A DNA stretch of 64,000 nt, taken from assembly GCA_035288845.1 (NCBI GenBank), contig DATDZB010000009.1:8814-72813 (forward strand). The letters are read 5' to 3'. The notes beneath the pieces were generated by a model, which saw only the letters and a program-made list of their open reading frames with translations, was not told the origin of the DNA and did no database searches. This DNA comes from Candidatus Nanoarchaeia archaeon (GTDB taxonomy: Archaea; Nanobdellota; Nanobdellia; SCGC-AAA011-G17; GW2011-AR18). Positions 1-64,000 of the stretch are shown here, one piece after another; positions within the stretch are counted from its first letter, which is position 1; every line of letters starts with the position of its first letter. The position numbers and the translations under genes were made by a program.

Positions 1-96
1 ATCTTTAAATTTCTTAAAAAACCATTCTCTAATAAAAGGATGTAATAATTCTTTAATAGTTTGAGAGCTATCTGGCTTATTCTTAACTTCAATCAT
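1..96 (-). CDS. 5' end of a helicase-like gene (Lhr/DEAD-like N-terminus), truncated by window edge
   Basis: Not in the ORF track. The reverse strand has ATG at 96..94, then MIEVKNKPDSSQTIKELLHPFIREWFFKKFKD running off the window. 'LxPxIxxWFxxxF' resembles the start of Lhr-type helicases. Tentative. Confidence 0.35.
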   Translation of the reverse strand, partial: MIEVKNKPDSSQTIKELLHPFIREWFFKKFKD

Positions 97-178
97 AGTA
101 CTAGTAAAAAAGATAATTTAAAAAGGCTTACGCGTACAGGTTGTCGTGTCGTCTATAGTTGTGCTAAAGAATATATGT

Positions 179-595
179 CTATTTAGGAATATAACTTTTT
201 TGAGAAATATCATAATCACTCAAGTTAGGAAGCTCACTAGAAGCAGAAGTATAAACTGAATCAATTAAAACAGTTATATCTTCTAAAAAGTCAAAACCTC
301 TTTTTTTCCCAAAATGGGTAAGTAAATTATCAGGAACTTGTCTATTTTTAGTAATTTCTAAAATAGTTCTTTTATCTTCTAATCCAATCACAAGTAATTC
401 TAAAAATGACCTACCAGAATTGTCTATAAAGTATTTAGCTACAGGAGGTAATTTAATTTCACTCATAAGACCTGAAAAAGTTTCATAATCAGTTTCAACA
501 GAAATAGCATATTCAAAGAGAGATTTAGCTATTTCAACAGTAAGATTTCTATTGGCCTCTGAATAAATAGGTCGATTTGGTTTTTCTGTTTCCAT
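179..595 (-). CDS. hypothetical protein
   Basis: 138-aa ORF in an AT-rich genome where random ORFs are short. No recognisable motif. Confidence 0.5.
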   Translation of the reverse strand: METEKPNRPIYSEANRNLTVEIAKSLFEYAISVETDYETFSGLMSEIKLPPVAKYFIDNSGRSFLELLVIGLEDKRTILEITKNRQVPDNLLTHFGKKRGFDFLEDITVLIDSVYTSASSELPNLSDYDISQKSYIPK

Positions 596-628
596 AAAAG
601 TAAATAATTCATTAACTTAAAAAACTAA

Positions 629-916
629 CTAAGGTTTAGGAATTAAAGAATATAATCTTTTAGCTTCAGCAACAATTTCTTCATGCATAGATGCAAGTAT
701 TCCAACAGCAGAAACACACGAATTCCTACAATTACTATAGGTCATTTGTAAATCCATATCTAATTGAGAGAGAACATCTTCGTAAAGTTGATAATTTTCA
801 TTCAAGCCTATAACTGTTTTTCTATCAGATTTTTCAGCAGCCTTAATCATCTTTCCTAGAATTTTATACATATTTTTTAAATCAGAAACAAAAGTTTCAT
901 TATCTTTCTTAGTCAT
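629..916 (-). CDS. hypothetical protein
   Basis: 95-aa ORF, co-directional with and adjacent to 179..595. No recognisable motif. Confidence 0.45.
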   Translation of the reverse strand: MTKKDNETFVSDLKNMYKILGKMIKAAEKSDRKTVIGLNENYQLYEDVLSQLDMDLQMTYSNCRNSCVSAVGILASMHEEIVAEAKRLYSLIPKP

Positions 917-1170
917 ACCAATTAAATAATTAACAAATATAAAAACCTAATGAATTCAAAAGTCTTTTTCTCTAATTAACATAATACCAATTAAAATTAA
1001 AGAAACATATAAACTGCCAGAAGGAAAAATCTGGAAAAATCTAATTTATCTAAAAATCATGATAAATACTCAAAAAACTGATTTAAAAAACTTAGGATTA
1101 ACTGAAAAGAAGTAATTATTGTGAAATATTATAAAGCAAAATATTTTTAAAGTAAGATAAAGTTTTATTT

Positions 1171-1797
1171 ATGATAATGCCTAAAAAGAAAGAAGAAATA
1201 CAAGAAAAAGTCAATGTAGCAATACAAACCTATAACAAAATAGCTTCTATTTACAAAGAAAAAATTGAAAACAAGCTTTTGCAGTTTCAATTAACTAAGT
1301 TTGTTTCTATGTTAGCAGAAAAAGCTAAAGTATTAGATGCAGGTTCTAGTTGTGGTAGAGACTCAGCTTACTTAAAAGAAGATAATCTAGATGTAACTTC
1401 TATAGATTTATCAGAAGCAATGATAAAAGAAGCTAAAGACTTAGGTGTAGAAACATTAAAAGAAGATTTATTAAAAATAAAATATGACAAAGAGTTTGAT
1501 GGTATCTGGTGTATGGCAACTCTGGCTGATATAGAAAAAAAAGAAGCTCCAACATTTATAAAAAATTTAAATAAAGCATTAAAAGATGAAGGAATTTTAT
1601 ATTTAGCAGTTAAAGAAGGTGAAGGTGAACATTTAATAGAAAAAAAAGAATATGAAAATCACCCAAGATTTTATGCTTTTTACAAAAAAGAAGAACTAAA
1701 AAAATTATTAGAAGAAAATGGTTTTAAAATTCTAGAATTAACTGAAGATATAGATAATAAAAATAAATGGTTAGAAGTTTTTGCAAGAAAGAATTAA
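1171..1797 (+). CDS. class I SAM-dependent methyltransferase
   Basis: Motif I 'VLDAGSSCGRD', followed by the acidic 'DLS' and 'FDGIWC' motifs typical of Rossmann-fold methyltransferases. Confidence 0.75.
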   Translation: MIMPKKKEEIQEKVNVAIQTYNKIASIYKEKIENKLLQFQLTKFVSMLAEKAKVLDAGSSCGRDSAYLKEDNLDVTSIDLSEAMIKEAKDLGVETLKEDLLKIKYDKEFDGIWCMATLADIEKKEAPTFIKNLNKALKDEGILYLAVKEGEGEHLIEKKEYENHPRFYAFYKKEELKKLLEENGFKILELTEDIDNKNKWLEVFARKN

Positions 1798-1842
1798 TTT
1801 AAAAAACGATAAATTTATTAAATTAAAAATTATAAAATTATC

Positions 1843-2325
1843 ATGGTTGGAAAGATGGGTGAAAAAGAATTAAGAGAAGTTCTACAAAGAGTATATGCCC
1901 ACACATTAAAAATTAATGATGCAATGCGTATAATAATGCCACATATTGGAAATAATGAAAAAGTAATAAAAGATCAACCAAAAGTTGAAACACTGATTAA
2001 CAAAGGTACAGGTCAACCAATTCTAAAAAGAGAAATAATTAGAATTAAAGATATTGTGGAATTAGAGACTGGAGATATGGTGCTTTACCCAATAATAGAT
2101 AATAGAAGAGGGATTGATCCTGCTTTTTTCCCACCTGAATTTTTCGATTATGAATATGGTAAGGATTGTAATAAAGCAACACCGGCTAAAGTTGAATGGA
2201 AAAATCCTAAACCAATTCTAAAAGATTCTAATGAGGTAAAAAATTTAATAAGAGCTATTAACCAAGGTGATCTTAGATTTACAGACGTATTCTTTTGTCT
2301 TAAAAAAGGAAGATTATTTAATTAA
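1843..2325 (+). CDS. hypothetical protein
   Basis: 160-aa ORF with no recognisable motif. Confidence 0.45.
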   Translation: MVGKMGEKELREVLQRVYAHTLKINDAMRIIMPHIGNNEKVIKDQPKVETLINKGTGQPILKREIIRIKDIVELETGDMVLYPIIDNRRGIDPAFFPPEFFDYEYGKDCNKATPAKVEWKNPKPILKDSNEVKNLIRAINQGDLRFTDVFFCLKKGRLFN

Positions 2326-3962
2326 TTTAATAGTTTTTCAGCAGTACTTTGTTTAACAACTTTGTAAATTTTTATTTTGCATTTTTTAGCAACTTCAGAA
2401 ACATATTTAGCTTCATCACTCCAATTACCCCATTTGTTAGTAAATTCTTCAGCAGCTTTAATATCTCCATTTGCTTGAATAATTAAAATCTCTTTCAATA
2501 ATGAATCATTAGCTTCGATTAATTTATCAAAGTCCAGAGAAAATTTAGAGCCATCAAACAACAAAGCTTTATTTTTTAAAAAATAATTAAATTTAATCAA
2601 TCTACCAACAGCATGAGTATCTTTTTCAATATTTGGTTTATTTAATTGTAAATTTCCTCTTAAACCGCCATAAGTATAAATTTCTTTAGCTTCTGTTTCA
2701 GAATACAATCCTTGTTTTAATAAATATGGAGCATTATGTAAAGAAACTAAATCAGCTTTTAATTCTTCAATTATTCCTTGATAAAATCCTAAAGCAGAAT
2801 CAACAGGAATTCTATTTCCTTTATCATCTTTTTTTAAACTTAATTTTAATCCTAAAGAATGACCAACTTCATGTCCAATTGTAAAATTAATATTTCCTTT
2901 TTGATTACAATAAACGTGTAGTTTTTTATCAATTAACTTATCTAAAACTTCTTGATTAGGCTTCATTCCTTCTAAAATATTTTTATAAATTAATATTTTT
3001 CTTCCATGTTGCTGAATAATTTTTTCATCATTAGGTAAAGTTTGAGCGACAATCATACCAGGTTTTTTAGCTTGTAAATCTCCAGCCATAAATAAAACAT
3101 CAACAACAGAAACAGGAACATTAATTTTTTTCATATCTTTAGCCAATTTAATATCTTGAGGTAAAGAATTCTCTAATTCTTGTAAATGATTAATATATTC
3201 AGAAACTTTATCTGATTCAACTGGATTTTTAACACATAACAAACCAGAGTAAAATGCTTTCTTACTAAATAACCTATCCTCATATTCTTCAAGTAAACCT
3301 ATTGTTAAATCAATTGGAGAATTAACTGAATTAATCCAATCAATTTCACTAGAAAAATAATCTCCAGAAAGTAAAGCCTTAGATCTAGATTTTAAATATT
3401 GAGAAAATTCTTTATCTTTAATATCATTAGAAGCACTTTCTAATAATTGAGAAGCTTCTTTTAAGTGATCAAAATATTCTTTTTCAAAAGTAACAGCAGT
3501 AAAATTATTATTTAATCTTCTAACAATCGTATTTCTTTTAGAAATTTCAGTTTCATTTTCAAAATATTTTTTTAATTCTTCAGTATTTACATCTTCAGGA
3601 TAAACAGTTCCACCTCTAGGTCTATCTTTAATTCCATCAAAAAACTTAATAGTATTGTTTTCATCATCAATTCTCTCTGGTCCATTAAAAATATTAAATA
3701 AATCTAAGTAAACATCTGCACCAGTTACAGAATTAACATAATCATCAATTAATTTATTTTTAACTTCTAAACTTTGTGGATGATCTTGTATTAAAAACAA
3801 AGTATCAATAATTTGTAAAGCTTTAATTAATTTAGGCAATGCTTTTTTATATCCTTCATCCAAATGATCTAATTTAATATCAAAATCAAAAAATAAAGCT
3901 TTTTCTTCTGTTAAGTAATATTCTTTTAATTTTTCTGCATTAGAATAATCAAATTTAATCAT
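2322..3962 (-). CDS. zinc metallopeptidase, DPP III (M49)-like
   Basis: 'FTIGHEVGHSLG' (HExxH) followed about 40 aa later by 'EELKADL', resembling the second M49 motif (EExxAD/E). The family call is tentative. Confidence 0.5.
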   Translation of the reverse strand: MIKFDYSNAEKLKEYYLTEEKALFFDFDIKLDHLDEGYKKALPKLIKALQIIDTLFLIQDHPQSLEVKNKLIDDYVNSVTGADVYLDLFNIFNGPERIDDENNTIKFFDGIKDRPRGGTVYPEDVNTEELKKYFENETEISKRNTIVRRLNNNFTAVTFEKEYFDHLKEASQLLESASNDIKDKEFSQYLKSRSKALLSGDYFSSEIDWINSVNSPIDLTIGLLEEYEDRLFSKKAFYSGLLCVKNPVESDKVSEYINHLQELENSLPQDIKLAKDMKKINVPVSVVDVLFMAGDLQAKKPGMIVAQTLPNDEKIIQQHGRKILIYKNILEGMKPNQEVLDKLIDKKLHVYCNQKGNINFTIGHEVGHSLGLKLSLKKDDKGNRIPVDSALGFYQGIIEELKADLVSLHNAPYLLKQGLYSETEAKEIYTYGGLRGNLQLNKPNIEKDTHAVGRLIKFNYFLKNKALLFDGSKFSLDFDKLIEANDSLLKEILIIQANGDIKAAEEFTNKWGNWSDEAKYVSEVAKKCKIKIYKVVKQSTAEKLLN

Positions 3963-4004
3963 AATTATTTAAATTAAAAACAATATATAAGAATTATGGT
4001 AAAA

Positions 4005-4343
4005 CTAAAGTAACTTCAAACCTTTAATAACTAAATCTATTTTCTTTTCATCATCTGGACCTATTCCTAAACAAGTAGTAGTACCAGGATCAACAGTTGT
4101 TCTTCCAGCATCAGTAATTAAAGCAGTAACTAATCCCAAATCTTTAGCAATTTGATTAAAACTGCTTAATTCCTTTAAACTTTCAACTTTAAGAACAATT
4201 TTAGCCATACCTTCATTTCTCCAAGATTTAACTTTGTCTTTATCACTTTTCAGAACACATTCAACAGAAGCATGCGCAACTTGAGAAGATAACTTGCCTT
4301 TTGGTAAATCTAAATCTTTTCTAACTAAAATTGCTTGTTTCAT
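4005..4343 (-). CDS. pth2: peptidyl-tRNA hydrolase, archaeal/eukaryotic Pth2 type
   Basis: 112 aa. 'KQAILVRKDLDLPKGKLSSQVAHAS' and 'ITDAGRTTVDPGTTTCLGIGP' are characteristic PTH2 blocks. Confidence 0.9.
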   Translation of the reverse strand: MKQAILVRKDLDLPKGKLSSQVAHASVECVLKSDKDKVKSWRNEGMAKIVLKVESLKELSSFNQIAKDLGLVTALITDAGRTTVDPGTTTCLGIGPDDEKKIDLVIKGLKLL

Positions 4344-4393
4344 GATATTTCAGAGAGAGTTAGGTTTATAATTATTTTGAAATTTCTAAAAAT

Positions 4394-4810
4394 ATGAAAT
4401 TAGAAAAAAGCCCAATAATAAAATTAGATTTAAATGTTATAAAGCTTTTCGGCTGGGAAAGACAAGTATATGATAAATTACTAGAGAGCATAATTAAAGG
4501 AATAGAACAAAATGCAAAATTTCCACCGATATATATTGAAAGAGTAGGAGAAAATTATTGGTTAGATGGTAGAGCGAGATTTGATATAAAACCAGATATC
4601 CCTGGATACCATAAACTTGCAGATGGGGGACATCATAGAGCAGTTGCTCATTATATTCTGAATGTTCCAATAAGGTGTATTTTAACAAGAGCCAGAGAAA
4701 TAAGAAGTTCTGATTTTCCCGAAAGAACATGGGTTGGAGACATAAAAATAATAGAAGATAGAAGAGGAGAATATACCTTTAAAAGAGGTATTTTTCCAAA
4801 TTATATTTAA
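4394..4810 (+). CDS. hypothetical protein, possible ParB/sulfiredoxin-like fold
   Basis: 'LADGGHHRAVAH' resembles the DGxHR motif of ParB-like nuclease domains. Weak. Confidence 0.35.
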   Translation: MKLEKSPIIKLDLNVIKLFGWERQVYDKLLESIIKGIEQNAKFPPIYIERVGENYWLDGRARFDIKPDIPGYHKLADGGHHRAVAHYILNVPIRCILTRAREIRSSDFPERTWVGDIKIIEDRRGEYTFKRGIFPNYI

Positions 4811-6567
4811 ACCAATTTCTTAAGTTCATCAATCATTTCTTTAATTAAATCAAAACCTTTTTGCCAGAATTTCTCATCTTCAATATCAATATTAATTTCT
4901 TTTAATATTTTAGCTGAATTCTCAGATCCACCATAACTTAATATTTTTAAATATTTAGGAACAAAACTTTTTCCTTCTTCCCTATATTTTTCATAAAGAG
5001 ATAAAACTAGTAAATTACCAAATGAATAAGAATAGCAATAAAATGGCGTATGGAAAATATGAGGTATACTTAACCATTCATATTGAAATTCTTCATTAAT
5101 TTTAACAGAATTACCAAATTGTTCTTTTAATACTTCCAAATAAGCTTTTTTAAGTTCTTCTAATCCAGCACCCTTAGCAATTAATTCATGAGCTTTAATT
5201 TCAAAGTCAACAAAATAAATTTGTCTTAAAGTTGTAGCATAAAGATCATCTAAATTATGAGCTAATAAATATTTTTTAAAGTTCTTATCTTTAGATTCTT
5301 TCATTAATTTATCAAATAATAACATCTCTCCAAAAGTAGAAGCAGTTTCAGCTAAAGTTAAAGGAGGATGTGCAGTTAAATTAGAATGTTTACTAGTAAG
5401 CAAATCATGAACTCCATGTCCTAATTCATGAGCCATAGTAAAAACATCTCTTAATTTTGAATTAAAGTTTAATAAAACATATGGTGTAATTCCAGGTCCA
5501 ACATCCATGCAATAAGCTCCGCCCATTTTATTTTTTCTAAGTAAATAATCAATATGTTTTTCATCTACAATTTTCTTAGCTAATTTATACATTTCTGGTG
5601 AATAATCATAATAAGAATCAAAAACTAATTTCTGCGCATCTTCATAACTATATTTTTTATCATAATTTCCATAAGGAACATACACATCATATCTATTCAT
5701 AACTTTAAGTTTACAAAGCTTAGTTTTTAATTTAAAATATTCTTGAAATAAATTTTTATTTTTCTTGCAAACTTTAATTAAAACTTCAATAGATTTATCG
5801 CTAATATCATTGGATTTATTTCTAATAGTCATAGGACTTTCAAATTTTCTTAAATTAATTCCTTCATTCTTCCAATCTAAAATTATATTTCTATAAACTT
5901 CATTTAACACATCTTGGTTTTTAGAATAAACATCATAAAGTGCTTGATAAGCAGCTTTCCTAACATTAGCTTTGGGATGTTTAACATAATCTGCTAATTG
6001 TTCTCTACTTAATATTTGAGTTTTACCACCAATTTTTAAAGTAAATGTAAAAGCACTTGTAATTATATCATAAATTTTAATTAAAGCAGCACTGCTTGTT
6101 ATACCTTTAATATTTAATATTTTTTCTTCTGGCTCACTTAAAATATATTTTTTTAATAATCTAGCATATTGTAAATAATATTTATATTCTCTATCAACAC
6201 CATTAATTATATTGCTTGCATTTTCTTCATCTAAAGATTTAAACCATAAACTAAAAAACATGATTCTATTATCAACATCAACAACTATTTCATCAATTTT
6301 TGACATAAAATTCTTAGCTGCAGAATTGCTAGTATCTTCAGAAAACCACAAATAAGCATAAGAATGTAATTTATTACATATTAAAGATATTTTCTCCTTA
6401 GTTTTAAGAACATTCATAAATTCTTGAGGAGGAAAATTAGGTTTTAATCTAGTTTTATAAGCTTCTATATGTTTAACATGATTTTCTAAATCATTAAGTA
6501 ATGAATTGTATCCTTTAGAATCAATTTGAGGTAACAAGTCTTTTTTATCCCAAGTTTTAGAAGCCAT
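4807..6567 (-). CDS. pepF: oligoendopeptidase F (M3B)
   Basis: 586 aa with 'TMAHELGHGVH' (HExxH) and a downstream 'ETASTFGE' Glu ligand block. Length and layout fit PepF. Confidence 0.85.
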   Translation of the reverse strand: MASKTWDKKDLLPQIDSKGYNSLLNDLENHVKHIEAYKTRLKPNFPPQEFMNVLKTKEKISLICNKLHSYAYLWFSEDTSNSAAKNFMSKIDEIVVDVDNRIMFFSLWFKSLDEENASNIINGVDREYKYYLQYARLLKKYILSEPEEKILNIKGITSSAALIKIYDIITSAFTFTLKIGGKTQILSREQLADYVKHPKANVRKAAYQALYDVYSKNQDVLNEVYRNIILDWKNEGINLRKFESPMTIRNKSNDISDKSIEVLIKVCKKNKNLFQEYFKLKTKLCKLKVMNRYDVYVPYGNYDKKYSYEDAQKLVFDSYYDYSPEMYKLAKKIVDEKHIDYLLRKNKMGGAYCMDVGPGITPYVLLNFNSKLRDVFTMAHELGHGVHDLLTSKHSNLTAHPPLTLAETASTFGEMLLFDKLMKESKDKNFKKYLLAHNLDDLYATTLRQIYFVDFEIKAHELIAKGAGLEELKKAYLEVLKEQFGNSVKINEEFQYEWLSIPHIFHTPFYCYSYSFGNLLVLSLYEKYREEGKSFVPKYLKILSYGGSENSAKILKEINIDIEDEKFWQKGFDLIKEMIDELKKLV

Positions 6568-6657
6568 AAAAAATTATTGGAATAGGTATATAAAAGTGTA
6601 TCTATTAAATCCAAGTAAACAATTAACTTTATAAAATACAAATAGATCAAAACAATT

Positions 6658-8430
6658 ATGACTTATAGAACAAATACTTGTGGAGAATTAACTGAAAAAG
6701 AACTAAAGAAAGAAGTAGAACTTTCTGGTTGGGTAGCAACTAGAAGAGACCATGGTGGAATAATTTTCATTGATTTAAGAGATAGATATGGTATTACTCA
6801 AGTAGTTCTAGATCCAAAGAAAATACCAGAAGCCAATAACCTAAGAAGAGAATGGTGTATAAAAATATCTGGAAAAGTAAGAGCAAGACCTAAAGGAATG
6901 GAAAATCCTAAAATGAAAACAGGTAAAATAGAAGTTGAATCAAATAAATTAGAAATTTTAAACGAATCTGAAACTCCTCCATTTGAAATTGATGATAGGG
7001 TTGAAACAAGTGAAGAAGTAAGATTAAAATATAGATATTTAGATTTAAGAAAAAAACATTTACAAGAAAATATAATATTTAGATCAGAAGTAATAAAGTT
7101 TTTAAGAGATTGGATGCATAATAAAAATTTTATAGAGATTGAAACTCCAATTTTAACAGTTTCTTCTCCAGAAGGAGCAAGAGATTTCTTAGTACCTTCA
7201 AGATTACATCCAGGTAAATTTTATGCATTACCGCAAGCACCACAGCAATATAAACAATTATTAATGGTTGCTGGTTTTGATAGATATTTCCAAGTAGCTC
7301 CTTGTATGAGAGACGAAGATGCAAGAGCAGATAGAAGTCCAGGAGAATTTTACCAATTAGATACAGAAACAAGTTTCTTAACACAAGATGAATTTTTTGA
7401 ATTAATGGAACCATTGTTTATAGAAACCAGTAAAAAGTTTACAAATAAAAAAATATTAAAAATTCCATTTCCAAGAATACCTTACAAAGAAGCAATGTTG
7501 AAATATGGAAATGATAAACCAGATTTAAGATTTAATTTAGAAATTCAAGATATAAGTAAATTAGTAAAAGATTGTAAATTTGATGTTTTCAAAAACATTG
7601 TAAAAGAAAATGGATTTGTAAGAATGTTAAAAGCATCAGATGCTGCAAATAAATTTACAAGAAAAGATTTAGATGAATTAACAGAATTAGCTAAAAGCAA
7701 CGGAGCAGGCGGTTTAGCTTACATTTCATTAAAAGACAAAGAAATAAAATCACCATTGAGTAAATTCTTAGGAGATGATTTAATTAATAAAATAATAAAA
7801 GAAGCAAATGCAAAAGATGGCGATATAATATTCTTTGGAGCAGATAAAGAAAATAAAGTATGTAAAATAATGAGCTCAATAAGAATAGAATTAGCAAAAA
7901 GATTAAACTTAATTGACGAGAATCTATTAGCTTGGCTTTGGATAGTTGACTTTCCAATGTTTGAATTTAATGAAGAAGAAAATAAAATAGATTTCATGCA
8001 TAATCCATTTTCAATGCCTCAAGGTGGTTTAGAAGCGCTAGAAAAAAAGGATCCACTAACAATTTTAGCTTATCAATATGATATTGTTTGTAATGGGTAT
8101 GAATTATCTTCAGGTGCTGTAAGAAATAATATTCCTGAAATAATGTATAAAGCATTTAATATTGCAGGTTATAAAAAAGAAACTGTTGATAAGAAATTTG
8201 GTCATATGATAAGTGCTTTCAAATTTGGAGCTCCTCCTCACTGTGGTTTTGCACCAGGAATTGAAAGAATGGTAATGATTTTAAGAGGAGAAAATAACAT
8301 AAGGGAAATAACAGCATTCCCTAAAAATAAATCTGCAGAAGATCTAATGATGGGTGCTCCTTCTGAAGTAGATCCAAAACAATTAAAAGATCTTAATATA
8401 AAGCTAGATATTGTTAAAAAACAAAACTAA
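6658..8430 (+). CDS. aspS: aspartyl-tRNA synthetase, long bacterial-type with insertion (GAD) domain
   Basis: 590 aa. It has an N-terminal OB fold, class II motifs ('FYQLDTETSF', 'GFAPGIERMVM') and a roughly 130-aa insertion between motifs 2 and 3. Archaeal-type AspRS is about 430 aa without this insertion. Confidence 0.95.
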   Translation: MTYRTNTCGELTEKELKKEVELSGWVATRRDHGGIIFIDLRDRYGITQVVLDPKKIPEANNLRREWCIKISGKVRARPKGMENPKMKTGKIEVESNKLEILNESETPPFEIDDRVETSEEVRLKYRYLDLRKKHLQENIIFRSEVIKFLRDWMHNKNFIEIETPILTVSSPEGARDFLVPSRLHPGKFYALPQAPQQYKQLLMVAGFDRYFQVAPCMRDEDARADRSPGEFYQLDTETSFLTQDEFFELMEPLFIETSKKFTNKKILKIPFPRIPYKEAMLKYGNDKPDLRFNLEIQDISKLVKDCKFDVFKNIVKENGFVRMLKASDAANKFTRKDLDELTELAKSNGAGGLAYISLKDKEIKSPLSKFLGDDLINKIIKEANAKDGDIIFFGADKENKVCKIMSSIRIELAKRLNLIDENLLAWLWIVDFPMFEFNEEENKIDFMHNPFSMPQGGLEALEKKDPLTILAYQYDIVCNGYELSSGAVRNNIPEIMYKAFNIAGYKKETVDKKFGHMISAFKFGAPPHCGFAPGIERMVMILRGENNIREITAFPKNKSAEDLMMGAPSEVDPKQLKDLNIKLDIVKKQN

Positions 8431-8467
8431 AGATAAACTTATAAATATTAATAAATTATAAATTAAA

Positions 8468-8842
8468 ATGGAAGTCCCTAAATCATTAAGAATTTGGTAT
8501 GTAATACACTTTTTCGCAGATATTTTATTTGCAATACCTTTATTTATATTTCCAGAATATACATTAAGTTTACTAGGTTTTACAACAATTGATGTTGTTA
8601 CAGCAAGATTAGTGGCAGCTGCTTTAATTGGAATAGGAACTGCTTCGCTATTACAAAGAAATAATAAAATTGAATCTTTCCAAAGTACTTTAACAATAAA
8701 AGTGATTTGGTCAGTTACAGCAATTTTAGGATTAATAATTTCAATATTAACAAATAAAGCACCAATGTTAACTTGGTTAATAGTATTAATATTTGTAATA
8801 TTTTCAGGAACTTGGATTTATTACAAGATAAAATTAAAATGA
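8468..8842 (+). CDS. small integral membrane protein (about 4 TM)
   Basis: Four hydrophobic segments. Its stop overlaps the next start in an ATGA junction. Confidence 0.5.
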   Translation: MEVPKSLRIWYVIHFFADILFAIPLFIFPEYTLSLLGFTTIDVVTARLVAAALIGIGTASLLQRNNKIESFQSTLTIKVIWSVTAILGLIISILTNKAPMLTWLIVLIFVIFSGTWIYYKIKLK

Positions 8843-9498
8843 AAAATAAAATTGGAACAATTATAGGATTATTAGCAATAATAACAAGTCTAATATTAAT
8901 TGGAATAATGGCAAAGATAATTATACCACAAATCCCCAATCATTTAATAATATTTTTAATTTCAATACCAATTGGAATATTATTTATGGATTTTGTATCT
9001 GGTCTAGCTCATTGGGCAGGAGATACTTGGGGAAATGAATATTGGCCAATATTGGGAAAATCATTCATAAGACCATTTAGAGAGCACCATACAGATCAAA
9101 AAGAAATTACTAAACATAATTTTATTAAAACAAACATAAACAATGCAATAATAACAATTCCATTTTTAATATTGGCAATAAACTTAGCACTCTCAGATTT
9201 AAAAAGTAATTTTTTAATAGGAAGTACTTCATTAGTAGTAGCATTACTGGCTTTATTTACAAATCAAATTCACAAATGGGCACATACAAAAAGAGTTAAT
9301 AGATTCGTAAGATATTTACAAAAAAAGAGATTAATATTATCACCAGAAAATCATAAAATACATCATACAAAACCACATACAGATTATTATTCAATAACAA
9401 ACGGTTGGACTAATAAATTATTATACAAAATAAAATTCTACAGATTATTGGAATACCTTATTAGTAAATTAACTGGCGCAACCCCTAGAGATTATTAA
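8839..9498 (+). CDS. PEDS1/TMEM189/CarF-family membrane lipid desaturase
   Basis: Start moved to the in-frame ATG at 8839 (ATGA overlap). 'GLAHWAGDTWG', 'FIRPFREHHTDQ', 'FTNQIHKWAHT', 'HKIHHTKPH' and 'ITNGW' match the His-box blocks of human TMEM189/PEDS1 almost residue for residue. Confidence 0.85.
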   Translation: MKNKIGTIIGLLAIITSLILIGIMAKIIIPQIPNHLIIFLISIPIGILFMDFVSGLAHWAGDTWGNEYWPILGKSFIRPFREHHTDQKEITKHNFIKTNINNAIITIPFLILAINLALSDLKSNFLIGSTSLVVALLALFTNQIHKWAHTKRVNRFVRYLQKKRLILSPENHKIHHTKPHTDYYSITNGWTNKLLYKIKFYRLLEYLISKLTGATPRDY

Positions 9499-9863
9499 TT
9501 ATATTTAAACAATCTTTTTTCTGATTCAACTACTTGTAAAACAGTAAAAGTTCTAGCAACTAATTCTTTATATTTTGTTTTTCCCAAAGATTTTTCATAT
9601 TTTTCTTTATTTTGTTCAAGGTCACTTAAGAAATTAGTTAAATAAATAATATGTTCTTTTCTTGAACCATCAATAATTATTCGTTTTTTAAAAGCATTTT
9701 GAATATTATCTAAGGTAGAATCTAATCCATCAAGACTTTTATTAAAAAAATAATTATTCACTTGATTTTCAATTGGTTGTTTTATAAGATGAACTGCCCC
9801 ACCAATCCCAATACCTGTTCCAATAGTTAATAATAAAGATCTTAATTTAGATTTAAAAGACAT
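9495..9863 (-). CDS. hypothetical N-terminally membrane-anchored protein
   Basis: 122 aa with an N-terminal hydrophobic segment 'LLLTIGTGIGIGGAVHLI'. Confidence 0.45.
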   Translation of the reverse strand: MSFKSKLRSLLLTIGTGIGIGGAVHLIKQPIENQVNNYFFNKSLDGLDSTLDNIQNAFKKRIIIDGSRKEHIIYLTNFLSDLEQNKEKYEKSLGKTKYKELVARTFTVLQVVESEKRLFKYN

Positions 9864-9887
9864 AAAATAAGCTATTATAGTAATTAT

Positions 9888-10829
9888 TTAAATTTTACCA
9901 GAAACATAAATTCCAAGAACATAACTCAAAGCATGACTAGCTCTTAATGGTTTTTTAAGTTCAGGCGTTAATCTAAAAGTAAAATCTAATTTATCTCTTA
10001 ATTCCTGACTTAATCCAAATTTATCATCGCCAAAAACTAAAGCAAATTTCTTATTCTCCATCAAAGTAGTTTTAAGATCTTTCTCATTAGAAATAGAATG
10101 TTTACTAAAACCAACAGAAACAAATCCTGAAGGCAGTTTATTAACAATATTCAATTGAAATATGGTATAGTCAATACCTTTAGTTTCTTCTTTAGCTTTA
10201 TTTAAAGTTTTTTCAAAGTTAGTTTTATTATCTGTAATAACATAAAGTGGTAATTTAAAAATCCAGCAAAGTCTTAAAAAATCTCCAATCTCACTAGCTA
10301 AAGCAGGATTTTCCAAAACAACTGCAAATTTACTTAAATCAACTTTTAAAGAAAAATCTTTCATCCATAAAGCCTTATTAGAATAAGATAACCTATATTT
10401 TAATCCATCATCAAATTTTTTAACTTCTAAATAAATTATATCTCCTTCTTCACTAAAATTAATTCCTTCATATTTTAAATAAGGATTAATATGCCTATAA
10501 AGAGATTTAGCAGAAATCTTAATTTTATCATGAAATTTATTTTCAATTGAATATATTTTAATATTAAATTTTTTAACTAAGTTTAAACAATCTTCTTTAA
10601 TAGTCTTAAAATTAAATGTTTTCCAAGAATTAAATAAAACACCAACTCTTGAAATTTCGTGAAGTTCTAGAAATTTATTTGCACTTAATTTACTTTCAAC
10701 TAAACAACCAACAATATCTTCTTCATAAATTAAAGAATTATCTAAATGTTTTATTTTAGAAATAAAAGTTTTTTCATTTATATCAAATTTATTTAAAAAT
10801 AACAAATATTTCATAGGTACCATTTTCAA
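9888..10829 (-). CDS. putative SPOUT-class RNA methyltransferase with N-terminal RNA-binding-like domain
   Basis: The C-terminus 'ALVFGDDKFGLSQELRDKLDFTFRLTP...LRASHALSYVLG' resembles SpoU/TrmH motifs 2 and 3. The N-terminal half is unassigned. Confidence 0.4.
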   Translation of the reverse strand: MKMVPMKYLLFLNKFDINEKTFISKIKHLDNSLIYEEDIVGCLVESKLSANKFLELHEISRVGVLFNSWKTFNFKTIKEDCLNLVKKFNIKIYSIENKFHDKIKISAKSLYRHINPYLKYEGINFSEEGDIIYLEVKKFDDGLKYRLSYSNKALWMKDFSLKVDLSKFAVVLENPALASEIGDFLRLCWIFKLPLYVITDNKTNFEKTLNKAKEETKGIDYTIFQLNIVNKLPSGFVSVGFSKHSISNEKDLKTTLMENKKFALVFGDDKFGLSQELRDKLDFTFRLTPELKKPLRASHALSYVLGIYVSGKI

Positions 10830-10919
10830 TTAAAACTTATAAAAGTATTCATAATAAAAGATTACTTTAACGTAGTAACATAAAGAAAGCTATTTAAAGA
10901 TTTTGAAAATTTCAAAAGA

Positions 10920-11540
10920 ATGGCACAAAGTAAACCTATAAAGATTAATGGAAAATTAAAACCAATACAAGAATTGCCAAAATTAAGTCATTATGATAAT
11001 TTAGCAGATAATGTTAGAAAATGGTACCTAAAAAATGTTGCTGCAAGTGTTCTATGTATTGGTATAACTGCTCACACTCTAAAAGAACAATATGATAATA
11101 ATCCAAGTCTTGCTTATTTAGGAGGAGCAGCTTCAGTAGCAGGAGTTTTATTAGGTTATAAACAAGTTACAGATTTTAGGAAAAAATTTAGAAAAAATCC
11201 TTTAACAAATCAGCTAGAAAGAGCAAAATTAGTAGAGGCAGATGGAAATGAATTAGTAAGACACCCAATGTATTCAGCTTATGGTTTAGTACACATAGGA
11301 ATGATGTTAATGTTTCCTTCATTCTTAAATTTAACTGCTCAAATTGGAAATTTAGTTTTATTAGATTTGACTGCAACAAACGAAGAAAAAGCTTTGCAAA
11401 AAGTGTATGGGGATCAATATAAAAAATATAAAGAAAAAACTCCTAAGTATATTCCCCCTTTAAGTAAAGTGCAAGATAGAGTTAATTCATATTTAATTCA
11501 ACATCCAAAATTAGAAAATTTAGTAAATTTATTTAAATAA
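10920..11540 (+). CDS. ICMT/PEMT-family membrane methyltransferase
   Basis: 'LVRHPMYSAYGLVHIG' (RHPxYxG motif) set among TM segments. Confidence 0.6.
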   Translation: MAQSKPIKINGKLKPIQELPKLSHYDNLADNVRKWYLKNVAASVLCIGITAHTLKEQYDNNPSLAYLGGAASVAGVLLGYKQVTDFRKKFRKNPLTNQLERAKLVEADGNELVRHPMYSAYGLVHIGMMLMFPSFLNLTAQIGNLVLLDLTATNEEKALQKVYGDQYKKYKEKTPKYIPPLSKVQDRVNSYLIQHPKLENLVNLFK

Positions 11541-11555
11541 AAAAAATAAAAGAAG

Positions 11556-11930
11556 TTATATGCTAGCTTCAACATATTCTCCATAAATATTTTTTTCTGC
11601 AAGCTTATTTACTTCTAAGATTAATGATTTCAAGGATGCTTTCAAAGATTTCTTTAAACCCCAGTCTATAGCATTAACAGAAACCAACCCATATGCCGTA
11701 TTAGCTGCAATACTTGAAAACAACAATGGTTTTCCAAAATAACTAGATTCAAAGACTTTGAAATAAACATTCAAATCAAAGACCTCTGTTTCATCTCCAT
11801 ATTCAACCAAGAACTTTTCCATGTATTCTCTTAAAGTATCTCTATCAAAATTAGACACTTTAAGGTCCCCAGAAAAATCTATTTCTATTCTGCTTTTAAG
11901 TTTCTCTAAAGCCATTCTATCCACCCCCAA
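11556..11930 (-). CDS. hypothetical protein
   Basis: 124-aa ORF with no secure motif. Confidence 0.45.
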   Translation of the reverse strand: MGVDRMALEKLKSRIEIDFSGDLKVSNFDRDTLREYMEKFLVEYGDETEVFDLNVYFKVFESSYFGKPLLFSSIAANTAYGLVSVNAIDWGLKKSLKASLKSLILEVNKLAEKNIYGEYVEASI

Positions 11931-12039
11931 TACTTAACCCCATATATTAATAGTTAAGCTTGTTATTAAACAATATTGAATAGTAACATATACTTTAGAA
12001 AAGTAAAATCATTCAAAAGTAGAAACAAAAACAATTAAG

Positions 12040-12049
12040 TATAAAAATA
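12040..12049 (+). promoter_or_regulatory. candidate TATA box for tRNA-Leu
   Basis: 'TATAAAAATA' lies at about -33..-24 from tRNA position 1. AT-rich background makes this weak evidence. Confidence 0.3.
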
Positions 12050-12072
12050 TATTCTAATCATTTCTAAAATAT

Positions 12073-12155
12073 GCAGGGATGCCGGAGTGGCCAAACGGAG
12101 CAGTCTCAAAAGCTGTTGGCTTAGGCCTACGTAGGTTCGAACCCTACTCCCTGCA
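12073..12155 (+). tRNA. tRNA-Leu(CAA), class II, no intron, CCA not encoded
   Basis: Hand fold: acceptor GCAGGGA/TCCCTGC, anticodon arm GCAGT-CTCAAAA-GCTGT, long variable arm, T arm GTAGG-TTCGAAC-CCTAC, discriminator A. Confidence 0.9.
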
Positions 12156-12197
12156 TTCAATAATTAAACTTATAAACATATACTTTAATTTTAGTTT

Positions 12198-12905
12198 ATG
12201 ATTAAAAAAATAATTATAGATCAAGAAGAAAATATTCATTATTACAAAAAAGGAGATTTCCATTCTCATTTTGGATTTCTGAAAGAAAAAGATATAACAG
12301 AAGGGATAGTAAAAAGTAATCTAGGAAAAGAGTTTATAGTATTTGATGCAAGTTTTATTGATAATATTCATCAGATAAAAAGAGGTCCTGCAATTTCTCA
12401 TCCTAAAGACATAGGAACAATTATTGCAACAACAGGTGTAGGGGTAAAATCTAAAGTTGTAGATGCTGGTTCTGGTTGTGCAAATTTAGCTTTAAGTTTA
12501 GCAAGAATAGGATGCGATGTTACAACTTATGAAATAAATCAACAACATCATGATATAGCAAAACATAATATTGAAAATATAAATAAAAAAATTAAAATAA
12601 AAAACAAAGACATTTACAAAGGAATAGATGAAAAAAATTTAGATTTAGTAATGTTAGATTTACCAGAACCTTGGCAAGTTCTAGAACATGCACATAAAAA
12701 ACTTAAATCTGGTGGTTTTTTAGTAGCTTATCTGCCTACAATAATACAAGTTTCGCAATTAGTACAAAATCTAAAAGATAAATTTTATTTGTGGAAAGTT
12801 TCTGAAACTTTAGAAAGAGAATGGCATGTTGCAGAGTTAAGAGTAAGACCTAAAAACCAAATGCTAGGCCATACAGCATTTTTAGTGTTTGCTAGAAAGA
12901 TTTAA
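12198..12905 (+). CDS. trmI: tRNA (adenine-N1)-methyltransferase TrmI/Gcd14 family
   Basis: 'VVDAGSGCANLALSLAR', 'DLVMLDLPEPWQVLEHAHKKLKSGG' and 'VRP...GHTAFLVFARK' are the TrmI blocks. Confidence 0.85.
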   Translation: MIKKIIIDQEENIHYYKKGDFHSHFGFLKEKDITEGIVKSNLGKEFIVFDASFIDNIHQIKRGPAISHPKDIGTIIATTGVGVKSKVVDAGSGCANLALSLARIGCDVTTYEINQQHHDIAKHNIENINKKIKIKNKDIYKGIDEKNLDLVMLDLPEPWQVLEHAHKKLKSGGFLVAYLPTIIQVSQLVQNLKDKFYLWKVSETLEREWHVAELRVRPKNQMLGHTAFLVFARKI

Positions 12906-12929
12906 AAATATAGTAAAAAACATAATTCT

Positions 12930-14765
12930 ATGGAAACAAGCACATATGTAATTGATACTTCTGTTATAATAGAAAGATTAGTATCTCAATTTATTAAAAA
13001 CAAAAAAATAGTAGGAAAAATATTAATTCCAAAAGCAGTTCTAGCTGAATTAGAACATCAAGCAAATACAGGACAAGAAATAGGTTTTCTAGGTTTAGAA
13101 GAGTTGCAAACATTACAAGATTTAAATAAAAAGGGAAAAATTGAACTGCAATTTGTTGGTGAAAGGCCTAATTTATATCAAGTTATTGAAGCAAAAAGAA
13201 GAGGAGAAATTGATGCTTTAATAAGAGATATTGCTTATGCTGAAGGAGCAATATTAGTAACAGCAGATAAAGTTCAATCAGAATCAGCAAAAGCTCTAGG
13301 CATGGAAGTTATGTATTGTGGTAGAAAAGAATTAGCAGAAAAATTAGAAATGGAAAAATATTTTGATAATATAACTATGTCTGTTCACTTAAAAGAAGGT
13401 TGTACACCGCAAGCAAAAAAAGGTGGACCTGGTAATTGGAAATTAGAAGAAGTAGGAAAAGAAAAATTAACACAATTACAAGTTGAAAACATGGCTAAAG
13501 AAATTGTTGAAAGAGCAAGAATTGAACCAAATGCTTTTATCGAAATTTCAAGACCTGGATCAACAATTGTTCAATATAAAGATTATAGAATTGTAATAAC
13601 TAAAACTCCTGTTTCAGATGGATGGGAAATTACATCCGTAAAACCAATAAAAGTTTTAAAAATTGAAGATTATAATTTACCAGATAAAATTGCAGAAAGA
13701 GTAAAAGCAAAAGCAAGAGGAGTAATAATTGCAGGAACTACAGGTTCAGGTAAATCAACATTTGCTCAATCTCTAGCTGAATATTATGCAGCAAGTAAAT
13801 TTGTAACTAAAACAGTAGAAAGTCCAAGAAGTTTAATATTATCTGAATCAATAACGCAATATAGTAAAAATTTAGCTAGTAGTGAAGAAATCCATGACAT
13901 TTTATTTTTAGCAAGACCAGATTATATTATATTTGATGAAATGAGAGACACACCAGATTTTGTATTATTTACCGATTTAAGATTAGGCGGTTCTAATGTT
14001 CTAGGAGTTTTACATGCAGCAACACCAATAGATGCAATTCAAAGATTTATTGGAAGATTAGATACAGGAATGATTCCGAGTGTTTTAGACACTTTATTAT
14101 TTATTGACAAAGGAACTGTATCTCAAATTTTAACAGTTCAAATGATAGTTAAAGTTCCTTCAGGAATGACAGAAGCAGATTTAGCACGTCCAGTAATTGA
14201 AGTTAAAGATTACTTAAATGATAAATTAGTATTTGAAATTTATAGTTATGGTGAAGAAACAGTAGTTATTCCAGTTCAAGAAGGTGGAGAATTTGTAAAT
14301 CCAACAAATAGGTTGGCAGAAAAACAATTAGAAAGAGAATTAAAACAACATGTAGATCCAGTTAAAGTAAAAATGCTTTCAAGTGGAAGAGCAGAAATTT
14401 ATGTTCCTGCAGAAGAAATTGCAAGAATAATTGGAAAAGAAGGAAAAAATATTGACAAACTAGAAAAACAAATGGGAATAAAATTGACTGTTAAAGAATT
14501 AGTAGATAATGGTTCTATTGAAGATGAAGAAGATTCAAATAGAAGTCCTATAAATTATAAAATAGAAGAAAGTAAAAAAGCAGTTGTATTCAAATTAGCA
14601 CCACAATATTCTGGTGCATCAGCAGAGTTACATGTTGACAATCATTTCTTATTAGCTACAACAGTAGGGAAAAATGCTGAATTAAAAATTAATAAAAAAT
14701 CTCAACTAGGAAGAGAACTTCTAAATGATTTAAATAAAGGTAGAAAAATAGAAATTAGAATTTAA
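12930..14765 (+). CDS. PIN-domain / PilT-like ATPase / KH-domain protein
   Basis: N-terminal PIN ('YVIDTSVII...'), Walker A 'GTTGSGKST', Walker B 'IIFDEMRD' and a C-terminal KH ('IARIIGKEGKNIDKLEKQMG'). Confidence 0.8.
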   Translation: METSTYVIDTSVIIERLVSQFIKNKKIVGKILIPKAVLAELEHQANTGQEIGFLGLEELQTLQDLNKKGKIELQFVGERPNLYQVIEAKRRGEIDALIRDIAYAEGAILVTADKVQSESAKALGMEVMYCGRKELAEKLEMEKYFDNITMSVHLKEGCTPQAKKGGPGNWKLEEVGKEKLTQLQVENMAKEIVERARIEPNAFIEISRPGSTIVQYKDYRIVITKTPVSDGWEITSVKPIKVLKIEDYNLPDKIAERVKAKARGVIIAGTTGSGKSTFAQSLAEYYAASKFVTKTVESPRSLILSESITQYSKNLASSEEIHDILFLARPDYIIFDEMRDTPDFVLFTDLRLGGSNVLGVLHAATPIDAIQRFIGRLDTGMIPSVLDTLLFIDKGTVSQILTVQMIVKVPSGMTEADLARPVIEVKDYLNDKLVFEIYSYGEETVVIPVQEGGEFVNPTNRLAEKQLERELKQHVDPVKVKMLSSGRAEIYVPAEEIARIIGKEGKNIDKLEKQMGIKLTVKELVDNGSIEDEEDSNRSPINYKIEESKKAVVFKLAPQYSGASAELHVDNHFLLATTVGKNAELKINKKSQLGRELLNDLNKGRKIEIRI

Positions 14766-14799
14766 TAATCTTAATATATTAAAAGAAATAATAATTTTT

Positions 14800-15207
14800 A
14801 TGAGTGAAGAAAAATCTCCAAGAATAACAAGTGCAGTTCTAGTTGAAAAAGATGGAAAGTTTTTATTAGGAGAAAGAAATAAAGATAGTGCCAAAGGTTA
14901 CTGGGTAATACCTGGTGGTGGAGTTAAATTTGGAGAAACAATTTATGATGCTGCAATAAGGGAAATAAAAGAAGAAACAAATTTAGATGTAGAGATAATA
15001 AAATTAATTGGTTATAAAGAAGTAATAGTTACCGAACATAATTATCATCGTTTAATTTTCTTTCACTTAGCAAAACCAAAACATACAAATATAGAAGCTA
15101 AAGATGATATATCAAAAGCAGAATTCTTTTCTATTGAAGAAATTAAAAAATTAAAACTTATTGATAGTGCCCAATGGGCTTTAAAAGAAGCAGGTTTTTG
15201 GAAATAA
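14800..15207 (+). CDS. NUDIX hydrolase
   Basis: Nudix box 'GGGVKFGETIYDAAIREIKEETNL'. Confidence 0.85.
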   Translation: MSEEKSPRITSAVLVEKDGKFLLGERNKDSAKGYWVIPGGGVKFGETIYDAAIREIKEETNLDVEIIKLIGYKEVIVTEHNYHRLIFFHLAKPKHTNIEAKDDISKAEFFSIEEIKKLKLIDSAQWALKEAGFWK

Positions 15208-15214
15208 TTTATTT

Positions 15215-15850
15215 TTATATAATTTTTAATAATATTTTTAATTCATCTAAATCTATTTTGTTGAACTGCTCTTTATACAATTCATTGACTAACCAAAGTC
15301 CACTCTCTTTAATTTTTTCCTTTGGAGAAAATAATCCCAACCATTTTTCAGAAGGCTTGCACTCATTACAATTAGAAATAGTGAAAATAATTTTTGATTC
15401 TAACTTTAATCTATCTTCTTTCTTAATAACTTCAAAGATAACAAAACTAAAATTATCCCGCATATATTTTGTAACATTCTTTTCCACTTCTTTTTGTTTA
15501 TTAAAATTAATGTGCGGATTTTTTATTCTCACTTCTCTAATAAGAGGTGTAAGTTCCCAATCTTTCAAGAAAGGATCTTTGTTTTTATTCAATAAACATC
15601 TACCTATATTTTTTCTGAATATGCTTCTATCTTTATTTTCATTAATAAAATGTTCTTTCAATCTTAATCCAAGATTATTTTGTCCAGTATGTGTTCCTAT
15701 TCTCACAATTCTCTCACCCATATGGGCATTTTCTCCTTTCTCAAAAAGAATATAAATACCATTAAGGGGAATTTCATTATTATTAAATGGAAAGTAAAAT
15801 CTTTTCATTCCATTAAACCAATTATGAATAGTAGAGCATTCTTCGCTCAT
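15215..15850 (-). CDS. GIY-YIG-like nuclease domain protein
   Basis: 'NGIYILFEKGE...IVRIGTHTG...LRLKEH' followed by 'RLKLESKIIF' fits the GIY / YIG / R / E spacing. The C-terminal domain is unassigned. Confidence 0.5.
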   Translation of the reverse strand: MSEECSTIHNWFNGMKRFYFPFNNNEIPLNGIYILFEKGENAHMGERIVRIGTHTGQNNLGLRLKEHFINENKDRSIFRKNIGRCLLNKNKDPFLKDWELTPLIREVRIKNPHINFNKQKEVEKNVTKYMRDNFSFVIFEVIKKEDRLKLESKIIFTISNCNECKPSEKWLGLFSPKEKIKESGLWLVNELYKEQFNKIDLDELKILLKII

Positions 15851-16260
15851 TTTATTTTTCCTTTTAAGTATTGAAGTTGTTTTCCAATACCTAAACCTTC
15901 AAGTGGAATTTTATAATCTTTTAGACTATTAATAAGATATTTTCTATAATTTTCACCTGCAAGAAAAATAAATTCATCATTATTTAGATCAGCAACTTTC
16001 CTTAATTCTTCCAAAACATTCGCAGCCCACATTTTTTTCTCAACGGAATTCATAGCATTAAGTGTCTTATCATAAGTTTCTATTTCTTTATCTAAATTCA
16101 GTAATCCATATTTTGCAGAAAGAATAAATATCTTATCTGGATTAAAAGACTTAGCAAAACTAAGATTCATTTTAAAAAGTGAGCTTATGTAGATATCTTT
16201 TGCCCTTGCTTTATGAAGCAATTTTTTATTAGCACATGAAATTAATACAATTTTAGCCAT
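15847..16260 (-). CDS. hypothetical alpha/beta protein, translationally coupled to the GIY-YIG gene
   Basis: The track start at 16278 is TTG; the first ATG is at 16260 ('MAKIVLISCANKK...'). Its stop overlaps the downstream start in ATGA. I cannot place it in a family with confidence. Confidence 0.45.
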   Translation of the reverse strand: MAKIVLISCANKKLLHKARAKDIYISSLFKMNLSFAKSFNPDKIFILSAKYGLLNLDKEIETYDKTLNAMNSVEKKMWAANVLEELRKVADLNNDEFIFLAGENYRKYLINSLKDYKIPLEGLGIGKQLQYLKGKIK

Positions 16261-16291
16261 TTTATATATAAATTTCAAATACTATTCAAAG

Positions 16292-16678
16292 TCATTTTTT
16301 ATCAAAAATATCATGTTTTAAATTTTTAAAAGTTTCAGCAATATCAATTATATATTTTCCTTCTTCTAATCTATAAACCATTGGTTCACCTTTAAATAAT
16401 CTAACAAGATCTAATTCAAATTTTCCAGGTTTCAAAATATTAACAGAAGCCAAATCTAAAATCACTGGTTTGTCATCTGCATGACCAACTATCTCTAAAA
16501 CATCTTGCTCTATTTTCTCTTTTTCTTGTGCAGTTAATTGACTAGTTGCTTCTTTTACTTTTTCTAAAGCTTCTTTTCTAATGAAAAAGAAAAATTTACC
16601 ACCGCAATCACTACATCCTTTTAAAATTTCAGAATTAGCATCTTCATACAACTTACTACATTTAACACATTGGTGCAT
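16292..16678 (-). CDS. Zn-ribbon protein (archaeal GTPase-cluster partner)
   Basis: 'CVKCSKLY...CSDCGGKFFFF' is a CxxC...CxxC ribbon at the N-terminus. Confidence 0.55.
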   Translation of the reverse strand: MHQCVKCSKLYEDANSEILKGCSDCGGKFFFFIRKEALEKVKEATSQLTAQEKEKIEQDVLEIVGHADDKPVILDLASVNILKPGKFELDLVRLFKGEPMVYRLEEGKYIIDIAETFKNLKHDIFDKK

Positions 16679-16767
16679 TAAAATAACAAGGAACTATAAT
16701 ATATTAAGATTTCTATATAACAAGCATTATAAGATAGACTTATAAATTTTATTTTTATTATATTTTT

Positions 16768-17046
16768 ATGACATTAGAAGAAAATGTAAATAAATTAGTA
16801 AATGAAATTAAAGGTGCTAAAAGTGATCTAATGGTTGTATTTGCATGTGCAGTCTTTGCAACAATAGCTTCTTGCAATTCATGTATTAAAATGAATGATG
16901 TACTTTCTTATGTTAAACCAGAATTAAAAGTTGAAAATGTAATAGGTAAAGAAGCTCCAGAAAAGTTCTATGAAATAAATAGACAAAAAGTTTATTTAGA
17001 AATTGATGGAAAACCAGTAGATCAATACGTAAAAGAAAAACAATAA
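16768..17046 (+). CDS. hypothetical small membrane protein
   Basis: 92 aa with one hydrophobic segment. It lies on the opposite strand, inside the GTPase cluster. Confidence 0.4.
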   Translation: MTLEENVNKLVNEIKGAKSDLMVVFACAVFATIASCNSCIKMNDVLSYVKPELKVENVIGKEAPEKFYEINRQKVYLEIDGKPVDQYVKEKQ

Positions 17047-17048
17047 TT

Positions 17049-17432
17049 TTATCTTTTATTTTTCTTATTATCCATTGTTAATAATTCAATTCTTTTAGGA
17101 TCTTTTCTAATTTCTTTAACAATAGTGGCAGGCCCAACAATAGTTAATCCAGGTCTTCTTTTTAATAAAAAATTTCCTAAATCTTTTTTTATTTTTTCAA
17201 ATAAAGAATTTTTCTTAGGACTGTAATCAATACTAGCAATTTCTACACCTTTAAAATCTTTAGTAATAATTTCCATTGTTCTTTTAATCAATTCAGATTC
17301 TTCAAGTGGATCTAATCTCCCTTCAATAAGTAAAATATTTCCTTCTTTAACATATTTTAAGATTTTAGAAATTTTCTCACTCATACTAAGTTGAGCAAAT
17401 TCATGATGCGGCATATATTGTAGCGTTAACAT
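17049..17432 (-). CDS. conserved archaeal protein (GTPase-cluster partner)
   Basis: 127 aa, immediately downstream of the GTPase gene on the same strand. Confidence 0.5.
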   Translation of the reverse strand: MLTLQYMPHHEFAQLSMSEKISKILKYVKEGNILLIEGRLDPLEESELIKRTMEIITKDFKGVEIASIDYSPKKNSLFEKIKKDLGNFLLKRRPGLTIVGPATIVKEIRKDPKRIELLTMDNKKNKR

Positions 17433-17450
17433 TCTCTTTTTTAGTTACCT

Positions 17451-18083
17451 CTATCTTTTTACTAATTTAAATAGTTGTTCATAAAACTCATCCATATTAG
17501 TACCTTTCAAAGCACTAACACCAATAGTTGGATATTGTGGAAAAGCTGCTTCCACTCTTTTAATATCTGCTTTTCTTAAATCTGATTTATTAGCAACAAT
17601 TAATACTGGAATATCTCTAGCTGCTAGGTTTCCAATAATAGTAATATTAACTTGACTATAAGGATTTTGAGTTGAATCTAAAACAACTAAAACACAATCT
17701 ACTTGATCTAACCATTTAATAGCTTCAATAACTCCTTTAGTAGCTTCTTTAGCCCTATCTTTAGCTTCTTTAGCATTCATCTTATGTTTTATGAAATCTT
17801 CATAATCAATCTTAGTAGCAATTCCAGGTGTATCAACTAAATTAAAAGTTAATTCTTTTCCTTTAGATTTGATAGTTACTTTCTCTTTAATAATTACTTC
17901 TCTTGTTTCATGAGGTATTGCACTAGCAGTTGTAAACTCTTCTCCCAACCAATCTTTAGCTATTCTATTTGCTAATGAAGATTTACCTGCATTTGGTGGA
18001 CCATAGAAACCTAACTTAACACGTTTTTTACTTCCAAAAGCTCCAAAAATCCCCCTAAAAAAACTTCCTAACCCTTTTATCAT
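17451..18083 (-). CDS. small Era/EngB-like GTP-binding protein
   Basis: G1 'GPPNAGKSS', G3 'VDTPGI', G4 'ANKSDL'. Confidence 0.8.
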   Translation of the reverse strand: MIKGLGSFFRGIFGAFGSKKRVKLGFYGPPNAGKSSLANRIAKDWLGEEFTTASAIPHETREVIIKEKVTIKSKGKELTFNLVDTPGIATKIDYEDFIKHKMNAKEAKDRAKEATKGVIEAIKWLDQVDCVLVVLDSTQNPYSQVNITIIGNLAARDIPVLIVANKSDLRKADIKRVEAAFPQYPTIGVSALKGTNMDEFYEQLFKLVKR

Positions 18084-18147
18084 AATAAAAATTCTAATAA
18101 AACCTACACTTTTAAGCTTTTTGGTAAATTAATATACTATTTAACAA

Positions 18148-18270
18148 CTAATGAAAAACTTCTCCATGTTCAGAAAAATCAAACTGATATAACAAAGAAT
18201 CTAAGTTTAAAGCAGCTAAATTCCCAAGTCCTGAAGGTCTTTTATGCCTAATCCCAACACCAAAAGCCAT
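18148..18270 (-). CDS. candidate 40-aa ORF in a locally GC-richer intergenic patch
   Basis: Not in the track. ATG at 18270, reading MAFGVGIRHKRPSGLGNLAALNLDSLLYQFDFSEHGEVFH, stop at 18150..18148. It could equally be non-coding. Confidence 0.2.
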   Translation of the reverse strand: MAFGVGIRHKRPSGLGNLAALNLDSLLYQFDFSEHGEVFH

Positions 18271-18298
18271 ATCCTTACAGTTTCAATTTTATGTAAAA

Positions 18299-19234
18299 TC
18301 ACTTAGTATGTATTTCTACAATATCTCCTTCTTTTAAAACATGTTCTAATCCAACATTGCTTCCACTATGTTTAACACTTTTTCCCCAAACTCTTGCATA
18401 TTTAAAATTTTTAACAAAATCTTTATGAACATTTTCAGCTAAATCTAAAACAGTACTTCCTTTTTCTAAAGCAACTGGTGGCCAATCTGGTTTTTTACCT
18501 TGAGTCTTAGTTTGAACATAAACTAAATCCAACATATTCCAAATTCCTTCTTTAATATTATCAGCCCAAACAACAGGATATTTACATTTAAAAGAAGTCA
18601 TTACTTTATTAACAACAACTAAACATTTCTTAATTTCATTTTCTGTGTTTTCTTTTCTAATTTTTTTCAAACTAATAAAACATTTTTCAAATTCATTTTC
18701 AATTATTTTAATTTGTTTCTCACAATCTTGAGTTCCATCTACAATTATAACAATTAAATCTGAAGTTCTTGCAATGGCTAACAAACTAGGTCCGCTATCT
18801 CCCCTCATAAAACCTTCAAATATAGCTGGAATTTCAACTAACTGAATTTTAACACCTTCATAATCCATAACTCCAACTTCTGGTTTTTTAGTTGTAAATG
18901 GATAATCTGCAATTTCAATTTTAGCTCCAGTTAATTTATTTAGTAAATAGCTTTTTCCAGAATTAGGAACCCCAATTAAAGTAACTTGAGCAGCTCCTTC
19001 TTTTTTAACTATTGGAGTATAACCTCCACCGCCTTTTTTACTTCTTTCTTTCTCAACTTTTTCTCTTAATTTAGCTATTTTTTCTTTAATTTCTCCTCTT
19101 AATTTTTCTGACCCTTTATGTGAAGGTGAGGCAGAAAGTAAATTCTGCAAAGCTTTTATTTTTTCTTCATTAGTTTTAGCTTGCTCTACTTTCTCTAGTG
19201 CTTTACCATATTCATATCCTGCATTTACTGGCAT
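18299..19234 (-). CDS. DRG/Obg-family GTPase with C-terminal TGS domain
   Basis: 'GVPNSGKSYLLNKLTGAKIEIADYPFTTKKPEVGVM' plus 'ARVWGKSVKHSG...LKEGDIVEIH' (TGS). Confidence 0.8.
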   Translation of the reverse strand: MPVNAGYEYGKALEKVEQAKTNEEKIKALQNLLSASPSHKGSEKLRGEIKEKIAKLREKVEKERSKKGGGGYTPIVKKEGAAQVTLIGVPNSGKSYLLNKLTGAKIEIADYPFTTKKPEVGVMDYEGVKIQLVEIPAIFEGFMRGDSGPSLLAIARTSDLIVIIVDGTQDCEKQIKIIENEFEKCFISLKKIRKENTENEIKKCLVVVNKVMTSFKCKYPVVWADNIKEGIWNMLDLVYVQTKTQGKKPDWPPVALEKGSTVLDLAENVHKDFVKNFKYARVWGKSVKHSGSNVGLEHVLKEGDIVEIHTK

Positions 19235-19315
19235 AAAATAACAAAATATATAGAATTAATAAAGATTAGCATTAAAAACAACAATCTTTATAAAACAATT
19301 AAATTCCACAAATTC

Positions 19316-19891
19316 ATGCAAGATAGAACATTAGCATTAGTAAAACCAGATGGTGTAAAAAGACATTTAGCTGGAGAAATAATTTCTAGATTCGAAAGTA
19401 CGGGATTAAAAATTGTAGCAATGAAAATGGTATACGTGGACAAACCATTTGCATTAAATCATTATCCAGTTACTGAAGAATGGTATAAAAAAGTAGGAAA
19501 TAATACTTTAGATGATGCAAAAAAATATGGAATAAGTTCATTAGAAACAATTGGAACTGAAGATCCAATAGAAATTGGGAAAAAAGTTCATAATTGGAAT
19601 GTAGAATTCTTAACTTCAGGCCCAGTAATAGCAATAGTTCTTGAAGGTTATCATGCAGTTGAAGTTGCAAGAAAATTAGCAGGTGCAACACTTCCAAACT
19701 TAGCAGCCCCTGGAACAATAAGAGGAGATTTATCTTCACATTCTGCTTTATCAGCAAATATTAATAATAAAGCAATTCCAAACTTAGTACATACTTCTGG
19801 TGATAAAGAAGAAGCTAAAAGGGAAATAAAATTATGGTTTGATGAAAGAGAAATTCATTCTTACAAATCAATCCATGACACTTTATTATAA
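19316..19891 (+). CDS. ndk: nucleoside diphosphate kinase (long form with insertion)
   Basis: 'RTLALVKPDGVKRHLAGEIISRFE', 'GTIRGD' and 'NLVHTSG' (active-site His), with a roughly 40-aa insertion. Confidence 0.85.
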   Translation: MQDRTLALVKPDGVKRHLAGEIISRFESTGLKIVAMKMVYVDKPFALNHYPVTEEWYKKVGNNTLDDAKKYGISSLETIGTEDPIEIGKKVHNWNVEFLTSGPVIAIVLEGYHAVEVARKLAGATLPNLAAPGTIRGDLSSHSALSANINNKAIPNLVHTSGDKEEAKREIKLWFDEREIHSYKSIHDTLL

Positions 19892-19929
19892 ATACAAAAC
19901 TTTTTATTTCTATAAAAAACTAATTTCAC

Positions 19930-20523
19930 ATGCCAGACCACTATTTTACACAAAAACCAACATCTGAATTAAAAATAAATAAAGTAAAATCAATTTTAAG
20001 AAATAAAGAAATGAATTATTTCACAGCTTCAGGTTTATTTTCAATAAAAAAAGTAGACAATGGTTCTGCATTATTAATTAATAATTGCATTATAAAAGAA
20101 AAAAATAAAATTCTAGACTTAGGTTGCGGCTACGGAATTATAGGATTAAGTTTATTATTAACAATTAAAAATATAGAGGTAGTTTTTTCAGATATAAATG
20201 AAAGAGCATTAAAAATAACAAAAGAAAATTTAAAATTAAATAATGTAACTGGAAATCTAATACAAAGTAATTCTTTTGAAAAGATAAAAGAAAGTTTTGA
20301 TGTTATTTTACTAAACCCGCCGCAAACAACAGGTAAAGAAAATTGTTTTCAAATGATAAAAGATTCAAAAGAACATTTAAATAAAAAAGGAACTTTACAA
20401 ATAGTTGCTAGACATAATAAAGGTGGAAAAGAATTATCTAAAAAAATGTTTGAAGTATTTGGTAATATGAAAGAAATTGCAAAAGGCTCAGGTTATAGAA
20501 CTTATCTAAGCCAAAAGCCTTAA
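19930..20523 (+). CDS. methyltransferase, small-domain (RsmC/RsmD-like)
   Basis: 'ILDLGCGYGIIGLSL' and 'VILLNPP'. Confidence 0.75.
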   Translation: MPDHYFTQKPTSELKINKVKSILRNKEMNYFTASGLFSIKKVDNGSALLINNCIIKEKNKILDLGCGYGIIGLSLLLTIKNIEVVFSDINERALKITKENLKLNNVTGNLIQSNSFEKIKESFDVILLNPPQTTGKENCFQMIKDSKEHLNKKGTLQIVARHNKGGKELSKKMFEVFGNMKEIAKGSGYRTYLSQKP

Positions 20524-20547
20524 AAGTGTTAATTAATAAAAGATTAT

Positions 20548-21075
20548 ATGGCAATTGAATATCAAAGTTTGTTCATAAATATTCTAGGAGCATTTTTAAT
20601 AATAATTTTAGGATTAATTTTAGGTCAAATAATAAGCAACATAATTAGAAGGTTTATAAGAGGAATAGGAGCTTCGAAAATACTTGAACAGCAGTTAAAA
20701 GTAAAAGTAAAACTAGACACATACATAAGTACAATACTAAAGTATACAATATACTTAATAGCAATAATATTAGCATTAAATCAATTAGGCTTATCTACAA
20801 AAGTATTAAAGATTTTATTTATAATAATTTTAATATTTATAATAATATTTACAATTTTAGCATTTAAAGACTGGCTTCCAAATTTATTAGCAGGAATATA
20901 TTTGATAAGAACTAAAAAGATAAAAAAAGGTGAAATAATAAAAATAAGTGAAATAGAAGGCAGGATTTTAGAGGTAAATTTATTGGAAACTAAAATAGAA
21001 ACAAATAATAAGGAGATACTATTTATACCTAATTCAACGATAACAAGAAAAGTGGTGAAAATAATAAAAAAATGA
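20548..21075 (+). CDS. MscS-like small mechanosensitive channel protein
   Basis: Three TM segments, then 'LPNLLAGIYLIRTKKIKKGEIIKI...GRILEVNLLETKIET' (MscS beta-domain signature). Confidence 0.6.
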   Translation: MAIEYQSLFINILGAFLIIILGLILGQIISNIIRRFIRGIGASKILEQQLKVKVKLDTYISTILKYTIYLIAIILALNQLGLSTKVLKILFIIILIFIIIFTILAFKDWLPNLLAGIYLIRTKKIKKGEIIKISEIEGRILEVNLLETKIETNNKEILFIPNSTITRKVVKIIKK

Positions 21076-21302
21076 TTAAAGCCTATGTATTAATTGAAGT
21101 TGAAGGCATTGAATCAAATAAAGTTGCGAAAGAGTTAACTCAACTAGAAGAAGTTGAAAACATAAATCTTGTTAATGGCGATTATGATCTTATTTCTTTA
21201 GTAAAAGCAAAAAATGTAATTGATCTAAAAGAATTAGCTTTAGAAAAAATTGGAAAAGTTAAAGGCGTAAACAGAACAAATACATTTATAATTGCAGATT
21301 AA
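21072..21302 (+). CDS. stand-alone Lrp/AsnC ligand-binding (RAM) domain protein
   Basis: 76 aa. 'AYVLIEVE...VNGDYDLISLVKA...GVNRTNTFI' is the RAM-domain pattern. Confidence 0.6.
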   Translation: MIKAYVLIEVEGIESNKVAKELTQLEEVENINLVNGDYDLISLVKAKNVIDLKELALEKIGKVKGVNRTNTFIIAD

Positions 21303-22030
21303 ATTTTATATAAATTCAAAAATTCTTCTTCCATAAAATGTAAATCTTTTGGAATAATAAAACATTGAGGATAAATATTAATATTTATTTTTAACAAATC
21401 TTCAATCTTTCCATATTTAATTATTTGTTCATCTGTTCCTAATCCAGCACAAACAACAGCATAAGTTCCTAAATTTACAGAACCATCTCCATTTTCATTT
21501 AAACAATTTAATCCGTCTTTAAAATTCATATATTTATTTGTCTTAGGATCTAAATCTAATAAAAATAAAGTATGCATTCTTCCATTTTCTAAATAAATAT
21601 CAAAAGGAGTATGAATATTTTTATAATTAAATGGAATAGAAGCAGTTTTTCCAAATTTATATAAACTTAATCCAGTATCACCAACAGCAGTTAAAATAGA
21701 AGAGTTATGTAAAACTTTACAATTTCCATTTAATTTTTTCACTCTTAAATAAATGTCAACATGTGTAGTTGCTGAAAAAACATCTCCTTTAACTAAAAAA
21801 GCAACCTCACCACCTAATGAACTATTAACAATATCATCTCCAGATTCAACTAATTCTCTATCAGCTAAAATAATAGTTTTGCCAATTAATTTTTCAAAAT
21901 CTTTAATATTAAAATTTAACTTAGAAGTATAATTTTCTAAATAAATAAAATCGCATTTCTTAAGAGTTTCAAGAGCATTTAAAGTAATGTCTTTCTCATT
22001 TCCCAATCCAATTCCAATTAAATACAACAT
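21299..22030 (-). CDS. dph5: diphthine synthase
   Basis: 'MLYLIGIGLGNEKDITLNALETLKKCDFIYLENYTS' and overall tetrapyrrole-methylase-like Dph5 blocks. Confidence 0.9.
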   Translation of the reverse strand: MLYLIGIGLGNEKDITLNALETLKKCDFIYLENYTSKLNFNIKDFEKLIGKTIILADRELVESGDDIVNSSLGGEVAFLVKGDVFSATTHVDIYLRVKKLNGNCKVLHNSSILTAVGDTGLSLYKFGKTASIPFNYKNIHTPFDIYLENGRMHTLFLLDLDPKTNKYMNFKDGLNCLNENGDGSVNLGTYAVVCAGLGTDEQIIKYGKIEDLLKININIYPQCFIIPKDLHFMEEEFLNLYKI

Positions 22031-22060
22031 AAAATTAAATTGAGAAAAAACCTTATAAAA

Positions 22061-22540
22061 CTATCTTAAATCATTAATTAGCTTATACAATTTTAATACA
22101 AATAAACATAATAAAGCTCCGCTTACAAAAGACAAAATATTAAAATTAATAAAGTAAAATACAAAAGCAATAAAAAAGAAAAGTAAATTATAAAATAAAA
22201 TAATCCATTTTTTTTCTATAAACAACAAACTGCCATAAGGCAGACCATAAATAAAAACCAAAATAGAGCTTAAAAAAGTTAAATCTTTAGATAAAAAACT
22301 AGAAACTAAACCTAAACCAAAATATAAGTATTCAAATTTAAGAAAAAAAGCAACAACAATACCTATTAAAAATAACCATAAATTAAAATTATTAAATAAA
22401 AAAATTAAAACTAAAATAAATAAAATCACTACTTCTAATATTCTAAAATAGATTTTACTTACTTCTAATTCTTCTTGTGTAGATTTACCAATAAAATAAC
22501 CAAGAAAAGAACCTAAGAAAGATAAAAATACATGAATCAT
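22061..22540 (-). CDS. polytopic membrane protein
   Basis: 159 aa, almost entirely hydrophobic segments. Confidence 0.45.
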   Translation of the reverse strand: MIHVFLSFLGSFLGYFIGKSTQEELEVSKIYFRILEVVILFILVLIFLFNNFNLWLFLIGIVVAFFLKFEYLYFGLGLVSSFLSKDLTFLSSILVFIYGLPYGSLLFIEKKWIILFYNLLFFFIAFVFYFINFNILSFVSGALLCLFVLKLYKLINDLR

Positions 22541-22570
22541 AAATTAATAAGAAAAAGGTTGAATATAAAA

Positions 22571-23539
22571 TTAATGTCTTAAAGTAATTGGTCTTGTTCC
22601 GGGAAATACTAAAAAATGTCCTGCATCTTTTTTTCCAGAGTCTACTGGTATAGCATCTGATATTACAGCATCAACTAAAGCATCTAATCCTGAATCTCCT
22701 ACAGAAGCATCTGCACCTGAAGTTTCTGAATCATATGTTGCTGGATTAACTCTAAGATGTAATTCCATAGGATAAGGATTATTATTACCTTCTTTTATTT
22801 TCATAGTTAAACGATATATCATATCTATTCCTGTTTCTGGTAATTCAAATTCAACTTCTTTAACTCCTTCTTTATATCCTTTAACTCTAGTCCAAGAAAG
22901 TTTAGCTTTTTTACTTTCTGGAAGTGTACCAGAAACAACAACACCACCATCTATGTATTTATGTCCACCATCTAAAAGAGCAACAGCCCTAGTTGAACCA
23001 TTTGTATAAATTGCAACTCTAGAGAAAGAACTTCCACCATCAACATGCTCAGCATCTCTAGCATAGAAACCAGCATCTGGATCGCTTACTGGAACAGTAG
23101 CTCTAGCAAAACTAACAGAATCTAACAGTTCTCCTCTATTTGCTAACCTGCATTTATAAGTACCTGGTACTAAATTTATTTCTTTGTAGCCAACTAATCT
23201 AGAGCTTGTACTTCCAGCTGAACTAGAAACTTCTAATATTTCTTCTAAAGGAAGTTCATCTCCACTTTCATTTTCAGAACATTCAACAGCTCCAGCAGGT
23301 CTAACTGTTAAGTCTATAATTGGTCTACTAGGAATATAATCAACATCTGGATAAACAACAACTGCATCTGGGTGAGTTGGAAATCCAGCATCTGAGGATT
23401 CTTCATCAGTAGTTCTTTCTTCACGAGAAGGGCTAGGAATACGTATTTCTTGTCCTACGCTTCTACCTATTAAATGATAAGCACCAATACCAATAAGTGA
23501 TGCAGCTAAAATTCCCCAAATAAATGATTTAGCACTCAT
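22571..23539 (-). CDS. membrane-anchored/secreted surface protein with D-[AS]-G linker
   Basis: N-terminal anchor 'FIWGILAASLIGIGAYHLIG'. Carries 'HPDAVVVYPD', 'DPDAGF', 'GDSGLDALVDAV...VDSGKKDAG'. An SD-like GAGGT lies upstream. Composition is non-host-like. Confidence 0.6.
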   Translation of the reverse strand: MSAKSFIWGILAASLIGIGAYHLIGRSVGQEIRIPSPSREERTTDEESSDAGFPTHPDAVVVYPDVDYIPSRPIIDLTVRPAGAVECSENESGDELPLEEILEVSSSAGSTSSRLVGYKEINLVPGTYKCRLANRGELLDSVSFARATVPVSDPDAGFYARDAEHVDGGSSFSRVAIYTNGSTRAVALLDGGHKYIDGGVVVSGTLPESKKAKLSWTRVKGYKEGVKEVEFELPETGIDMIYRLTMKIKEGNNNPYPMELHLRVNPATYDSETSGADASVGDSGLDALVDAVISDAIPVDSGKKDAGHFLVFPGTRPITLRH

Positions 23540-23542
23540 TAC

Positions 23543-25246
23543 TTACTTACCTCTCATTACTACGTCAAAACGCATTACACCAGTGTTTGTGTCAGACAAT
23601 TTAGTAATAGGTTTAAGCGCCTTTTCTAAAATATTATCACAAACTGTACCAACAGTTCCATATTCATGAACACTAACACTATCAAGATTAAAAGTATTAT
23701 CACTATTCATAGAGCCAACTTCATATTCATATTTACAAGTTTCTCCTGATTTAAAACTACCAAGTTGATTTTTATAAATTCCATTAGCAGCATCAATTAT
23801 AGCAGCTTTATATGGATCAAACGCATTTGTACCTTTTATTGTAATTTTTTTTACAGGTCCAGAAACACCAGTTTCTCTAACTTCAGCAACAGCTGCATCT
23901 AAAGAACGACCTGCGTCTTGAGTTATTACTCCAGCATCAACAAGTCTAGCAACACCACTATCAGCATAAACAGTAGCAGCATCTGGATGAGGAACAACAG
24001 GAGTATTAACACCAGAATCTGTAGCTACAGAAACACCACTGTCAACAACAGCAGCTATTCCACCATCAGCATTACCTGATTTAGAACCGCAGCCATCACA
24101 ACTATTACAAGCTTTGCCTGCAAGACCTAAAGCTAAAAGACTTGCTCCAACATATTTAACACCTTTAGGTGTATGTTCCCATAATTTTTTAGCAGCAGAA
24201 GCATAAGCTCTAAATCTAGAAGGATTTTGAACTACAATAACTTCTTCTTGACTATCTACACCATATGTTCTTTCTTTATTACGTTGAGCTGCAATACTTC
24301 CAATTTTTAATTCTGGAATTTCTAATCCCCAAGCACTTGCAAAATCTGGATCAAATCTAATTTCAGGATGTTCTATTCCAATTCTTTCTGATCTTAATAA
24401 TTTTTGTCTCTTACCTTTTCCATCTTCAAAATAAGCTTGAGCATCTAAAAGTTTATATTTTCCTTTTCTAGTAAATCCTAAAAAAGTTTCATTTTCAATT
24501 CTTCTAACTACTAATTCTTTAACATGTTCTTCTAATTTTTTAGGATCTATTCCTTTATTTGTCAAAAATTGAATTGCTTCTTCTTCATATTGTTCAATCC
24601 ATCTTTCTATTTCATCAATATCTACCATACCAACAAATTTGCCACCTTTAGTTTGAACAGGAGCAAAATGTTTCATATCTAATTTGTAAAGTGAGTTATC
24701 TCTCACACCTTCATCTTCAATATTTGCACCTATTTTATTATCTCTTAATGTAAAAGGAACATCAAATCTAGTGTCATAATGAGTACCTTCTTTTCCATTT
24801 TCATATCTAACATAAGGATAACCATGAACATCTAAAATATTACTTACTTCACCAGAAGTTGCATCTTTTTCTACGCCTTTAATTTGCATAGCAACAATAT
24901 CTAATCCAATTACTTTAGAAATATCATGATTGCCAGTAACATTCATAATTAAACCTTCTAATTTTGAAGGTCTTTGTTCCCAAGTACCTATAGCAACAAT
25001 TTTTTTAGGTTCTCTAGTTAGAATTTCTGAATCACTAGTTAATAAATAAAAAGCAGAAGAATCATCCTGACCAAGACCTTGATGAATACTTGTTTTATCA
25101 ATAGAATCTCCTAATTGAGTAGCATTTACTAAAGAACCAGTTCCAGCAGCTTCAGTACCACTTGTTGTGTTTTTTGAAGCTTTTACTATTTGAGACTTAT
25201 CAGGACCATATAATCTAGTTTTACCTTGAGTTGTGGAACTTGCCAT
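23543..25246 (-). CDS. large two-part protein: about 370-aa N-terminal domain, TM/Cys-rich segment, D-[AS]-G linker, C-terminal domain
   Basis: The track start at 25273 is TTG; the first ATG is at 25246 ('MASSTTQGK'). Internal 'VGASLLALGLAGKACNSCDGCGS', then 'VDSGVSVATDSGV...HPDAATVYADSGVARLVDAGVITQDAG'. Confidence 0.6.
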   Translation of the reverse strand: MASSTTQGKTRLYGPDKSQIVKASKNTTSGTEAAGTGSLVNATQLGDSIDKTSIHQGLGQDDSSAFYLLTSDSEILTREPKKIVAIGTWEQRPSKLEGLIMNVTGNHDISKVIGLDIVAMQIKGVEKDATSGEVSNILDVHGYPYVRYENGKEGTHYDTRFDVPFTLRDNKIGANIEDEGVRDNSLYKLDMKHFAPVQTKGGKFVGMVDIDEIERWIEQYEEEAIQFLTNKGIDPKKLEEHVKELVVRRIENETFLGFTRKGKYKLLDAQAYFEDGKGKRQKLLRSERIGIEHPEIRFDPDFASAWGLEIPELKIGSIAAQRNKERTYGVDSQEEVIVVQNPSRFRAYASAAKKLWEHTPKGVKYVGASLLALGLAGKACNSCDGCGSKSGNADGGIAAVVDSGVSVATDSGVNTPVVPHPDAATVYADSGVARLVDAGVITQDAGRSLDAAVAEVRETGVSGPVKKITIKGTNAFDPYKAAIIDAANGIYKNQLGSFKSGETCKYEYEVGSMNSDNTFNLDSVSVHEYGTVGTVCDNILEKALKPITKLSDTNTGVMRFDVVMRGK

Positions 25247-25294
25247 TTTATCACATCTAACTAGTAGTAACAAGTTATTTAAATCTTTCTAAAA

Positions 25295-25414
25295 TTAACA
25301 GCAAGGCTCTTTATAACCGCAATTCTGACAAATAGCGTCTTTTCTACCAGCAATAGCAACCATAATATTGCCACAATTTGGGCAGTTTTGATGTTTTATA
25401 GTTGAATCAGACAT
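25295..25414 (-). CDS. 39-aa zinc-ribbon protein
   Basis: Not in the track. MSDSTIKHQNCPNCGNIMVAIAGRKDAICQNCGYKEPCC has two CxxC knuckles. It sits directly upstream of and co-directional with 23543..25246. Confidence 0.5.
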   Translation of the reverse strand: MSDSTIKHQNCPNCGNIMVAIAGRKDAICQNCGYKEPCC

Positions 25415-25485
25415 AAGAAAATAAATAAAGAAATTAATAAAAAACTACCTATAAAGTTTATATATAAAATCAATAATAAAAAATA

Positions 25486-25911
25486 ATGGAAAATTGTCAG
25501 TTATGTGAAATTCCAGAAAAAGAAAGTTATAGGTTGATAAAAGAAAATAATCATGCTATGGCTTGCATAATTCTTGAACCAATAACAGAATCTCATTTAC
25601 TTATATTACCAAAAAGGCATGTAGTAAATTTAAAAGAACTTCAAGACCAAGAAGCTAAAGAATTTTTAACTTTAGTTTATGAAATGTCAGAAATATTACA
25701 ACAAAAGTTTAATACAAAGGGAGCAATTACTTCTATGAATCATGGATCTAGTGCTTCACAAAGCCATATACATTTTCATACAATAGCAACTGATCTTAGC
25801 ATGAGAGATGCTTTTGCAGAAAAATTAAATGGACCAAGTAGAAAAAGATTAGCAGAAGAAGAATTAACAAAACTAGCTAATAATATTAAAGCAATAATTA
25901 CTGAAAGGTAA
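25486..25911 (+). CDS. HIT-family nucleotide hydrolase/transferase
   Basis: Histidine triad 'SQSHIHFHTI'. Confidence 0.85.
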   Translation: MENCQLCEIPEKESYRLIKENNHAMACIILEPITESHLLILPKRHVVNLKELQDQEAKEFLTLVYEMSEILQQKFNTKGAITSMNHGSSASQSHIHFHTIATDLSMRDAFAEKLNGPSRKRLAEEELTKLANNIKAIITER

Positions 25912-25950
25912 ATGCAATAATATAAAAACAATAAAAAAGAGAATAAATCA

Positions 25951-27069
25951 ATGGAACAAATAGTAACACCATGGGAAGTTAAAGGTGAATTAGATTACGA
26001 TAAATTGGTAAAACAATTTGGTGTAGAAAAAGTAGATACAGAAGTACTAGATAAATTAGAAAAGCATACAAAAGAAATACATTTCATGTTAAGAAGAAAA
26101 GTTTTTTTCTGCCATAGAGATTTAAAATGGTTATTAAATGAATATGAAAAAGGAAATAAATTTTATTTATACACAGGAAGAGCTCCTTCTGGTCCAATTC
26201 ATATAGGCCACATGATGCCATGGATGTTCACAAAATGGTTACAGGATAAATTTAAAGTTGAATTATTATTTCAATTCCCAGATGAAGAAAAATTTTTATT
26301 TAAAGATAATTTAACTTTGAAAAATACAGAACATTATTTACATGAAAATATGTTAGACGTGATTGCTTTAGGTTTTAATTCTAAAAATACAAAATTCTTA
26401 ATAGATACAAAAAATGCAGATGTAATGTATAAAGAAGCATGCAAAGTTGCTAAAAAGATTACATTCTCAACTGTTAAAGCAGCATTTGGTTTAAATGATC
26501 AATCCAATATTGGACAAATATTTTATACTTCAATGCAAACAGTCCCAGCATTTCTTCCATCAGTATTAAAAAATAAAAATATTCCATGTTTAATTCCACA
26601 CGCAGTTGATCAAGATCCACATTTCAGATTAACAAGAGATATTCTACCAAAATTAGGCCATTATAAACCTGCTTCAATTCAATGCATACTTCTACCTCCA
26701 TTAATAGGAGTAGCTGGAAAAATGTCTTCATCTCAAGTGTCATCAGCAATATTAACAATAGACACGCCAGAAGAAGCAGAAAGAAAAATTAGAAAATATG
26801 CATTCTCAGGTGGAAGAGCAACTTTAGAAGAACACAGAAAACTTGGTGGAAACCCAGACGTAGATGTAAGTTATCAATGGTTAAGAATGATGTTTGAACC
26901 TGATGACAAAAAATTAGAAAAAATTTACAATGATTACAAATCAGGAAAATTATTATCAGGTGAACTAAAAGAAATTTTAATTGAAAAAGTAAAAGTATTT
27001 TTAAAAGAACACCAAAAAAATAGAGAAAAAGCTAAAAAACAAGTTGACAAATTTATGTTTAAAAAATAG
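25951..27069 (+). CDS. trpS: tryptophanyl-tRNA synthetase (archaeal/eukaryotic type)
   Basis: 'VTPWEVKGELDYDKLVKQFG', 'TGRAPSGPIHIGHMMP' (HIGH) and 'GKMSSSQ' (KMSKS). Confidence 0.92.
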   Translation: MEQIVTPWEVKGELDYDKLVKQFGVEKVDTEVLDKLEKHTKEIHFMLRRKVFFCHRDLKWLLNEYEKGNKFYLYTGRAPSGPIHIGHMMPWMFTKWLQDKFKVELLFQFPDEEKFLFKDNLTLKNTEHYLHENMLDVIALGFNSKNTKFLIDTKNADVMYKEACKVAKKITFSTVKAAFGLNDQSNIGQIFYTSMQTVPAFLPSVLKNKNIPCLIPHAVDQDPHFRLTRDILPKLGHYKPASIQCILLPPLIGVAGKMSSSQVSSAILTIDTPEEAERKIRKYAFSGGRATLEEHRKLGGNPDVDVSYQWLRMMFEPDDKKLEKIYNDYKSGKLLSGELKEILIEKVKVFLKEHQKNREKAKKQVDKFMFKK

Positions 27070-27103
27070 ATATATTTTTATTATTAATTAAATTAGAAAT
27101 TTT

Positions 27104-27679
27104 ATGGAAATAGAATATGAAGCAACTTTCCCAGATATAGATAAAGAAAAAATTAGAGAAAAATTAAAAAAGATAGACGCTAATTTAATAAAAAAAGAAT
27201 TCTTACAAAAAAGATTTGCATTTAATCTACCTAATGAAAATAAAAATGCATGGTTGAGAGTCAGAGACGAATCAGATAAGATAACAATGAGTTTAAAGAT
27301 AGTTGATGGAAATAAAATTGAGAATCAAAAAGAAATTTGCTTAAAAGTAGATAATTTCGAAAGCGCAGTAAAATTTCTAGAAAATGTTGGTTGTAAAAAG
27401 AAGGCTTATCAAGAATCTAAAAGAGAATTATGGAAATTAAATAATGTAGAAATAACAATAGATGAATGGCCTTTTTTAGAACCATTTGTAGAAATTGAAG
27501 GGAAATCAGAAAGCGAAGTTAAAAATATTAGTGAAAAAATTGGATTTGATTATAATAAAGCATTATTTTGTGCAGTAGACACATTGTATCATATAAAATA
27601 CAAGATATCAGAAGAAATAATAAATAATCAAACACCGTTAATAGCATTTGACGCAAAAAATCCATTTATAAAAAATTAA
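27104..27679 (+). CDS. CYTH-domain (triphosphate tunnel) protein
   Basis: N-terminal 'EIEYEATF' (ExExK-like), 'LRVRDE', 'ITMSLK', alternating-strand pattern. Confidence 0.65.
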   Translation: MEIEYEATFPDIDKEKIREKLKKIDANLIKKEFLQKRFAFNLPNENKNAWLRVRDESDKITMSLKIVDGNKIENQKEICLKVDNFESAVKFLENVGCKKKAYQESKRELWKLNNVEITIDEWPFLEPFVEIEGKSESEVKNISEKIGFDYNKALFCAVDTLYHIKYKISEEIINNQTPLIAFDAKNPFIKN

Positions 27680-27882
27680 CGTTTAACACTTCTCATTGAA
27701 CCGCCTCTTTTGTAAGGAGTTCCTCTTCCACCTTTAGTTCCTCTTGATTCAGGATAGACATCTAAAATTTCTTCACTTTCATCATATCCGCAGTTTAAAC
27801 AAATAATAAATTTACTTCCCATTAATTCAACTGCATCTAGATGACTAGATCCGCATTTTGGACATTTTAATTCTTTGTTCAT
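27676..27882 (-). CDS. small zinc-ribbon protein with basic tail
   Basis: 'CPKCGSSH...CLNCGY', then 'RGTKGGRGTPYKRGGSMRSVKR'. Confidence 0.5.
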   Translation of the reverse strand: MNKELKCPKCGSSHLDAVELMGSKFIICLNCGYDESEEILDVYPESRGTKGGRGTPYKRGGSMRSVKR

Positions 27883-27980
27883 AAGAAATAACTAGAATAA
27901 TAAATTAATAAAGATTGTGAAAAAGCTTCAGAAAAAAGGAAGAAAAGTTTATAAATAAGATTATACTTACTATTCTTACT

Positions 27981-28244
27981 ATGATAGAAACAATAAAGGT
28001 ATCATCAAAAGGACAAATAGTAATACCTGAAAGTCTTAGAAATGAATTAGGTATAGAAGAAGGTACAAAACTAGTTATAATAGAAAAAGACAATCAAATG
28101 ATTATAGAAAAAGAAGAAATATTTCTTAAAAAGCTTAATTCTCAAAATCAAGAAAGAATAGGATGGTTAGCATTAGCTGAACAATCATTAAACAAATTAT
28201 GGGATAATGAAAAAGATGAAAAAACTTGGAGTAAATATATATGA
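27981..28244 (+). CDS. AbrB/SpoVT-fold antitoxin (MazE-like)
   Basis: 'IKVSSKGQIVIPESLRNELGIEEGTKLVI'. Has a 4-nt overlap with the toxin gene. Confidence 0.75.
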   Translation: MIETIKVSSKGQIVIPESLRNELGIEEGTKLVIIEKDNQMIIEKEEIFLKKLNSQNQERIGWLALAEQSLNKLWDNEKDEKTWSKYI

Positions 28245-28576
28245 ATTTAACACAAGGAGATATATTATTAGTACCATTTCCATTCTCAGATCAATCTGCT
28301 AAAAAAGTTCGACCTGTTGTAATAGTAAGTAATAATAAATTAAATTTATCTTCACAAGATTTAATTGTATGTGCTATAACAACTAATATTCATAATGATA
28401 AATACACAATAAAAATAGAAAAATCAAATCTAGAAGAAAAAAATGTAATTGAAGAATGTTGTATAAAGGCAGAAAATATATTAAAAATTGACAAGAAGCT
28501 TATAATTAAAAAAATAGATAAAATAAATAACATTCTATTAAATATTACAATTGAAAAAATTAAAACTTTATTTTAA
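28241..28576 (+). CDS. mazF: MazF/PemK-family toxin
   Basis: 'QGDILLVPFPFSDQSAKKVRPVVIVSNN'. Confidence 0.8.
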   Translation: MNLTQGDILLVPFPFSDQSAKKVRPVVIVSNNKLNLSSQDLIVCAITTNIHNDKYTIKIEKSNLEEKNVIEECCIKAENILKIDKKLIIKKIDKINNILLNITIEKIKTLF

Positions 28577-28830
28577 ATAATTCTTCTTCCAGTTTCTAAA
28601 TCTACAATATGAATAACATTTACAGGACAAGCTTCTGCAGCTTCTTTAAATTTAGCTAATTGTTCTTCAGTAATTTCTCTAATAAAATATCCTTTAGTAT
28701 TTTCTTTTTTACTATCTTTCAAATCAGCTTTTCCATCTTCAATTAACATCCAATTTTCTTCATCGACAGCTACGCAAGCAGCAGCCCCAATACAACCTTC
28801 CCTATCATATTCAATTCTATATTTTTTCAT
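28573..28830 (-). CDS. small ferredoxin-like Fe-S protein
   Basis: Start moved to 'MKKYRIEYD'. 'REGCIGAAACVAV' and 'AAEACPVNVIHI' are cluster-ligand blocks. Confidence 0.6.
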   Translation of the reverse strand: MKKYRIEYDREGCIGAAACVAVDEENWMLIEDGKADLKDSKKENTKGYFIREITEEQLAKFKEAAEACPVNVIHIVDLETGRRII

Positions 28831-28899
28831 TCTAATTTCCCAATAACTTTTAAAACCATAATAATTTAACAATAAAGGCCATTTTTAAAGATTATTATA

Positions 28900-29054
28900 C
28901 GCCAAGGGTGGGAGTTTCATTCATTAAGAGGTTCATCCAATCTTCATGAAACTGCTCTCAATAGTTTTTGAACCCACAAGTCCGTGAGGACGCAGGATAA
29001 TTGCAAACTATTGATATAGCAATCCTGTGCCATACCAGGTTAGGCGACCTTGGC
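28900..29054 (-). tRNA. tRNA-Ser(GCU) with two introns (37/38 and 59/60)
   Basis: Hand fold: acceptor GCCAAGG/CCTTGGC, anticodon arm CAGGA-TTGCTA|A-TCCTG, long variable arm GTCC-TCAC-GGAC, T arm GTGGG-TTCAAA|T-CCCAC. Introns at 28999..29016 (18 nt) and 28914..28966 (53 nt), both with 4-bp helix plus 3-nt bulge (BHB) geometry. Mature length 84 nt. Confidence 0.8.
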
Positions 29055-29077
29055 GCAATTTTAAGCAATTATAATGG

Positions 29078-29085
29078 TTTATAAA
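29078..29085 (-). promoter_or_regulatory. candidate TATA box for tRNA-Ser
   Basis: 'TTTATAAA' centred about 27 nt upstream of tRNA position 1. Confidence 0.3.
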
Positions 29086-29107
29086 GTTTTAGAAATATAC
29101 AAAGTTT

Positions 29108-29461
29108 ATGGAAAACCAAGAATTCAAAAAGAAAAAATTTGATTTTGAAACACCAGAAAAAACAATAATTAGAGGAGCGATTTTTATAGAAAAACCTTCA
29201 TTTAATTATACAGAAAAACTAAAAGGAAAAAATAAATTAGAAGAAGTAAGAAAATTAAAAACTTTAAAAGAAAAAGTATGTACAACTTTAAGAATAAATA
29301 AACAAGATGTTTCTGTAGATGAAAAAAGATACAAATTATGGACTTCTAGTAGAATAATAAGAAGACATTTACAAGAAATAAAAGATCTAAATTTAATTCC
29401 TGCAATAATAGAAATTGAACCAACAATTGAAGAAGTAGAATTGGAAGTCGAATTTCCTTAA
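29108..29461 (+). CDS. hypothetical protein
   Basis: 117-aa K/E-rich ORF with no motif. Confidence 0.4.
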   Translation: MENQEFKKKKFDFETPEKTIIRGAIFIEKPSFNYTEKLKGKNKLEEVRKLKTLKEKVCTTLRINKQDVSVDEKRYKLWTSSRIIRRHLQEIKDLNLIPAIIEIEPTIEEVELEVEFP

Positions 29462-29476
29462 AAATTTAGAATAAAA

Positions 29477-29947
29477 CTAATTCACATCTTTAAGTTTAAT
29501 CAACGCAGCTTCAGCATATTTTTTAACATTAAGTTTTAAATTGTATTTAGGATCATTTAATTCTTCAATAGTAAACCATTTACAAGCTTCAGTTTTTTCT
29601 TCTTCTGAAAGATTTAATTTATCTGTTTTTGATTTAGCAAAATAAACAAAAGTTATGTGTTCATGATTAGAATTTATTCTATGCCTATTCATAAATTGAG
29701 GAGGAATTAATTCTTTATAATCTAAATCTTTAGGTAGATCAAGATCTCCAGAATATATTTCAACATCAAGTCCAATTTCTTCTTTTACTTCACGTATTGC
29801 TGCTTCAACAGGATCTTCATCTAATTCAATATGACCACCAACACTTAACCAAATTCCATATTTGTCATGTTTTCTTAAAAGAACAGAATTTTTATAGACT
29901 ATAAAAACTTCAGAAGTAAAATCTATTTTATCATGAATATGTGGCAT
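29477..29947 (-). CDS. NUDIX hydrolase
   Basis: Nudix box 'GGHIELDEDPVEAAIREVKEEIGL'. Confidence 0.85.
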   Translation of the reverse strand: MPHIHDKIDFTSEVFIVYKNSVLLRKHDKYGIWLSVGGHIELDEDPVEAAIREVKEEIGLDVEIYSGDLDLPKDLDYKELIPPQFMNRHRINSNHEHITFVYFAKSKTDKLNLSEEEKTEACKWFTIEELNDPKYNLKLNVKKYAEAALIKLKDVN

Positions 29948-30007
29948 AAAAAAATAAAGAAATAAGATTATTATAAAGATTTATATAATAAAAATATTTG
30001 TTTAATT

Positions 30008-30487
30008 ATGAGTCCTATAGAAAATATTGCAAAAGAGATCTTAGTTAAATTAAGTAAAGATAAAAGAAAATATAAGTTAACTATAGATGTTAATGATGTT
30101 CCAAAAGAAAATTATTATTGTCAATATGCTCACGTAGATGAGGTGGATGAGAGCAGAAAATCAATTTTTTACTTATATTACAACACAATAAAGAAAAAAC
30201 TTCACGAAGCTGGATGTTGTATTGATATACCTGAAGAAGATAAAAGAGTAGATATAATTAAATCTATTTTTCTGAATGCAGATATTCTAAGAAAAGAAGC
30301 AGGAACACCTCCTTCTATATCAAAAAGAACACCACAAGGGTTAAACATTGTATATTCCATCTTACGTGGCGAAGCCAAAGTGACTTTAGAAGGTGGAGAA
30401 ATTTCTAAAACACAAGAAGGAGAAATAAGTCTGATTGAAGAAGAAACATCTAAAAAGAAATGGTGGCAATTCTGGAAAAAGTCTTAA
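30008..30487 (+). CDS. hypothetical protein
   Basis: 159-aa ORF with no motif. Confidence 0.4.
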
Positions 30488-30795
30488 GCTTCAATTAAAT
30501 TAATTTCAATATTTACACCTTTAGGTAAAGGTACTCTCATAACTAATCTTAAAGCTCTTTCATCTACACCTAAATCAATTAATCTTTTATGAACTCTCAT
30601 TTCAAATCTATCAAAACTAGCTTTACCTCTTCCACATGGAGCTTTTCTAGTTGTTAATTTTAATCTTTTAGTTGGTAAGGGAATTGGTCCTTTAATTTCA
30701 GTTTTAGTTTTAGTAGCTATGTCTACAATAGAATTTACTACTTCATTTAATTTATCAATTTCAGCGCTTGCTAATTTTATTCTTGCTTTTTGCAT
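30484..30795 (-). CDS. rps10: 30S ribosomal protein uS10
   Basis: The track start is GTG; the ATG at 30795 gives '[10 protein letters not shown]...[22 protein letters not shown]...[15 protein letters not shown]'. Confidence 0.92.
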
Positions 30796-30832
30796 AAAGA
30801 TCTGAAAAATCACTCGTTTTTAAAGCTTTTCT

Positions 30833-31291
30833 TTATTTAACAAGACGAAGATAAGAACTAGTAGTTCTTTCAATTCTAGGTTGCGTAAAAAAAGTACCTC
30901 TTAAATCTCTAATTAAAATGTATGCATAACTTGCAGATATTCTTCCACTTTCAACTCTCGTAGGTACATTTCCATTGTCAACTATTTCAAATGGATTTCT
31001 TATACCATTACTAAAAAATTTTAAATCTGCAGAATAATCAGCAGCAGCATGATTTCTAAATACACCACTAGTATCATAAATATTCATTCTATAATCTCCA
31101 GCTCTAACAGTTACTACATAAGGTTGTACACCACGAATAGTACTTAGAGTAGTGACTTCTTCATTAGAAGTTCCTGAAGAAAAAAGATGTATTCCTTTTT
31201 CAGGTAATCTAGTAGAAAGCATTTTATTTGCAATAATTTCAAGACGATTTATAGTAGTAGCACTAGAATTTACCCCACTTTTTTTACCCAT
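30833..31291 (-). CDS. orphan protein C, between tuf and rps10
   Basis: The track start at 31339 is TTG; the first ATG is at 31291 ('MGKKSGVNSS...'). About 152 aa, Arg outnumbers Lys, no recognisable family. Confidence 0.55.
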   Translation of the reverse strand: MGKKSGVNSSATTINRLEIIANKMLSTRLPEKGIHLFSSGTSNEEVTTLSTIRGVQPYVVTVRAGDYRMNIYDTSGVFRNHAAADYSADLKFFSNGIRNPFEIVDNGNVPTRVESGRISASYAYILIRDLRGTFFTQPRIERTTSSYLRLVK

Positions 31292-31390
31292 AAGAAATAT
31301 TAAAGATAAACTAATATAAAAAGATAGTTTAACCAACAAATAATAGTAAAAAAATATAATTAAAAAAGAAATAAAAAGTTAATGAAGAAA

Positions 31391-32671
31391 TTACTTCTTC
31401 ACTAAATCAATACACATACCAGCAGCTACAGTTTGACCTGCATCTCTGATAGCAAATCTACTCATTTGCGGTATATCTTTTTGTCTTTCAATTACTAAAG
31501 GCTTAGTAGGTTTAATTACTACTCTAGCTGCATCCCCATTCTTTAACATATCTGGGTTTTCTTGACTAACTTGTCCTGTTGCAGGATCAAGTTTAGCTAA
31601 TAATTTATCAAATCTACAAGCTACTTGAGCTGTATGTACGTGGAATACAGGTGTATAACCAACAGTTAATACTGAAGGATGATTCAATATTACTATTTGT
31701 GCTGTAAACTCAGTTACAACAGTTGGAGGGTTATCAGGTGTACCAACAACATCTCCTCTTGCAATATCTTTCTTGTTAATTCCTCTAACTGAAAATCCTA
31801 CATTGTCACCAGGTTCAGCTTCTGTTACTTGTTCGTGATGCATTTCAATAGTTTTAACTTCGCCTGCAACACCAGCGCCTTCTCTGCCTGGAACAACAAC
31901 TATTTTTTGATTAACTTTTAATACACCAGTTTCAACTCTTCCAACTGGAACTACACCAATACCAGTTATGTTGTAAACATCTTGTAAAGGTAGTCTTAAT
32001 GGTAAATTAGTTGGTTTTTGTGGTGGTGTAAATTGATCTAATTGTTCCATTATTGTAGGCCCAGTATACCAACTCATGTTAGCACTTTTCTTAACAACAT
32101 TATCTCCCAAGTAGGAAGCTGTTGGTATAAAAGGCACTTGATCTGGTTTGTAACCTACAGTTTTTAATAAATTTCCTATTTGTTCTTTAACTTCTTTGAA
32201 TTTAGCTTCGCTGTATTTAACAACATCCATCTTGTTTACAACTATTGCAATTTGATTTACACCAAATGTTTTTAACAAGAATACATGTTCTTTAGTTTGA
32301 GCCATTACTCCATCAGAAGCTGCTACAACTAAGAATGCAACATCAGCTTGACTTGCACCAGTAATCATATTTTTAATAAAGTCTCTGTGTCCTGGAGCAT
32401 CAATAACTGTATATTCAAATTTTTGACTAGTAAACTTTTTGTGACTTAAATCAATAGTTACTCCTCTTTCTTTTTCTTCTTTAAGATTATCCATAACAAA
32501 AGCAAACTCAAAACCAGCTTTTCCTAATTGCTGAGCTTCTTCTTTTAATTTTCTCATATCTTGTTCAGAAACATTACCTGAATCAAACATAAGTCTACCT
32601 ACAGTAGTACTTTTACCGTGATCTACGTGACCTACAAATACAACATTCATGTGTGGTTTTTCTCTAGCCAT
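31391..32671 (-). CDS. tuf: translation elongation factor EF-1alpha
   Basis: 'GHVDHGKST', 'DAPGHRDF', 'NKMD', and full-length aEF-1alpha similarity. Confidence 0.97.
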
Positions 32672-32803
32672 ATTTAAATTCCTCCAAATAACATAATAAC
32701 TTATTTTTCGAAATCTACGTGTATTTATAAAGATTTCTAAAGCAAGCTATAAATTAATAGACCTAAAATAAACAATAAAAAATTACTAATTGAAATAGAA
32801 AAT

Positions 32804-33181
32804 CTATTCATTCGCAAGTATCTCAAGAACTTGTGGAGGTAAAAGAACTACGTTTCCTTGTCTTATATGGTTTTCAGGAACATTTCCTTTTAAAACAACA
32901 CCTACAAGATTATCACCTACATCAACATTTTGTCTTGCATTTTCAACTAAATCAAAAGTTACATGAGGATTACCTGGAATACTAAGAACGGTTTTATAAG
33001 TATAACCATCAAATTCATCTTGCTCTGTAGCTAAAACAAAATTCACACCTCTTCTAACACCGCCAAGAAGAATATAGTCCACATTTTGATAATTTATTAC
33101 AGGTAAACCATTATGAGCTGTAACTGGAACTTGAATTGAATCAGAATTTTTCCCACCATACAAATTATAGATTATACCCAT
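32804..33181 (-). CDS. orphan protein D, between fusA and tuf, with EF-Tu domain-II-like C-terminal segment
   Basis: The track start at 33202 is TTG; the first ATG is at 33181 ('MGIIYNLYGG...'). 'VDVGDNLVGVVLKGNVPENHIRQGNVVL' parallels '[26 protein letters not shown]' in the adjacent EF-1alpha. Confidence 0.55.
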   Translation of the reverse strand: MGIIYNLYGGKNSDSIQVPVTAHNGLPVINYQNVDYILLGGVRRGVNFVLATEQDEFDGYTYKTVLSIPGNPHVTFDLVENARQNVDVGDNLVGVVLKGNVPENHIRQGNVVLLPPQVLEILANE

Positions 33182-33240
33182 AAAAAAAATAACAAAATAC
33201 AAATATTTAAAGATAATTAAAGTAAAAAAAGAATATTCAA

Positions 33241-35424
33241 TTATTGATTTTCAGTTAATCCTTTTCTCTTTCTAATTTGTTGTACAATCTTAGATTGTAA
33301 TTCAAATGGTAATTTCTCATATACTTGATCAGCAACAAAGAAAGTACCTCTACCTTCAGTAGCACTTCTTAGCTCAGAACTCAATCCAAACATTTCTGCA
33401 ACTGGAAGTTTAGCTTTTACAACAATATAATTTCCTTCTTGAGTCATATCTAATAATTGTCCTCTTTTATTAGCAATTAATTTAGATATTGCTCCCATGT
33501 GATCTTTAACAGATTCAATTTGTAAAATTTGTATTGGCTCTAAAATTACTGGAACAGCAGCAATCATACCTTCTCTAAGAGCTTCTCTAACTGCAGGATA
33601 AACTTGTGCAGGACCTCTGTGAATACTATCTTCATGTAATTTACAATCATTTAAAATAATAAGCATTTTAGTTGCAGGCTCTCTAGCTAAAACTGCTCCA
33701 TCCATAACTTGTTCAAATGCATCTAAAATTAAATCTAAAACTTCACCAATATGAACAATACCTCTTGTGTTATCTACAAATGCATTTCCATTGTAAAAAG
33801 CTTTGTATTTTAAAGCATCTTTATTATCAATTCCTAATTTAACAAGAGTGTCAATAACACGTGGATCTTTTTTCTTTATTCTTCCTGTAGATAAATCTCC
33901 ACTTTTAATTGCTTTAAATAAATCATCAGATAAAGGTTCAATTGTTAAATAAAATCTATTGTGTTTATTTGGTGATTTTCCTTCTACTTCTGGACTTTTT
34001 TTAGAAACAGTTTCTCTAAAAACTACAATAGGAGGACTTGATTTAATTTGAACTCCTTTTTCAGTTATAATTCTATTTTCAATAATTTCTAAGTGTAATT
34101 CTCCCATACCGCTCATTAAACATTCTCCTGTTTGTTCATCAATTTTAATTTTAACAGAAGGATCTTCTTTTGCTGCAGCTTTTAAAACTTCAACAACTTT
34201 AGCTAAATCTTGTGGTTTAGCAGGCTCTATTGCTTTAGTAATTACTGGTTCAAAAATATGTTTTAATTCTTCAAATGGTTGTTCTGGTTCTACAGTAATA
34301 GTTTCTCCAGCTTCAGTTCTTAAACCAGCTAAAGCTAAAACATTTCCAGCAACTACTTCTTCCATCATCTGAGTTCTAATTCCATTGTACATGAAAACTT
34401 GTTGTACTCTAGCTTTTAGTTTTGCATTACTCAAATAAATCTCCATACCGCTTTTAATTGTTCCAGAAAATAATCTGCCAGCAGCAAGTTCCCTTCCAGT
34501 TTTAGAGTCAATCATAATTCTAGTTACACAAAAAGCAACTTTTCCATTTATATTACAATTAGCTAAATCTTTACCTAATTCGCTTTCAGGATCTCCTCTC
34601 CAAATTCTAGGAATTCTATATTTCTGAGCATCAACTGGATTAGGTAGATGTTTAATTGCCATATCAAGAATAACTTCATGTAAAGGTGCATTTGCCCAAA
34701 CCCATTTTTTCTTATCATCTTCAGACATTTCATATAATTTTAAAATATCTTTAAAATTAACTTTTTTCTTCTGCATAAATGCAAATGATAAAGCCCAATT
34801 TTCTTTTGCGCTTCCAAATGCTACACTACCATCTTGAATACTAACTTTCCATTTTTCTTTAAATTCTGGTTCAGCAATTTGTTCTATTAATCTATTAAAT
34901 TGTAAAATAATTTCTGTGAATCTTTTTTGCATTTGCTCAGGAGTATATTGCATTTCTTTGATTAATCTATCAACTTTATTCAAGAACAAAACAGGTTTTA
35001 CTCTTTCTCTTAATGCTTGTTTAATAACAGTTTCAGTCTGCGGCATTATACCTTCAGAAGCACAAACTAAAACAATAGTGCCGTCAATCGCTCTCATTGC
35101 TCTAGTAACATTACCGCCAAAATCTACATGTCCAGGTGTATCAATTAAATTAATTAAATACTCTTCACCATTAAAATCATGAATCATACTTACATTAGCT
35201 GCATCAACAGTCATCAATCTTTCTTGTTCATCAGCATGTTGCCAAGTAGTCATTCCTTTATCTAAATCACCAGCACTTTGCTCACTCATCAAACCAGCTG
35301 CAGCTAATAAATTATCAGTTAAGGCAGTTTTTCCATGATGAATATGTGCACTAGTAGCAATATTTCTAATATTATCAGGTCTATGCATTGCTTTTGTGAA
35401 TCTTTTTGCTGCGTCTTCTGCCAT
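33241..35424 (-). CDS. fusA: translation elongation factor EF-2
   Basis: The track start is GTG; the ATG at 35424 gives 'MAEDAAKRF'. 'AHIHHGKTALTD', 'IDTPGHVDF', and the diphthamide-loop region 'HEDSIHRGPAQ'. Confidence 0.97.
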   Translation of the reverse strand: MAEDAAKRFTKAMHRPDNIRNIATSAHIHHGKTALTDNLLAAAGLMSEQSAGDLDKGMTTWQHADEQERLMTVDAANVSMIHDFNGEEYLINLIDTPGHVDFGGNVTRAMRAIDGTIVLVCASEGIMPQTETVIKQALRERVKPVLFLNKVDRLIKEMQYTPEQMQKRFTEIILQFNRLIEQIAEPEFKEKWKVSIQDGSVAFGSAKENWALSFAFMQKKKVNFKDILKLYEMSEDDKKKWVWANAPLHEVILDMAIKHLPNPVDAQKYRIPRIWRGDPESELGKDLANCNINGKVAFCVTRIMIDSKTGRELAAGRLFSGTIKSGMEIYLSNAKLKARVQQVFMYNGIRTQMMEEVVAGNVLALAGLRTEAGETITVEPEQPFEELKHIFEPVITKAIEPAKPQDLAKVVEVLKAAAKEDPSVKIKIDEQTGECLMSGMGELHLEIIENRIITEKGVQIKSSPPIVVFRETVSKKSPEVEGKSPNKHNRFYLTIEPLSDDLFKAIKSGDLSTGRIKKKDPRVIDTLVKLGIDNKDALKYKAFYNGNAFVDNTRGIVHIGEVLDLILDAFEQVMDGAVLAREPATKMLIILNDCKLHEDSIHRGPAQVYPAVREALREGMIAAVPVILEPIQILQIESVKDHMGAISKLIANKRGQLLDMTQEGNYIVVKAKLPVAEMFGLSSELRSATEGRGTFFVADQVYEKLPFELQSKIVQQIRKRKGLTENQ

Positions 35425-35462
35425 ATTCGAAAGCACTTAAGAATGATATTTAAAGCTTTTGC

Positions 35463-35945
35463 TTATTTTTCTATAAGAGGTTTATAAGATTCAAATTCTC
35501 TTTGAGTTACAAGATCTAAATCAAATCTTGCAAGTTCAAAAGGACCTAAAATTAACAATGGAGCATGTTGAACTTTAAAAGTATCTCTTGAAGAATTATT
35601 TGTATTTCTAGAAATGCTAAATACAACTCCGCTTGTTCTTAAAAAACCAAAATCTCTTCCATCAAATTCTAGATCATCTAAAACTCTTACAAGAGAATCA
35701 TCTTTACTTGTTGCAACAACAGGAATATATGGTCCTCCAATAAAATCCCCTAGGCAATATCTTCTATCAATATAAACTTCAAGTCCATTACTGCTTAAAT
35801 AAGAAAATAAACTATTAAACCCCTTTCTATCAATCCATCTTAATTGTGAATCATATTGTCCTACAGAATCTATTCTAGATAATTCAAGCTCTCTAGGCGC
35901 TTGTGTAGCATAAGCTGTACGTAAAACTTCTCTTAAATTTGCCAT
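35463..35945 (-). CDS. orphan protein E, immediately upstream of fusA
   Basis: 160 aa with an ATG start, about 15 Arg versus about 5 Lys by hand count, no recognisable family. Confidence 0.55.
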   Translation of the reverse strand: MANLREVLRTAYATQAPRELELSRIDSVGQYDSQLRWIDRKGFNSLFSYLSSNGLEVYIDRRYCLGDFIGGPYIPVVATSKDDSLVRVLDDLEFDGRDFGFLRTSGVVFSISRNTNNSSRDTFKVQHAPLLILGPFELARFDLDLVTQREFESYKPLIEK

Positions 35946-36220
35946 ATTAAAAATATAAAGGAAAAAGTTTTAAAGATAACTAACAAATTAAATAGATGAA
36001 AAAAGACGAAGAAAGTTCAATCGAAGCAGTTCTTGATGAAGTATTTATATTTTAAATAATATAAAACATGAAAGAATAAAATCCTTAGATGAAACTAAAT
36101 TAACTCCAAAACAAGAAAAAATAATTGAAAGTATTGAAAAAGATATTGATGTTTGTGTAACAAAATTAGGATTACTAGTACATCCAAAAGAATTATAAAT
36201 CAAAAGTTTATTCCAAGATT

Positions 36221-36472
36221 ATGGTAAGAAGTTTAAAATACTGGGAAGGAAGAAAAACAATATTAACTCTAGAAGACGGAACAATTTATAATGGGTCAAT
36301 AAAATATGGCGGAGTTGGTAATTATTCTGTTTACAATTTTGAAACTGTAAAAGGAAAATTAATACCTGTTTCTGGCAATGGTGTACATCGTTTAACTGCT
36401 AACGAAGGTGGCTTAGTAAGAAAAGTAGGTTATAACAAAACAAGAAGTCAAGTATTACAAGAAAAAGTATAA
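36221..36472 (+). CDS. hypothetical small Gly-rich protein
   Basis: 83 aa, 'GSIKYGGVGNYSVYNF...VSGNGVHRLTANEGGLVRKVG'. No family. Confidence 0.45.
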   Translation: MVRSLKYWEGRKTILTLEDGTIYNGSIKYGGVGNYSVYNFETVKGKLIPVSGNGVHRLTANEGGLVRKVGYNKTRSQVLQEKV

Positions 36473-36478
36473 ATTAAA

Positions 36479-37057
36479 ATGGAAGAAATAAAAATTGTTA
36501 AAATAGGACATAAAGTAGAAGACTTTGAATTAGAAGCATTTCATAATAATGAAGTAAAGAAAGTAAAATTATCAAATCTAAAAGGAAAATGGATAGTTCT
36601 AGTATTTTATCCAGCAGATTTCACATTTATATGTCCAACAGAATTAACTGAGCTAGCAGATTTGTATAATGAATTTAAAAAAGAAAAAGCTGAAGTTTTA
36701 AGTGTAAGCACAGATACAGTATTTGTACATAAAGCATGGCATGATAATTCTGAATCAATTAAAAAAATAAAATATCCAATGTTAGCTGATCCAACTGGAA
36801 AAGTTTGCAAGCAATTTGGAACTTATATTTATGAAGAAGGACTTTCATTAAGAGGAAGTTTTGTAATAGATCCAGATGGAATACTAAAAGCATATGAATT
36901 GCACGATAATAGCATAGGAAGAAATGCTAAAGAATTATTAAGAAAATTAAAGGCAGCTAAATTTGTAAAAGAACATGGTGGAGAAGTTTGTCCTGCAAAT
37001 TGGGAACCAGGTAAAAAAACACTAAAACCAGGTCTTGATTTAGTTGGAAAAATTTAA
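36479..37057 (+). CDS. typical 2-Cys peroxiredoxin (AhpC/Prx1)
   Basis: 'FYPADFTFICPTEL' (peroxidatic Cys) and 'EVCPANW' (resolving Cys). Confidence 0.9.
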   Translation: MEEIKIVKIGHKVEDFELEAFHNNEVKKVKLSNLKGKWIVLVFYPADFTFICPTELTELADLYNEFKKEKAEVLSVSTDTVFVHKAWHDNSESIKKIKYPMLADPTGKVCKQFGTYIYEEGLSLRGSFVIDPDGILKAYELHDNSIGRNAKELLRKLKAAKFVKEHGGEVCPANWEPGKKTLKPGLDLVGKI

Positions 37058-37067
37058 AGGTGAAAAA

Positions 37068-37661
37068 ATGACATATGAAATTAAAAATTTTGATGAAATA
37101 TTAGGAACTCCTGGATTTTCTGAACAATTATTAAAAAACCATTTTAAATTATATGAAGGTTATGTAAATAATACAAATAAACTATCTCAAATATTAAAAG
37201 ATATGTTAAAAAATGGAAAAACAGATACTCCTGAATTTGCTGAATTAAAAAGAAGATTTGGCTGGGAATTTAATGGAATGAGATTACATGAATTATATTT
37301 CGGAAACATAAGTAAAAAGAAAAAAGAAATGCCAACCAAATCTGTTTTGTTTAAAAAAATGGTAGAAGAATTTGGTTCAGGAGAAAATTGTGAAAAAGAT
37401 TTTGTTTCTACAGGTACAATGCGTGGAATTGGCTGGGTAATAATGTATTATGATAAAGAAGCAGATAGATTATTTAATACCTGGATTAACGAGCATGATG
37501 TTGGGCATTTATCAAGTTGTATTCCAATTTTAATTATGGATGTATTTGAACATGCTTACATGATAGACTACGGTCTAAAAAAAGCAGATTATATTAAAGC
37601 TTTTGTAGATGCAATTGATTGGGATGTTGTACAAAAAAGATTTGAAGAGACACAAAAATAA
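37068..37661 (+). CDS. Fe/Mn superoxide dismutase family protein (divergent)
   Basis: Start moved to the ATG at 37068, preceded by AAGGTGA. All four ligand positions are readable: 'NHFKLY', 'RLHELYF', 'DVFEHAYMIDY'. Confidence 0.8.
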   Translation: MTYEIKNFDEILGTPGFSEQLLKNHFKLYEGYVNNTNKLSQILKDMLKNGKTDTPEFAELKRRFGWEFNGMRLHELYFGNISKKKKEMPTKSVLFKKMVEEFGSGENCEKDFVSTGTMRGIGWVIMYYDKEADRLFNTWINEHDVGHLSSCIPILIMDVFEHAYMIDYGLKKADYIKAFVDAIDWDVVQKRFEETQK

Positions 37662-37699
37662 TGCAAATCTTTTTATATTAAAAAAATTATAAATATTCA

Positions 37700-38956
37700 A
37701 TGAAAGAAAAAACAATATTTTTATCTTTAATTTTTGTATGTTTAACAATATCATTTTTATTAATAGGACCAGTTATAACTGGAAATTTTATTCTAAATAG
37801 AAATTTAGAATCAACAAGTTATGATCAAATGTTTTCCATATTTAGACCTAGATCAACACCTTCTGGTTGTTTTATAGATATGGATTGTCAAAGTGGAGAA
37901 TATTGTGGGAGTGGGGGGGTATGTAGACCTCAAGGACAATTAGGACAAAGATGTTTTTTAGATTCACAATGTCGTTCTGATGTTTGTTCATTATTAGATC
38001 CTATTTCTGGAGTAAGAACTTGTCTTGAATCAGGTTTAGGTGTAAGTGAGTCTTGCATATTAAATAAACAATGTAATTCAGGAGCTTGTCTAAATAATAA
38101 TTGTGCAATTGGCAATTTAAATAATGGAGATTCATGTGTTAACGATTTGCAATGTAAATCAAGATTCTGTAACTTAATTAATGACAATAGATGTGCTCCA
38201 AGCAATTTATTAAAAGAAGGTATGACTTGTTCAAATTCAAGAGAATGTAGAGGTAATTATTGTAGTATAGCTAAATCAATATGTTTAGAAAGAAATAAAC
38301 TATTCATAAATGGAGAAAAATGTTATGATAATGGAGAATGTAGATCAGGTAGGTGTTACCAAAATAGATGTGGACCAGTTAAAAGAGATGGCAGTGGTTG
38401 TACAATAGATAACGAATGTTCATATCTTAGTTTCTGTTTAAACAACATATGTACAGTAATGCATACAGTTCAAACTGGTTCAGCATGTCAAAACCCAAAG
38501 CAATGTATATATGAGCCTTGTATAAATGGAATATGTACTCAAACATGGTTACAAGATGGACAAACATGCGATTATGATACAAATTGTTTATCTGGAGTAT
38601 GTGCAAATAATATTTGTGAACCTAGGGAAGTTCTTAATTTAAATGATCCTTGTTCTAAAGATTTACAATGTATTAGTCATACGTGTGCAAATAGTATTTG
38701 TATAATACAAAATTCTTTACAAGGGGGATCAACTTGTCAAAACAACAATCAATGTCAAACAAAAATATGTGAAAATAATAGATGTGCTTTATTTAGATTA
38801 GAGGGAATTGGAAGAGTATGTTCATCGCACTTTGAATGCAGATCTGGTTTATGTCAAAACCATATTTGCCTTGCAAGTTATTTAAATAGAGGAGAACAAT
38901 GTACAATACATGCACAATGTCAATCAAATAAATGTAGAAATGGCGCTTGTGCTTAA
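37700..38956 (+). CDS. secreted cysteine-rich repeat protein (about 12 tandem 4-Cys modules)
   Basis: N-terminal TM/signal 'IFLSLIFVCLTISFLLIGPVITG', then repeated 'G-x2-C-x5-C-x-S-x2-C-x3-5-C' modules, e.g. GEKCYDNGECRSGRCYQNRCG, GQTCDYDTNCLSGVCANNICE and GEQCTIHAQCQSNKCRNGACA. Confidence 0.75.
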   Translation: MKEKTIFLSLIFVCLTISFLLIGPVITGNFILNRNLESTSYDQMFSIFRPRSTPSGCFIDMDCQSGEYCGSGGVCRPQGQLGQRCFLDSQCRSDVCSLLDPISGVRTCLESGLGVSESCILNKQCNSGACLNNNCAIGNLNNGDSCVNDLQCKSRFCNLINDNRCAPSNLLKEGMTCSNSRECRGNYCSIAKSICLERNKLFINGEKCYDNGECRSGRCYQNRCGPVKRDGSGCTIDNECSYLSFCLNNICTVMHTVQTGSACQNPKQCIYEPCINGICTQTWLQDGQTCDYDTNCLSGVCANNICEPREVLNLNDPCSKDLQCISHTCANSICIIQNSLQGGSTCQNNNQCQTKICENNRCALFRLEGIGRVCSSHFECRSGLCQNHICLASYLNRGEQCTIHAQCQSNKCRNGACA

Positions 38957-38961
38957 TAAAA

Positions 38962-39564
38962 ATGTTAAATGCTTTCATTAATAATTATTATTTAGAAAAT
39001 AAAAGAATATTAAAAACAAAATTCATAAAAGCAAAACCATTTCCTTATTTAGTATTAAAAAAATTTTTCAAAGATGAACTTATAAATAATTTAGCAAAAG
39101 AATTAAAAAAGGAAAACTTCCAAAAACAAGAATCAGATTTATTTTCATTTTCACAAACAAATGATTTAGAAAATTCAAATAATAAAGTAGTAAAAGAATT
39201 TTATAATTTTATTAACTCAAATAAACTTAAAAATTATGTTGAAGAAATAACTGAAATTAAAGCTTACAACAAAATAGACGTTTCTGCATTTATTTACACA
39301 GATAAAGACTATCTTCTGCCTCATGATGATAGGCTTGAAACAAGAAAGATTGCTTATGTATTAAACTTATCAAAAGATTTTACAAGATTAGATGGCGGTT
39401 CCTTAGATTTTTTCAAAAATAATAAAGCTGTAAAAATAATTCAGCCAACATTTAATACATTTACAATATTTAAAGTAATAAAAAATAAAACATATCATCA
39501 AGTTTCTGAAGTATTAACAAATAAGGAAAGATTAAGTATTGCAGGATGGTTTAATAATGATTAA
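38962..39564 (+). CDS. 2OG-Fe(II) oxygenase, Tpa1/Ofd1/OGFOD1-type catalytic (N-terminal) domain
   Basis: The track start is TTG; the ATG is at 38962. 'FPYLVLKKFF', HxD 'LLPHDD', 'RKIAYVLNL', 'GGSLDFF', distal His 'YHQVSEV', 'RLSIAGWF'. Confidence 0.8.
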   Translation: MLNAFINNYYLENKRILKTKFIKAKPFPYLVLKKFFKDELINNLAKELKKENFQKQESDLFSFSQTNDLENSNNKVVKEFYNFINSNKLKNYVEEITEIKAYNKIDVSAFIYTDKDYLLPHDDRLETRKIAYVLNLSKDFTRLDGGSLDFFKNNKAVKIIQPTFNTFTIFKVIKNKTYHQVSEVLTNKERLSIAGWFNND

Positions 39565-40069
39565 CAAGATTTATAATAATAAAGATACAATAAATCAAAT
39601 AAAATTGGTACTAGAAAAAGAAGGAAATATTCAATTACAAAATTTCTTAATAGACTTACCAAAAATCAAAGTTAAGCTAAAAGAAGTTTATATACCGCAA
39701 TTACACAAATATAGATTTAATAATTTTAAAATAAATAAAGAAATAAAAGAATTCATAGAAAAAATAATAAATAAAAAATTAATTTCATCAAAAGTTTATG
39801 AATTTAAACATACAGATTACACCTTAATTAATGATAATATAAAAGAAAAAGAAGGGTATAAAATAATATTAGACTTAACGAAAAATTGGAATGAAGAAGC
39901 AAATGGTTATACTTCATTTATAAAAAATAATGAAGAAGTATTCAGAATAAATCCAGCTTATAATTCATTAACAATAATTAAAACAAATAAAAATATGAAA
40001 AGCTTTGTAAAATATGTAAATAATAAAGCTAAAGATAATAAAAGATTCTTTATTGAGATTAACGTTTAG
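39557..40069 (+). CDS. Ofd1/Tpa1 C-terminal (non-catalytic DSBH) domain-like protein
   Basis: ATG at 39557 overlaps the upstream stop by 8 nt. 'YEFKHTDYTLI', 'ILDLTKNWNEEANGYTSF', 'NSLTII', 'SFVKYVNNKA'. Confidence 0.6.
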   Translation: MINKIYNNKDTINQIKLVLEKEGNIQLQNFLIDLPKIKVKLKEVYIPQLHKYRFNNFKINKEIKEFIEKIINKKLISSKVYEFKHTDYTLINDNIKEKEGYKIILDLTKNWNEEANGYTSFIKNNEEVFRINPAYNSLTIIKTNKNMKSFVKYVNNKAKDNKRFFIEINV

Positions 40070-40349
40070 TAAATTTTAAAACTTTATAAGAATCGCCATG
40101 TTTTGTATAAGTAACTATTCCTTCATCGTTAGGTTTAGTACCATTATAAATATCAAGATTAAAAGAAACAAAATGTAATCCATTTTCTCTATTAGAAAAA
40201 ACAACTTCTGGTTTAGAATCAGGATATCTCATTTCATATTTATGTCTAACAACAACTTCTGCAGTATGTGTAGAACCTATATCAAGAACAGGAGAAGAAA
40301 TACTTCTAACTTTACTAACTAAACCACTAACTGTATTTACTATATTCAT
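40059..40349 (-). CDS. orphan protein G, immediately downstream of rps7
   Basis: 96 aa with an ATG start and a beta-rich sequence. No family. Confidence 0.5.
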   Translation of the reverse strand: MNIVNTVSGLVSKVRSISSPVLDIGSTHTAEVVVRHKYEMRYPDSKPEVVFSNRENGLHFVSFNLDIYNGTKPNDEGIVTYTKHGDSYKVLKFTKR

Positions 40350-40397
40350 TTTTGTCTCAAACCACTAAAAATTTGAAAAGAAAAAAGATTTATAAAA

Positions 40398-40994
40398 TTA
40401 CCTACTTGAATCAGCTTGTCTTTCTAATTCTAATTTCTTAGAAACAGCTTGACTTGCTTGATCTAAATTATAAGCATTAAATATTTCATCAGCCAAAGCT
40501 TCAGACATACTTTTTTTCTTACCAAAACTTTTACCAAAAGCACCTTGTATAAATTGTCTTAAAGCAATATCTATTCTTCTTTGAGGAGCACAGTCTACTG
40601 CTTGAGGATATCTTGCACCACCATATTCAATAGCTGTAATTTCTTCTCTAGGTGCAGCATTTTCTAGTGCTTTAACATAAACTTGAATTGGATTTAATTT
40701 TGTTTTTTCTTCTAAAATTTCAAAAGTTCTTTTAACCATTTTGTAAACATGAGTACCTTTTCCAGTAACATGTCCGCTTGATCTATAATGTTTTTTACCT
40801 TTATGACCTGGAACCATAAGTTTGTTAATTAACCTCTCAACAATATTTACTTTGCTTTTTCCAAATCTAATATTTGAGTTTCTACCAAAACTTCTAGGAA
40901 CTAACATAGCAGAAAGATCAACATATCTTTTCAAACCTGGGTCTTCTACATTAACTCCATTTAAACTCCATTTATCAAAAATTTTAAATTCCAT
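40398..40994 (-). CDS. rps7: 30S ribosomal protein uS7
   Basis: Full-length similarity to archaeal S7 ('INKLMVPGHKGKKH', 'NAAPREEITAIEYGGARYPQAVD'). Confidence 0.95.
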   Translation of the reverse strand: MEFKIFDKWSLNGVNVEDPGLKRYVDLSAMLVPRSFGRNSNIRFGKSKVNIVERLINKLMVPGHKGKKHYRSSGHVTGKGTHVYKMVKRTFEILEEKTKLNPIQVYVKALENAAPREEITAIEYGGARYPQAVDCAPQRRIDIALRQFIQGAFGKSFGKKKSMSEALADEIFNAYNLDQASQAVSKKLELERQADSSR

Positions 40995-40996
40995 AT

Positions 40997-41434
40997 TTAT
41001 CTTCTTCCCTTCTCAATCTTTCCTTTTAATAAAGCATCTAAGCTCTGATCATTAACTTTTATTACTTGCCATCTAACACAAGGAATATCTCCTTTTGCTC
41101 TTCCCATTTTTCCACCAATACATTCAATTAAAACTTCGTCATGTTCATTAATAAATTTTTGAGCATTATCACCTGGAATAAATACAGTAACTTGTTTACC
41201 ATTTTTCAATAATTGTACAACACATGCTTTTCTCATTGCAGAATTAGGCTGTTTAGCTTCAATTTGTCTTTTTTCTAAAACTATACCCTTAGCTTGATGT
41301 GCTCCTCTTAATGGATCAGCTTTTTCTTTAAGATGTAATGCCTTCTTAGTAAACCATTTATTATGCCATCTAGCAGCTTGTCTTTTATTTTTAAGCTTTT
41401 TACCAGACATTAATCCATTACTCTTATTTCCCAT
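40997..41434 (-). CDS. rps12: 30S ribosomal protein uS12
   Basis: '[40 protein letters not shown]' is the archaeal/eukaryotic uS12 core. Confidence 0.97.
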
Positions 41435-41505
41435 AATTTTTTGAATAAGACACCATTTATAAAGGTTTTTGTTACTTCTACTAGAAATCTAAGAAAAAGA
41501 AAAAA

Positions 41506-41940
41506 TTAGAGAAGATTATTCTCTTCTACTTCTATTTTAAAGTAAGTAACAGGATAATGTGCATAAGCATCCTTACGACCTTCATCTATATCAACTACTC
41601 TATGAATAAGATCAGCATCAGGATCTCTTGTTGTTAGTTCTACCCCATACATAAATGTAGGTTTTCCCACAAAATAAGCATTTGCATCAGCAGCATATAA
41701 AGGTTTTTGTGTTTCTACTTCTCCATAAAGAGAAGGAGGGAAAAATTCAGGTTGTCCCCATTTAATCCCACTATGATCTTTTTGATCAACCCTGCTAGGG
41801 ATCTGTACAATAGTTACTCCTACAAATTCAGGAGAACCAACCATTCCATCCAGAGCTAATTTTCTATCCTTTTGAGTAAGTCTTCTTAATGAACCCATTT
41901 CATTTATTTCTTGTGTATCAATTCTTTGTGCATTTACCAT
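41506..41940 (-). CDS. orphan protein H, between nusA and rps12
   Basis: 144 aa with an ATG start. No recognisable family. Confidence 0.55.
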   Translation of the reverse strand: MVNAQRIDTQEINEMGSLRRLTQKDRKLALDGMVGSPEFVGVTIVQIPSRVDQKDHSGIKWGQPEFFPPSLYGEVETQKPLYAADANAYFVGKPTFMYGVELTTRDPDADLIHRVVDIDEGRKDAYAHYPVTYFKIEVEENNLL

Positions 41941-42012
41941 AAAATAAGATACTAAGAAATACTTATGAAAATTACGTATAAATTATATTTCGAGTATAAT
42001 AAGTATATACAG

Positions 42013-42417
42013 CTAAACAACTTGAACTTCTACATCAAAATATTTCTTAACTATAGAATTAATTTTTTTCAAATTTTCTTTGCTTCTTCCAAAAATTCTT
42101 CCCTTAATATTCATGTCTTCAACCATAATCTTAACAGTTTTATCTTCTAATTTTATATCATCAGCTTTATTCGGATAAATTAAATTTCTAACAAATTTAC
42201 AAACATCATCTGAAAATCCAACAACTTTAATATCTTTTTTCATAATATTACTTACTCTTTTAATATTAGAACCTTCTTTACCAATTGCTTTTTTTATACT
42301 TCCTTCTTCAACTAGAAAAACAATTTTACCTTCATCATCAAAACAATCTTTAACTCTAGCACCAGTCAAGTTTTCAAATAAATTTATGTTGTTTATACTA
42401 TCTAAAGTAAGTTTCAT
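42013..42417 (-). CDS. nusA: archaeal NusA-like protein (two KH domains)
   Basis: The track start is TTG; the ATG is at 42417. 'GKEGSNIKRV' and 'GRSKENLKKI' are GxxG KH loops. Conserved position after L30e. Confidence 0.85.
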   Translation of the reverse strand: MKLTLDSINNINLFENLTGARVKDCFDDEGKIVFLVEEGSIKKAIGKEGSNIKRVSNIMKKDIKVVGFSDDVCKFVRNLIYPNKADDIKLEDKTVKIMVEDMNIKGRIFGRSKENLKKINSIVKKYFDVEVQVV

Positions 42418-42421
42418 ATTT

Positions 42422-42664
42422 TTACTCAAATCCAACTACTGAAATAGCAAAAGGTTTTTTGCATAAAACACCAAGATCTTTGCTTTTTTCATCTAAAAAA
42501 ATAACTTCTATATTTGCTAATTTAGTTAATGCTGCAATTCTTTCTTTCCCAGAACAATTAGAAGAAACATATAATTTAGAAATTTTATTACTTCTAAGTC
42601 TCTTTAAATTTACTTGTAAACCTAAAATTGGTTTTTTAGTGCTTAAATCATTCTTTAGTGTCAT
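42422..42664 (-). CDS. rpl30e: 50S ribosomal protein L30e (short)
   Basis: 80 aa. 'GLQVNLKRLRSNKISKLYVSSNC' and 'LGVLCKKPFAISVVG'. Conserved position between rpoA'' and nusA. Confidence 0.8.
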   Translation of the reverse strand: MTLKNDLSTKKPILGLQVNLKRLRSNKISKLYVSSNCSGKERIAALTKLANIEVIFLDEKSKDLGVLCKKPFAISVVGFE

Positions 42665-43787
42665 TTTCTACCCCATCAATCTTTAATTTTGAAATTAATC
42701 CAGGTAATCCTGTACCTAATGGCACTGGTTGATTGATAATTACGTTTTCAACAACACTATTTAAATTATCTCTTTCTCCAATTAAGCTGGCATTAATTAT
42801 ATGTTTAATAGGTGTTTCAAAACTAGCTCTAGCTAAAACACTTTCTTTTTCACCAGTAATACCAGTTCTTGTTACTCCTTTAACAACACCTGTTCTAGTC
42901 ATAACATCAGCAAGCAACATAATATGTCTAACATCAATATCAATTCCTTGATCTTTAATTACTCCTAAAGATTCTTCTAAAACTGCAGCTCTTGCAGCTT
43001 CTACACCTAAAACTTTTGAAATTTCAAAGATATCATTTGTTTTTATTTTTTCAACATCTGCTTCTTCTAAATTTAAAGCATCTTCTAAATTGCTACCAGC
43101 ACAATGAACAACATAATCTCCATCATCATTTTTAACAGGTAAAACATGAGTAATTCCTTTCAATCCAATTAAATGTATTAATTTAGCTTTTTCTTTTAGT
43201 CTATAAACTTCATTTAAAGGCAATTCCTTATCTTTAGGTTTAAGCGTTACAACAGCACCATCATCTTTAACATCAACAGTCTTCATTCCTTCTATTACCT
43301 TATCAATAATAAATTTAGGTTTCAAATCTAAATCTTTTAATTTTTTCTTATCTAAAGTAAATTCAATAATTCTTTTAGCAACATTAATTGAAATATCTTG
43401 TAATACTTCATCTAATCTTGTTTCCTTAATTTTCAAAGCAACACTTCTAACCATATCTACAGTTTTAGAATATTTTTGTTTAATTGGAATTTCCATTTTA
43501 GGAGTACTAGGTTTTTTTCTAGCATCAAAAATTTCAATTAATCTAGGTAAACCAACTGTAACATTCATCTCTTCTACACCAGCGAAGTGGAATGTATTCA
43601 AAGTCATCTGAGTAGAAGGTTCACCAAAACTTTCAGCAGTAATTACACCAATAGATTCACCAGGAGCAATTTTTCCCCATTTGTAAGCTTCAGTAACTTT
43701 CTTAATAATTTCTTGTTTATCTTTATCACTAATTTTATATTTTTTAGCATAAGATTCTATTCTATCTGTTAAATGTTTTGGTAGCAT
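42648..43787 (-). CDS. rpoA2: DNA-directed RNA polymerase subunit A''
   Basis: 'ESIGVITAESFGEPSTQMTLNTFHFAGV' and the C-terminal 'NVIINQPVPLGTG'. Confidence 0.95.
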   Translation of the reverse strand: MLPKHLTDRIESYAKKYKISDKDKQEIIKKVTEAYKWGKIAPGESIGVITAESFGEPSTQMTLNTFHFAGVEEMNVTVGLPRLIEIFDARKKPSTPKMEIPIKQKYSKTVDMVRSVALKIKETRLDEVLQDISINVAKRIIEFTLDKKKLKDLDLKPKFIIDKVIEGMKTVDVKDDGAVVTLKPKDKELPLNEVYRLKEKAKLIHLIGLKGITHVLPVKNDDGDYVVHCAGSNLEDALNLEEADVEKIKTNDIFEISKVLGVEAARAAVLEESLGVIKDQGIDIDVRHIMLLADVMTRTGVVKGVTRTGITGEKESVLARASFETPIKHIINASLIGERDNLNSVVENVIINQPVPLGTGLPGLISKLKIDGVENDTKE

Positions 43788-46354
43788 TAGGAACTTAAAA
43801 CCTCCCTAATTATTCTTGCAATATTTATTCTTCCAATTTCAGTTTTACTTACATCTAATCCATCATCACCATAAATAAATTGTACAATATTAGAGTCTGC
43901 ATCTCTTACAGTATCGTCATATTCAACTCTAATATCTTGTAATGCACTAGCTAATCTTCTATACAAGTATCCTGATTTAGGAGTTCTTAATGCTGTATCC
44001 ATCAGACTATCTCTTCCAGTCATTGCATGCATGAAATATTCTTCAGGAGTTAAACCTTCTTTGTAACCATTCCTAACAAAACCTTTTGCTTTAGGTGTTA
44101 ATTCTCCTTTTGTGAATAAACTTAATGTTCTTCCTCTATATCCTAATTCAATTCTTCTACCACGTAAAGCTTGTTGTCCAACACAAGCTGACATCATAGC
44201 TAAGTTCAAGTAACTACCTTTTGCACCAGATAATGCCATTACCAAAGTGGGATTCATAGTAATATCTGCTTCAGCAACAATCTCACCAACTTTACTTCTA
44301 CACTTGTTAAGAACTTCCATAATTTTTCTTTCAACTGTAGCTTCTAAAGTTTGACCTGGTGAAGCTTCCATTTCTTTATTTTTATATTGTTCAATTAATT
44401 GTTCAACTCTTCTTTCAGAATTATAAATTGTTTCTCTACATTTTTGTGAAACTTCAGCTGGTAAGTCTGTATCAGCAATACCAGTTGTAAAACCATATCT
44501 TAACAATACACCCAAACCTAATCTAAACATTTTACCTAAAATTTGTAAAGCCATATCTGGTCCGTATTTAGTGAAAATAGATCTTATAATATCTCCTCTA
44601 TCTTTACCAATTGTAACTTTATCAATAATACCTTCTAATAATTGGCCTTTCTTAATTACAACTTTTTCTTTATTTTTAGATTTTCCAATGAAATTAAAAT
44701 CTTCAGGTAATAAAGCGCTAAATATTTCTCTACCATTTACTCTGGCTTTAAAATTTTCAAATGCTTTTTCATTTAATACACCAACACTATGTAATAATTG
44801 AATTGCATCTGGCTTATCAAATTCTAAATCTTTTGTTAATAAATAATTTCCAGTTACAGCATCATCATTACATCCAATAACATTTGAACCATCTTTAGGT
44901 GTAATAATTTGATTTTGAACTTCCATTAAAATTTCAGCTTCAGCTCTTGCTTCTTCAGTTTGTGGAATATGTAAATTCATTTCATCTCCATCAAAATCTG
45001 CATTATAAGGATTACAAACAGCAGGATTTAATCTAAAACTCTTTCCAGGCAGCATTCTAACTCTATGTGCCATAATACTCATTCTGTGTAAACTTGGTTG
45101 TCTATTGAAAATAGCAATATCTCCATCCATTAAATGTCTCTCTACAACATAACCAGGTTGTAATTCTTCTAGTAATTGTTCTTGAGTTTCATCTGTAATC
45201 TTTTTCTTTTTTCCATCTGGTCTTACAACATAATTACTTCCAACATATTTTTTTGGTCCATTTTCTACAAATTTCTTTAATCTTTTCATATTCCATTCAG
45301 TAACTCTTTCAGGAATAGTTAATTCCATAGCTACTTCAATTGGAATTCCAACTTCATTTAATTCAATTTTAGAATCAGGACTAATAACAGTTCTAGCAGC
45401 ATAATTTACTCTTTTACCAGCTAGATTATGTCTAAATCTTCCTTCTTTACTTTTAATTCTTTCACTTAAAGTTCTTAATGCTTGACCACTTCTGTGTCTT
45501 GCAGGAGGAACTTGTGCAACTTCATTATTAAAGTAAGTAGTAATATGATATTGTAATAAATCCCATAAATCTTCAATAATAATTTCTGGAGCTCCAGCAT
45601 TAATATTTTCAAATAATCTTTGATTAATTCTTACAATATCACCAAGTTTATGAGTTAAATCATCTTCACTTCTTTCACCAGTTTCTAAAGTAATACTTGG
45701 TCTAATTGTAACAGGAGGAATAGATAAAATTGTTAAAACCATCCACTCAGGTCTTGCATGTTCAGGATCTAATCCTAAAGCTTTAATAGCATCATCATTT
45801 ATTTTTTCTAATCTGGTTCTAATATCAATAGGACTTAATCTTTTATCATCTTCTAAAATTGTTGTAGGTCTTTCTAATTTAACTGCAAATTGTTTTGCAC
45901 TACAATGAGGACATTTTTTAACATTTCTTAATGAAGCAACTTTAACTTTCTTAACTGCTACTTCTCCTTCTGCAAGAGGTTCATCTTCTTCCTCTCCTAA
46001 TTTATCTAAATCTATTTTTTTATCAGTTAATAATTTTCCACATTCTCTACAAGTACATCTTAAAAAATTAACAATAACATCAGCATAATTTAAATGAATA
46101 ACAGGTCTCGCAACTTCTAAATAACCAAAGTGACCCATACAATCTCTTAAATTTCCACCGCAAGTTTTACATCTTAAACCAGGATCAATAACACCTAATC
46201 TAATATCCATTAAACCACCATCAACAGGATAACCTTCTCTATCATAAAGTTCAGGAGTTACTATTTTAGCTGCTGCCATTTTCTTAACTAAATCTGGACT
46301 TAACATTCCAAATACAATTGACTCTACTTTCTTGTATGCAGTTATTTCAGTCAT
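43787..46354 (-). CDS. rpoA1: DNA-directed RNA polymerase subunit A'
   Basis: Zn motifs 'CKTCGG...CMGHFG' and the catalytic 'NADFDGDEMN'. Confidence 0.97.
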   Translation of the reverse strand: MTEITAYKKVESIVFGMLSPDLVKKMAAAKIVTPELYDREGYPVDGGLMDIRLGVIDPGLRCKTCGGNLRDCMGHFGYLEVARPVIHLNYADVIVNFLRCTCRECGKLLTDKKIDLDKLGEEEDEPLAEGEVAVKKVKVASLRNVKKCPHCSAKQFAVKLERPTTILEDDKRLSPIDIRTRLEKINDDAIKALGLDPEHARPEWMVLTILSIPPVTIRPSITLETGERSEDDLTHKLGDIVRINQRLFENINAGAPEIIIEDLWDLLQYHITTYFNNEVAQVPPARHRSGQALRTLSERIKSKEGRFRHNLAGKRVNYAARTVISPDSKIELNEVGIPIEVAMELTIPERVTEWNMKRLKKFVENGPKKYVGSNYVVRPDGKKKKITDETQEQLLEELQPGYVVERHLMDGDIAIFNRQPSLHRMSIMAHRVRMLPGKSFRLNPAVCNPYNADFDGDEMNLHIPQTEEARAEAEILMEVQNQIITPKDGSNVIGCNDDAVTGNYLLTKDLEFDKPDAIQLLHSVGVLNEKAFENFKARVNGREIFSALLPEDFNFIGKSKNKEKVVIKKGQLLEGIIDKVTIGKDRGDIIRSIFTKYGPDMALQILGKMFRLGLGVLLRYGFTTGIADTDLPAEVSQKCRETIYNSERRVEQLIEQYKNKEMEASPGQTLEATVERKIMEVLNKCRSKVGEIVAEADITMNPTLVMALSGAKGSYLNLAMMSACVGQQALRGRRIELGYRGRTLSLFTKGELTPKAKGFVRNGYKEGLTPEEYFMHAMTGRDSLMDTALRTPKSGYLYRRLASALQDIRVEYDDTVRDADSNIVQFIYGDDGLDVSKTEIGRINIARIIREVLSS

Positions 46355-48156
46355 TAAAATTTCCTCCCTAAGATTAATTTTGGATAAACACCCAGTGATT
46401 TAAGTTCATCTAACAATAATTTGAAAGCATAACTCATTTCAACAGCACTTATTTTTACATTGCTTCCACATTTAGTACAATATTCTATTCTCTTGAAACT
46501 ATCATATACGCCAAGCATACCACAGTTTTCACAAACAAATACTAAAGTTTTATCTGAATCAAATCTTTCTTTTAATAATAAACTAGCACCATGTGCAACA
46601 AAGCAGTCTTTCTCCATCTCTCCAACTCTTAATCCTCCGCCTTGTGATCTTCCTTCAATTGGTTGTCTAGTTAATAATTGGATTTTACCTGTAGCTCTCG
46701 CATGTAATTTATTTGCAACCATGTATTTTAATTTCAAGTAGTACATATCTCCAACATAAATTTTAGCAGTAAATTGTTTTCCACTAATACCATCATACAT
46801 TGTTTCCAAACCATTGTCTCTGAATCCTAATTCTCTTAACATTTTTCTTAATTCTTTTTCAGGCATTGCGTCAAATGCAGTTCCATCAATATATTTTCCA
46901 GCTAAAGCACCAGCTTTTCCAGCTATAATTTCAATCAAGTGCGAAATTGTCATTCTTGATGGAATACCATGTGGGTTGAATAAAACATCTGGAATAATTC
47001 CATTTGCACTAAATGGCATATCAGCATAAGGAACTAAATAACTAATAACTCCTTTCTGTCCATGTCTACTTGCAAATTTATCTCCAACTTCTGGAATTCT
47101 TTGTTCTCTTAATCTCATTTGAATTAATCTATTTCCTTCTTCACTTTCAGTAATGATTGACATATCTACAATTCCTCTATCTCTATGACTTAAAGAAATT
47201 GAACTTTCTCTTTTAACATTTGTAGCAATATTAAATTCTTCAAATTCACCTAAGAATCTTGGAGGACTAACTCTTCCAATAATTACATCATCACCTTGAA
47301 CTTTAGCACCAGTATAAACAACACCGTCTTCTTCTAATAACCTATAATCTTTTTCACTTCTATAACCTTTAACTTCTTTATCAGGCAAACAAATTTCATC
47401 TACTAAACCGCCTTGATATCTTAATTCTTCAGCAGAAAATGGTTTAAAATAAGTTGATCTTGCAAATCCTCTATCAACACTCGCTTTACTTACAATTAAT
47501 GCATCTTCCATATTATAACCTTCAAAACTCATTAAAGCAATAACAACATTTTGTCCAGAAGGATGTTTTTCCCAACCATAAATATCATGCATAAATGTTT
47601 TTGTAATTGGTTTTTGCGGATAATGTAAAATATTTACATCTGTATCCATTCTTAATAAATAATTACTAGCATAAAGTCCTAGAGACTGTTTCTGAATTTT
47701 ACTACCTCTAATTAATCTTGAACTACCACCAAAATTAGAATAAGGAATTAATGAAGTACATAATCCTAAGATTACAACAGGTGAAATTTCTAAATGTGTA
47801 TGCTCTTTTGTTAAACTTTTTTCATCTAATGAAACGTAGCAATCTTCTTCTTCTGCAGCATCAACATATTCTATGATTCCATCTTTAACAAGTTTGTCCC
47901 ACTTAATTATTCCATCTTTTATTTCTTCAACATGTTTTTCAGTTAATTTTGGTTTACTGCCTTCAACAACAATTAAAGGTCTTCTAGTTCTTCCTTTAGT
48001 TGTATCTAAAAATATTTCATCGTAATCTTCATCAAAATGGAAATTTAATTCAGAAGATAAAATTCCTTTTCTTCTTTCACTTCTCATTTGTTTAATGAAT
48101 TCTTTAGCATTTTCTACAGTTCCAATAAATCTTTCATTCAAAAATACATCAGTCAT
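46354..48156 (-). CDS. rpoB1: DNA-directed RNA polymerase subunit B' (C-terminal part of B)
   Basis: 'GDKFASRHGQKG', 'GGLRVGEMEKD' and the C-terminal Zn ribbon 'CENCG...CTKCG'. Confidence 0.97.
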   Translation of the reverse strand: MTDVFLNERFIGTVENAKEFIKQMRSERRKGILSSELNFHFDEDYDEIFLDTTKGRTRRPLIVVEGSKPKLTEKHVEEIKDGIIKWDKLVKDGIIEYVDAAEEEDCYVSLDEKSLTKEHTHLEISPVVILGLCTSLIPYSNFGGSSRLIRGSKIQKQSLGLYASNYLLRMDTDVNILHYPQKPITKTFMHDIYGWEKHPSGQNVVIALMSFEGYNMEDALIVSKASVDRGFARSTYFKPFSAEELRYQGGLVDEICLPDKEVKGYRSEKDYRLLEEDGVVYTGAKVQGDDVIIGRVSPPRFLGEFEEFNIATNVKRESSISLSHRDRGIVDMSIITESEEGNRLIQMRLREQRIPEVGDKFASRHGQKGVISYLVPYADMPFSANGIIPDVLFNPHGIPSRMTISHLIEIIAGKAGALAGKYIDGTAFDAMPEKELRKMLRELGFRDNGLETMYDGISGKQFTAKIYVGDMYYLKLKYMVANKLHARATGKIQLLTRQPIEGRSQGGGLRVGEMEKDCFVAHGASLLLKERFDSDKTLVFVCENCGMLGVYDSFKRIEYCTKCGSNVKISAVEMSYAFKLLLDELKSLGVYPKLILGRKF

Positions 48157-48157
48157 C

Positions 48158-49648
48158 TTAAGCTACTCCCTTCATTCCTAAACTTTCTAATGATTTTTTT
48201 AATTTATCTTCTTGAACATTTCCCATTGAAATACTAGCTAATATTGCAAGATTTTTTCTTAAACCAATTGGAGTTCCTTCTGGAGTTTCAATTGGACATA
48301 ATCTTCCCCAGTGTGTAGGATGTAATGCTCTTGCTTCAAAATTTTCTTGTGTGCTTGTTAATAATGAAGCAACTCTTTGTAGATGCGAGTATGTAGCAAG
48401 TGTATTTGCTCTATCAATATTCTGACTAATACCTTTTCTTCCGCCTGTCCAAGTACCCGTAGCTAAAGCACTTTTAATATTTGAACTTAATAATTCATCT
48501 CTAATAATTATTTTTATACTTTGGAATTTTCCCCTCTTAACTAATCTTTGGAAATTATATAAAATATCTTGAACTAAAGTTCTTAAATTTACTCTCATTA
48601 AATCTTCTAATAAATCTCCGCTTAATTTTAATCTTTTATTCATATAATGATCTTTGTCTGGTAATGGCATTCCTTCTTCGCTAACTTGTAAAAATCTTTT
48701 TGCCATCTTACATAAGTTATAAGCTTTAGACATTCTATTTGAAGATTCAGTTCCTAAATGTGGAAGTAAATATTTATCTAATTGTTCTCTGCCTCTTTCT
48801 AATTTAATTTCTTTAGCTTGTGTAACTCCAATTTTTTTAGCTAAATATTCTAATGCATCTTCTTCTGTTTTCAATTCAGCTGCATCATATAAATTAATGA
48901 AAATTGAATCATAAACTTTTTCTCCGCATATCATCTTAACGATTTCTTGATCTTTAACCATTCCTAATCCCTTTAATACTGGAACTAAAGGAACTCTTCT
49001 AAATCTTGTAAATGTTAAATAAAATAAACCATCTTTCATTTGTTCCAATGTATGTGGTATTCTATAACTTCCCATTTCAGAAAATACTTTAGCTACATAT
49101 TCACTAGGACCAATTTCTTTATTTTCTATAAAAAATCTATTTGAAGCTAAATCTTCAACAGTAATCATTACTCTTTCATTTCCATTAATAATAAAATAAC
49201 CGCCAACTTCATCTGGATCTTCACCTTTGGAAATTAATTCATCTTTTTTTAATCCATTTAAATGACAATATTTAGATTTAAGCATAATTGGTATTTTACC
49301 AATCATAGTAGTAAAACTTTCTCTTTGAACTTCATCTACATAAGCACTAACTTCTAGATATATTGGAGCAGCATAAGTTAAAGCTCTTAATCTTGCTTCA
49401 CTAGGATAAACTTCTCTTTTACTTCCATCTGCTTCTATAATATTTGGTTTTTCTATCCAAATTTTTTTAAGTTTAATAACAAAACTTTCTACTTCTTGAG
49501 GAATAATTGTTGGACTAATATCACCAACTTCATCAACTAATAATTGTAACCTTCTTTCAATAAAATCATTAAAGCTTTGAATATTTGCTTCTACAAAAGG
49601 ATAATCTTTAAAATAACTTTGAATTAAATCTTGATAATTTTTAACCAT
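48158..49648 (-). CDS. rpoB2: DNA-directed RNA polymerase subunit B'' (N-terminal part of B)
   Basis: 'GGYFIINGNERV' and 'HPTHWGRLCPIETPEG'. Confidence 0.97.
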   Translation of the reverse strand: MVKNYQDLIQSYFKDYPFVEANIQSFNDFIERRLQLLVDEVGDISPTIIPQEVESFVIKLKKIWIEKPNIIEADGSKREVYPSEARLRALTYAAPIYLEVSAYVDEVQRESFTTMIGKIPIMLKSKYCHLNGLKKDELISKGEDPDEVGGYFIINGNERVMITVEDLASNRFFIENKEIGPSEYVAKVFSEMGSYRIPHTLEQMKDGLFYLTFTRFRRVPLVPVLKGLGMVKDQEIVKMICGEKVYDSIFINLYDAAELKTEEDALEYLAKKIGVTQAKEIKLERGREQLDKYLLPHLGTESSNRMSKAYNLCKMAKRFLQVSEEGMPLPDKDHYMNKRLKLSGDLLEDLMRVNLRTLVQDILYNFQRLVKRGKFQSIKIIIRDELLSSNIKSALATGTWTGGRKGISQNIDRANTLATYSHLQRVASLLTSTQENFEARALHPTHWGRLCPIETPEGTPIGLRKNLAILASISMGNVQEDKLKKSLESLGMKGVA

Positions 49649-49883
49649 CTACAACCACCCTGTAATAACTGGCTTCTCTTGTAATGTGGCTTCTTCTTTT
49701 AATTAAAATAATATCTCCAATTTTAACACTCATTGTAACTAAAGCAGGATCACTAATAGGAATCATTGGTAATTGTTTAGAAATCAAATTATGATTAGCA
49801 AGAAGTTTTTGTTTTTCTTCATCACTAATTTTAATATGTTCCGGAACCAAAAAATGTTTAATTTGTTTTGTCTCTTCACTCAT
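49641..49883 (-). CDS. rpoH: DNA-directed RNA polymerase subunit H
   Basis: Start moved to the ATG at 49883 ('MSEETKQIKHFLVPEH...'). The longer track ORF would overlap tRNA-Lys. 'QLPMIPISDPA' and 'GDIILIKRRSHITREASYYRVVV'. Confidence 0.9.
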   Translation of the reverse strand: MSEETKQIKHFLVPEHIKISDEEKQKLLANHNLISKQLPMIPISDPALVTMSVKIGDIILIKRRSHITREASYYRVVVDG

Positions 49884-49910
49884 TTTATGTGTTTCACCTT
49901 TGATCTTGAA

Positions 49911-50069
49911 TGGGCTGGATGGGAAATACACAGATTAAGTAAAACCTATATCTGTTTTGAACCCACGACCACCTGCTGTCCTCAACTTGTGTAAAAGGTT
50001 CACCAATCACTTTTGAAAAATTTTCTCAAAAGTTTATTCAGGTGCTCTACCAAGCTGAGCTACCAGCCC
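49911..50069 (-). tRNA. tRNA-Lys(UUU) with three introns (30/31, 37/38, 59/60)
   Basis: Hand fold: acceptor GGGCTGG/CCAGCCC, D arm GCTC-AGCTTGGTA-GAGC, anticodon arm CCTG|C-CTTTTA|A-GCAGG, T arm GTGGG-TTCAAA|T-CCCAT. Introns at 49999..50038 (40 nt), 49978..49991 (14 nt) and 49925..49955 (31 nt). Each junction falls in a 3-nt bulge flanking a 4-bp helix. Mature length 74 nt. Confidence 0.8.
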
Positions 50070-50288
50070 TTTCTTAGCATAATACTATCTAATAGCAAGT
50101 TTAAACCTATGAAAAGTTATATATCTGGCTGTTAGAAAGTATCATAAATTCAGAAACATCGATCCCCTATATAAAACTTGCGCTTTCTACTTATATTTAA
50201 GTTTTTATCTTCCATAGAAAATAATATCATAATAAATTAAATCTAAAATTTAATTAAACTTAAAAATTTTTGCTTATAAGAAAATAAT

Positions 50289-50690
50289 ATGGTAATTAAT
50301 ACTTATTATACAGAAGAACAAGAAAAGAAAATATTAGAGATGTATAAAGAAACTTCTGGAAATGCAGCTGAAGCAGTTAGAATTCTTAAGTCTGAATATG
50401 AAATTGAAGTTTCTAATAATACAATTTGTAGAAGATGGAAAGATGTTGGTTATGAAATATTAGGTAGAGGAACAGGACAAAGGACAGATAAGATATATTA
50501 TGCAGATGAAGCTGAAAAAGAAAGAATTGTAGCAGCTTATAATAGATATGGGGGAGTTCCAAGTATAGCAGCAAAATCAATTAATAAATCACCTACACAT
50601 ATAGCAGATATTTGGAAAGATGCAGGATTAGAAATAATAGATGTAAGAACAGGTCAACCATTAAAAACAATTGATAGAAAAGTAAGATAA
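50289..50690 (+). CDS. hypothetical protein with two tandem HTH-like repeats
   Basis: Internal duplication: 'EEQEKKILEMYKETSGNAAEAVRILK...ICRRWKDVGYEI' versus 'EAEKERIVAAYNRYGGVPSIAAKSIN...IADIWKDAGLEI'. Confidence 0.5.
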   Translation: MVINTYYTEEQEKKILEMYKETSGNAAEAVRILKSEYEIEVSNNTICRRWKDVGYEILGRGTGQRTDKIYYADEAEKERIVAAYNRYGGVPSIAAKSINKSPTHIADIWKDAGLEIIDVRTGQPLKTIDRKVR

Positions 50691-50958
50691 TAAATTCAAA
50701 ATAAGTATTAATTTTTAATGTTGTTAATTCAAAAGAAAAAATAGGAACATTAGAAATAGAAAGAGAACCAAAAAGTGAAGTAACTATTTGGGAAGGAAAA
50801 TATAAAGGAAATTATGAATTACAACTTGCAACTAAATCAGTAGAAACAAAAAATCAAAATAGAATTGCTAAACTTATAGAACAAACAAAAAGATTCAATT
50901 TCAAAGAAAATTTCTTTACAAATTTAATTAAAAAAATATTTAGTTAGAAACTAAGCAC

Positions 50959-52095
50959 CTAACCTTCTCTTAAAAGATTTCCAAACTGCCTTGTAAAAGA
51001 AAATCTAGATAGATATTCAGGAGAACTCCCCCCAGTTTGTAAAGTACCATAATGATTAACAAGTGTACCTAATGCTTGCATACCTTTTAATGAAAGACCT
51101 TGTAAAGTATAACTTTTTTTAAAACCATCTCTCACTTCATTCTCTAACGAAACAAAACCATCTTCTACCTTAATTCCTAATGTTTCAAATCCGAGACGAA
51201 CATCTGCCCTCATCAAATTAAGAATATCAACAGCTTCACCAGCATACTTACTTATCTCTTCCGCAGATTCAACCAATCTAGAAAATTGAGCATCTCTTTC
51301 AATCTCACTAATTTTTCCGCCTAAAAAACCTTGATAAGTTCTTATAAGATCCACTGTTTGAGTTAAAACAGCATAAGCATTTGTCTGAGAAACAGAAGTT
51401 GGAGCTCCATGACCTAAAAGATTTTCAGCATACTTTTCAAGCAAGGAATCCATAGCATCAAGCTGCTTTTCTTCAAAAGGATGGACATTTATTCTTAAAG
51501 AAGATGATCTAATCAAATCATATAAACGAGCTAAATGACTCTGAGCAATTATAGCAGCCTCTTTTGGATATCTAGATTTATTCTCAATAAGTTTCCCTAC
51601 TAAACCATCAATTCTTTTAACAAAAAAGGATATAGATGTATCTTCAATTGGTGCTCTAATCTCTTTCCAATATTTTTCAGCAGCAATTCTTTTATTATCT
51701 TCATGCGTCTTTCTCATTTTTTCATTAGTCCACCAGTTTGGATCATAAACTTTATTTGGAAAAGTATCACAAGTTTCAGGAGCTTCGTACTCTGCATCAT
51801 CAAGAATATTAATTATCATTTTTCCCCTTTGTAACAAGAATTCTCCAGCTCTATGTTCTGCAACATAAGCTAAACCTAACACTGTACTTTTCCGTTCATC
51901 TGAAACAAGTGTTACTCCTCTTTTGGCTAAAGAATCAAGAAGATCCAAGATTTCTGAAGAATTCTGTAAAAGCACTTCTGCAGATTCCCCATTTAATATT
52001 GCAACTACTTGAGAATCTAAAGAAGACAAATCTTTTTCTCGTTCTTTACCACCAAGATATCTAAGTAAAATTTCTTTATCCATACAACACACCAT
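50959..52095 (-). CDS. hypothetical protein (378 aa, non-host-like composition)
   Basis: Long ORF. The start is ATG at 52095 or the ATG five codons in. No recognisable family. Confidence 0.55.
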   Translation of the reverse strand: MVCCMDKEILLRYLGGKEREKDLSSLDSQVVAILNGESAEVLLQNSSEILDLLDSLAKRGVTLVSDERKSTVLGLAYVAEHRAGEFLLQRGKMIINILDDAEYEAPETCDTFPNKVYDPNWWTNEKMRKTHEDNKRIAAEKYWKEIRAPIEDTSISFFVKRIDGLVGKLIENKSRYPKEAAIIAQSHLARLYDLIRSSSLRINVHPFEEKQLDAMDSLLEKYAENLLGHGAPTSVSQTNAYAVLTQTVDLIRTYQGFLGGKISEIERDAQFSRLVESAEEISKYAGEAVDILNLMRADVRLGFETLGIKVEDGFVSLENEVRDGFKKSYTLQGLSLKGMQALGTLVNHYGTLQTGGSSPEYLSRFSFTRQFGNLLREG

Positions 52096-52143
52096 ATAAA
52101 AAAATTTATTAAAGTGTCTAAAAATTCTCTAAATAAAATTGTA

Positions 52144-52290
52144 GAAATATAAACGCCCTGGCCGAGATTTGAACTCGGGTTAGGACCTTTCTTTAAACCT
52201 TTTGATGAAAATTTTTCAAAAAGTTTCCGACAGGGTCCTGTGCTAACCACTACACTACCATTGCCATTAATCCGAAGACTAATAAAGGCA
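52144..52290 (-). tRNA. tRNA-Asp(GUC) with two introns (acceptor/D region and 37/38)
   Basis: 3' half: GGTCC-TAAC-CCGAG-TTCAAAT-CTCGG-CCAGGGC-G. Anticodon arm GGACC-CTGTCG|A-GGTCC, with an intron at 52179..52217. The 5' acceptor GCCTTGG is either contiguous at 52290..52284, or (favoured by the BHB) assembled from GCCTT at 52279..52275 plus GG after a 25-nt intron at 52250..52274. Confidence 0.75.
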
Positions 52291-52310
52291 GTACCAAGGC
52301 TTATGATGAG

Positions 52311-52320
52311 CAACGAGGTT
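52311..52320 (-). promoter_or_regulatory. candidate TATA box for tRNA-Asp precursor
   Basis: 'TTTATAAATA' lies about 21-30 nt upstream of 52290, overlapping the LAGLIDADG stop codon. Confidence 0.3.
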
Positions 52321-53021
52321 TATTTATAAAACTTTTTATTCAATAAATCCAATCTTTGGGAATAAGACATCTTAGGAGGATAATAACCTATTTTTCTCCA
52401 AATCTCAATCTTCGTAGTATGTTTTGGATTACTAAAACCAATATGTTTCAACCATATATTTAGGTTGTCTTTACCACAAATATCTATCTGATATTCAATA
52501 TATAATTTACCATTGAAAGTTTTTTTAACTTTATAAATAGAAGAAGTTATACTAAATTTAGTTAAATATTTTTTTAGTTGATAAACAAAATTCATATTAG
52601 AAAATGATGCAGTAATAACAGGATAAGAATGGTATTTTCTACTTTTCTTTTTAAAAGTTACACTAAAATCAGTATCTGCAACTCCTTTTAAAAATTTAGA
52701 TATAAACTTAGAATTTTTATTTATAAAATCAGGTATTATCATAACTTTAGGACCACTAGGTAAGCCTAGTGAATTAAGTTTTCTTACAATATATTTAGAA
52801 TAAGTAGCAAGTGCTATTGCTTTTTTATTCTTATGGTACCATAAAGATAAGTTAATATTAAATTTATTATAAAACAAAGGCTTAACGTAATTAGTCAAAT
52901 ATTCAAAGTCTTCATGTTTATGGCCTGTAATAACAACCCTATATGTGCCATTATTTTCATAAATATTTCCATCTCCTAAAATTATACCAATTAACTCAGC
53001 AAAATTAGCATCACAAAACAT
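52320..53021 (-). CDS. free-standing LAGLIDADG homing endonuclease (two-motif, monomeric type)
   Basis: 'FAELIGIILGDGNIY' and 'FLKGVADTDFS' are spaced about 100 aa apart. Confidence 0.85.
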   Translation of the reverse strand: MFCDANFAELIGIILGDGNIYENNGTYRVVITGHKHEDFEYLTNYVKPLFYNKFNINLSLWYHKNKKAIALATYSKYIVRKLNSLGLPSGPKVMIIPDFINKNSKFISKFLKGVADTDFSVTFKKKSRKYHSYPVITASFSNMNFVYQLKKYLTKFSITSSIYKVKKTFNGKLYIEYQIDICGKDNLNIWLKHIGFSNPKHTTKIEIWRKIGYYPPKMSYSQRLDLLNKKFYK

Positions 53022-53133
53022 AATAGATAATTGTTAAATAAGTTTAAATAATTTAACAAAAACAAATTGAAATATTTTCATAAATTAATAAATTATTTAA
53101 ATTAGATAGTTAATAAATATCTAGAGGTGAAAA

Positions 53134-53199
53134 ATGCCAGCAAAGAAAAAAACTAAAACAAAAAAATCTTCTAAGAAAAACGTTTGTGAATTTTGTTAA
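53134..53199 (+). CDS. candidate 21-aa basic micro-ORF
   Basis: Not in the track. GAGGTGA lies 4 nt upstream of ATG; the product is MPAKKKTKTKKSSKKNVCEFC. Confidence 0.25.
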   Translation: MPAKKKTKTKKSSKKNVCEFC

Positions 53200-53220
53200 A
53201 GAATTTTTAAATAAATTATA

Positions 53221-53351
53221 TCCCTGCTGCCAGATTCGAACCAGCAACCTCACGGGATCAGCTGTCTGTTTTTCATTTCCAGCAATTAAAGCATTAGATC
53301 AAACAGTGAATTAATCTACAGCCGTGTGCTCTACCATTGAGCTAAGCAGGG
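53221..53351 (-). tRNA. tRNA-Tyr(GUA) with one roughly 59-nt anticodon-loop intron
   Basis: Acceptor CCCTGCT/AGCAGGG (C1-G72, the archaeal/eukaryal Tyr identity pair), anticodon arm CACGG-CTGTAG...-CCGTG, T arm GCTGG-TTCGAAT-CTGGC. The exact junction (37/38 or 38/39) is not resolved by hand. Confidence 0.8.
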
Positions 53352-53374
53352 TTATAGAAAAATTAAAAGTCTAG

Positions 53375-53385
53375 TTATTTTTAAA
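53375..53385 (-). promoter_or_regulatory. candidate TATA box for tRNA-Tyr
   Basis: 'TTTAAAAATAA' lies about 24-34 nt upstream of tRNA position 1. Confidence 0.3.
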
Positions 53386-53426
53386 TCTAGTGGTTAAAGA
53401 AAATTATAAGAATTTATTAAGAAAAA

Positions 53427-54299
53427 TTAAAATGCTTTAACATTGTATAAAGCATCAGCACTAGTTGATGTTCTACCACTTTGATCTCTAGTTTCTAATC
53501 TAGCTCTTTGTGTTCCTAATGAATTGAAAGTTGGTGTAACACCACACCCATCAGTATTAACCATACCAGGATAGTTTGTATCAAAAAATATTGATAAACG
53601 ATGACCGCTTGGAATATATACACCAGTTCCATTACCTTCGTGTCCTCTTAAAGGTATATGACCTCTCATTGCTAATCTAGCGTCAGTAGAAGTACAAGTT
53701 AAATTGTATCCTCTTCTAGTTCCATAAATAACATCTTGATTAGGTCCTAAACCTCTTCCTATTCTAGCTATAGTTGAAGTAGGAACTCTAAATCCACCAT
53801 CTATTGAAAAAGGACCAGCATCTCCGCCATCTCCAAATCCGCCATCAACAGGTGTAAAACCTGCATCAAATAAAGCATCAGATAATCCACTACCAGAATC
53901 TAAAGAACCAGCATCTATAGGATTTCCCATATCATCAAAACCAGCATCAATACTATTTACAACAGCATCTAAAACACTTCCAGAATCTAAAATTTCAGAA
54001 CCATCGTTTGTTGTACTTGCATCAGCAGTAGCATCTCTATAAACTCCAGGTAAATCTGGCTCTTGTCCGCAATCACAAGCACTAAGTGCAAGTAAAGAAC
54101 CTAATAAAACAGATGAACCATAAGCTCTTTCAGCTGAATTTATTCTAGAATTACTAGTTAATGCATTTAATGTAGGTCTATTGAATCCTCTTCTAGATCT
54201 TCTGTTTCCATTTACTAGATTACTAGAAACTGTACTTCTATATTGGCTAAGTTCTCTACGAGTTTGATAAGATAAATCTGTAATATTTTTGTTTGACAT
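53427..54299 (-). CDS. putative lipoprotein/surface protein with D-[AS]-G linker
   Basis: Arg-rich N-terminus, hydrophobic segment ending in the lipobox-like 'LLALSAC', then 'LDSGSVLDAV...IDAGFDD...IDAGSLDSGSGLSDALFDAGF...DGGFGDGGDAG'. Only about 2 Lys in 290 aa. Confidence 0.6.
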   Translation of the reverse strand: MSNKNITDLSYQTRRELSQYRSTVSSNLVNGNRRSRRGFNRPTLNALTSNSRINSAERAYGSSVLLGSLLALSACDCGQEPDLPGVYRDATADASTTNDGSEILDSGSVLDAVVNSIDAGFDDMGNPIDAGSLDSGSGLSDALFDAGFTPVDGGFGDGGDAGPFSIDGGFRVPTSTIARIGRGLGPNQDVIYGTRRGYNLTCTSTDARLAMRGHIPLRGHEGNGTGVYIPSGHRLSIFFDTNYPGMVNTDGCGVTPTFNSLGTQRARLETRDQSGRTSTSADALYNVKAF

Positions 54300-54425
54300 A
54301 ATTTTGAAAACAGTTACTAATTTATAAACTTTACTATTGTTGAGTTATAACATATTAAAGAAAACATAAATAAGTATATTTCTATTAAACAAAATAAAAT
54401 CAAACTCTATTTTTATAATATTAAA

Positions 54426-55211
54426 TTACTTAGATCTAAATATCTTAAATAAATTAGAAAAAAATCCTTCATTTGTCATTTCTATTTTTTCATCATATTT
54501 TAAATCTAATAAGTCAGCAGCAAACTTTTTGTATTGAATTGCAGCTGCACTTTTAGGATGAGTATGAACAACAGGTTGTTTCTGAACTAATGCATGTTTA
54601 ACTGCTCTATCTTCAGGAATAATTCCTATAATTTGAACTTCTAAAATATTTTCTATATCTTTCAAAGATAAATCAGGATTTTTAGAATTTGTTTTTGTAA
54701 CTAATACACCTAAAACTTCTTTCTTCATTTCTTGACAAACTTTAACTGTTTTTAATGCATCTGTAACTGCAGGCATTTCAGGTGTTGTAATAATAACAAC
54801 TTGATCTAATGCTTTAATTGCAGACAAAGCTTCTTTAGTTAAACCAGGAGAACCATCAACTAAAATAAAATCACTATGACCATCTAAATCTCTAATAACG
54901 CCGCTTAATTTAGCATGATCAAATCTTTTTGCATCTCTTAAAGAAATACTTGCAGGTAAAACTTTAATCCCGCTAGAATGTTGAAAAGTAGATTCTAATG
55001 CTTCTTTTTTTCCTCTTAAAACATCATGTAAAGTTGAAGAAGGAATAGGATGTCCTAAATAAACACCGACATTTGGACTTGTTAAATTTGCATCAACTAA
55101 AGTAACATCTTTACCAAAATAATTTAATGCAGCTGCAATATTAATTGCACTTGTAGTTTTACCAACTCCACCTTTTGCAGAAATACAACCAATAACTCTA
55201 GATATAGCCAT
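54426..55211 (-). CDS. minD: MinD/ParA-family P-loop ATPase
   Basis: Deviant Walker A 'SAKGGVGKTT' and 'ILVDGSPG'. Confidence 0.85.
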   Translation of the reverse strand: MAISRVIGCISAKGGVGKTTSAINIAAALNYFGKDVTLVDANLTSPNVGVYLGHPIPSSTLHDVLRGKKEALESTFQHSSGIKVLPASISLRDAKRFDHAKLSGVIRDLDGHSDFILVDGSPGLTKEALSAIKALDQVVIITTPEMPAVTDALKTVKVCQEMKKEVLGVLVTKTNSKNPDLSLKDIENILEVQIIGIIPEDRAVKHALVQKQPVVHTHPKSAAAIQYKKFAADLLDLKYDEKIEMTNEGFFSNLFKIFRSK

Positions 55212-55256
55212 AAAAATATTATTGTTATTGAATTAATAAATGTTTCTCTAAGAATT

Positions 55257-55802
55257 TTATTCTGTTATTGGCGTTATAGAAATAATTTCTATTTTAAGAT
55301 TGGGATTAACAGGATTATATATAAGAGTAGTTCTTAAATTTGGACCAACAAAACGGCTAACAAGGTCAAAATGTCTTCCTCTCTCATCGACACTAGAAAC
55401 ATATCTAAAATTACCACAACTATCTTTTTCAAATAAATTAAAAGTAGTAGTTCTAGCAACTATACCGCTATCATCAATAACCATTACTCTTGAACCTGCA
55501 TAAACTTCTTCTAAACCTTTTCTAGGATTAACAGACTTAGAAGTAACTTTTTTCCCATTAACATACCAATCATAAACCTTTTTACCATCTTCAGAAGAAA
55601 CAAACAACCTATCTCTCCCATCAACAGTTTTAAATTCTAAACCTAGAGGTGTAGTATTCATCTTCAAATTTGTTTGTCTAGAATTAGAACAACCTTCAAG
55701 AACTCTTCCAACAATATAAGGAGTAAGTTCTAGTTGTGGTTCAGCCCTAGCATCATAAGCTAAAGCAGTCAAAGCAACTAAAGGTAATATTGAATTTTTC
55801 AT
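55257..55802 (-). CDS. secreted hypothetical protein
   Basis: Signal-peptide-like 'MKNSILPLVALTALAYDARA'. Confidence 0.5.
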   Translation of the reverse strand: MKNSILPLVALTALAYDARAEPQLELTPYIVGRVLEGCSNSRQTNLKMNTTPLGLEFKTVDGRDRLFVSSEDGKKVYDWYVNGKKVTSKSVNPRKGLEEVYAGSRVMVIDDSGIVARTTTFNLFEKDSCGNFRYVSSVDERGRHFDLVSRFVGPNLRTTLIYNPVNPNLKIEIISITPITE

Positions 55803-55847
55803 AAATAAAAACTAGTAGAAAAAATTTATAAAGCTAACTTTAGAAAT

Positions 55848-56291
55848 TTATTTCATATGTCCTATAATAAGATTAACAAATTCTTTAGTCTTTTCTAAAT
55901 AATCATAAAGATTGTCAACTTTAATTTCCATAACATCTTTAGTTTTAGTAATTAATGTAACATTTTTTCTAAATTCTTCTCTTGGCGTATATTCAGCTTT
56001 ATCAATTTTTTTAAGCAAGTTATACAAAATAAAATATTTATTAAGAGGATTTCCTAAAATTGATCTAGCAAGTGTTGCTCTTTCTTTCACATTTGTAGGA
56101 ACATCTGGAATTTTTTTATTCTTTCTCATGTGTTCTAAAAACTCTGCCATAACTAATTCAAATGCACTAATCATTCTATGAATTGCATTTTTCATTATAT
56201 CACACGTTCTAGTATACTTCAAAGAAACATAGACCAAATGATCTGCTCTCTTAAGTTCTTCTTGAGGAGTATCCTCGTTAATTTCATACAT
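55848..56291 (-). CDS. helical hypothetical protein, paralog of 56284..56760
   Basis: 'LKRADHLVYVSLKYT' and 'YTPREEFRKNVTLI' parallel motifs in the upstream ORF. Confidence 0.5.
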   Translation of the reverse strand: MYEINEDTPQEELKRADHLVYVSLKYTRTCDIMKNAIHRMISAFELVMAEFLEHMRKNKKIPDVPTNVKERATLARSILGNPLNKYFILYNLLKKIDKAEYTPREEFRKNVTLITKTKDVMEIKVDNLYDYLEKTKEFVNLIIGHMK

Positions 56292-56760
56292 TTTGTCTCA
56301 AACCATCCTTGAACTTAATCATTATACTACGTAATGCTTCTATATAAAGGTAAAGCATTTTAACATCTAAAATTTTAATTAAGCTATAATCATCATTGCA
56401 AATTACAAAATTTTCCTTTCTAGAAAATTCAATTGGACTTTCTTTATGTTGTTTTATTATATTATTAAGTTCATTCATACTAATTATTATTTTTCTATCA
56501 AAATTATTTTTACTAAGAATTTCTGTCTCAAATAATTTTAATTTAGATTCAAAATCAGTTGGTAAGTAATTAATTTTTTTATTTAGTTTTTCATATAAAA
56601 GAATAGCTTCAATAATTAAATTTCCAGCATCAAATAAGTGATAAACAACTGACAATAAAATTTTATTTTCTTTAAGAATGGGATAACTAACTTTTGCTAA
56701 ATGATCTGCAGTATTTAGTTGTTTTTCTGCTTCTTTAACCAATTCTAGGACTTTTAACAT
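56284..56760 (-). CDS. helical hypothetical protein, paralog of 55848..56291
   Basis: 'LNTADHLAKVSYPIL' and 'ESPIEFSRKENFVI'. Has an 8-nt overlap with the downstream paralog. Confidence 0.5.
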   Translation of the reverse strand: MLKVLELVKEAEKQLNTADHLAKVSYPILKENKILLSVVYHLFDAGNLIIEAILLYEKLNKKINYLPTDFESKLKLFETEILSKNNFDRKIIISMNELNNIIKQHKESPIEFSRKENFVICNDDYSLIKILDVKMLYLYIEALRSIMIKFKDGLRQNV

Positions 56761-56791
56761 ATATTACTGAATGGTAGTAAAAATATATAAA

Positions 56792-57118
56792 CTATTCCTT
56801 TTTAAGCTCTAAAATAGCTTCTGCTAAGTCACCATTATTTCTTTCTAAAGCTTTTTTAGCTTCATCCTCAGAAACACCTGCTTGTTCAGCAACAGTCTCA
56901 ATATCTTCTTGACTTATTGTGCTTTCTTCTTCAATTGTACCAGTAATTTGTAAACTTTCTTGTCCCATCATATTTACTTTCATAACTTCAGGATCTCTAA
57001 TAACTAAATTGCCGCTAGTAGTTTTAATTATAACTTCTGTAGCATCAATTTTTTCTTGTTTAACACCCATTCTTTTCATTGCTTGTTCTAATTGTTTAGG
57101 ATTAATATTCGGCATCAT
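56792..57118 (-). CDS. nac: nascent polypeptide-associated complex protein (archaeal NAC)
   Basis: 'NPKQLEQAMKRMGV', a NAC beta-barrel segment and a C-terminal UBA 'EDEAKKALERNNGDLAEAILELK'. Confidence 0.9.
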   Translation of the reverse strand: MMPNINPKQLEQAMKRMGVKQEKIDATEVIIKTTSGNLVIRDPEVMKVNMMGQESLQITGTIEEESTISQEDIETVAEQAGVSEDEAKKALERNNGDLAEAILELKKE

Positions 57119-57169
57119 AGTTTATAGTATATAGGTCAGTCTTATAAAATTTTCTGAAGTAATTAATCT

Positions 57170-57817
57170 ATGACAATTGAATTATATTTAATAGGAACTC
57201 AACATTTTGATCCAAATGGTCCTAGAAGATTAAGAAAATTATTAGAAAATAAAAGACCAGAAGTAATTACTGTAGAAACAGATCAAGATAGAATAGATAA
57301 TTTAGAAAATTACTGGAGAGAATTAACTCCAGAAAAATTAGAAAGAGTGGCAATAGATTTACATCAAAGAATGCCTGGATCACACATTGAAGGCATTAGA
57401 AATTATTTAACAGTTAGTGGATACGAATACAAAGAAGCAAAGTTGTATGCAGATTCTCATGGAATAGAAATAATTCCTGTAGATAAATTTGACGAAGAAT
57501 TTCAAGCTGCAAAAGGAGATTGGAATCATCCAATAAATAGAGACTCAGTAAAATTTCTAAAAGTAAATATACCAAGATTAAGAGAATTAGTAGAGAGAAG
57601 ATATAATGAAGAAACAATAAAAATTCCAGAAGGAATTAAAGTAACTTCTTTAGAATATAGAGATGCACATATGGAAGCAAAAATAAGAGAGCAACATGGA
57701 AGAGTAGTTCATATTGGTGGCATGGCTCATTTCTATGGAGCTTACATAAATTTATATGATAGGTTAAGAAGTTTGGGTGCTAAAAAAATAAAATTAAATG
57801 AAGCAGATAAAATCTAA
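57170..57817 (+). CDS. TraB/GumN-like family protein (tentative)
   Basis: 'LYLIGTQHFDPNG...RPEVITVE' and 'VVHIGGMAHFYG'. Confidence 0.4.
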   Translation: MTIELYLIGTQHFDPNGPRRLRKLLENKRPEVITVETDQDRIDNLENYWRELTPEKLERVAIDLHQRMPGSHIEGIRNYLTVSGYEYKEAKLYADSHGIEIIPVDKFDEEFQAAKGDWNHPINRDSVKFLKVNIPRLRELVERRYNEETIKIPEGIKVTSLEYRDAHMEAKIREQHGRVVHIGGMAHFYGAYINLYDRLRSLGAKKIKLNEADKI

Positions 57818-58366
57818 TTAAAAAACATATTTCAAATAAACACCTCTAGCATTCAGAGGATCATCAAAGAAAACAGAACTTGAAATTTTTCTATAGGCTG
57901 TAAAACCACCTCCAAGATTTTTAAAAATTCTACGAGCATCAATATTAACAGCATTAAAACCATTTCCTAATTGACAAACCCCAATAACAGTTCCTTTAGT
58001 AGTTAATCTTAATTCTAAATGATGAACACTTGTATATTCTCCGTGATCAATTGCATTAAATATAGTCTCTGACATAAAAAGTGGAATTTCTCTTTTCTTA
58101 TTACCACTTAACATAGTATAAAGAAATAATGGATCTGTAGAATATGGAATTGTATTAAAAAAACGATAATTGAAAAACCTATCTAAATCAAAAAGCAACT
58201 GTTCGGATTTCGATTGAGAAAAAGAATCAATAGATTTATTTTTATCTCCAGGCAATTTTCTAGCATTATTGAAAAATACATCATAATCTACAGAATAAGA
58301 TTTACCAGCTACAAAACCGATTTCATCAAGTGCTTTCTCTAGAGTTAAATCATAAGCAAGGACCAT
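57818..58366 (-). CDS. hypothetical protein with GHKL/HATPase_c-like motifs (tentative)
   Basis: 'SETIFNAIDHG' (N-box-like), 'LGNGFN' and 'LGGGF'. Confidence 0.35.
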   Translation of the reverse strand: MVLAYDLTLEKALDEIGFVAGKSYSVDYDVFFNNARKLPGDKNKSIDSFSQSKSEQLLFDLDRFFNYRFFNTIPYSTDPLFLYTMLSGNKKREIPLFMSETIFNAIDHGEYTSVHHLELRLTTKGTVIGVCQLGNGFNAVNIDARRIFKNLGGGFTAYRKISSSVFFDDPLNARGVYLKYVF

Positions 58367-58411
58367 AGGTAAAAATTAAAGGAAAAATTCTTAAACCTAA
58401 CTAAAGAAAAT

Positions 58412-59899
58412 TTAATCTTTTTTCTTCTTTTCTGAATTCCAATTTCTAAGAAGTTGAATTGCCATTCTTACACCAACACCTGTTCCACCATAAGGAGTTA
58501 AAGGATTAGTTGGTTTAGTAGTCCAAGCAGTTCCAGCAATATCTAAATGAGCCCATTTTTTACAATCAACAAATTCTTTTAAAAATAATGCAGCAGTAAT
58601 TGCTCCACCATCACTAGGTCCGCAGTTTTTAATATCTGCAAATTTACTTTTAATAGATTCTTTATATTCATCATACAAAGGTAATCTCCAAACATGTTCT
58701 CCAGATTTTTCACCAGCAACAGTAATTTTATTTGCTAGTTCATCATCATTACTAAACATACCAGTACAATGAGTTCCTAAAGAAATAACACATGCACCTG
58801 TTAAAGTTGCTAAATCAATTACAGCTGTAGGCTTATAATTTTTAGAGTAAGCTAAAGCATCAGCTAAAATTAATCTTCCTTCAGCATCTGTATTAATTAT
58901 TTCAGCTGTTTTTCCATTATAAAATTTAACAATATCTCCAGGCTTGTAAGCATTTCCACCAGGTAAATTTTCAGTTGCAGGAATTAGTCCTATTAATTTG
59001 TAAGGTAATTTTAAACTAGCAGCTGCTTGCATAATTCCTAAAACACTTGCAGCACCACTCATATCATATTTCATTTCATCCATTAAGTTAGCAGGCTTTA
59101 ATGAAATTCCACCTGAATCAAAAGTAACACCTTTACCAACAAAACAAATTGTTTCTTTTCCACCTTCATATTCTAAAATTATAAATTTAGGAGGATGATC
59201 ACTTCCTCTAGAAACAGCAAGTATTCCACCCATTCCCATTTTTTCCATATTTTCTTTTTCAAAAATTGTACATTTAAATTTAAATCTTCTAGCTAATTTT
59301 TTTGCTTCATTTGCTAAATAAGTGGGGGTAACAACATTACTAGGTTTATTTTGTAAATCTCTCACATAATAAACAGCATCAGAAATTACAATTGCATGTC
59401 TTATTGCTTCATCTATTTCAGAAAAATTATTTGCATTAGCTGCAATAGCAAATTGTTCAATTTTATTTAAATCTTCTAATCCTTGGGTTTTAAATTCATT
59501 AAATTGATATAAAGATAATTTAACAGCTTCAACTGCTGCAAAAGCACCATCATAAGGAGGTAAATCCTCAAACAAGTATAAACTAAATTCTTTAATCCCG
59601 TTTTCTCTTAAATAAACAGAAACCTTACCTACACTTTCTTTTGCTTTTTTAACATTAAAATCTTCTTTTTTCCCTAAACCTAAAAGAACTAATTTCTTAA
59701 TATTTCCATTAAGTCTTAACATGAAAACTTTTCCTAATTTAGCATTAAATTCTTTATTCTTAATTACTTCACTTACTAAACTACCAGAAATAGCATCATA
59801 AGGCTCTAAATCATGAGAGTTTGAATTTTCATATAAACCAATTACTAAAGCTTCAGTTTTAAGTTCTTCTAGATTTTTTGTAAATAAAATTATTTTCAT
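58412..59899 (-). CDS. pepA: leucyl aminopeptidase (M17)
   Basis: 'VGKGVTFDSGGISLKP' and 'NTDAEGRLILADAL'. Confidence 0.92.
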   Translation of the reverse strand: MKIILFTKNLEELKTEALVIGLYENSNSHDLEPYDAISGSLVSEVIKNKEFNAKLGKVFMLRLNGNIKKLVLLGLGKKEDFNVKKAKESVGKVSVYLRENGIKEFSLYLFEDLPPYDGAFAAVEAVKLSLYQFNEFKTQGLEDLNKIEQFAIAANANNFSEIDEAIRHAIVISDAVYYVRDLQNKPSNVVTPTYLANEAKKLARRFKFKCTIFEKENMEKMGMGGILAVSRGSDHPPKFIILEYEGGKETICFVGKGVTFDSGGISLKPANLMDEMKYDMSGAASVLGIMQAAASLKLPYKLIGLIPATENLPGGNAYKPGDIVKFYNGKTAEIINTDAEGRLILADALAYSKNYKPTAVIDLATLTGACVISLGTHCTGMFSNDDELANKITVAGEKSGEHVWRLPLYDEYKESIKSKFADIKNCGPSDGGAITAALFLKEFVDCKKWAHLDIAGTAWTTKPTNPLTPYGGTGVGVRMAIQLLRNWNSEKKKKD

Positions 59900-60037
59900 G
59901 TTCTCGAGTATTGTTAGGCATTGTAAGCTGTTTATTAAGTTTACTTTCCAGCAAACAAAGATGATGAAAAATATACTTCAAAGTAGCATATTAACAAAAC
60001 AAAACATAAATAAAGGAAATTATATAAAAATATAAAA

Positions 60038-60748
60038 ATGGGACTTAAAATATATAACACTTTAACAAGAAAAATAGAAAATTTTAAACCATTAAAAGAT
60101 AAAGAAGTAAAATTATTTGTATGTGGTCCTACTGTTTATGATTTTATTCATATTGGAAATGCAAAAACATTTGTTCAATTTGATATTATAGTTAAATACC
60201 TAAGGTATAGAGGTTACAAGGTATTTTACATTCAAAACATTACAGATATAGATGATAAAATAATAAAAAAAGCTAATGAAGAAAAAGTAGATTGGAAAGT
60301 AATTTCTAGTAAATACGAAAAAGCTTTTTTAGAAGATGTAAAAAGTCTAGGAATAACTTCAGTAGATAAATTTCCAAGAGCAACAGATTACATAAAAGAA
60401 ATAGTTTCTCAAGTTAAAAGACTAATTGAAAAAGGGTTTGCTTATAAAATTTCTGATGGTTATTATTTTGACCTTTCTAAATTTAAAGAATATGGAAAAT
60501 TAGCAAAAAGAACAACTGCTGAAGGAGAAGATGCAGTTTCTAGAGTTGATGAAAATACTGAAAAAAGAAATAAAGGTGATTTCTGTTTATTAAAGTTTAG
60601 TAAAGAAGGGGAACCTTTTTGGGAAGATGTTTTAGAGTTGGAAGTTTCAAATGAAGAATACGAAAGGAGGGTTAAAGAAGCTATTGAGAAAGACGATAAA
60701 GAATTTTTAAAGTTAAATAATATAAATAAAACAAAATGGAAAAAATAA
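60038..60748 (+). CDS. cysS: cysteinyl-tRNA synthetase, N-terminal piece
   Basis: 'CGPTVYDFIHIGNAKT' (HIGH) and 'KRNKGDFCLLKFSKEGEPFWE', followed by about 35 aa of unrelated K/E-rich tail and a stop. Confidence 0.9.
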   Translation: MGLKIYNTLTRKIENFKPLKDKEVKLFVCGPTVYDFIHIGNAKTFVQFDIIVKYLRYRGYKVFYIQNITDIDDKIIKKANEEKVDWKVISSKYEKAFLEDVKSLGITSVDKFPRATDYIKEIVSQVKRLIEKGFAYKISDGYYFDLSKFKEYGKLAKRTTAEGEDAVSRVDENTEKRNKGDFCLLKFSKEGEPFWEDVLELEVSNEEYERRVKEAIEKDDKEFLKLNNINKTKWKK

Positions 60749-61609
60749 TGTTATGTAATGGTGGATGTGGAAACAAAGCCAAATATAGCGGCTGGTGTGA
60801 AATAAGATGGAGAAAAGAAAATAGAATTAGTGTTAAATGTCCGAAAGCTGAAGAAAAGAGAGGAAAAGCAATTTCAAAATATAGAATAAAAGAATCAAAA
60901 CTTGGTCTTAATCCAATGCAAAATCCACTAATATGTAAAAAAAATCATTCTATAGAAAGAAACAAAAAAGCTTCAGAATCATTAAAAAAGTTAGGAGAAC
61001 TAAAACTTTTACCTCAACAAATAGAAAGTAAATATAAAAGCAGATTAAGGTTATTAAGAATTAGAAAAGCTTTACAAAAACTTGCAGCTGAAGGAAAGTT
61101 AAATCATCAAATTGAATCATTAGAAGAAAAAAAATTACGTCATAAGAAAATATCTGAAACTGTAAAAGAATTACATGCAAAAGGAATTTATAAAAATAAC
61201 ATTCCAAAAAAAATAAAATATAAATCAAAAGTTAATGGAAAGATATACTTGCGGTCTAAATGGGAATTAGATGTTGCAAAATTTCTTGACAAGAATAATA
61301 TTTCATGGTTATACGAGCCATTTCCAGTTCCTTATTTAGACAATAATAAAGAAAAACATGTTACAATACCTGATTTTTATTTGCCAAAATATAATCTAAT
61401 TATAGAAGTTAAAGGACTAAGAAAGGATTTTATTAGTAGTTATACAATTAACAATAAAATAGAAGGAATTAAAAAAGCAGGGTTTAAGTTTTATTTATGG
61501 ATGGAAAAAGAAATTCAAATGATAAGAAAGAATAATACTAATTTATTATTAAATAGTATTAAAATCCTGGAGAATAAAAACAATGCCTAAAATAAAAATT
61601 AAATTAAAA
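60629..61609 (+). mobile_element. homing-endonuclease gene insertion splitting cysS (approximate boundaries)
   Basis: CysRS similarity stops near 60628 (..FWED) and resumes near 61610 (..RPGWHIE). The boundaries are estimated from the E. coli CysRS sequence recalled from memory. Confidence 0.5.
60736..61590 (+). CDS. free-standing homing endonuclease: Cys-rich N-terminus + NUMOD3-like repeats + PD-(D/E)xK-like nuclease
   Basis: 'NHSIERNKKASESLKKLG' and 'LRHKKISETVKELHAKG' (NUMOD3-like). C-terminal 'RSKWELDVAKFLD...WLYEP...IPDFYLP...LIIEVKG'. Confidence 0.7.
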   Translation: MEKIMLCNGGCGNKAKYSGWCEIRWRKENRISVKCPKAEEKRGKAISKYRIKESKLGLNPMQNPLICKKNHSIERNKKASESLKKLGELKLLPQQIESKYKSRLRLLRIRKALQKLAAEGKLNHQIESLEEKKLRHKKISETVKELHAKGIYKNNIPKKIKYKSKVNGKIYLRSKWELDVAKFLDKNNISWLYEPFPVPYLDNNKEKHVTIPDFYLPKYNLIIEVKGLRKDFISSYTINNKIEGIKKAGFKFYLWMEKEIQMIRKNNTNLLLNSIKILENKNNA

Positions 61610-62395
61610 TTCAGACCAGGCTGGCACATCGAAGATACAGCAATAACAGAAACATTATTAGGTCAACAATATGATTTACATGGCGGAGCAATAGATTTAA
61701 TTTTTCCACATCATGAAGCAGAAATAGCACAAATGGAAGCAATATCTGGAAAAAAACCTTTTGTAAAATATTGGTTGCATACCGGTTTCTTACAAGTAAA
61801 CAAAGAAAGAATGGGTAAATCAAAAGGAAATTTCTCAAGAGCAAGAGAAGTATTAAAAGACTATAATAAAACAGCTTTAAGATTTTTATTTTCATCTACA
61901 CATTATAGAAAACCAATTGAGTTTTCAGATGAATCTTTAGAAACAGCAAAAAATAATGCAAATAAATTAAATGAATTTTTGTTGAAATTAAATAATTACA
62001 AATCAAAATCAAAAGATAATAAAGAAATTTCTAAATTAATAAAAGAAACTAAAAATAAATTTGAAGAAGAAATGGATAATGATTTTGAAACAGCAAATGC
62101 AATAACTTCAATATTTGATTTTACTAAAAAAATAAATAAATTAATTTCAAATAATGAAATTTCAGAAAAAGATTCTAAAAAAATAAAAGAATTTATGCAA
62201 GAAATAGATTCAATATTTGGAATTTTAGAAGAAGAGATAGACGTTCCAAAAGAAATAAAAGAATTAGCTGAAGAAAGAGAAAAAGCAAGGAAAAATAAAA
62301 ACTTCAAATTAGCAGATCAATTAAGAGAAGAAATAAAATCTAAAGGTTATTATATTGATGACACAGAAACTGGAATAATAATCAAGAAATTGTAA
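61583..62395 (+). CDS. cysS: cysteinyl-tRNA synthetase, C-terminal piece
   Basis: 'RPGWHIED', 'DLHGGAIDLIFPHHEAEIAQ', 'RMGKSKGNF' (KMSKS) and the C-terminal 'KNFKLADQLREEIKSKGYYIDD'. Confidence 0.9.
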   Translation: MPKIKIKLKFRPGWHIEDTAITETLLGQQYDLHGGAIDLIFPHHEAEIAQMEAISGKKPFVKYWLHTGFLQVNKERMGKSKGNFSRAREVLKDYNKTALRFLFSSTHYRKPIEFSDESLETAKNNANKLNEFLLKLNNYKSKSKDNKEISKLIKETKNKFEEEMDNDFETANAITSIFDFTKKINKLISNNEISEKDSKKIKEFMQEIDSIFGILEEEIDVPKEIKELAEEREKARKNKNFKLADQLREEIKSKGYYIDDTETGIIIKKL

Positions 62396-62434
62396 TAAAG
62401 TTATTCTTAAATAATTTTCTAAAAATAGTTTAGT

Positions 62435-62905
62435 ATGAAAAAATTAAATTTAGCTCAAATAGTAATATTAACTCTAAGTTTAGCTTCATTAAATGCCAAT
62501 GCAGAGGAAGCATCAAAATTAAATGATAAACAAAAAGTAGAAATGGCATTAAAAGCTGCAAGATTATTAAACGCACAATTTCCAGTGCCTACAACCCCAC
62601 AAAGAGATAGAGATAATGCTTTCAGACTAAATGAATCCTATTACGAATTTGGTGCAGATAGGGGGAAAAACAGAAAACATAAAGGAATAGATATCTATGG
62701 TTATGGAAACTACAATAAAGCAGAACAATTATACGCAAAAGGAAAAGAAGGTTTCTATAGTAAAGATTCTAAAGATTGGTGCATAGCGCAAGATTATTTT
62801 AGACAAATTATTGCTTTAGGAAAAACACCTTTAAGGAAAAAAGCTCAACAAAGTATTAGAACATTAGATAAAAAATTAAAAAAAGAAAGTCATAAATGTA
62901 ATTAA
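62435..62905 (+). CDS. secreted hypothetical protein
   Basis: Signal-peptide-like 'MKKLNLAQIVILTLSLASLNANA'. Confidence 0.5.
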   Translation: MKKLNLAQIVILTLSLASLNANAEEASKLNDKQKVEMALKAARLLNAQFPVPTTPQRDRDNAFRLNESYYEFGADRGKNRKHKGIDIYGYGNYNKAEQLYAKGKEGFYSKDSKDWCIAQDYFRQIIALGKTPLRKKAQQSIRTLDKKLKKESHKCN

Positions 62906-64000
62906 GCTGCTTTTAATTCTAAAATGTCTCTGTATTCTTCTGGACTCTTAACATGTTTATGTAATTTATAATTACCAGTTCTATCTTCAAATCTTAATAG
63001 ATCAGCAACTAAATCACCATCATGTTGTAAATCATTTCTAACAACATCTGCAATTTTATCTCTCTCTTGTGCAGTAGCATAATCTCTTTGATGAAGTACT
63101 TGCCATAATAAAACTCCTTCATATGACATTGGATATTTAGTTAAATTATCTTCAGTTCTTAAACTAGGAATAGGTAATATCGGAGATCTTGGTCTAGAAT
63201 GTGCAAATTTAATTACAGCTACTCTATCTTGATGAGCTCTTTCTGGGGGAGCAACAACCCAATGTCTAGCATAAGGAATAGTTCCAGCAGTTTCATAAGT
63301 AGCAAAAAATCCAGAATTATCAACCATACAATTAGAAACTGTAGTGTAAGGGATAATTTCTCCACTTGGTTTTTCAAGCATTAGACCTGGTTCTTCAGCA
63401 CCAAATAAAGTAGCAGCAAAATCTACATCTCTATGCGGACTAGCTCTTACTAAATTAGTAACAAATTTACCGTCAGGCATTCTAACAACTAAAGCATTAA
63501 CTTTAAGACCATCATGTTCAATATGGTGTATTCCTAAAACTCTTCCTTCAATTCCAGGATAACGTCTTAATCTTAAAGAACTATCACCATATGCAAGCCT
63601 AGCAGAAAAATAAGAAGGATGTAATCCAAGTCCAACTGCTAAAGCAGTATAAAGTTCTAAATCTCTTTCTTCAAGTTTTTCTAATAATTTTTCTGCAGTT
63701 CCAACTAACTCAGGAACTTCACCTATTTGTTGATTAGGAAGATAAAAATAAGGTCGATATTTAGCAAGAGGATGATCATCAGAAATTCCAGGCCCAATCA
63801 TTAAATGCTCTCTATGATCTAAAAATACTCCTTTAGAACTAGAGCCAATTCCAGTAGGAGTATAGCCTCTTTGTCCTCCAATCTTAGGAAGTCTATATTT
63901 CATCTTAACATCATCAGACAAAGCACAAAATTCTTTAAACAAACTATTGACTCTATCTTTAAGTCCTGCAAGTTCAGGATCATTATTTTCAACTTGCGTA
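62902..64000 (-). CDS. 2OG-Fe(II) oxygenase (isopenicillin-N-synthase-like), N-terminus beyond window
   Basis: 'SLRLRRYPG', 'SPHRDVDFAATLF', 'ARHWVV' and 'RVAVIKFAHSRP'. The frame stays open upstream of the track's Met through to position 64000. Confidence 0.7.
   Translation of the reverse strand, partial: TQVENNDPELAGLKDRVNSLFKEFCALSDDVKMKYRLPKIGGQRGYTPTGIGSSSKGVFLDHREHLMIGPGISDDHPLAKYRPYFYLPNQQIGEVPELVGTAEKLLEKLEERDLELYTALAVGLGLHPSYFSARLAYGDSSLRLRRYPGIEGRVLGIHHIEHDGLKVNALVVRMPDGKFVTNLVRASPHRDVDFAATLFGAEEPGLMLEKPSGEIIPYTTVSNCMVDNSGFFATYETAGTIPYARHWVVAPPERAHQDRVAVIKFAHSRPRSPILPIPSLRTEDNLTKYPMSYEGVLLWQVLHQRDYATAQERDKIADVVRNDLQHDGDLVADLLRFEDRTGNYKLHKHVKSPEEYRDILELKAA

Follow-up and report, generated by a model that had tools for sequence, protein, structure and literature searches.

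Within the window (the whole 64,000-nucleotide stretch of DNA analyzed here), the forward strand carries a two-gene unit in which a gene for a four-helix membrane protein (P0002; 8468..8842, 124 aa) is followed by a gene for a CarF/PEDS1-type membrane di-iron lipid desaturase of the PF10520 family (P0001; 8839..9498, 219 aa), identified through Pfam, NCBIfam, sequence alignments and an AF2 model. The two reading frames share an ATGA stop/start overlap (8839..8842, same strand), with the TGA stop of the upstream gene at 8840-8842 and the ATG of the desaturase at 8839-8841, an arrangement indicative of translational coupling. This overlap had been singled out in the original prediction for this DNA; it is present here and recurs, with the same junction, AAATTAAAATGAA, in a second genome of the same genus, Candidatus Woesearchaeota archaeon RIFCSPHIGHO2_02_FULL_29_10 (hereafter G001; 1.2 Mb, 95% complete). 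In G001, the unit lies on a 231 kb contig, encodes a 127-aa four-TM protein (62% identical to P0002) and a 214-aa desaturase (~52% identical to P0001), and is flanked by the same genes as in the window, namely those for AspRS and a SpoU-type methylase. An alternative start of the desaturase, the TTG at 8773, would add 22 residues; we prefer the ATG at 8839 because the G001 orthologue begins at the same ATGA junction. The 37 nt intergenic region in front of the unit (8431..8467, forward strand) includes in its sequence a TATA-like TTATAAAT at 8439-8446, that is, 22-29 nt ahead of the ATG of the four-TM gene, which is a possible archaeal promoter of the gene pair; the genome is 73% A+T. A scan of the region for sigma-70 promoters and terminators detected nothing above chance and no terminator between the four-TM gene and the desaturase. 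Farther downstream, a PEMT-domain protein (10920..11540) was considered as a phospholipid N-methyltransferase partner of the desaturase and rejected, given that its best score is with isoprenylcysteine methyltransferase-like proteins and that the corresponding region of G001 has not kept it.

The open reading frame at 8839..9498 is intact, and its product falls within the CarF/PEDS1 (TMEM189) branch of PF10520, a family of membrane di-iron desaturases. The Pfam match to PF10520 (Lipid_desat; E-value 5.6e-56, 189.8 bits, cut-off 26.4) spans residues 48-218 of the protein and positions 2-174 of the 175-position profile. The translation contains the blocks GLAHWAGDTWG, FIRPFREHHTDQ, FTNQIHKWAHT, HKIHHTKPH, ITNGW and LTGATPRD, which had been proposed to match CarF/PEDS1 block for block. 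We aligned the protein with the 281-aa CarF of M. xanthus (locus L070), duck PEDS1 and a Dictyostelium homolog, the latter two picked through cluster names, and this residue-by-residue comparison bears the proposal out, all the histidines being aligned at equivalent positions. Specifically, H58, H83, H84, H145, H149, H172, H175 and H176 are the eight universal histidines of the family (H78, H103, H104, H164, H168, H191, H194 and H195 in M. xanthus CarF numbering), and H93 aligns exactly with CarF H113, the ninth, PEDS1-specific histidine. The essential Asp is represented by D62 in HWAGD (His+4) and the essential Phe by F80 in FREHH (His-3), both equated with the mouse residues D100 and F118 through spacing alone. 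Thus, each of the 11 residues described as essential in CarF/PEDS1 (with the residue roles taken from PMC9131029) is found at the equivalent position. The conservation of these positions among 343 relatives is nearly complete: the eight universal columns are unchanged in 342-343 of the sequences, the single exception being one Ser in the H58 column, D62 and F80 are invariant (343/343), and the H93 column holds His in 331. Most of the sequences with another residue in the H93 column form one subclade, the only named members of which are Planctomycetota; these sequences had been tried as a FAD4 outgroup and were discarded once their planctomycetal affinity became apparent.

The identity of the desaturase to M. 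xanthus CarF, Leptospiraceae, Dictyostelium and duck PEDS1 sequences is 40-47%. Against the NCBIfam equivalog model for CarF (NF045946), it scores 199 bits, below the cut-off of 500. In a control run, M. xanthus CarF passed with 571 bits, and duck PEDS1 (215), the Dictyostelium homolog (232) and the Leptospiraceae protein (230) all failed, which implies that the cut-off marks out Myxococcaceae orthologues rather than activity, so that the failed test is uninformative on function. Four transmembrane helices are predicted (residues 4-31, 33-64, 95-119 and 125-149; AF2 pLDDT 94.5, pTM 0.88), in agreement with the hydropathy profile. A sequence search of the PDB returned no relative of the desaturase, the best-probability match in a fold search against the same database was the di-metal hydroxylase Scs7p, which was non-significant, and a second, weak Pfam match was to FA_hydroxylase (E-value 3.7e-5). 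Both desaturases of this genus lack the conserved N-terminal Y..R..E motif. The window desaturase further departs from positions that are at least 85% conserved by A50M, E97K, G100I and C185S, and the G001 copy shows more departures at conserved positions, R81I among them. Judging from these substitutions and the missing motif, the specificity of the enzyme may have shifted.

The same fold and di-iron chemistry could accordingly serve another reaction, directed at another position or another lipid and yielding no vinyl ether, for example, a FAD4-like trans-delta-3 desaturation in the acyl chain of a glycerol-headed lipid, or desaturation at some other site along an isoprenoid chain. This would be in line with the presence in PF10520 of plant FAD4, an enzyme of different regiospecificity (PMC9131029), with the lack of both the N-terminal motif and E97 in the genus proteins, and with the FA_hydroxylase and Scs7p similarities, weak and non-significant as these are. 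We nevertheless consider such a change of reaction unlikely in view of H93: CarF H113 (mouse H131) is essential and is found in the myxobacterial, Leptospira and metazoan enzymes, whereas this position is usually occupied by Arg in plants, and the His is missing in the alphaproteobacterial homologs that fail to complement carF (PMC9131029). Furthermore, as described below, the desaturase groups in the tree with M. xanthus CarF and with Leptospiraceae homologs, the type members of which complement carF (PMC9131029).

The host is a small-genome archaeon of the Woesearchaeota type (DPANN), and the contig is archaeal. The contig carries the split rpoB'/B'' and rpoA'/A'' genes along with those for aEF-2 and aEF-1α, and the desaturase gene is located 34 kb from the archaeal RNA polymerase operon. 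The GC content is uniform along the window (25-31%, ~27% overall) and closely similar in all contigs of the assembly (27-29%). The assembly itself consists of 556 kb (0.56 Mb) in 14 contigs, at 70% completeness and 0.5% contamination; together with the 1.2 Mb of G001, this size upholds the earlier view of the host as a small-genome archaeon. A tRNA with a long insertion was also detected on the contig, by a covariance model alone.

The phyletic distribution of PF10520 in archaea is extremely patchy. The domain is present in only 2 of the 61 close relatives analyzed, both of the window's genus, and in 3 of 401 genomes drawn evenly from the phylum, the other two of which come from a single other family. 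In a scan of species-representative genomes, four of the best 80 loci bear archaeal titles, two from Woesearchaeota MAGs (one of these being G001) and two from MAGs labeled 'uncultured Methanosarcinales'. The latter two loci are syntenic with that of Woesearchaeota MaH-04nov19-52, which suggests that these MAGs are probably DPANN as well. In the phylogenetic tree (IQ-TREE, 65 rows, LG+C20+F+G4), the DPANN sequences group with five unnamed metagenome proteins in a single clade (support 92/90) that represents at least six genomes. This clade belongs within a 33-row clade (91/95, in a tree that lacks labelled FAD4 sequences of plants and alphaproteobacterial homologs as outgroups) that additionally includes Myxococcota (M. 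xanthus CarF among them), Leptospiraceae, Patescibacteria, Silvanigrellaceae, Acidobacteriota and Planctomycetota. PEDS1 proteins of eukaryotes comprise a clade of their own (98/96*), apart from that of DPANN. In the profile search and phylogeny that had been suggested for placing the gene, the sequences that surround the DPANN clade are bacterial CarF proteins, with eukaryotic PEDS1 separate. Because the DPANN clade is nested within the bacterial CarF diversity, the gene entered DPANN from bacteria via horizontal transfer and has been retained there since. The simplest reading of the tree is a single transfer from bacteria to DPANN, after which the gene was either inherited vertically and lost many times or passed on among DPANN lineages.

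The scattered distribution and the bacterial affiliation of the closest named relatives might also be taken to indicate that the gene is an artefact of binning, i.e. that it resides on a stray bacterial contig, or that it is a functionless, decaying remnant of a recent transfer. These explanations are hardly credible. Bacterial misbinning had been named beforehand as a circumstance that would undo the prediction, and what we find instead is a contig that bears the RNA polymerase operon and translation-factor genes of an archaeon, uniform GC, with that of the desaturase gene equal to that of the genome, and the same gene pair with the same flanks in the 95%-complete G001. As for decay, the frame is intact and all catalytic residues are retained in two species in which the proteins have diverged to about half identity, with synteny and the ATGA junction conserved; membership in a DPANN-specific clade of at least six genomes argues in the same direction.

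The upstream protein of the unit, P0002, is predicted to adopt a four-helix bundle (AF2 pLDDT 96.2). It gave no match to Pfam or NCBIfam profiles and no significant hit in a fold search against the PDB; PF26941, precomputed for two of its homologs, was not recovered in our Pfam search. The 69 homologs that we detected come from Woesearchaeota, Patescibacteria and Bacteriovoracaceae and are 44-62% identical to P0002; the gene is present in 12 of the 61 relatives, as opposed to 2 for the desaturase. The neighbors of these homologs, inspected on four public contigs and in four of the relatives, are mutually unrelated and never include PF10520; reciprocally, none of the other PF10520 loci has a P0002-type gene within 4 kb. 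These observations imply that the four-TM gene existed on its own before the pairing: it is a widespread stand-alone DPANN/CPR gene that is joined to the desaturase only in this genus, where the desaturase gene probably came to sit downstream of it in the common ancestor. The coupling noted originally is therefore genuine as far as the overlap is concerned, but it does not extend to a family-wide partnership, and we rejected the role of a dedicated desaturase subunit as a general rule, given the unrelated neighborhoods in Bacteriovoracaceae, Patescibacteria and other Woesearchaeota. The coupling has outlived considerable divergence, which allows for a functional link within the genus, and an accessory-subunit role of the four-TM protein is accordingly possible but unsupported.

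We then examined the complement of lipid genes in the four PF10520-bearing DPANN genomes, where the absences rest mainly on G001, the assembly that contains the window being 70% complete. None of the four encodes GGGP synthase (PcrB). As to the upstream enzymes that would supply plasmanyl precursors for the aerobic plasmalogen pathway (FAR, GNPAT, AGPS or ElbD, plus PEDS1), the searches covered the PlsC/GNPAT-type acyltransferase (PF01553) and PS decarboxylase, and both are likewise missing from all four genomes. The UbiA-type prenyltransferase (DGGGP synthase) is absent in the window's genus and present in the other PF10520-bearing family. By contrast, all four genomes retain a CarS-like protein (CDP-archaeol synthase) and a CDP-alcohol phosphatidyltransferase, of which this genus has one. 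In the window's genome, the CarS-like protein reaches 110 bits against the model for CDP-archaeol synthase, under the equivalog cut-off of 148, and the CDP-alcohol transferase shows its best, though weak, resemblance to PgsA/ClsA-type models. No recognizable route to ethanolamine lipids and no cytochrome b5 were found in the genus. PF07993 was tried as a marker of fatty acyl reductase and dropped as non-specific, with matches in all 14 control genomes. Given the missing GGGP and DGGGP synthases and the retained CarS-like and CDP-alcohol transferase genes, the genus would be unable to build an ether-lipid core and yet able to re-activate and re-head one. This pattern fits the scavenging lifestyle that is documented for cultured DPANN (for example, bioRxiv 10.1101/2023.12.06.570485).

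Because the genus lacks GGGP and DGGGP synthases, PlsC and PS decarboxylase, the desaturase most likely acts on ether lipids scavenged from the host, the substrate being, in our proposal, an ether-lipid core of host origin that is re-headed in the symbiont. The original suggestion that the enzyme may modify scavenged lipids is thus compatible with the missing core-lipid genes. The same gene complement bears on the reaction. The genome has a single CDP-alcohol transferase, and its affinity, however weak, to PgsA/ClsA-type enzymes lends some weight, along with the lack of an ethanolamine-lipid route, to the chemistry outside the vinyl-ether class that was considered above; conversely, with no acyltransferase and no acyl lipids predicted, an acyl-chain desaturase would be difficult to accommodate. 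With regard to the source of the substrate, an archaeon that lives on a bacterial host or prey could take up 1-O-alkyl-2-acyl (plasmanyl) phospholipids and convert these to true plasmalogens, with the enzyme working on its original substrate. The enzyme derives from bacteria and has changed little at the conserved positions, its nearest relatives come from predatory or episymbiotic Myxococcota, Bdellovibrionota/Silvanigrellaceae and Patescibacteria, and some DPANN have been argued to be episymbionts of bacteria with bacterial lipid-related genes (Castelle et al. 2021, PMC8204110). This scenario nevertheless appears quite improbable, considering that CDP-archaeol synthase is kept in all four PF10520-bearing DPANN genomes, which points to lipids of the archaeal type, and that there is no acyltransferase for remodelling. 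Archaeal diethers are favored over bacterial plasmanyl lipids as the substrate, the former at well short of an even chance and the latter as an unlikely candidate.

Two further observations point to exposure to oxygen. A pair of 2OG-Fe(II) oxygenase genes is located in the window, 30 kb from the desaturase, and there are also open reading frames that bear motifs of peroxiredoxin and thioredoxin reductase. The RIFCSPHIGHO2 label in the name of G001 presumably refers to the 'high O2' sample series from the Rifle aquifer. By analogy with M. xanthus CarF, the Leptospira enzyme and animal PEDS1, the desaturase would draw on O2 and reducing equivalents, with a di-iron center ligated by histidines, to remove hydrogens from the C1'-C2' position of a chain in ether linkage, which is predicted to give a vinyl-ether (alk-1'-enyl, plasmalogen-like) lipid. 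Overall, we place slightly better than even confidence in the reading under which a CarF/PEDS1-branch enzyme of bacterial origin, encoded on a DPANN chromosome, makes a vinyl-ether lipid, most likely from host-derived ether lipids. The characterized PEDS1 substrate is 1-O-alkyl-2-acyl-sn-glycero-3-phosphoethanolamine, whereas in archaeal lipids the stereochemistry of the glycerol is opposite and the chains are methyl-branched; with no route to ethanolamine lipids in the genus, both facts count against this explanation, as do the lack of a cytochrome b5 there and the changes at conserved positions of the genus proteins. A further, tentative step, which we regard as rather doubtful, would be that, in the presence of oxygen, members of the clade make vinyl-ether lipids ('archaeal plasmalogens') from host-derived isoprenoid diethers, the bacterial enzyme having been re-purposed to the opposite stereochemistry. 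The coupled four-TM protein might then help in the reaction, and the product might act as a sacrificial antioxidant or the reaction as a membrane-remodelling step.

The original prediction described an ether-lipid desaturase in a small-genome archaeon as unexpected. CarF is absent from archaea according to the 2019 survey of Gallego-García, as summarised in PMC9131029; that review itself likewise describes CarF/PEDS1 or the plasmalogen pathway as absent from Archaea; and a 2025 preprint reports no evidence of a plasmalogen pathway in Archaea (bioRxiv 10.1101/2025.10.10.681575). A full-text literature search retrieved no paper that ties PF10520 or plasmanylethanolamine desaturase to DPANN or Woesearchaeota. 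The enzyme family and its chemistry are known; what is new is its intact and maintained presence on archaeal chromosomes. At least six DPANN genomes possess a PEDS1-type gene with the full set of catalytic residues, so that the published distribution of the family has to be amended. The finding also provides a testable case of a lipid-scavenging symbiont that would retain an enzyme to tailor borrowed ether lipids, and an O2-dependent desaturase implies that these Woesearchaeota encounter and use O2. Should the substrate be an archaeal diether, the product would constitute a new lipid class, not described in Archaea, and the transfer would amount to a natural experiment in which a lipid enzyme crosses the divide between bacterial and archaeal lipids.

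Among the characterized systems, the plasmanylethanolamine desaturase CarF of M. xanthus (the NF045946 reference) is the obvious term of comparison. It shares with the window desaturase the PF10520 domain, the four-TM layout, the nine histidines, the Asp and the Phe, about 40-46% identity over the domain and the same 33-row clade. The differences are in the length, 281 aa against the 219 aa of the window desaturase, which has neither the GYS..R..E segment at its N-terminus nor the tail at its C-terminus; in the scores on the CarF model, 571 against 199 bits; and in the setting, the window desaturase having an archaeal host and no CarR/CarQ light-response context. Animal PEDS1/TMEM189 (duck, UniRef100_A0A8C3GNA8, P0248) and the amoebozoan homologs (Dictyostelium, Balamuthia) are ~45% identical to the window desaturase over residues 35-217, have all catalytic residues in common with it, and reach comparable scores on the CarF model (215-232 vs 199 bits). 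The eukaryotic PEDS1 enzymes differ in that they use cytochrome b5, a protein that we did not find in the window's genus.

Plant FAD4, the trans-delta-3 desaturase of phosphatidylglycerol, which was compared by its description, likewise belongs to PF10520 and has the eight universal histidines, but FAD4-type proteins usually carry Arg at the CarF H113 position, where the window desaturase has His, and do not complement carF (PMC9131029). Counterparts in archaea are the other PF10520 genes of DPANN. The copies from the second PF10520-bearing family differ from those of the window's genus in that they keep the N-terminal motif and are located beside genes for a Cys-rich secreted protein and SerRS rather than next to the P0002-type gene; the respective genomes also encode a UbiA prenyltransferase and, in one case, cytochrome b5, neither of which is present in the window's genus. 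The PF10520 proteins of Woesearchaeota RIFCSPHIGHO2_02_FULL_29_10, MaH-04nov19-52 and the two 'uncultured Methanosarcinales' belong, with the window desaturase, to one and the same clade (92/90).

The 4-TM gene (window 8468-8842, + strand), which overlaps the CarF/PEDS1-type (PF10520) desaturase gene by ATGA to form a two-gene desaturase unit, encodes a member of a well-conserved, uncharacterized family of approximately 125 aa proteins with the invariant residues D18, P24, L25, S60, K78, A85, F112 and W116. This family is common to Woesearchaeota, Patescibacteria and Bacteriovoracaceae and hence spans two domains, the carriers being small-celled episymbionts and predators; its gene context is not conserved between the window and the homologous loci examined (L004-L007 and L010-L013).

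The same unit is present in a sister genome of the same genus (G001), where three additional ORFs (265, 205 and 658 aa; locus L003, 3818-7344) separate the AspRS gene from the 4-TM gene. These ORFs are missing from the window, in which the corresponding gap is only 37 nt; the difference represents a lineage-specific insertion or deletion adjoining the desaturase unit. At 10920-11540 (+ strand) the window also encodes a membrane protein of 206 aa that contains a methyltransferase domain of the PEMT/ICMT type (PF04191, 28.5 bits). Among the NCBIfam models this protein scores highest against isoprenylcysteine O-methyltransferase, with 44.6 bits, which is below the cut-off; it has no counterpart at the corresponding G001 locus. 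Other features of the window include a gene (12930-14765, + strand) whose 611-aa product unites PIN, T2SSE-type ATPase and KH domains, and a full-length, 131-nt match to the Rfam tRNA model RF00005 (53221-53351, - strand; 51.8 bits), which was not called by ARAGORN and is probably an archaeal tRNA containing an intron.

Among the PF10520 relatives, one subclade (P0224, P0249, P0277, P0309, P0241, P0254, P0265, P0270 and P0281) lacks the ninth histidine, equivalent to H113 of CarF, and carries R, S or C at this position; its named members come only from Planctomycetota. Judged from sequence by the published ninth-histidine criterion (PMC9131029), these proteins may not be plasmanylethanolamine desaturases, and one of them bears the name 'CarF family'. 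Many metagenomic PF10520 proteins in the match list of desaturase homologues bear the JGI name 'ubiquitin-conjugating enzyme E2 variant', an annotation artefact that stems from the human Kua-UEV1 fusion transcript. The DPANN-clade desaturase is also present in two MAGs titled 'uncultured Methanosarcinales archaeon' (L016, CAYIEX010000027.1; L020, CAYJTE010000043.1), in a context that matches Woesearchaeota MaH-04nov19-52, where the desaturase gene is preceded by one for a pilin-like protein and followed by those for a Cys-rich secreted protein and SerRS; these taxonomic titles of the two MAGs are probably wrong.

Two overlapping ORFs with 2OG-Fe(II) oxygenase and Ofd1_CTDD domains (window 38947-40069, + strand; PF13661, E 1e-24; PF10637, E 1.5e-10) represent a second O2-dependent enzyme of this small genome. 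No cytochrome b5 domain protein was detected in the genus of the window; one (59 bits) is encoded in another PF10520-bearing Woesearchaeota genome (G217:C1:405146-405364), and cytochrome b5 is the type of electron donor that serves eukaryotic PEDS1.

Follow-up and report, generated by a model that had tools for sequence, protein, structure and literature searches.

The most probable reading of this region, to which we give a probability of roughly 60%, is that five open reading frames (ORFs) among the translation genes of a groundwater Woesearchaeon are unrelated, lineage-restricted orphans in permissive, fast-turnover slots between transcription units, and not a new translation-linked system. 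The five (C, D, E, G and H) lie on the minus strand of a 64,000-nucleotide stretch of DNA, hereafter the window (Table 1). An original prediction, made from the sequence alone, had singled them out as the window's best candidate for an undescribed system; we do not uphold this, as the slots are variable and filled by mostly unrelated genes in related genomes.

Table 1. Coordinates of cluster genes, orphan ORFs and promoter-like boxes in the window (box distances are 5' of the ATG).
Feature	Description	Position	Strand	Basis
rps10	uS10	30484..30795	-	Pfam
S10 box	CTTTAAA at -30, just past C stop codon	30819..30825	-	
ORF C	152 aa from ATG (168 aa from upstream TTG), basic, pI 9.9, EF-1alpha/S10 gap	30833-31291	-	
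C box	TTTTTATA, 31 nt	31315..31322	-	
tuf	EF-1alpha	31391..32671	-	Pfam
EF-1alpha box	CTTTATA at -61; leader with GGAGG	32726..32732	-	
ORF D	125 aa, acidic, pI 4.8, EF-2/EF-1alpha gap	32804-33181	-	
D box	CTTTAAA, TATA-like, 31 nt	33206..33212	-	
fusA	EF-2, without intein	33241..35424	-	Pfam
EF-2 box	CTTTAAA at -31, just past E stop codon	35449..35455	-	
ORF E	160 aa, acidic, pI 5.2, directly upstream of EF-2	35463-35945	-	
E box	CTTTAAA, TATA-like, 30 nt	35969..35975	-	
Opposite-strand block	between S7 and EF-2, 3.8 kb	36221..40069	+	
ORF G	96 aa, basic, pI 9.3, downstream of S7	40059-40349	-	
G box	TTTTATAAA, 47-48 nt, immediately past S7 stop codon	40389..40397	-	
rps12-rps7	operon, genes 2 nt apart, nothing inserted	40398..41434	-	ORF map + Pfam
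S12-S7 box	CTTTATA at -30	41458..41464	-	
ORF H	144 aa, acidic, pI 4.9, NusA/S12 gap	41506-41940	-	
H box	TTTATA, 42 nt, weaker candidate	41977..41982	-	
rpoA''-L30e-NusA	overlapping genes, nothing inserted	42013..43787	-	ORF map + Pfam

By gene order and orientation (ORF map and Pfam), the region is an archaeal str/L30e gene cluster. Pfam identified rpoH, L30e, NusA (KH), S12, S7, EF-2, EF-1alpha and S10, so the flanking genes (S10, EF-1alpha, EF-2, S7, S12 and NusA) had been named correctly; rpoB and rpoA, further upstream, were named from their translations and gene order alone. Although genes, order and orientation are alike, the compactness of the archaeal cluster is absent: C, D and H occupy gaps of 0.3-0.8 kb, and S7 and EF-2 are 4.9 kb apart. 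The window also differs in its opposite-strand block, in the five orphans at four junctions and in the putative promoter box that each of S12-S7, EF-2, EF-1alpha and S10 has to itself. The block encodes an 83-aa orphan, a peroxiredoxin (Prx), an Fe/Mn superoxide dismutase (SOD), a Cys-rich 418-aa protein, a 2OG-Fe(II) oxygenase and an Ofd1_CTDD ORF; the last of these, convergent with G, overlaps its 3' end by 11 nt. The ORFs had been described as inserted one by one between the cluster genes. This is true of C, D and H, but G and E flank the plus-strand block rather than sitting between two cluster genes, and not every gene pair is interrupted, since rpoA''/L30e and L30e/NusA overlap and S12/S7 are almost contiguous. 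The within-operon junctions, rpoA''-L30e-NusA and S12-S7, are unbroken.

All five ORFs are genuine protein genes, present and co-directional as predicted. The claim that their frames are too long for chance agrees with a shuffle test: when each AT-rich slot was shuffled 2000 times, an ATG-ORF at least as long as the real one arose in 0, 0, 0, 1 and 0 shuffles for C, D, E, G and H, respectively (at most 1/2000 per slot). Each has a clear coding signature (GC1 41-58% vs GC3 4-13%), with a codon log-likelihood above zero solely in the stated frame, and codon usage is host-like, the Arg codon being almost exclusively AGA, as in the conserved genes. Contigs from four independent ENA assemblies contain D in identical copy, again flanked by EF-2 and EF-1alpha, and the longest contig includes C and S10 as well, so an assembly artefact can be dismissed. 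Strain contigs are 99-100% identical, and we saw no presence/absence polymorphism of the orphans among them.

It is very unlikely that the ORFs are non-functional, whether as spurious frames or as decaying leftovers of longer genes. Such a reading could point to the lack of any homologue of C and H, to public gene calls in which C, E, G and H also appear in shortened form, and to AlphaFold2 pLDDT values of ~20 for C, G and H, although values this low are expected from the single-sequence input used. The shuffle test, the frame-specific codon signal, the GC1/GC3 contrast and promoter boxes at canonical spacing all speak against it, as does the conservation of D, whose family of five clusters (29-46% identity) has 19 invariant positions.

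The ORFs had been called family-less, and this stands: none of the five matched Pfam, PHROGs, NCBIfam, PADLOC or PDB sequences. Relatives are also very rare. An exhaustive HMMER search over 1.84 billion (1.84e9) representative proteins found one relative of E, three of D (a profile search added a fourth), and, self fragments aside, none of C, G or H; C and H had no relatives anywhere we searched. The relatives of D are flanked by a SAM methyltransferase and Hjc, or adjoin a ParE module; none is in an EF-2/EF-1alpha slot. The suggestion of one gene family colonising highly expressed operons finds no support, as the orphans share no detectable similarity with each other (best E 0.5, all-against-all BLASTP, word size 2). 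Nor do they resemble EF-1alpha domain 2 or any neighbouring gene. The predicted structure of D is all-beta, with no fold match and no EF-Tu match in Foldseek; its identification as an EF-Tu/EF-1alpha domain 2 beta-barrel was rejected (GTP_EFTU_D2 hhalign probability 1.7%, Smith-Waterman z = 0.3, no Pfam or Foldseek match). We also rejected a toxin-antitoxin module, as the orphans are single genes without a toxin domain, and a homing endonuclease, transposase or integrase cassette, as Pfam, PHROGs, NCBIfam and PADLOC detected no nuclease, integrase or transposase domain and no direct or inverted repeats flank the orphans beyond promoter motifs.

As for composition, "Arg-rich, Lys-poor" is an apt description of C and E (K 3-4%, R 9%) but not of D, which has little of either residue (K 2%, R 3%), and the Lys deficit of G and H is no more than moderate (K 8% and 6%, respectively). 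Residue counts do bear out a departure from the Lys-rich genome average: with FYMINK at 24-32% and GARP at 17-26%, the orphans are like EF-1alpha and S10 and unlike the average genes of the genome. Fast evolution under AT pressure and weak constraint would hardly be expected to yield such a composition.

The original prediction rested on the premise that these genes abut one another in archaea, which is no rule in Woesearchaeota. Across ~150 Woesearchaeota loci, with a junction counted as open at >= 250 nt, junctions were open in 14-94% of loci (NusA>S12 15%, S12>S7 14%, S7>EF-2 94%, EF-2>EF-1alpha 42%, EF-1alpha>S10 20%), and L30e>NusA in 0%. Most slot ORFs (142/165) had no relative among the remaining slot ORFs, and those with a Pfam match are a mixed set: OMP decarboxylase, pyruvate kinase, HMG-CoA reductase, MsrA, NDK, integrase, PIN and PemK toxins (the toxins in the slots of loci L002 and L003) and methyltransferases. 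Of the orphans themselves there was no trace in ~165 other Woesearchaeota loci; the slots of C and D are occupied by unrelated genes in L001/L090 and L002-L005, and H is absent from L092, L009, L021, L096 and L112.

The sister genome (L090/L001) has the gene order of the window, carries 13 ORFs that the window lacks and keeps Prx, SOD and both oxygenase ORFs of the plus-strand block. The slots compared there were those of C, D, E and G. Its D and C slots hold 158+96-aa and 79-aa orphans, respectively, unrelated to D and C. E has a homologue there (P0009) at the same position upstream of EF-2, with 26-27% identity, and G a weak positional homologue downstream of S7 (L090 2757-3077, 23% identity). 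The neighbouring genes are far closer: 84% for EF-1alpha, 86% for S10, 87% for Prx, 74% for SOD, and 71% and 58% for the two oxygenase ORFs. Judged by these identities, divergence has been much faster in E and G than in the genes around them (23-26% vs 58-87%). The original prediction had proposed looking for orthologues in the same slots. For C and D, the closest relatives have unrelated genes there, and the relatives of D are elsewhere; E and G are kept in place, but in one sister genome only and at just 26% and 23% identity. Even so, the retention of E beside EF-2 and of G downstream of S7 in two species is more than a purely neutral model of the slots calls for.

Promoters and transcript boundaries were assigned from sequence motifs. 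A CTTTAWA box lies 30-31 nt before the ATG of S10, EF-2, S12, D and E, so the co-transcription with translation genes that had been proposed is not implied: D and E share the CTTTAAA box, at -31 and -30, with S10, EF-2 and S12, and each conserved gene has its own candidate box, just 3' of the stop codon of the ORF before it. A box at ~30 nt from the ATG, as in C, D and E, would imply leaderless mRNAs. T-runs follow D and H, whereas none follows C or E, so read-through from E into EF-2 and from C into S10 is possible.

In the reading that we prefer, the cluster would have loosened into units (rpoH...L30e-NusA / S12-S7 / EF-2 / EF-1alpha / S10), with the orphans at unit boundaries. In this Woesearchaeal clade every unit has a TATA-like box to itself, so that DNA can enter between units while operons stay intact, and the orphans bring or possess promoter-like boxes as well. 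The slots undergo gene turnover, with mostly unrelated content from genome to genome. As the flanks are essential and highly conserved, large deletions would be lethal and accessory genes might accumulate; the same flanks could provide homology for recombination with DNA of diverged relatives, and so permit gene exchange. The orphan products would be small, soluble, accessory proteins, dispensable for translation. Given the turnover and divergence, our guess is that a role in biotic interactions (with host, virus or competitors) is likelier than one in the ribosome.

Several observations would also suit a role in translation, in which a subset of the ORFs, above all E (with EF-2) and G (with uS7/uS12), would be rapidly evolving accessory proteins specific to the lineage and co-regulated with their adjoining partners. 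E and G hold their positions in both window and sister genome, D and E share the strong box and its spacing with S10, EF-2 and S12, the amino-acid composition resembles that of translation proteins, and a pair of Ofd1/Tpa1-like oxygenases, whose eukaryotic relatives modify uS12, adjoins G. We nevertheless consider this quite unlikely, given the low identity of E and G beside their neighbours, the lack of further traces in the ~165 other loci and 1.84e9 representative proteins, the unrelated content of the sister C and D slots, the location of D's relatives away from translation genes, and the absence of similarity to EF-1alpha domain 2 or neighbouring genes. The ribosome or elongation-factor accessory proteins originally proposed thus lose C and D, which are not in relatives' slots, and keep E and G in one sister only.

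The ORFs might instead be cargo of selfish or mobile cassettes aimed at the spacers of conserved genes and spread by recombination through the flanks, much like free-standing homing endonuclease genes or phage morons. Slot content does differ between close relatives, whose slots include PIN and PemK toxins and a phage-type integrase; the sister EF-2 has an intein with LAGLIDADG; and each orphan is self-contained, with its own promoter-like box and sometimes a T-run behind. However, nuclease, integrase, transposase and toxin domains are missing from all the orphans, flanking repeats are limited to promoter motifs, no relatives were found on viral contigs, every orphan is single copy, and the near-identical strain contigs do not vary in orphan presence, which makes this unlikely. 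We think it a long shot that the junctions are selected cassette-exchange sites, combining ultra-conserved genes as recombination arms, strong leaderless promoters and rapidly diversifying small Lys-poor, GARP-rich proteins for symbiont-host or virus interactions, or that E and G are fast-evolving partners of EF-2 and uS7/uS12; either, if true, would be a previously undescribed accessory-gene organisation in reduced archaeal genomes.

If instead the reading as unrelated orphans in permissive slots is right, a place inside the universal translation cluster alone implies neither a translation function nor a system, and the Woesearchaeota cluster would be a series of units, each with a promoter of its own, between which genes can be gained and lost. 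What keeps its value is the very fast turnover of slots beside the slowest-evolving genes of the genome, and the compositional class formed by the family-less genes (Lys-poor, GARP-rich, yet with GC3 as low as in the host), which cannot be put down to mutation bias alone. Both pose testable questions on how reduced DPANN genomes gain and keep accessory genes.

Parallels exist elsewhere. Phage morons are independent transcription units inserted between conserved genes; like the orphans, they consist of one small gene with its own promoter and sometimes a T-run terminator (both putative in the orphans), leave conserved neighbours undisturbed and differ in unrelated content between genomes, although the window is part of a cellular chromosome and viral relatives were not found. 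SAR11 HVR2, a 48 kb hypervariable island between the 23S and 5S rRNA genes of a streamlined genome, likewise places variable, lineage-specific content between conserved translation genes, with flanks kept among close relatives (PMC2217521). In place of one island, the window has a number of slots, each 0.3-0.8 kb long and holding a single gene; they encode small orphan proteins rather than surface polysaccharides, and the variation seen is between species, not within a population. The orphans also belong with archaeal genomic "dark matter", or ORFans (30-80% of archaeal genes are hypothetical; PMC6393860), in being small, family-less and of very narrow phyletic spread. Unlike ORFans in general, they gather at junctions within the most conserved gene cluster and have a composition off the genome average. 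The T4 seg/mob genes are free-standing homing endonuclease genes between conserved genes, and resemble the orphans as small ORFs that are patchy among relatives; in the orphans, however, GIY-YIG, HNH and LAGLIDADG domains are absent from all five (Pfam). One LAGLIDADG ORF is present in the window, at 52320-53021, away from the cluster.

All five of the orphan ORFs that the original prediction placed between the genes of the translation cluster (C, D, E, G and H) were found at the predicted coordinates, and they are real genes. The minus-strand order is rpoH, rpoB'', rpoB', rpoA', rpoA'', L30e, NusA, H, S12, S7 and G, followed by a 3.8 kb plus-strand block and then by E, EF-2, D, EF-1alpha, C and S10; the gene order is that of the canonical archaeal str/L30e cluster (PMC10833476). 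In each slot (the junction between two neighbouring cluster genes), the observed ORF length was almost never reached by chance (0, 0, 0, 1 and 0 of 2000 shuffles per slot). Scored with a codon model derived from the conserved genes of the window, each ORF had a positive log-likelihood in its own frame only. The window has 27.8% GC, and the five ORFs show GC1 of 41-58%, GC3 of 4-13% and AGA as the Arg codon, matching the host. Independent assemblies contain contigs that match the window at 99.2-100% identity, and on these D and C were also predicted by gene callers; in NCBI, D is annotated as hypothetical in a MAG labelled 'Candidatus Nanoarchaeia archaeon'. Rfam gave no non-coding RNA in the slots, its sole hits across the window being two tRNAs.

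Coordinates of the orphan ORFs, promoter-like boxes and other features in the window
Feature	Position	Strand	Remark
Orphan C	30833-31291	-	
Orphan D	32804-33181	-	
Orphan E	35463-35945	-	
Orphan G	40059-40349	-	
Orphan H	41506-41940	-	
CTTTAWA box (example)	30819-30825		
CTTTAWA box (example)	33206-33212		
CTTTAWA box (example)	35449-35455		
CTTTAWA box (example)	35969-35975		
CTTTAWA box (example)	41458-41464		
Element upstream of E	35942-35983		42 nt
Element upstream of ORF 57818-58366	58363-58404		42 nt
EF-2	33241-35424		727 aa, intein-free
Cys-rich repeat protein	37700-38956	+	418 aa
2OG-Fe(II) oxygenase ORF	38962-39564	+	Pfam 2OG-FeII_Oxy_4
Ofd1 C-terminal domain ORF	39557-40069	+	Pfam Ofd1_CTDD
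LAGLIDADG_3 ORF	52320-53021	-	free-standing, 233 aa
tRNA	53221-53351	-	131 nt
Lys-poor family-less ORF	22571-23539		
Lys-poor family-less ORF	53427-54299		K 1%, R 8%
Lys-poor family-less ORF	55257-55802		
Lys-poor family-less ORF	57818-58366		
Lys-poor family-less ORF	62902-63903		

The claim that the five ORFs belong to no known family held up; Pfam, PHROGs, PADLOC, NCBIfam and PDB sequence searches were all empty. We scanned 1.84 billion representative proteins exhaustively with HMMER, using the five ORFs joined into one query, and recovered only identical fragments of each ORF, three relatives of D and one of E; the identical fragments mean that this genome is represented in public data. 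Profile searches of 5.8 billion proteins turned up a further D relative and none of E or G. Nor do the ORFs form one gene family colonising highly expressed operons, as had been suggested, since an all-against-all BLASTP of the five and the other Lys-poor ORFs found zero similarity. None of the orphans resembles the neighbouring conserved genes. By eye, D has some likeness to EF-1alpha domain 2 ('GDN..G..V.G...I.RG.VV'), but it was rejected as a diverged copy of this domain (Smith-Waterman z = 0.3, hhalign probability 1.7%). A viral origin was also rejected, as scans of IMG/VR viral contigs were all negative.

All five proteins are predicted to be soluble (negative GRAVY, nearly Cys-free); the acidic ones are D, E and H, the basic ones C and G. 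The AlphaFold2 model of the D family, built from a 5-sequence alignment, is an all-beta protein of nine strands (pLDDT 73), for which Foldseek found no match in the PDB or BFVD (best E 0.3 and 0.8, TM <0.3). With E, H, C and G concatenated as input, AlphaFold2 predicted a weak alpha/beta fold for E with its one homologue (pLDDT ~50), and no usable model for C, G and H (pLDDT ~20). The D relatives lie outside EF-2/EF-1alpha slots, one of them on a contig of 85 kb (L087), where it is flanked by a SAM methyltransferase and Hjc, and another on a short contig shared with a ParE toxin gene. L087 also carries an RVT_1 reverse-transcriptase gene (5922-7022); this gene and an IS1595 transposase lie at most 10 kb from the D-family gene, with no connection to D established.

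We mapped the conserved genes in two sets of 80 loci, one from genomes (around EF-1alpha) and one from metagenomes (around S7). The EF-1alpha closest to the window's is that of the groundwater Woesearchaeota MAG RIFCSPHIGHO2_02_FULL_29_10 (83% identity by tblastn, 84% in a full-length alignment), and the best 80 loci after it all come from Woesearchaeota/Nanoarchaeia or mislabelled MAGs of this kind. In most Woesearchaeota, rpoA''-L30e-NusA-S12-S7 is tight (median gaps 7-38 nt) and EF-2>EF-1alpha>S10 moderately so (medians 205 and 93 nt). A sizeable minority has open junctions, which we defined as gaps of at least 250 nt: 0% of loci at L30e>NusA, 14% at S12>S7, 15% at NusA>S12, 18% at rpoA''>L30e, 20% at EF-1alpha>S10, 42% at EF-2>EF-1alpha and 94% at S7>EF-2. 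The most open clusters are those of the window's nearest relatives, and the EF-1alpha>S10 slot is occupied in 6/9 loci that include S10 and have an EF-1alpha identity of at least 75%. Most slot ORFs (142/165) have no relative among the other slot ORFs. Those with Pfam matches include metabolic enzymes (OMP decarboxylase, pyruvate kinase, HMG-CoA reductase, MsrA, NDK and GMP synthase) as well as a phage-type integrase, PIN and PemK toxins, and methyltransferases. When the five orphans were searched with phmmer against the six-frame ORFs of all loci (14,500 in number), the D family, the E homologue and the G homologue were the sole matches; among the loci compared outside the sister genome, H is absent from every one with an open NusA>S12 slot.

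In this sister genome (L001/L090), the order is as in the window: S7, the oxygenase pair, SOD, Prx, an E-like ORF, EF-2, EF-1alpha, S10 and a shared 117-aa ORF. Nine extra ORFs, missing from the window, lie between S7 and EF-2. Identity to the window is 84% for EF-1alpha, 86% for S10, 87% for Prx, 74% for SOD, 71% and 58% for the two oxygenase ORFs, and 67% for the 117-aa ORF. E and G have positional homologues at only 26% and 23% identity, respectively. Two family-less ORFs (158 and 96 aa) occupy the EF-2>EF-1alpha slot and a single one of 79 aa the EF-1alpha>S10 slot, none of the three with any similarity to D or C. The EF-2 of the sister genome (L090 10495-14130) is 1211 aa long and contains an intein with a LAGLIDADG domain, which the window's EF-2 lacks.

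Exact CTTTAWA lies 30-31 nt 5' of the ATG in nine of the window's 83 ORFs, including S10, EF-2, S12, D and E. EF-1alpha has CTTTAWA at -61, followed by GGAGG. The boxes of the other three orphans are TTTTTATA at -31 (C), TTTTATAAA at -47/-48 (G) and TTTATA at -42 (H). We read CTTTAWA and the similar boxes as archaeal TATA boxes. As the TATA box of an archaeal promoter lies ~26 nt upstream of the start site, this spacing would make the C, D and E transcripts nearly leaderless. The fixed CTTTAWA spacing across the window suggests many leaderless transcripts and a strongly fixed promoter geometry. The S10 box follows directly after the C stop codon and the EF-2 box directly after that of E, and the boxless junctions (rpoA''/L30e, L30e/NusA and S12/S7) consist of overlapping or abutting genes and are insertion-free. 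Box placement and these insertion-free junctions together place the orphans between transcription units, outside operons, and hence their position does not imply co-transcription with the translation genes, contrary to what had been proposed. T-runs are missing between E and EF-2 and between C and S10, and co-transcription of these two pairs is possible. The elements upstream of E and of the family-less ORF 57818-58366 are 79% identical, and their TTA(G/A)TTA-N-CTTTAAA portion is also present at D. This element differs from the AAAAGCTTTAAA of S10 and EF-2, and orphan genes may share it as a promoter or regulator site.

We favour, with a probability of roughly 0.6, the explanation that C, D, E, G and H are unrelated, independently promoted orphans with a fast turnover, housed in permissive slots that separate the transcription units of a loosened str/L30e cluster. 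The essential, slowly evolving flanks would shield the slots from deletion, and would also supply homology for the exchange of slot content. This slot anatomy resembles that of phage morons. Another precedent is SAR11 HVR2, situated between the 23S and 5S rRNA genes, which like the window's slots has hypervariable content with ultra-conserved translation genes on both sides (PMC2217521). Of the genes in archaeal genomes, 30-80% are hypothetical (PMC6393860).

Mobile or selfish cassettes seem rather unlikely here. No feature that defines a homing endonuclease, transposon or toxin-antitoxin cassette was present. A role as accessory factors in translation, which the original prediction had put forward, is decidedly unlikely and concerns chiefly E and G; these keep their position in the sister genome, but at identities so low that the case is weak. 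For C and D the idea fails, since the corresponding sister slots hold unrelated ORFs and the relatives of D are located elsewhere. That the ORFs are non-functional is scarcely credible. SNPs between the strain contigs are grouped at contig ends, with 0 in C or D, which leaves pN/pS no power. The five D family members share 19 invariant columns at pairwise identities of 29-46%, indicating purifying selection on particular residues. The reading as an undescribed system is unsupported, and the orphans are better described as lineage-specific genes in variable inter-operon slots. Their chief remaining value lies in the extreme divergence of E and G beside highly conserved genes, and in their compositional class.

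The orphans had been described as Arg-rich and Lys-poor, which is partly right and points to a wider pattern across the window's ORFs. Their FYMINK (24-32%) and GARP (17-26%) contents are similar to those of EF-1alpha or S10; in ordinary window genes, such as the oxygenase pair, FYMINK reaches 48-58%. Other Lys-poor ORFs in the window are likewise mostly family-less or weakly matched, and the extra ORFs of the sister genome carry the same bias and fall into the same two compositional classes. The window's family-less Lys-poor ORFs (examples in the table) are rich in Arg, Gly and Ala and have a GC3 as low as the host's, while the annotated non-translation genes contain 11-17% Lys. Recent import of the genes from a donor richer in GC does not account for the orphans' composition, because their GC3 and Arg codons are host-like and the D relatives all occur in loci of 31-32% GC. 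We also rejected a diversity-generating retroelement target; template/variable repeat pairs are absent from the window, and no reverse transcriptase is apparent in its ORF list.

Several other features of the window deserve mention. The Cys-rich repeat protein has a hydrophobic N-terminal segment and weak matches to EB module, DUF7107 and Dickkopf_N, and has no counterpart in the sister genome's syntenic block. The LAGLIDADG_3 ORF lies ~200 nt from a tRNA that probably contains an intron, since it was found by Rfam but missed by ARAGORN. The two adjacent oxygenase ORFs look like a split Ofd1/Tpa1/OGFOD1-type enzyme, judging by their domain matches. Eukaryotic enzymes of this type hydroxylate the ribosomal protein uS12, and the pair, kept in the sister genome, lies ~1 kb from the S12-S7 operon.

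Follow-up and report, generated by a model that had tools for sequence, protein, structure and literature searches.

A predicted two-subunit archaeal counterpart of the OGFOD1/Tpa1/Ofd1 prolyl hydroxylases, encoded by overlapping genes

Which enzyme do two small overlapping genes encode in the genome of a Candidatus Nanoarchaeia archaeon, and does their position close to the gene for ribosomal protein uS12 say anything about what that enzyme modifies? The question arises from the OGFOD1 family, whose members human OGFOD1, S. cerevisiae Tpa1, S. pombe Ofd1 and Drosophila Sudestada1 are the eukaryotic prolyl 3-hydroxylases of uS12 (RPS23). In reviews published between 2015 and 2018, this subfamily, and ribosomal oxygenases generally, were reported to be absent from archaea. 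A 2015 review described protein hydroxylation by these enzymes as common in eukaryotes and many prokaryotes "but not archaea" (PMC4543633), and a 2018 paper stated, with regard to the JmjC-type enzymes, that ribosomal oxygenases "appear not to be present in archaea" (PMC5862935). A literature search for an earlier description of an archaeal OGFOD1, Tpa1 or Ofd1 returned no relevant account; the name "TPA1" in one archaeal paper denotes a transporter class and was rejected as a prior description.

The locus lies in a stretch of 64,000 nucleotides of contig DATDZB010000009.1, hereafter the window, and its features are collected in Table 1. An earlier note on this DNA had taken the host to be archaeal. 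This agrees with the nearest relatives of the locus, which are titled Woesearchaeota, and with the position of the genes beside an archaeal L30e-NusA-S12-S7 cluster.

Table 1. Features of the locus, in positions of the window
Feature	Positions	Strand	Details and basis
Peroxiredoxin (36479-37057) and Fe/Mn superoxide dismutase (to 37661)	36479..37661	+	Pfam AhpC-TSA 8e-41; Sod_Fe_C 1.1e-24
ORF1, predicted Fe(II)/2-oxoglutarate double-stranded beta-helix subunit	38962..39564	+	ATG 38962, TAA 39564, 200 aa
Codons H121-D122-D123; predicted iron ligands H121 and D123 (HxD), equivalent to OGFOD1 H155 and D157	39322..39330	+	Alignment to OGFOD1, residue list of PMC4396695
Codon H179; predicted distal iron ligand, equivalent to OGFOD1 H218	39496..39498	+	Alignment to OGFOD1
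Codons R190-L191-S192 (RxS); predicted to bind the 2-oxoglutarate C-5 carboxylate, equivalent to OGFOD1 R230/S232	39529..39537	+	Alignment, PMC4396695
Stop/start overlap, 8 nt, ATGATTAA; ORF2 ATG within the final codons of ORF1, +1 frame	39557..39564	+	Sequence
ORF2, predicted non-catalytic double-stranded beta-helix subunit, OGFOD1/Ofd1/Tpa1 C-terminal homologue	39557..40069	+	ATG 39557, TAG 40069, 170 aa
uS12 gene; candidate target proline P63 (codon 41246-41248) in KQPNS	40997..41434	-	Pfam PF00164 7.3e-38; convergent with the pair, not co-transcribed

Two proteins and the two halves of OGFOD1

The earlier note had read ORF1 as the catalytic domain of the OGFOD1/Tpa1/Ofd1 family and ORF2 as its second domain, quoting short signatures for ORF1 (LLPHDD, RKIAYVLNL, GGSLDFF, YHQVSEV and RLSIAGWF) and for ORF2 (YEFKHTDYTLI, ILDLTKNW and SFVKYVNNKA). 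All of these are present and in place, and profile, pairwise and fold comparisons uphold the assignment. In a profile search ORF1 matched Pfam PF13661 (2OG-FeII_Oxy_4 type) at 9.5e-25, and the best PDB sequences for it were human OGFOD1 (4nhx, 4e-23) and Tpa1 (2.5e-14). Its AlphaFold2 model (pLDDT 96.8) likewise retrieved OGFOD1 first in Foldseek (4nhy, E 2e-17, TM 0.90), followed by Tpa1. H121, D123, H179 and R190 are unchanged in all 34 homologues compared, and S192 is present in the window protein. OGFOD1 Tyr169, which contacts the C-5 carboxylate of 2-oxoglutarate, corresponds to Asn135 in ORF1 and to N, Q or Y across the archaeal family; this mismatch concerns a minor feature that does not define the subfamily. 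Alignment and model together show in ORF1 an Fe(II)/2-oxoglutarate oxygenase domain that is complete, belongs to the OGFOD1/Tpa1/Ofd1 subfamily and is homologous to the N-terminal domain of its members.

ORF2 matched Pfam PF10637 (Ofd1_CTDD) at 1.5e-10 with 41.4 bits, above the curated cut-off of 27, and aligned with residues 457-547 of the OGFOD1 chain in 4nhx at 4.6e-11. The best Foldseek matches of its model (pLDDT 84.2) were OGFOD1 (TM 0.75) and the C-terminal domain of Ofd1 (6e0t, TM 0.72). ORF1 and ORF2 are also related to one another: hhalign aligned them with a probability of 98.2% (E 3.5e-14, 23% identity), and in this alignment the positions of the iron triad are occupied in ORF2 by N, N and F. 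ORF2 is thus a paralogue of ORF1 that has lost the iron ligands and is specifically akin to the non-catalytic C-terminal domain of the family. The earlier note had named two outcomes that would have spoken against its reading, and neither was found: ORF1 does not fall in another 2-oxoglutarate oxygenase subfamily, and ORF2 is related to the Ofd1 C-terminal domain. Judged by these scores, the similarities of both proteins to the OGFOD1 family far exceed chance.

The archaeal pair accordingly shares with OGFOD1, Tpa1 and Ofd1 a catalytic beta-helix (HxD...H, RxS) followed by a second beta-helix without iron ligands (Ofd1_CTDD), both halves being homologous and in the same order. It differs in that an OGFOD1-type enzyme is one chain with a linker, whereas the archaeal proteins are two polypeptides from overlapping cistrons without that linker of 31-95 residues; the 170-residue archaeal ORF2 is also compact and lacks the acidic and dimerisation inserts of the eukaryotic family. 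Further differences are the Asn in place of Tyr169 and the archaeal rather than eukaryotic host.

Other oxygenases are more distant. The Pseudomonas enzyme PPHD (4iw3, 4j25), a prolyl 4-hydroxylase acting on EF-Tu, is another prokaryotic protein with the Fe/2-oxoglutarate prolyl hydroxylase fold, and its target belongs to the translation machinery, but it is far further from ORF1 (E 0.066 by sequence, TM about 0.75 by fold) than OGFOD1 and Tpa1 are. PPHD is a single-domain protein of the PHD/EGLN branch without an Ofd1-type partner, whereas the archaeal protein has one, and the folds of PHD2 and PPHD rank below those of OGFOD1 and Tpa1 (TM 0.67-0.76), which places ORF1 outside the PHD/EGLN type. 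The bacterial YcfD/RoxA and the human NO66/MINA53 offer a functional analogy only, namely O2-dependent hydroxylation of ribosomal proteins; they belong to another 2-oxoglutarate oxygenase subfamily (JmjC), modify other residues and targets, and no similarity to the pair was detected. The sole NCBIfam match of ORF1 was YhhC (NF041706, a cyclophane-forming peptide 2-oxoglutarate oxygenase; 2.5e-11). Its 43.6 bits lie far under the cut-off of 150, and the match reflects general superfamily similarity rather than membership.

A conserved overlap between two genes

The earlier note had also proposed that a chain that is single in eukaryotes is encoded here in two pieces. This proved correct, and the arrangement is kept in about 48 other archaeal species representatives. 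Our genome scan used one peptide pattern, DYLLPHDD, and gave 52 species-representative loci, variant-motif archaeal lineages, Asgard archaea included, lying outside this sample; the end of ORF1 is intact in 51 of the loci. By their record titles, the split-pair loci come from Woesearchaeota, Nanoarchaeota and one Poseidoniia. In virtually all loci of sufficient length, ORF2 comes directly after ORF1. In two loci (L048 and L053) the partner was missed by the first ORF2 profile, and reading of the open frames revealed overlapping genes of the C-terminal type with a DYSLLHD or DYSIIH motif. The two proteins also diverge in step: the identities of ORF1 between pairs of loci correlate with those of ORF2 (r = 0.76).

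In 48 of the 51 loci with an intact ORF1 end, the ATG of ORF2 is embedded in the last codons of ORF1, with an overlap of 8 or 11 nt in related loci and of 47 nt in three of them. A NAT codon followed by G supplies the in-frame ATG in these 48 loci; the residues encoded by ORF1 vary (H, Y or N, then G, D, A or E), and the A-T-G is fixed. Where the overlap encodes His, 30 loci use CAT and one uses CAC, and the CAC locus has its ORF2 start elsewhere. A Shine-Dalgarno-like GGAGG or GGTG stands 7-12 nt 5' of the ORF2 ATG in 40 of the 48 loci. It falls within conserved Gly-Trp codons of ORF1, the Gly codon preceding Trp being GGG in 30 of the 48. The GC content of the loci ranges from 23 to 61%. The split arrangement is conserved and under selection.

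A junction kept so strictly could also mean that ribosomes undergo programmed +1 frameshifting towards the end of ORF1 and so yield a fused OGFOD1-like polypeptide, and ORF2 does lie in the +1 frame in nearly all loci. We nevertheless consider frameshifting very unlikely. The start codon is fixed at the nucleotide level and accompanied by a Shine-Dalgarno-like motif, neither of which frameshifting needs, and the stop codon of ORF1 is always present. The two exceptions to the +1 frame are also instructive: in L034 the relative frame of ORF2 is a different one, and in L002 the genes stand 768 nt apart, separated by an unrelated gene on the other strand. Because this opposite-strand gene intervenes, ORF1 and ORF2 must act as separate polypeptides.

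The region of the window is AT-rich, with many homopolymer runs, and is prone to the single-base errors by which a sequencing or assembly frameshift might split a fused gene; a decaying pseudogene of a fused gene could look alike. This reading is refuted, and we give it practically no weight, since an independent public assembly (Logan SRR2090153) contains the same two-gene sequence, the catalytic residues do not vary, and the same architecture recurs in the 48 of 51 independent species-representative loci over their whole GC range. In addition, all 91 ORF1-like proteins retrieved are short (117-282 aa, most of them 180-210), as are the 11 ORF2-like proteins (167-194 aa, the window's own included). 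The split, conserved and selected in about 48 other species representatives, is therefore not an error of the window's assembly.

The stop/start overlap would couple translation of ORF1 and ORF2 and so provide equal amounts of the two proteins, which may then associate non-covalently, packed as the two domains of OGFOD1 are, without the eukaryotic linker. Indirect support for such an association comes from the strict co-occurrence of the genes and from their correlated divergence.

The uS12 gene, the substrate and the neighbourhood

The window uS12 is a regular member of its family, matching archaeal and eukaryotic uS12 structures at 1e-48 to 1e-39 (eukaryotic RPS23 chains at about 1e-39), and it carries KQPNSA, the segment that holds the hydroxylated proline in eukaryotes. 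The host of the archaeal pair thus has a candidate substrate segment nearly identical to that of eukaryotes with an OGFOD1-type enzyme. Both the closeness of the uS12 gene and the retention of this motif had been offered in the earlier note as evidence for the substrate, and neither argument survives. The segment occurs equally in uS12 of Pyrococcus (EAKQPNS, KQPNSA) and, because of this, is not specific to genomes that carry the pair. As for closeness, only 4 of the 52 loci (L002, L003, L004 and L031) have uS12 and uS7 no more than 6 kb from the pair; these four are the closest relatives, and uS12 is convergent with the pair, on the opposite strand.

One could still argue that the adjacency is functional, the genes for an enzyme and its substrate being kept together for co-regulation, as the distance of 0.93 kb between the 3' end of uS12 and the end of ORF2 and the recurrence in four loci might suggest. 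However, these four loci share 65-71% ORF1 identity and a wider synteny that includes the upstream peroxiredoxin and superoxide dismutase genes, the other 48 have no uS12 within 6 kb, and the genes are convergent, uS12 forming part of a standard L30e-NusA-S12-S7 cluster. We regard a functional adjacency as highly improbable, even more so than frameshifting, and rejected it as evidence: the position beside uS12 is a coincidence of local gene order. Clustering of all ORFs of at least 80 aa over the 52 loci showed that any neighbour other than ORF2 is shared by 19 loci at most, and that such sharing tracks sub-clades. The peroxiredoxin and superoxide dismutase genes, tightly packed and co-directional upstream of ORF1 in the window, are found on the same strand upstream of ORF1 only in its four closest relatives.

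A better guide to the substrate is the enzyme itself. OGFOD1 L95, Y96, L152 and R162 align pairwise with L60, F61, L118 and R128 of ORF1; L60, L118 and R128 are invariant across the archaeal family (34 homologues). The archaeal pair keeps the beta4-beta5 hairpin of OGFOD1 together with the groove residues L95, L152 and R162. Mutation of residues at these four positions, in OGFOD1 numbering, lowers uS12 hydroxylation in yeast (PMC4396695). On family membership and these conserved substrate-groove residues, not on gene position, uS12 appears to be the most likely substrate.

A genuine two-subunit oxygenase of the OGFOD1 family might instead have a different target in archaea: a further component of translation, whether factor or ribosomal protein (PPHD, for one, modifies EF-Tu), some unrelated protein, or a small molecule. 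The genomic link to uS12 is not conserved, the Tyr169 equivalent varies, the fold matches that follow OGFOD1 and Tpa1 are PolD, PasI and PPHD (small-molecule and EF-Tu hydroxylases, E about 1e-12), and YhhC, a peptide-modifying enzyme, gives a weak match below threshold (43.6 bits, cut-off 150). Against this, OGFOD1 and Tpa1 are clearly closest (4e-23 as compared with 0.066 for PPHD, TM 0.90 as compared with about 0.75), the family-specific non-catalytic partner is kept, the groove residues examined in OGFOD1 are conserved, and uS12 is the one known family substrate that archaea and eukaryotes have in common nearly unchanged. Another substrate is on balance unlikely, though a serious contender. 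Activities beyond uS12 are reported for eukaryotic members of the family, that of Ofd1 in Sre1 turnover being one, and the function of the family is therefore not strictly single.

Taken together, we infer that the pair is probably a two-subunit, translationally coupled archaeal counterpart of OGFOD1/Tpa1/Ofd1 that hydroxylates a proline of uS12. The complex would use O2 and 2-oxoglutarate to hydroxylate P63 of uS12 (KQPNSA) in the ribosomal decoding centre. Here and in the nearest relatives, the peroxiredoxin and superoxide dismutase genes upstream may share their expression with the pair, which would tie production of the enzyme to the presence of oxygen.

Fused relatives, origin and meaning for these archaea

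No fused archaeal form was seen among the proteins and loci searched. Three fused proteins considered as prokaryotic fusions (P0235, P0252 and P0123) were rejected, as they come from eukaryotic contigs with Nic96, cyclin, WD40 and SMC genes. Wherever the origin of a fused relative could be traced it was eukaryotic, with the exception of P0105, which is encoded on a bacterium-like contig. Because its nearest relatives are eukaryotic OGFOD1 proteins (40-43% identity), we read it as a separate transfer with no link to the archaeal pair.

Neighbour-joining trees, whether of the first or of the second half, separate the archaeal split proteins from the fused ones (eukaryotic where checked, plus P0105), and the archaeal group shows as much diversity as the fused group, which is mainly eukaryotic. 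Identity between the two halves is 19.8% in the archaeal pairs as against 16.5% in the fused proteins. When the halves were used to root each other by neighbour joining, with low support, the eukaryotic halves came out as one group more frequently than the archaeal ones did. These points would agree with one possible, if doubtful, history, in which the archaeal two-gene operon is ancestral, an early tandem duplication in archaea having produced a catalytic gene and its non-catalytic partner, and eukaryotic OGFOD1 later originated by fusion; oxygen-dependent hydroxylation of the decoding-centre proline of uS12 would then have been invented in archaea and passed on to eukaryotes, rather than being a eukaryotic novelty. 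Fusion would need only a one-base change at the overlapping stop/start. The alternative is an ancient transfer from eukaryotes followed by fission, and the rooting support is weak, too low to choose between fusion and fission.

Annotation pipelines already label some of these proteins "Tpa1-like" or "prolyl 3-hydroxylase". What is new here is the recognition and analysis of the archaeal pair, not its raw detection. Both domains of OGFOD1 have a clear counterpart in many uncultured archaea, which contradicts the published absence, and the origin of decoding-centre hydroxylation can thereby be put to the test. Since the enzyme is naturally divided into two small proteins that have neither the linker nor the eukaryotic inserts, the role of the non-catalytic domain is also open to direct tests. 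Finally, possession of the two genes implies that these archaea with small genomes are exposed to molecular oxygen, with which they may tune translation.

Two halves of an OGFOD1-type hydroxylase

The earlier note had read the catalytic-half gene (ORF1, 200 aa) and the gene behind it (ORF2, 170 aa) as the two parts of the eukaryotic uS12 (RPS23) prolyl hydroxylases, OGFOD1 in human, Tpa1 in Saccharomyces cerevisiae and Ofd1 in Schizosaccharomyces pombe. Every motif quoted there was found in the two sequences, as were the 8-nt overlap of the genes (ATGATTAA) and the 11-residue stretch of the window uS12. ORF1 matches the Pfam family 2OG-FeII_Oxy_4 (9.5e-25), and its best sequence relatives among all solved structures are human OGFOD1 (4e-23) and yeast Tpa1 (2.5e-14), followed by Pseudomonas PPHD at 0.066 only. 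Its AlphaFold2 model (pLDDT 96.8) fits best onto OGFOD1 (TM 0.90, E 2e-17) and second onto Tpa1, with other oxygenases ranking below at about 1e-12. ORF2 reaches 41.4 bits with Pfam Ofd1_CTDD, above the curated threshold of 27, and 4.6e-11 with the C-terminal domain of OGFOD1 (4nhx chain residues 457-547); the best matches of its model (pLDDT 84.2) are OGFOD1 (TM 0.75), the isolated Ofd1 C-terminal domain (6e0t, TM 0.72) and Tpa1. Both halves are homologous to OGFOD1: the profile, sequence and fold matches agree, and therefore place ORF1 in the OGFOD1/Tpa1/Ofd1 subfamily rather than in another group of 2OG oxygenases, and ORF2 with the Ofd1 C-terminal domain.

H121, D123, H179 and R190 of ORF1 are invariant among 34 homologues and align with H155, D157, H218 and R230 of OGFOD1, the roles of whose active-site residues were taken from PMC4396695. 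Mutation of OGFOD1 L95, Y96, L152 or R162 lowers uS12 hydroxylation in yeast (PMC4396695); the counterparts in ORF1 are L60, F61, L118 and R128, of which L60, L118 and R128 are invariant, whereas the 2-oxoglutarate-contacting Tyr169 of OGFOD1 is matched by Asn135. Judged by sequence comparison, ORF1 and ORF2 are paralogues (hhalign 98.2%, E 3.5e-14, 23% identity). The iron-ligand positions in ORF2 are N, N and F, and it is therefore unable to bind iron in the manner of ORF1; the catalytic site is intact in ORF1 and degenerate in ORF2.

A conserved junction between two genes

With the single peptide pattern DYLLPHDD, one genome of each GTDB species was scanned; the distribution across archaea, Asgard archaea included, is thus covered for this pattern only. 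The scan gave 52 loci, titled mostly Woesearchaeota, Nanoarchaeota or Nanoarchaeia. ORF2 lies behind ORF1 in all loci that are long enough, and the two genes show correlated divergence across loci (r = 0.76); their pairing is obligate. Of the 51 loci in which the end of ORF1 is intact, 48 have a NAT codon behind Gly-Trp-Phe/Tyr, followed by a codon that begins with G; the resulting ATG, in the +1 frame, opens ORF2. The amino acids encoded at the junction vary (H/Y/N, then G/D/A/E), and the nucleotides A-T-G are invariant. For His, 30 loci use CAT and one uses CAC; in this lone CAC locus and in L002 (AAC), the closest GTDB relative, ORF2 starts elsewhere. The overlap is 8 or 11 nt, or 47 nt in three related loci. 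Upstream of the ATG by 7-12 nt, GGAGG or GGTG is present in 40 of the 48 loci, a Shine-Dalgarno (SD)-like motif that arises because GGG is preferred for a conserved Gly codon (30 of 48 loci, over a GC range of 23-61%). The internal start codon and the SD-like motif are under selection.

A word-indexed search retrieved 91 ORF1-like proteins, all short (117-282 aa, most 180-210), and 11 ORF2-like proteins including that of the window (167-194 aa), with no fused form among them. The survey of the 52 loci likewise found the split pair and no fused form, bearing out the claim of an enzyme encoded in two pieces. An assembly error and a pseudogene were both considered and rejected: the junction is conserved across loci, which speaks against either, and the error is further countered by the short proteins and by an independent public assembly with the same ORF1/ORF2 sequence. 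Programmed frameshifting would join the two frames into one chain; the fixed ATG, the SD-like motif and L002 argue against it. In L002, ORF1 ends AAC AAC without an embedded ATG, and ORF2 lies 768 nt away; inserted between them on the opposite strand, at 6590-7333 (-), is an unrelated gene of 247 aa, which has no Pfam match. The conserved junction, the SD-like motif, the short proteins and the L002 gap therefore argue for two polypeptides, which would be made by coupled translation.

The same two genes with an 8-nt overlap occur in L048 (5968-7084, ~61% G+C), whose contig bears the title Poseidoniia (marine group II); this gene arrangement therefore extends beyond DPANN archaea. Some loci are titled "uncultured Methanosarcinales", yet are syntenic with the Woesearchaeota-titled L010. 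In many records so titled (L009, L011, L014, L017, L018, L020, L022, L025, L028 and others), and in L039, titled 'bacterium', the pairs group with Woesearchaeota or Nanoarchaeota loci, the L039 junction being nearly identical to that of L041 (titled Nanoarchaeota); such titles are probably unreliable. The split, with overlaps of 8 or 11 nt, was also seen in two more short representatives; one of the two comes from an archaeal MAG, on a contig of 405 kb with L15e and LysW/LysX genes.

Relation to eukaryotic OGFOD1

When 1.84 billion representative proteins were searched exhaustively with a profile, 5288 matched at E ≤ 1e-3, of which 565 reached E ≤ 1e-30. Among the 5288, the best 150 comprise 75 short (151-247 aa) and 75 long proteins (343-998 aa), the latter nearly all carrying both halves in the same order. 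Long proteins with names are eukaryotic, and three without names sit on eukaryotic contigs. One fused 426-aa gene (P0105, L054 8001-9281), closest to eukaryotic OGFOD1 (40-43% identity), lies on a metagenomic contig of 23 kb whose gene content and packing are bacterium-like (DsbD, AhpC/TSA, radical SAM, glycosyltransferase, pyruvate kinase, acyl-CoA dehydrogenase); it looks like a eukaryote-to-bacterium transfer, though the assembly may be chimeric.

Distance-based neighbour-joining trees of the N-terminal (240 sequences) and C-terminal halves (122) both part fused from split proteins. In ~85% of bootstrap replicates of the former, 69 or more of the 72 fused proteins form one group that admits no more than two split intruders; in ~78% of replicates of the latter, 73 or more of 74 do so, again with no more than two. 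The archaeal pair is therefore not a recent gain from one particular eukaryote. With the halves as mutual outgroup, a weak rooting, the eukaryotic halves form single groups at a higher rate (66% and 48%) than the archaeal halves (34% and 12%). Identity between the two halves is 19.8% in archaea versus 16.5% in eukaryotes. The evidence leans towards a possible origin of the eukaryotic gene by fusion of an archaeal operon.

Gene neighbourhood, substrate and proposed mechanism

Features around the hydroxylase pair in the window (G+C ~27%)
Feature	Position	Strand	Remark
Peroxiredoxin (Prx)	36479-37057	+	
Fe/Mn superoxide dismutase (SOD)	to 37661	+	
Cysteine-rich repeat protein, 418 aa	37700-38956	+	
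ORF1	38962-39564	+	
ORF2	39557-40069	+	
96-aa ORF	40059-40349	-	no family match; convergent with ORF2, 11-nt overlap of its 3' end
uS7	40398-40994	-	
uS12	40997-41434	-	
144-aa ORF	41506-41940	-	no Pfam match; between NusA-type KH gene and uS12
NusA-type KH protein; L7Ae/L30e-family protein		-	converging on ORF1/ORF2 side
Two RNA polymerase A subunits		-	identified from translations by eye alone
tRNA match, 131 nt	53221-53351	-	Rfam match, absent from ARAGORN output; probably an intron-containing archaeal tRNA

The five plus-strand genes from 36479 to 40069 are tightly packed (gaps ~40 nt or less). The four closest relatives, L002, L003, L004 and L031 (65-71% ORF1 identity), also have Prx and SOD upstream of ORF1 and on its strand, at a distance of up to ~35 nt in three of them and of 580 nt in L004. 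This arrangement may be an oxygen-related expression unit, confined to a narrow clade. The cysteine-rich protein has a hydrophobic N-terminal segment, about a dozen repeats and weak Pfam matches (EB module, DUF7107, Dickkopf_N); its gene is absent between SOD and ORF1 in the four relatives, and a relative was found in L007 only. Small ORFs in L002 (e.g. 8193-8513) resemble the 96-aa ORF and share the motif DSKP(D/E)VVF.

The earlier note had taken the nearby uS12 gene and its retained motif as support for the substrate. Among the 52 loci, only the same four relatives have uS12 and uS7 at 6 kb or less from the pair; uS12 is convergent with the pair and part of the usual L30e-NusA-S12-S7 cluster. 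The NusA-type KH gene and uS12 are adjacent in many archaea, and EAKQPNS is identical in Pyrococcus uS12. Proximity and KQPNS motif are of no weight as evidence. uS12 is nevertheless still the best candidate substrate: it is the substrate by which the family is defined, ORF1 conserves the groove residues, and archaeal and eukaryotic uS12 hardly differ in this segment.

We propose that ORF1 and ORF2, translated in a coupled manner, would form a non-covalent heterodimer mimicking the two-domain packing of OGFOD1, which would hydroxylate uS12 Pro63 using O2 and 2-oxoglutarate; in this lineage the pair may be co-expressed with Prx and SOD. The subfamily has been placed in eukaryotes only (PMC4396695), and protein and ribosomal hydroxylases have been reported absent from archaea (PMC4543633; PMC5862935). 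Among the archaeal proteins, some do carry the automatic label "Tpa1-like" or "prolyl 3-hydroxylase". Given the published claims of absence, and as literature searches turned up no description of archaeal members of the OGFOD1/Tpa1/Ofd1 subfamily, we class the pair as a new form within a known type: a split, predicted two-subunit archaeal version of the OGFOD1-type enzyme.

Follow-up and report, generated by a model that had tools for sequence, protein, structure and literature searches.

A tRNA-Lys(UUU) gene of Woesearchaeota interrupted by BHB introns at positions 30/31, 37/38 and 59/60

Introduction

Is a 159-nt locus just upstream of rpoH, which standard gene finders pass over, a working tRNA-Lys(UUU) gene interrupted three times, and if so, in what order could its introns be removed when two of their splicing motifs lay claim to the same exon nucleotides? 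A reading of the DNA without database searches (hereafter the sequence-only reading) had proposed such a gene, with one of its introns inside the anticodon stem. Here we follow up that proposal in a window of 64,000 nt (the whole stretch of DNA that was analysed; G+C = 27.8%) and in the corresponding loci of related genomes.

In the maturation of archaeal tRNAs the roles of EndA, RtcB and the CCA-adding enzyme are established. Up to three introns occur per archaeal tRNA and at times one of them must leave before the BHB of the next can form; for close-set archaeal introns the same ordered-removal logic appears in the tRNAscan-SE 2.0 paper (PMC8450103). DPANN archaea, including one Woesearchaeon, show more tRNA disruption; their EndA is of the alpha4 type and carries an additional L3 loop, and their incomplete predicted tRNA sets suggest that disrupted genes have gone undetected (PMC5829648).

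Results

The spliced product

The locus lies on the minus strand (window 50069..49911) and resolves into four exons (31+7+22+14 nt) separated by three insertions of 40, 14 and 31 nt. Read from 50069 to 49911, the 159-nt gene consists of GGGCTGGTAGCTCAGCTTGGTAGAGCACCTG (exon 1), aataaacttttgagaaaatttttcaaaagtgattggtgaa (intron 1), CCTTTTA (exon 2), cacaagttgaggac (intron 2), AGCAGGTGGTCGTGGGTTCAAA (exon 3), acagatataggttttacttaatctgtgtatt (intron 3) and TCCCATCCAGCCCA (exon 4). When the insertions are excised the exons join into the 74-mer GGGCTGGTAGCTCAGCTTGGTAGAGCACCTGCCTTTTAAGCAGGTGGTCGTGGGTTCAAATCCCATCCAGCCCA, which ARAGORN calls as tRNA-Lys(ttt) with a full cloverleaf: a 7-bp acceptor stem, the D arm GCUC/GAGC, the anticodon arm CCUGC-CUUUUAA-GCAGG, the T arm GUGGG-UUCAAAU-CCCAU and the discriminator A. 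The D loop holds one extra nucleotide (17a), so that physical position 31 is Sprinzl position 30 and the insertions fall at 30/31, 37/38 and 59/60. The unspliced locus, by contrast, gives no tRNA match with ARAGORN and none to the Rfam tRNA model, permissive thresholds included; nor does any Rfam intron model match at the locus. The parts of the gene are as follows.

49911..50069, minus strand: whole tRNA-Lys(UUU) gene, 159 nt, 74 nt when mature, CCA not encoded; spliced product called tRNA-Lys(ttt) by ARAGORN
50039..50069, minus strand: exon 1, 31 nt, Sprinzl 1-30 (acceptor 5' strand, D arm, 26, 27-30), from the segmentation
49999..50038, minus strand: intron 1, 40 nt, at 30/31 in the anticodon stem, from BHB geometry and 37 orthologous introns
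49992..49998, minus strand: exon 2, 7 nt, CCUUUUA, positions 31-37 including the anticodon UUU, from the segmentation
49978..49991, minus strand: intron 2, 14 nt, at the canonical 37/38 site, from BHB geometry, with an antisense match to the D arm
49956..49977, minus strand: exon 3, 22 nt, positions 38-59 (anticodon stem 3' strand, variable loop, T stem 5' strand, T loop to A59)
49925..49955, minus strand: intron 3, 31 nt, at 59/60 in the T loop, hBHBh' type, from geometry and 31 introns at 59/60
49911..49924, minus strand: exon 4, 14 nt, positions 60-73 (T60, T stem 3' strand, acceptor 3' strand, discriminator A)
50099..50106, minus strand: putative promoter, TATA-like box GTTTAAAC, at -37..-30 from the mature 5' end, as read from the sequence
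49641..49883, minus strand: rpoH, 80 aa, a gene call with Pfam RNA_pol_Rpb5_C and tblastn matches in relatives

Genomic context and host

The TATA-like box GTTTAAAC is a candidate promoter judged by its sequence and position, and the closest relatives carry a like A/T box upstream together with the motif TTAGAGAG. On the other side, the rpoH ATG (49883) lies 27 nt downstream of the tRNA and is followed by the split rpoB genes. A 96-aa ORF opening with GTG (49641-49931) overlaps the tRNA 3' end; it had been read as an over-extended version of rpoH, and rightly so, since gene calling on this sequence places the start codon at the ATG at 49883, for a product of 80 aa.

RpoB'', whose gene lies 260 nt downstream, has exact counterparts encoded in JGI and ENA metagenome assemblies from groundwater, which contain the same sequence, and its best 80 genomic relatives (61-89% identity) all belong to Candidatus Woesearchaeota / Nanoarchaeia (DPANN) MAGs. 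Judged by these relatives, the host is a Candidatus Woesearchaeota (DPANN) archaeon, and by the assemblies one of groundwater. No gene for EndA or RtcB was found in the Pfam-annotated part of the window, and none for the CCA-adding enzyme in its annotated part. Several weak Rfam matches near the locus (a C/D snoRNA-like match in rpoH with E = 0.16; HtrA thermometer, MIR396 and others with E of 2.9 or more) were set aside as chance.

BHB geometry of the three introns

The BHB layout that we applied has a 4-bp helix H between two 3-nt bulges, with the cut after nucleotide 2 of the bulge. All six cut positions fit this layout, as the sequence-only reading had claimed, and the junctions are not slidable: moving any of the three changes the product. 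The helices, bulges and inner hairpins that it had listed for each intron were also verified.

In intron 1, H pairs exon nucleotides 25-28 (CACC, 50041-50044) with intron GGUG (50001-50004) at 4/4 positions, between bulges UGA and AAC. Its outer helix h is formed by 4 bp between exon 21-24 (AGAG) and exon 32-35 (CUUU), and its inner side h' consists of one A-U pair, an internal loop and then the 7-bp hairpin CUUUUGA/UCAAAAG. Intron 2 likewise has 4/4 pairs in H (CUUU with GAGG, two of them G-U) and bulges UAC and ACA. Here h is the anticodon stem, which is complete only once intron 1 is out, and there is no h' but a 7-nt loop, making this a mini-intron loop. Intron 3 is of the relaxed form, with 3/4 pairs in H (UUCA with UGUA, U55-U being a mismatch) and bulges AAA and UUU, and its flanks are strict: h is the 5-bp T stem and h' the 5-bp helix CAGAU/AUCUG.

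Thus the bulge and 4-bp helix layout, the cut product, the flanks h and h' or their relaxed variants, and the covariation described below are all those of archaeal BHB introns. The gene differs from split, trans-spliced tRNAs in that its four exons lie on one strand within 159 contiguous nucleotides, and from group I or group II introns, which exceed about 200 nt and contain a catalytic core, in that its introns measure 14-40 nt.

Orthologues with zero to three insertions

Loci of 80 relatives were retrieved via RpoB'' and subjected to spliced alignment (with a wildcard acceptor) followed by ARAGORN validation; introns were also extracted by pattern. Some assignments were corrected by hand: three loci (L052, L057, L062) have a 42-44-nt 30/31 intron and a 13-nt 37/38 intron, three (L017, L018, L037) have a 59/60 intron, and two (L024, L026) are intronless, while the regular-expression matches in L049 and L072 were false positives. 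A tRNA-Lys(UUU) lies upstream of rpoH in most of the fetched loci. For 61 loci, including two copies of the window sequence (L001, L002), excision of 0-3 insertions gives an ARAGORN-valid tRNA-Lys(ttt). The insertion sites are essentially always 30/31, 37/38 or 59/60, with a few lineages using 19/20, and the 30/31 cis intron ranges from 14 to 134 nt in length.

Intronless orthologues (L016, L064, L072, L073, L040 and L049, plus L024 and L026 after correction) are collinear with the splice product that the sequence-only reading had predicted; they serve as a natural cDNA and so answer the refuting condition which that reading had set for its product. L016 differs from the window gene at 5 positions, 4 of them in two compensated pairs (5:68 and 31:39), with no indels, and L064 is collinear with the predicted product, its differences being compensatory within stems. 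Exon 1 is identical or near-identical among the orthologues, and exon 2 is joined directly to its neighbours in the intronless ones.

Exon 2 has just 7 nt, which invites the suspicion of over-fitting, and the locus might then hold fewer introns, with intron 1, exon 2 and intron 2 leaving as one and the anticodon loop formed in some other way, or introns of the group I/II class. We give this next to no credence. Removal of the combined segment loses the CUUUUAA loop and leaves neither a 7-nt loop with U33 nor a Lys anticodon; the loop in its place would be GAGGACA. Moreover, 14-40 nt is far too short for self-splicing. Furthermore, relatives carry either insertion alone. Among 70 loci scored for the first two sites, 32 have both insertions, 18 have 37/38 only (e.g. 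L025, L041, L045), 6 have 30/31 only (e.g. L019, L042, L048, L077) and 14 have neither, and the 7-nt CYUUUUA is the same between the insertions or, in single-insertion relatives, beside them. The test for a simpler fold, which the sequence-only reading had put forward against itself, therefore leaves three separate introns in place.

On an RpoB'' NJ tree the clade of the window gene (L003-L008, L010, L011, L014) has three introns throughout, with lengths of 23-52, 13-15 and 19-37 nt and diverged sequences. The three-intron state is found in at least three further clades (L022/L033/L035, L066/L067 and L053/L061), and its presence in separate clades points to repeated gain and/or loss.

Covariation of the BHB helices

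At 30/31 (alignment A1, 37 loci), standard pairs fill 95.6% of the pair cells; with the 3' partners shifted by 1-3 columns the figure is 31-56%. The H helix itself is 99% paired. Its pairs 27:n-4 and 28:n-5 exchange C-G, U-A and U-G. Exon positions 27 and 28 change between C and U with G to A in the intron partner in several separate clades, giving CACU/AGUG (L005, L022, L048) and CAUC/GAUG (L021, L066, L067, L077). The h' pairs covary as well, the first two passing through AU, GC, UA and CG.

At 59/60 we aligned 31 introns from tRNA-Lys, tRNA-Asp and the tRNA-Ser of the window (alignment A2), this site recurring in all three tRNAs of Woesearchaeota. Here 86.2% are paired vs 31-50% when slid, double changes occur in 5/5 h' pairs, and A57/G57 covaries with U/C. 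The covariation score at 30/31 and at 59/60 was matched by 0/500 shuffles. Compensatory changes thus maintain the BHB helices at these two sites. The 37/38 helix H is fully paired (4/4) in 38/49 introns and has 3/4 pairs in the other 11/49, against 2.1-2.9 bp when slid, in a set pre-selected for at least 3 pairs; the pattern is the same in a set lacking that filter. Its exon strand (H5) is invariant and variation is one-sided only, the intron partner being RRRG in nearly all cases.

The tRNA-Ser(GCU) gene (window 29054..28900, minus strand) gives an 84-nt product once introns of 18 nt (at 37/38) and 53 nt (at 59/60) are excised. It shares the 59/60 site with tRNA-Lys, and the context TTCAAA|..|T is found in both genes, as had been noticed. 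The suggestion that an intron had transposed between them found no support: the two 59/60 introns are alike in site and not in sequence, their local alignment score of 12 comparing with 13.4 +/- 2.7 for shuffles.

Could the locus nonetheless be a decaying pseudogene with three insertions, its work done by a functional tRNA-Lys(UUU) elsewhere in the genome? Its invisibility to ARAGORN and Rfam before splicing would be in keeping with that, the genome is represented by one contig, beyond which another intact tRNA-Lys(UUU) may lie, and one relative (L023) has at this position an Asp-5'/Lys-3' hybrid that looks non-functional. We consider decay very unlikely, however. The exon segments are all intact and splice to a perfect cloverleaf, and the insertions sit exactly at BHB-competent sites. 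The arrangement persists in about 10 relatives at species level, in which the introns have diverged in sequence and the BHB pairs are compensated, and the synteny and the upstream A/T box are kept. Moreover, a scan of the metagenome collection for contiguous anticodon arms returned other organisms only, with no intronless copy bearing this acceptor stem.

Since the spliced product is valid, the sites are identical in orthologues and the helices covary, the proposal of a tRNA-Lys(UUU) with introns at 30/31, 37/38 and 59/60 is borne out as an observation and supported as an interpretation: the locus is a real tRNA-Lys(UUU) gene with three BHB introns of ordinary archaeal type. Very probably it is a functional, single-transcript gene of Woesearchaeota whose three introns are spliced by proteins.

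Mutually exclusive BHBs and a probable order of splicing

The BHB of intron 1 (BHB-1) takes up nucleotides 21-28, opening the D stem (21-24 being its 3' strand), as well as 32-35 of the anticodon loop. Because exon nucleotides 25-28 and 21-24 are borrowed in this way, BHB-1 is incompatible with the cloverleaf. BHB-2 requires nucleotides 32-35 and an unbroken anticodon stem, and intron 1 splits that stem; the two BHBs are mutually exclusive because both use 32-35.

The MFE of the full pre-tRNA is -62.1 kcal/mol (z = -6.8), and this fold contains the 30/31 H helix and its bulges. Enforcing BHB-1 in the canonical 3-nt-bulge register gives -60.7 kcal/mol, and the cloverleaf with BHB-2 gives -44.4 kcal/mol. 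MFE folds are a poor BHB detector, in which BHB-2 is never present and BHB-3 rarely. When intron 1 was removed in silico, the cloverleaf with BHB-2 reached -43.0 kcal/mol vs -49.1 for a fold with a helix between the D arm and intron 2, the latter being more stable. As this helix is still favoured after the loss of intron 1, refolding would need tertiary or protein help.

On these models, the most likely order is intron 1 (with intron 3 independent of it), then refolding, then intron 2. EndA would cut the pre-tRNA at each BHB and an RtcB-type ligase would join the exons, CCA being added later. Intron 1 would come out first and intron 3 independently, both from the conformer with an open D arm; the RNA would then refold to the cloverleaf, from which the canonical intron 2 could be released.

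Intron 2 is antisense to the D arm

Nucleotides 3-11 of intron 2 (CAAGUUGAG, 49981-49989) are antisense to D-arm nucleotides 11-18 (CUCAGCUUG, 50051-50059). In the MFE fold 9/14 nt of intron 2 pair with the D arm, continuous with the pairing of 20-24 with 33-37, and this lengthens the outer helix of BHB-1 from 4 bp to about 15 bp. The antisense stretch is found in most orthologous 37/38 introns and follows the local variant of the D loop, the variants being located in separate clades.

D-arm variant AGCUUGG: intron CCAAGCU or CAAGCUGA
D-arm variant AGUUUGG: intron CCAAACU or AACUGAG
D-arm variant AGCCUGGAUUAG: intron AAUCCAG
D-arm variant AGCCUGGCUAG: intron AGCCA or CAGGCU
D-arm variant AGCACGG: intron ACCGU

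We measured this pairing by RNAduplex energies, which were preferred to a strict continuous-helix measure that is oversensitive to offsets of 1-2 nt. The mean energy between D arm and intron 2 is -10.3 kcal/mol vs -5.9 for shuffled introns, and in 36/42 introns binding is stronger to the D arm of the same gene than to those from other classes (Wilcoxon 8e-7). Run length exceeds that of 95% of the intron's own shuffles in 15/44 introns. The pairing is weak or absent in a clade without any 30/31 introns (L025, L056, L068).

The contribution of intron 2 can also be expressed as an energy: with it, the enforced BHB-1 is essentially the MFE, whereas without it BHB-1 costs 3 kcal/mol (-48.3 vs -51.4). 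In three loci (L001, L011, L033), and less cleanly in L003 where the 5' bulge is not fully open, the MFE fold has BHB-1 only when intron 2 is present. These models raise the possibility, which we hold tentatively and at somewhat less than even odds, that intron 2 acts as an intramolecular antisense which unzips the D stem and presents the 30/31 BHB first, imposing the order 30/31, refolding, 37/38.

We see about an even chance that the introns instead leave in no fixed order, each by way of its own BHB, and that the complementarity is a relic, for example of a templated inverted duplication. The antisense is also kept in genes that have no 30/31 intron (L041, L032, L054), and in three members of the window clade (L006, L007, L014) the MFE fold forms the BHB-1 central helix without intron 2. 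Archaeal EndA, in addition, can bind and stabilise BHBs other than those of the MFE fold. Against this, where the D loop has changed independently in separate clades the complementarity has changed with it, which is not expected of a relic; in long 37/38 introns its place is invariably the 5' end, where it carries on the exon pairing of 20-24 with 33-37; and it is stronger where a 30/31 intron is present (mean z -2.08 vs -1.33, p = 0.015, a comparison with no phylogenetic correction).

Discussion

The intron inside the anticodon stem is present as the sequence-only reading had described it; it is not new, since 30/31 and 59/60 are both known non-canonical intron positions (PMC4090602). All three positions and the three-intron maximum have been published, and the gene is therefore of a known type, from a lineage in which genes of this kind had been expected.

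The closest parallels are in Thermoproteales (Pyrobaculum, Thermofilum, Caldivirga; Sugahara et al. 2008; PMC4033280, PMC4090602, PMC8450103), where genes likewise have up to three BHB introns at non-canonical positions including 30/31 and 59/60, are missed by standard gene finders, and may carry introns so close that one must go before the next BHB can form. Those are hyperthermophilic crenarchaea with an (alpha-beta)2 endonuclease bearing the crenarchaeal loop, whereas here an AT-rich, small-genome DPANN archaeon is expected to have the alpha4 enzyme with the L3 loop (PMC5829648). Intron transposition occurs there, and here, with dissimilar 59/60 introns in tRNA-Lys and tRNA-Ser, we see no sign of it.

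The tRNA-Lys(CUU) that is split in Nanoarchaeum equitans and Staphylothermus (Randau 2005; Chan et al. 2011, PMC3218864) is also a lysine tRNA broken at 30/31 with an hBHBh' junction, and N. equitans is, like our host, a DPANN archaeon. It differs in being made from separate genes joined in trans, where the present gene has a cis intron, one transcript and the anticodon UUU. The ARMAN-1/2 lineages (Micrarchaeota; PMC3239211, PMC3488258) are DPANN archaea that also have multi-intron tRNAs at non-canonical positions, with an epsilon2 endonuclease of broadened specificity; they differ in phylum and probably in EndA architecture. The 59/60 T-loop site, with a BHB on the T stem, is shared with the permuted tRNAs of Thermofilum pendens and with tRNAs of Cyanidioschyzon merolae (PMC3218864, PMC3728597), which are joined or interrupted at 59/60, whereas here there is a simple cis intron. 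The helix of 21-24 (AGAG) with 32-35 (CUYU) is inherent to the exons of tRNA-Lys and could, to go by the sequences, explain why this tRNA has been disrupted repeatedly at 30/31, including in Nanoarchaeum and Staphylothermus.

The incomplete tRNA sets of DPANN archaea (PMC5829648) are probably due to hidden multi-intron genes of this kind, and the over-extended rpoH ORF is one consequence of standard finders missing the tRNA-Lys gene. With more than 60 syntenic orthologues that display every combination of presence and absence of the three introns, the locus offers an unusually rich series for dating intron gain, loss and length change and for weighing intron-late against intron-early views, and it does so in a superphylum that also includes Nanoarchaeum, where tRNA-Lys is broken in two at this very 30/31 site. 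The literature that we searched contains no account of a tRNA intron that assists, through folding, in the removal of a second one. With BHBs that exclude each other and a covarying pairing of intron 2 with the D arm, this gene is a testable case of conformationally ordered tRNA splicing and, if the antisense model is true, one in which a tRNA intron would give another such assistance.

Complementarity and insertions in tRNA-Lys

Within the 37/38 mini-intron of tRNA-Lys(UUU), nucleotides 49981-49989 (minus strand) are complementary to the D loop and the 5' strand of the D stem (50051-50059, minus strand), an antisense relationship absent from the sequence-only reading. Across Woesearchaeota (the window and the relatives' loci L003-L082), this antisense match covaries with D-loop variants, and a literature search found no description of 37/38-intron/D-arm antisense in the papers searched.

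Further insertions were also observed in the tRNA-Lys orthologues. The 30/31 introns of L009 (108 nt), L066 (134 nt) and L067 (128 nt) are several-fold longer than the others. L070 and L075 carry a 20-21 nt D-loop insertion at 19/20 with the central helix GCCU/GGGC, which adds a fourth insertion site within this gene family.

A tRNA-Asp neighbour in relatives

In many relatives tRNA-Asp(GUC) lies 3-10 nt upstream of tRNA-Lys, and the tandem is likely to be co-transcribed there. The relatives' tRNA-Asp often contains a 59/60 intron of its own, ending ..UGAAAG|U. The window has no tRNA-Asp upstream of tRNA-Lys.

tRNA-Asp(GUC) in L017, L018, L027, L031, L054, L070, L077, L080-L082: located roughly 100-200 nt upstream of the tRNA-Lys gene

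A hybrid gene is found in L023 (about 2550-2737), in which the 5' part of tRNA-Asp, up to the T loop, is joined to a tRNA-Lys-type 3' end with a 32-nt insertion of the 59/60 type between the two parts. Its acceptor strands are mismatched, and the hybrid reflects either a deletion between two adjacent genes or an assembly chimera.

Other loci in the window

A second multi-intron tRNA, tRNA-Ser(GCU), has two introns and was detected by neither ARAGORN nor Rfam in its unspliced form; the spliced product is 84 nt long and ARAGORN-valid. Elsewhere, an intron-containing tRNA is followed, 200 nt downstream, by a free-standing LAGLIDADG_3 homing-endonuclease-like ORF of 233 aa.

28900-29054, minus strand: tRNA-Ser(GCU), with introns at 37/38 (18 nt, central helix UUGC/GCAA) and 59/60 (53 nt, central helix UUCA/UGAA)
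52320-53021, minus strand: LAGLIDADG_3 ORF
53221-53351, minus strand: intron-containing tRNA (51.8 bits with the Rfam tRNA model; anticodon read by eye as GUA; intron of about 60 nt)

The cysteinyl-tRNA synthetase region (60038-62395, plus strand) comprises three overlapping ORFs of 236, 284 and 270 aa, of which the outer two match tRNA-synt_1e / DALR_2 in Pfam and the middle one matches no Pfam family. This layout could stem from an inserted segment, from frameshifts or from a gene split in an unusual way. A weak Rfam match to a C/D-box snoRNA family within the rpoH coding sequence (49755-49830, minus strand; E = 0.16 at a score of 24 bits, well short of the gathering threshold) is probably due to chance.

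Upstream sequence of tRNA-Lys

The motif TTAGAKAG (50084-50092) precedes the 5' end of tRNA-Lys by about 15-25 nt and is kept at the equivalent position in eight relatives (L003, L004, L006, L008, L009, L011, L013 and L014). It is preceded by a CATTGG-TTTAAA-like box, and together the two elements may constitute a lineage-specific promoter architecture.
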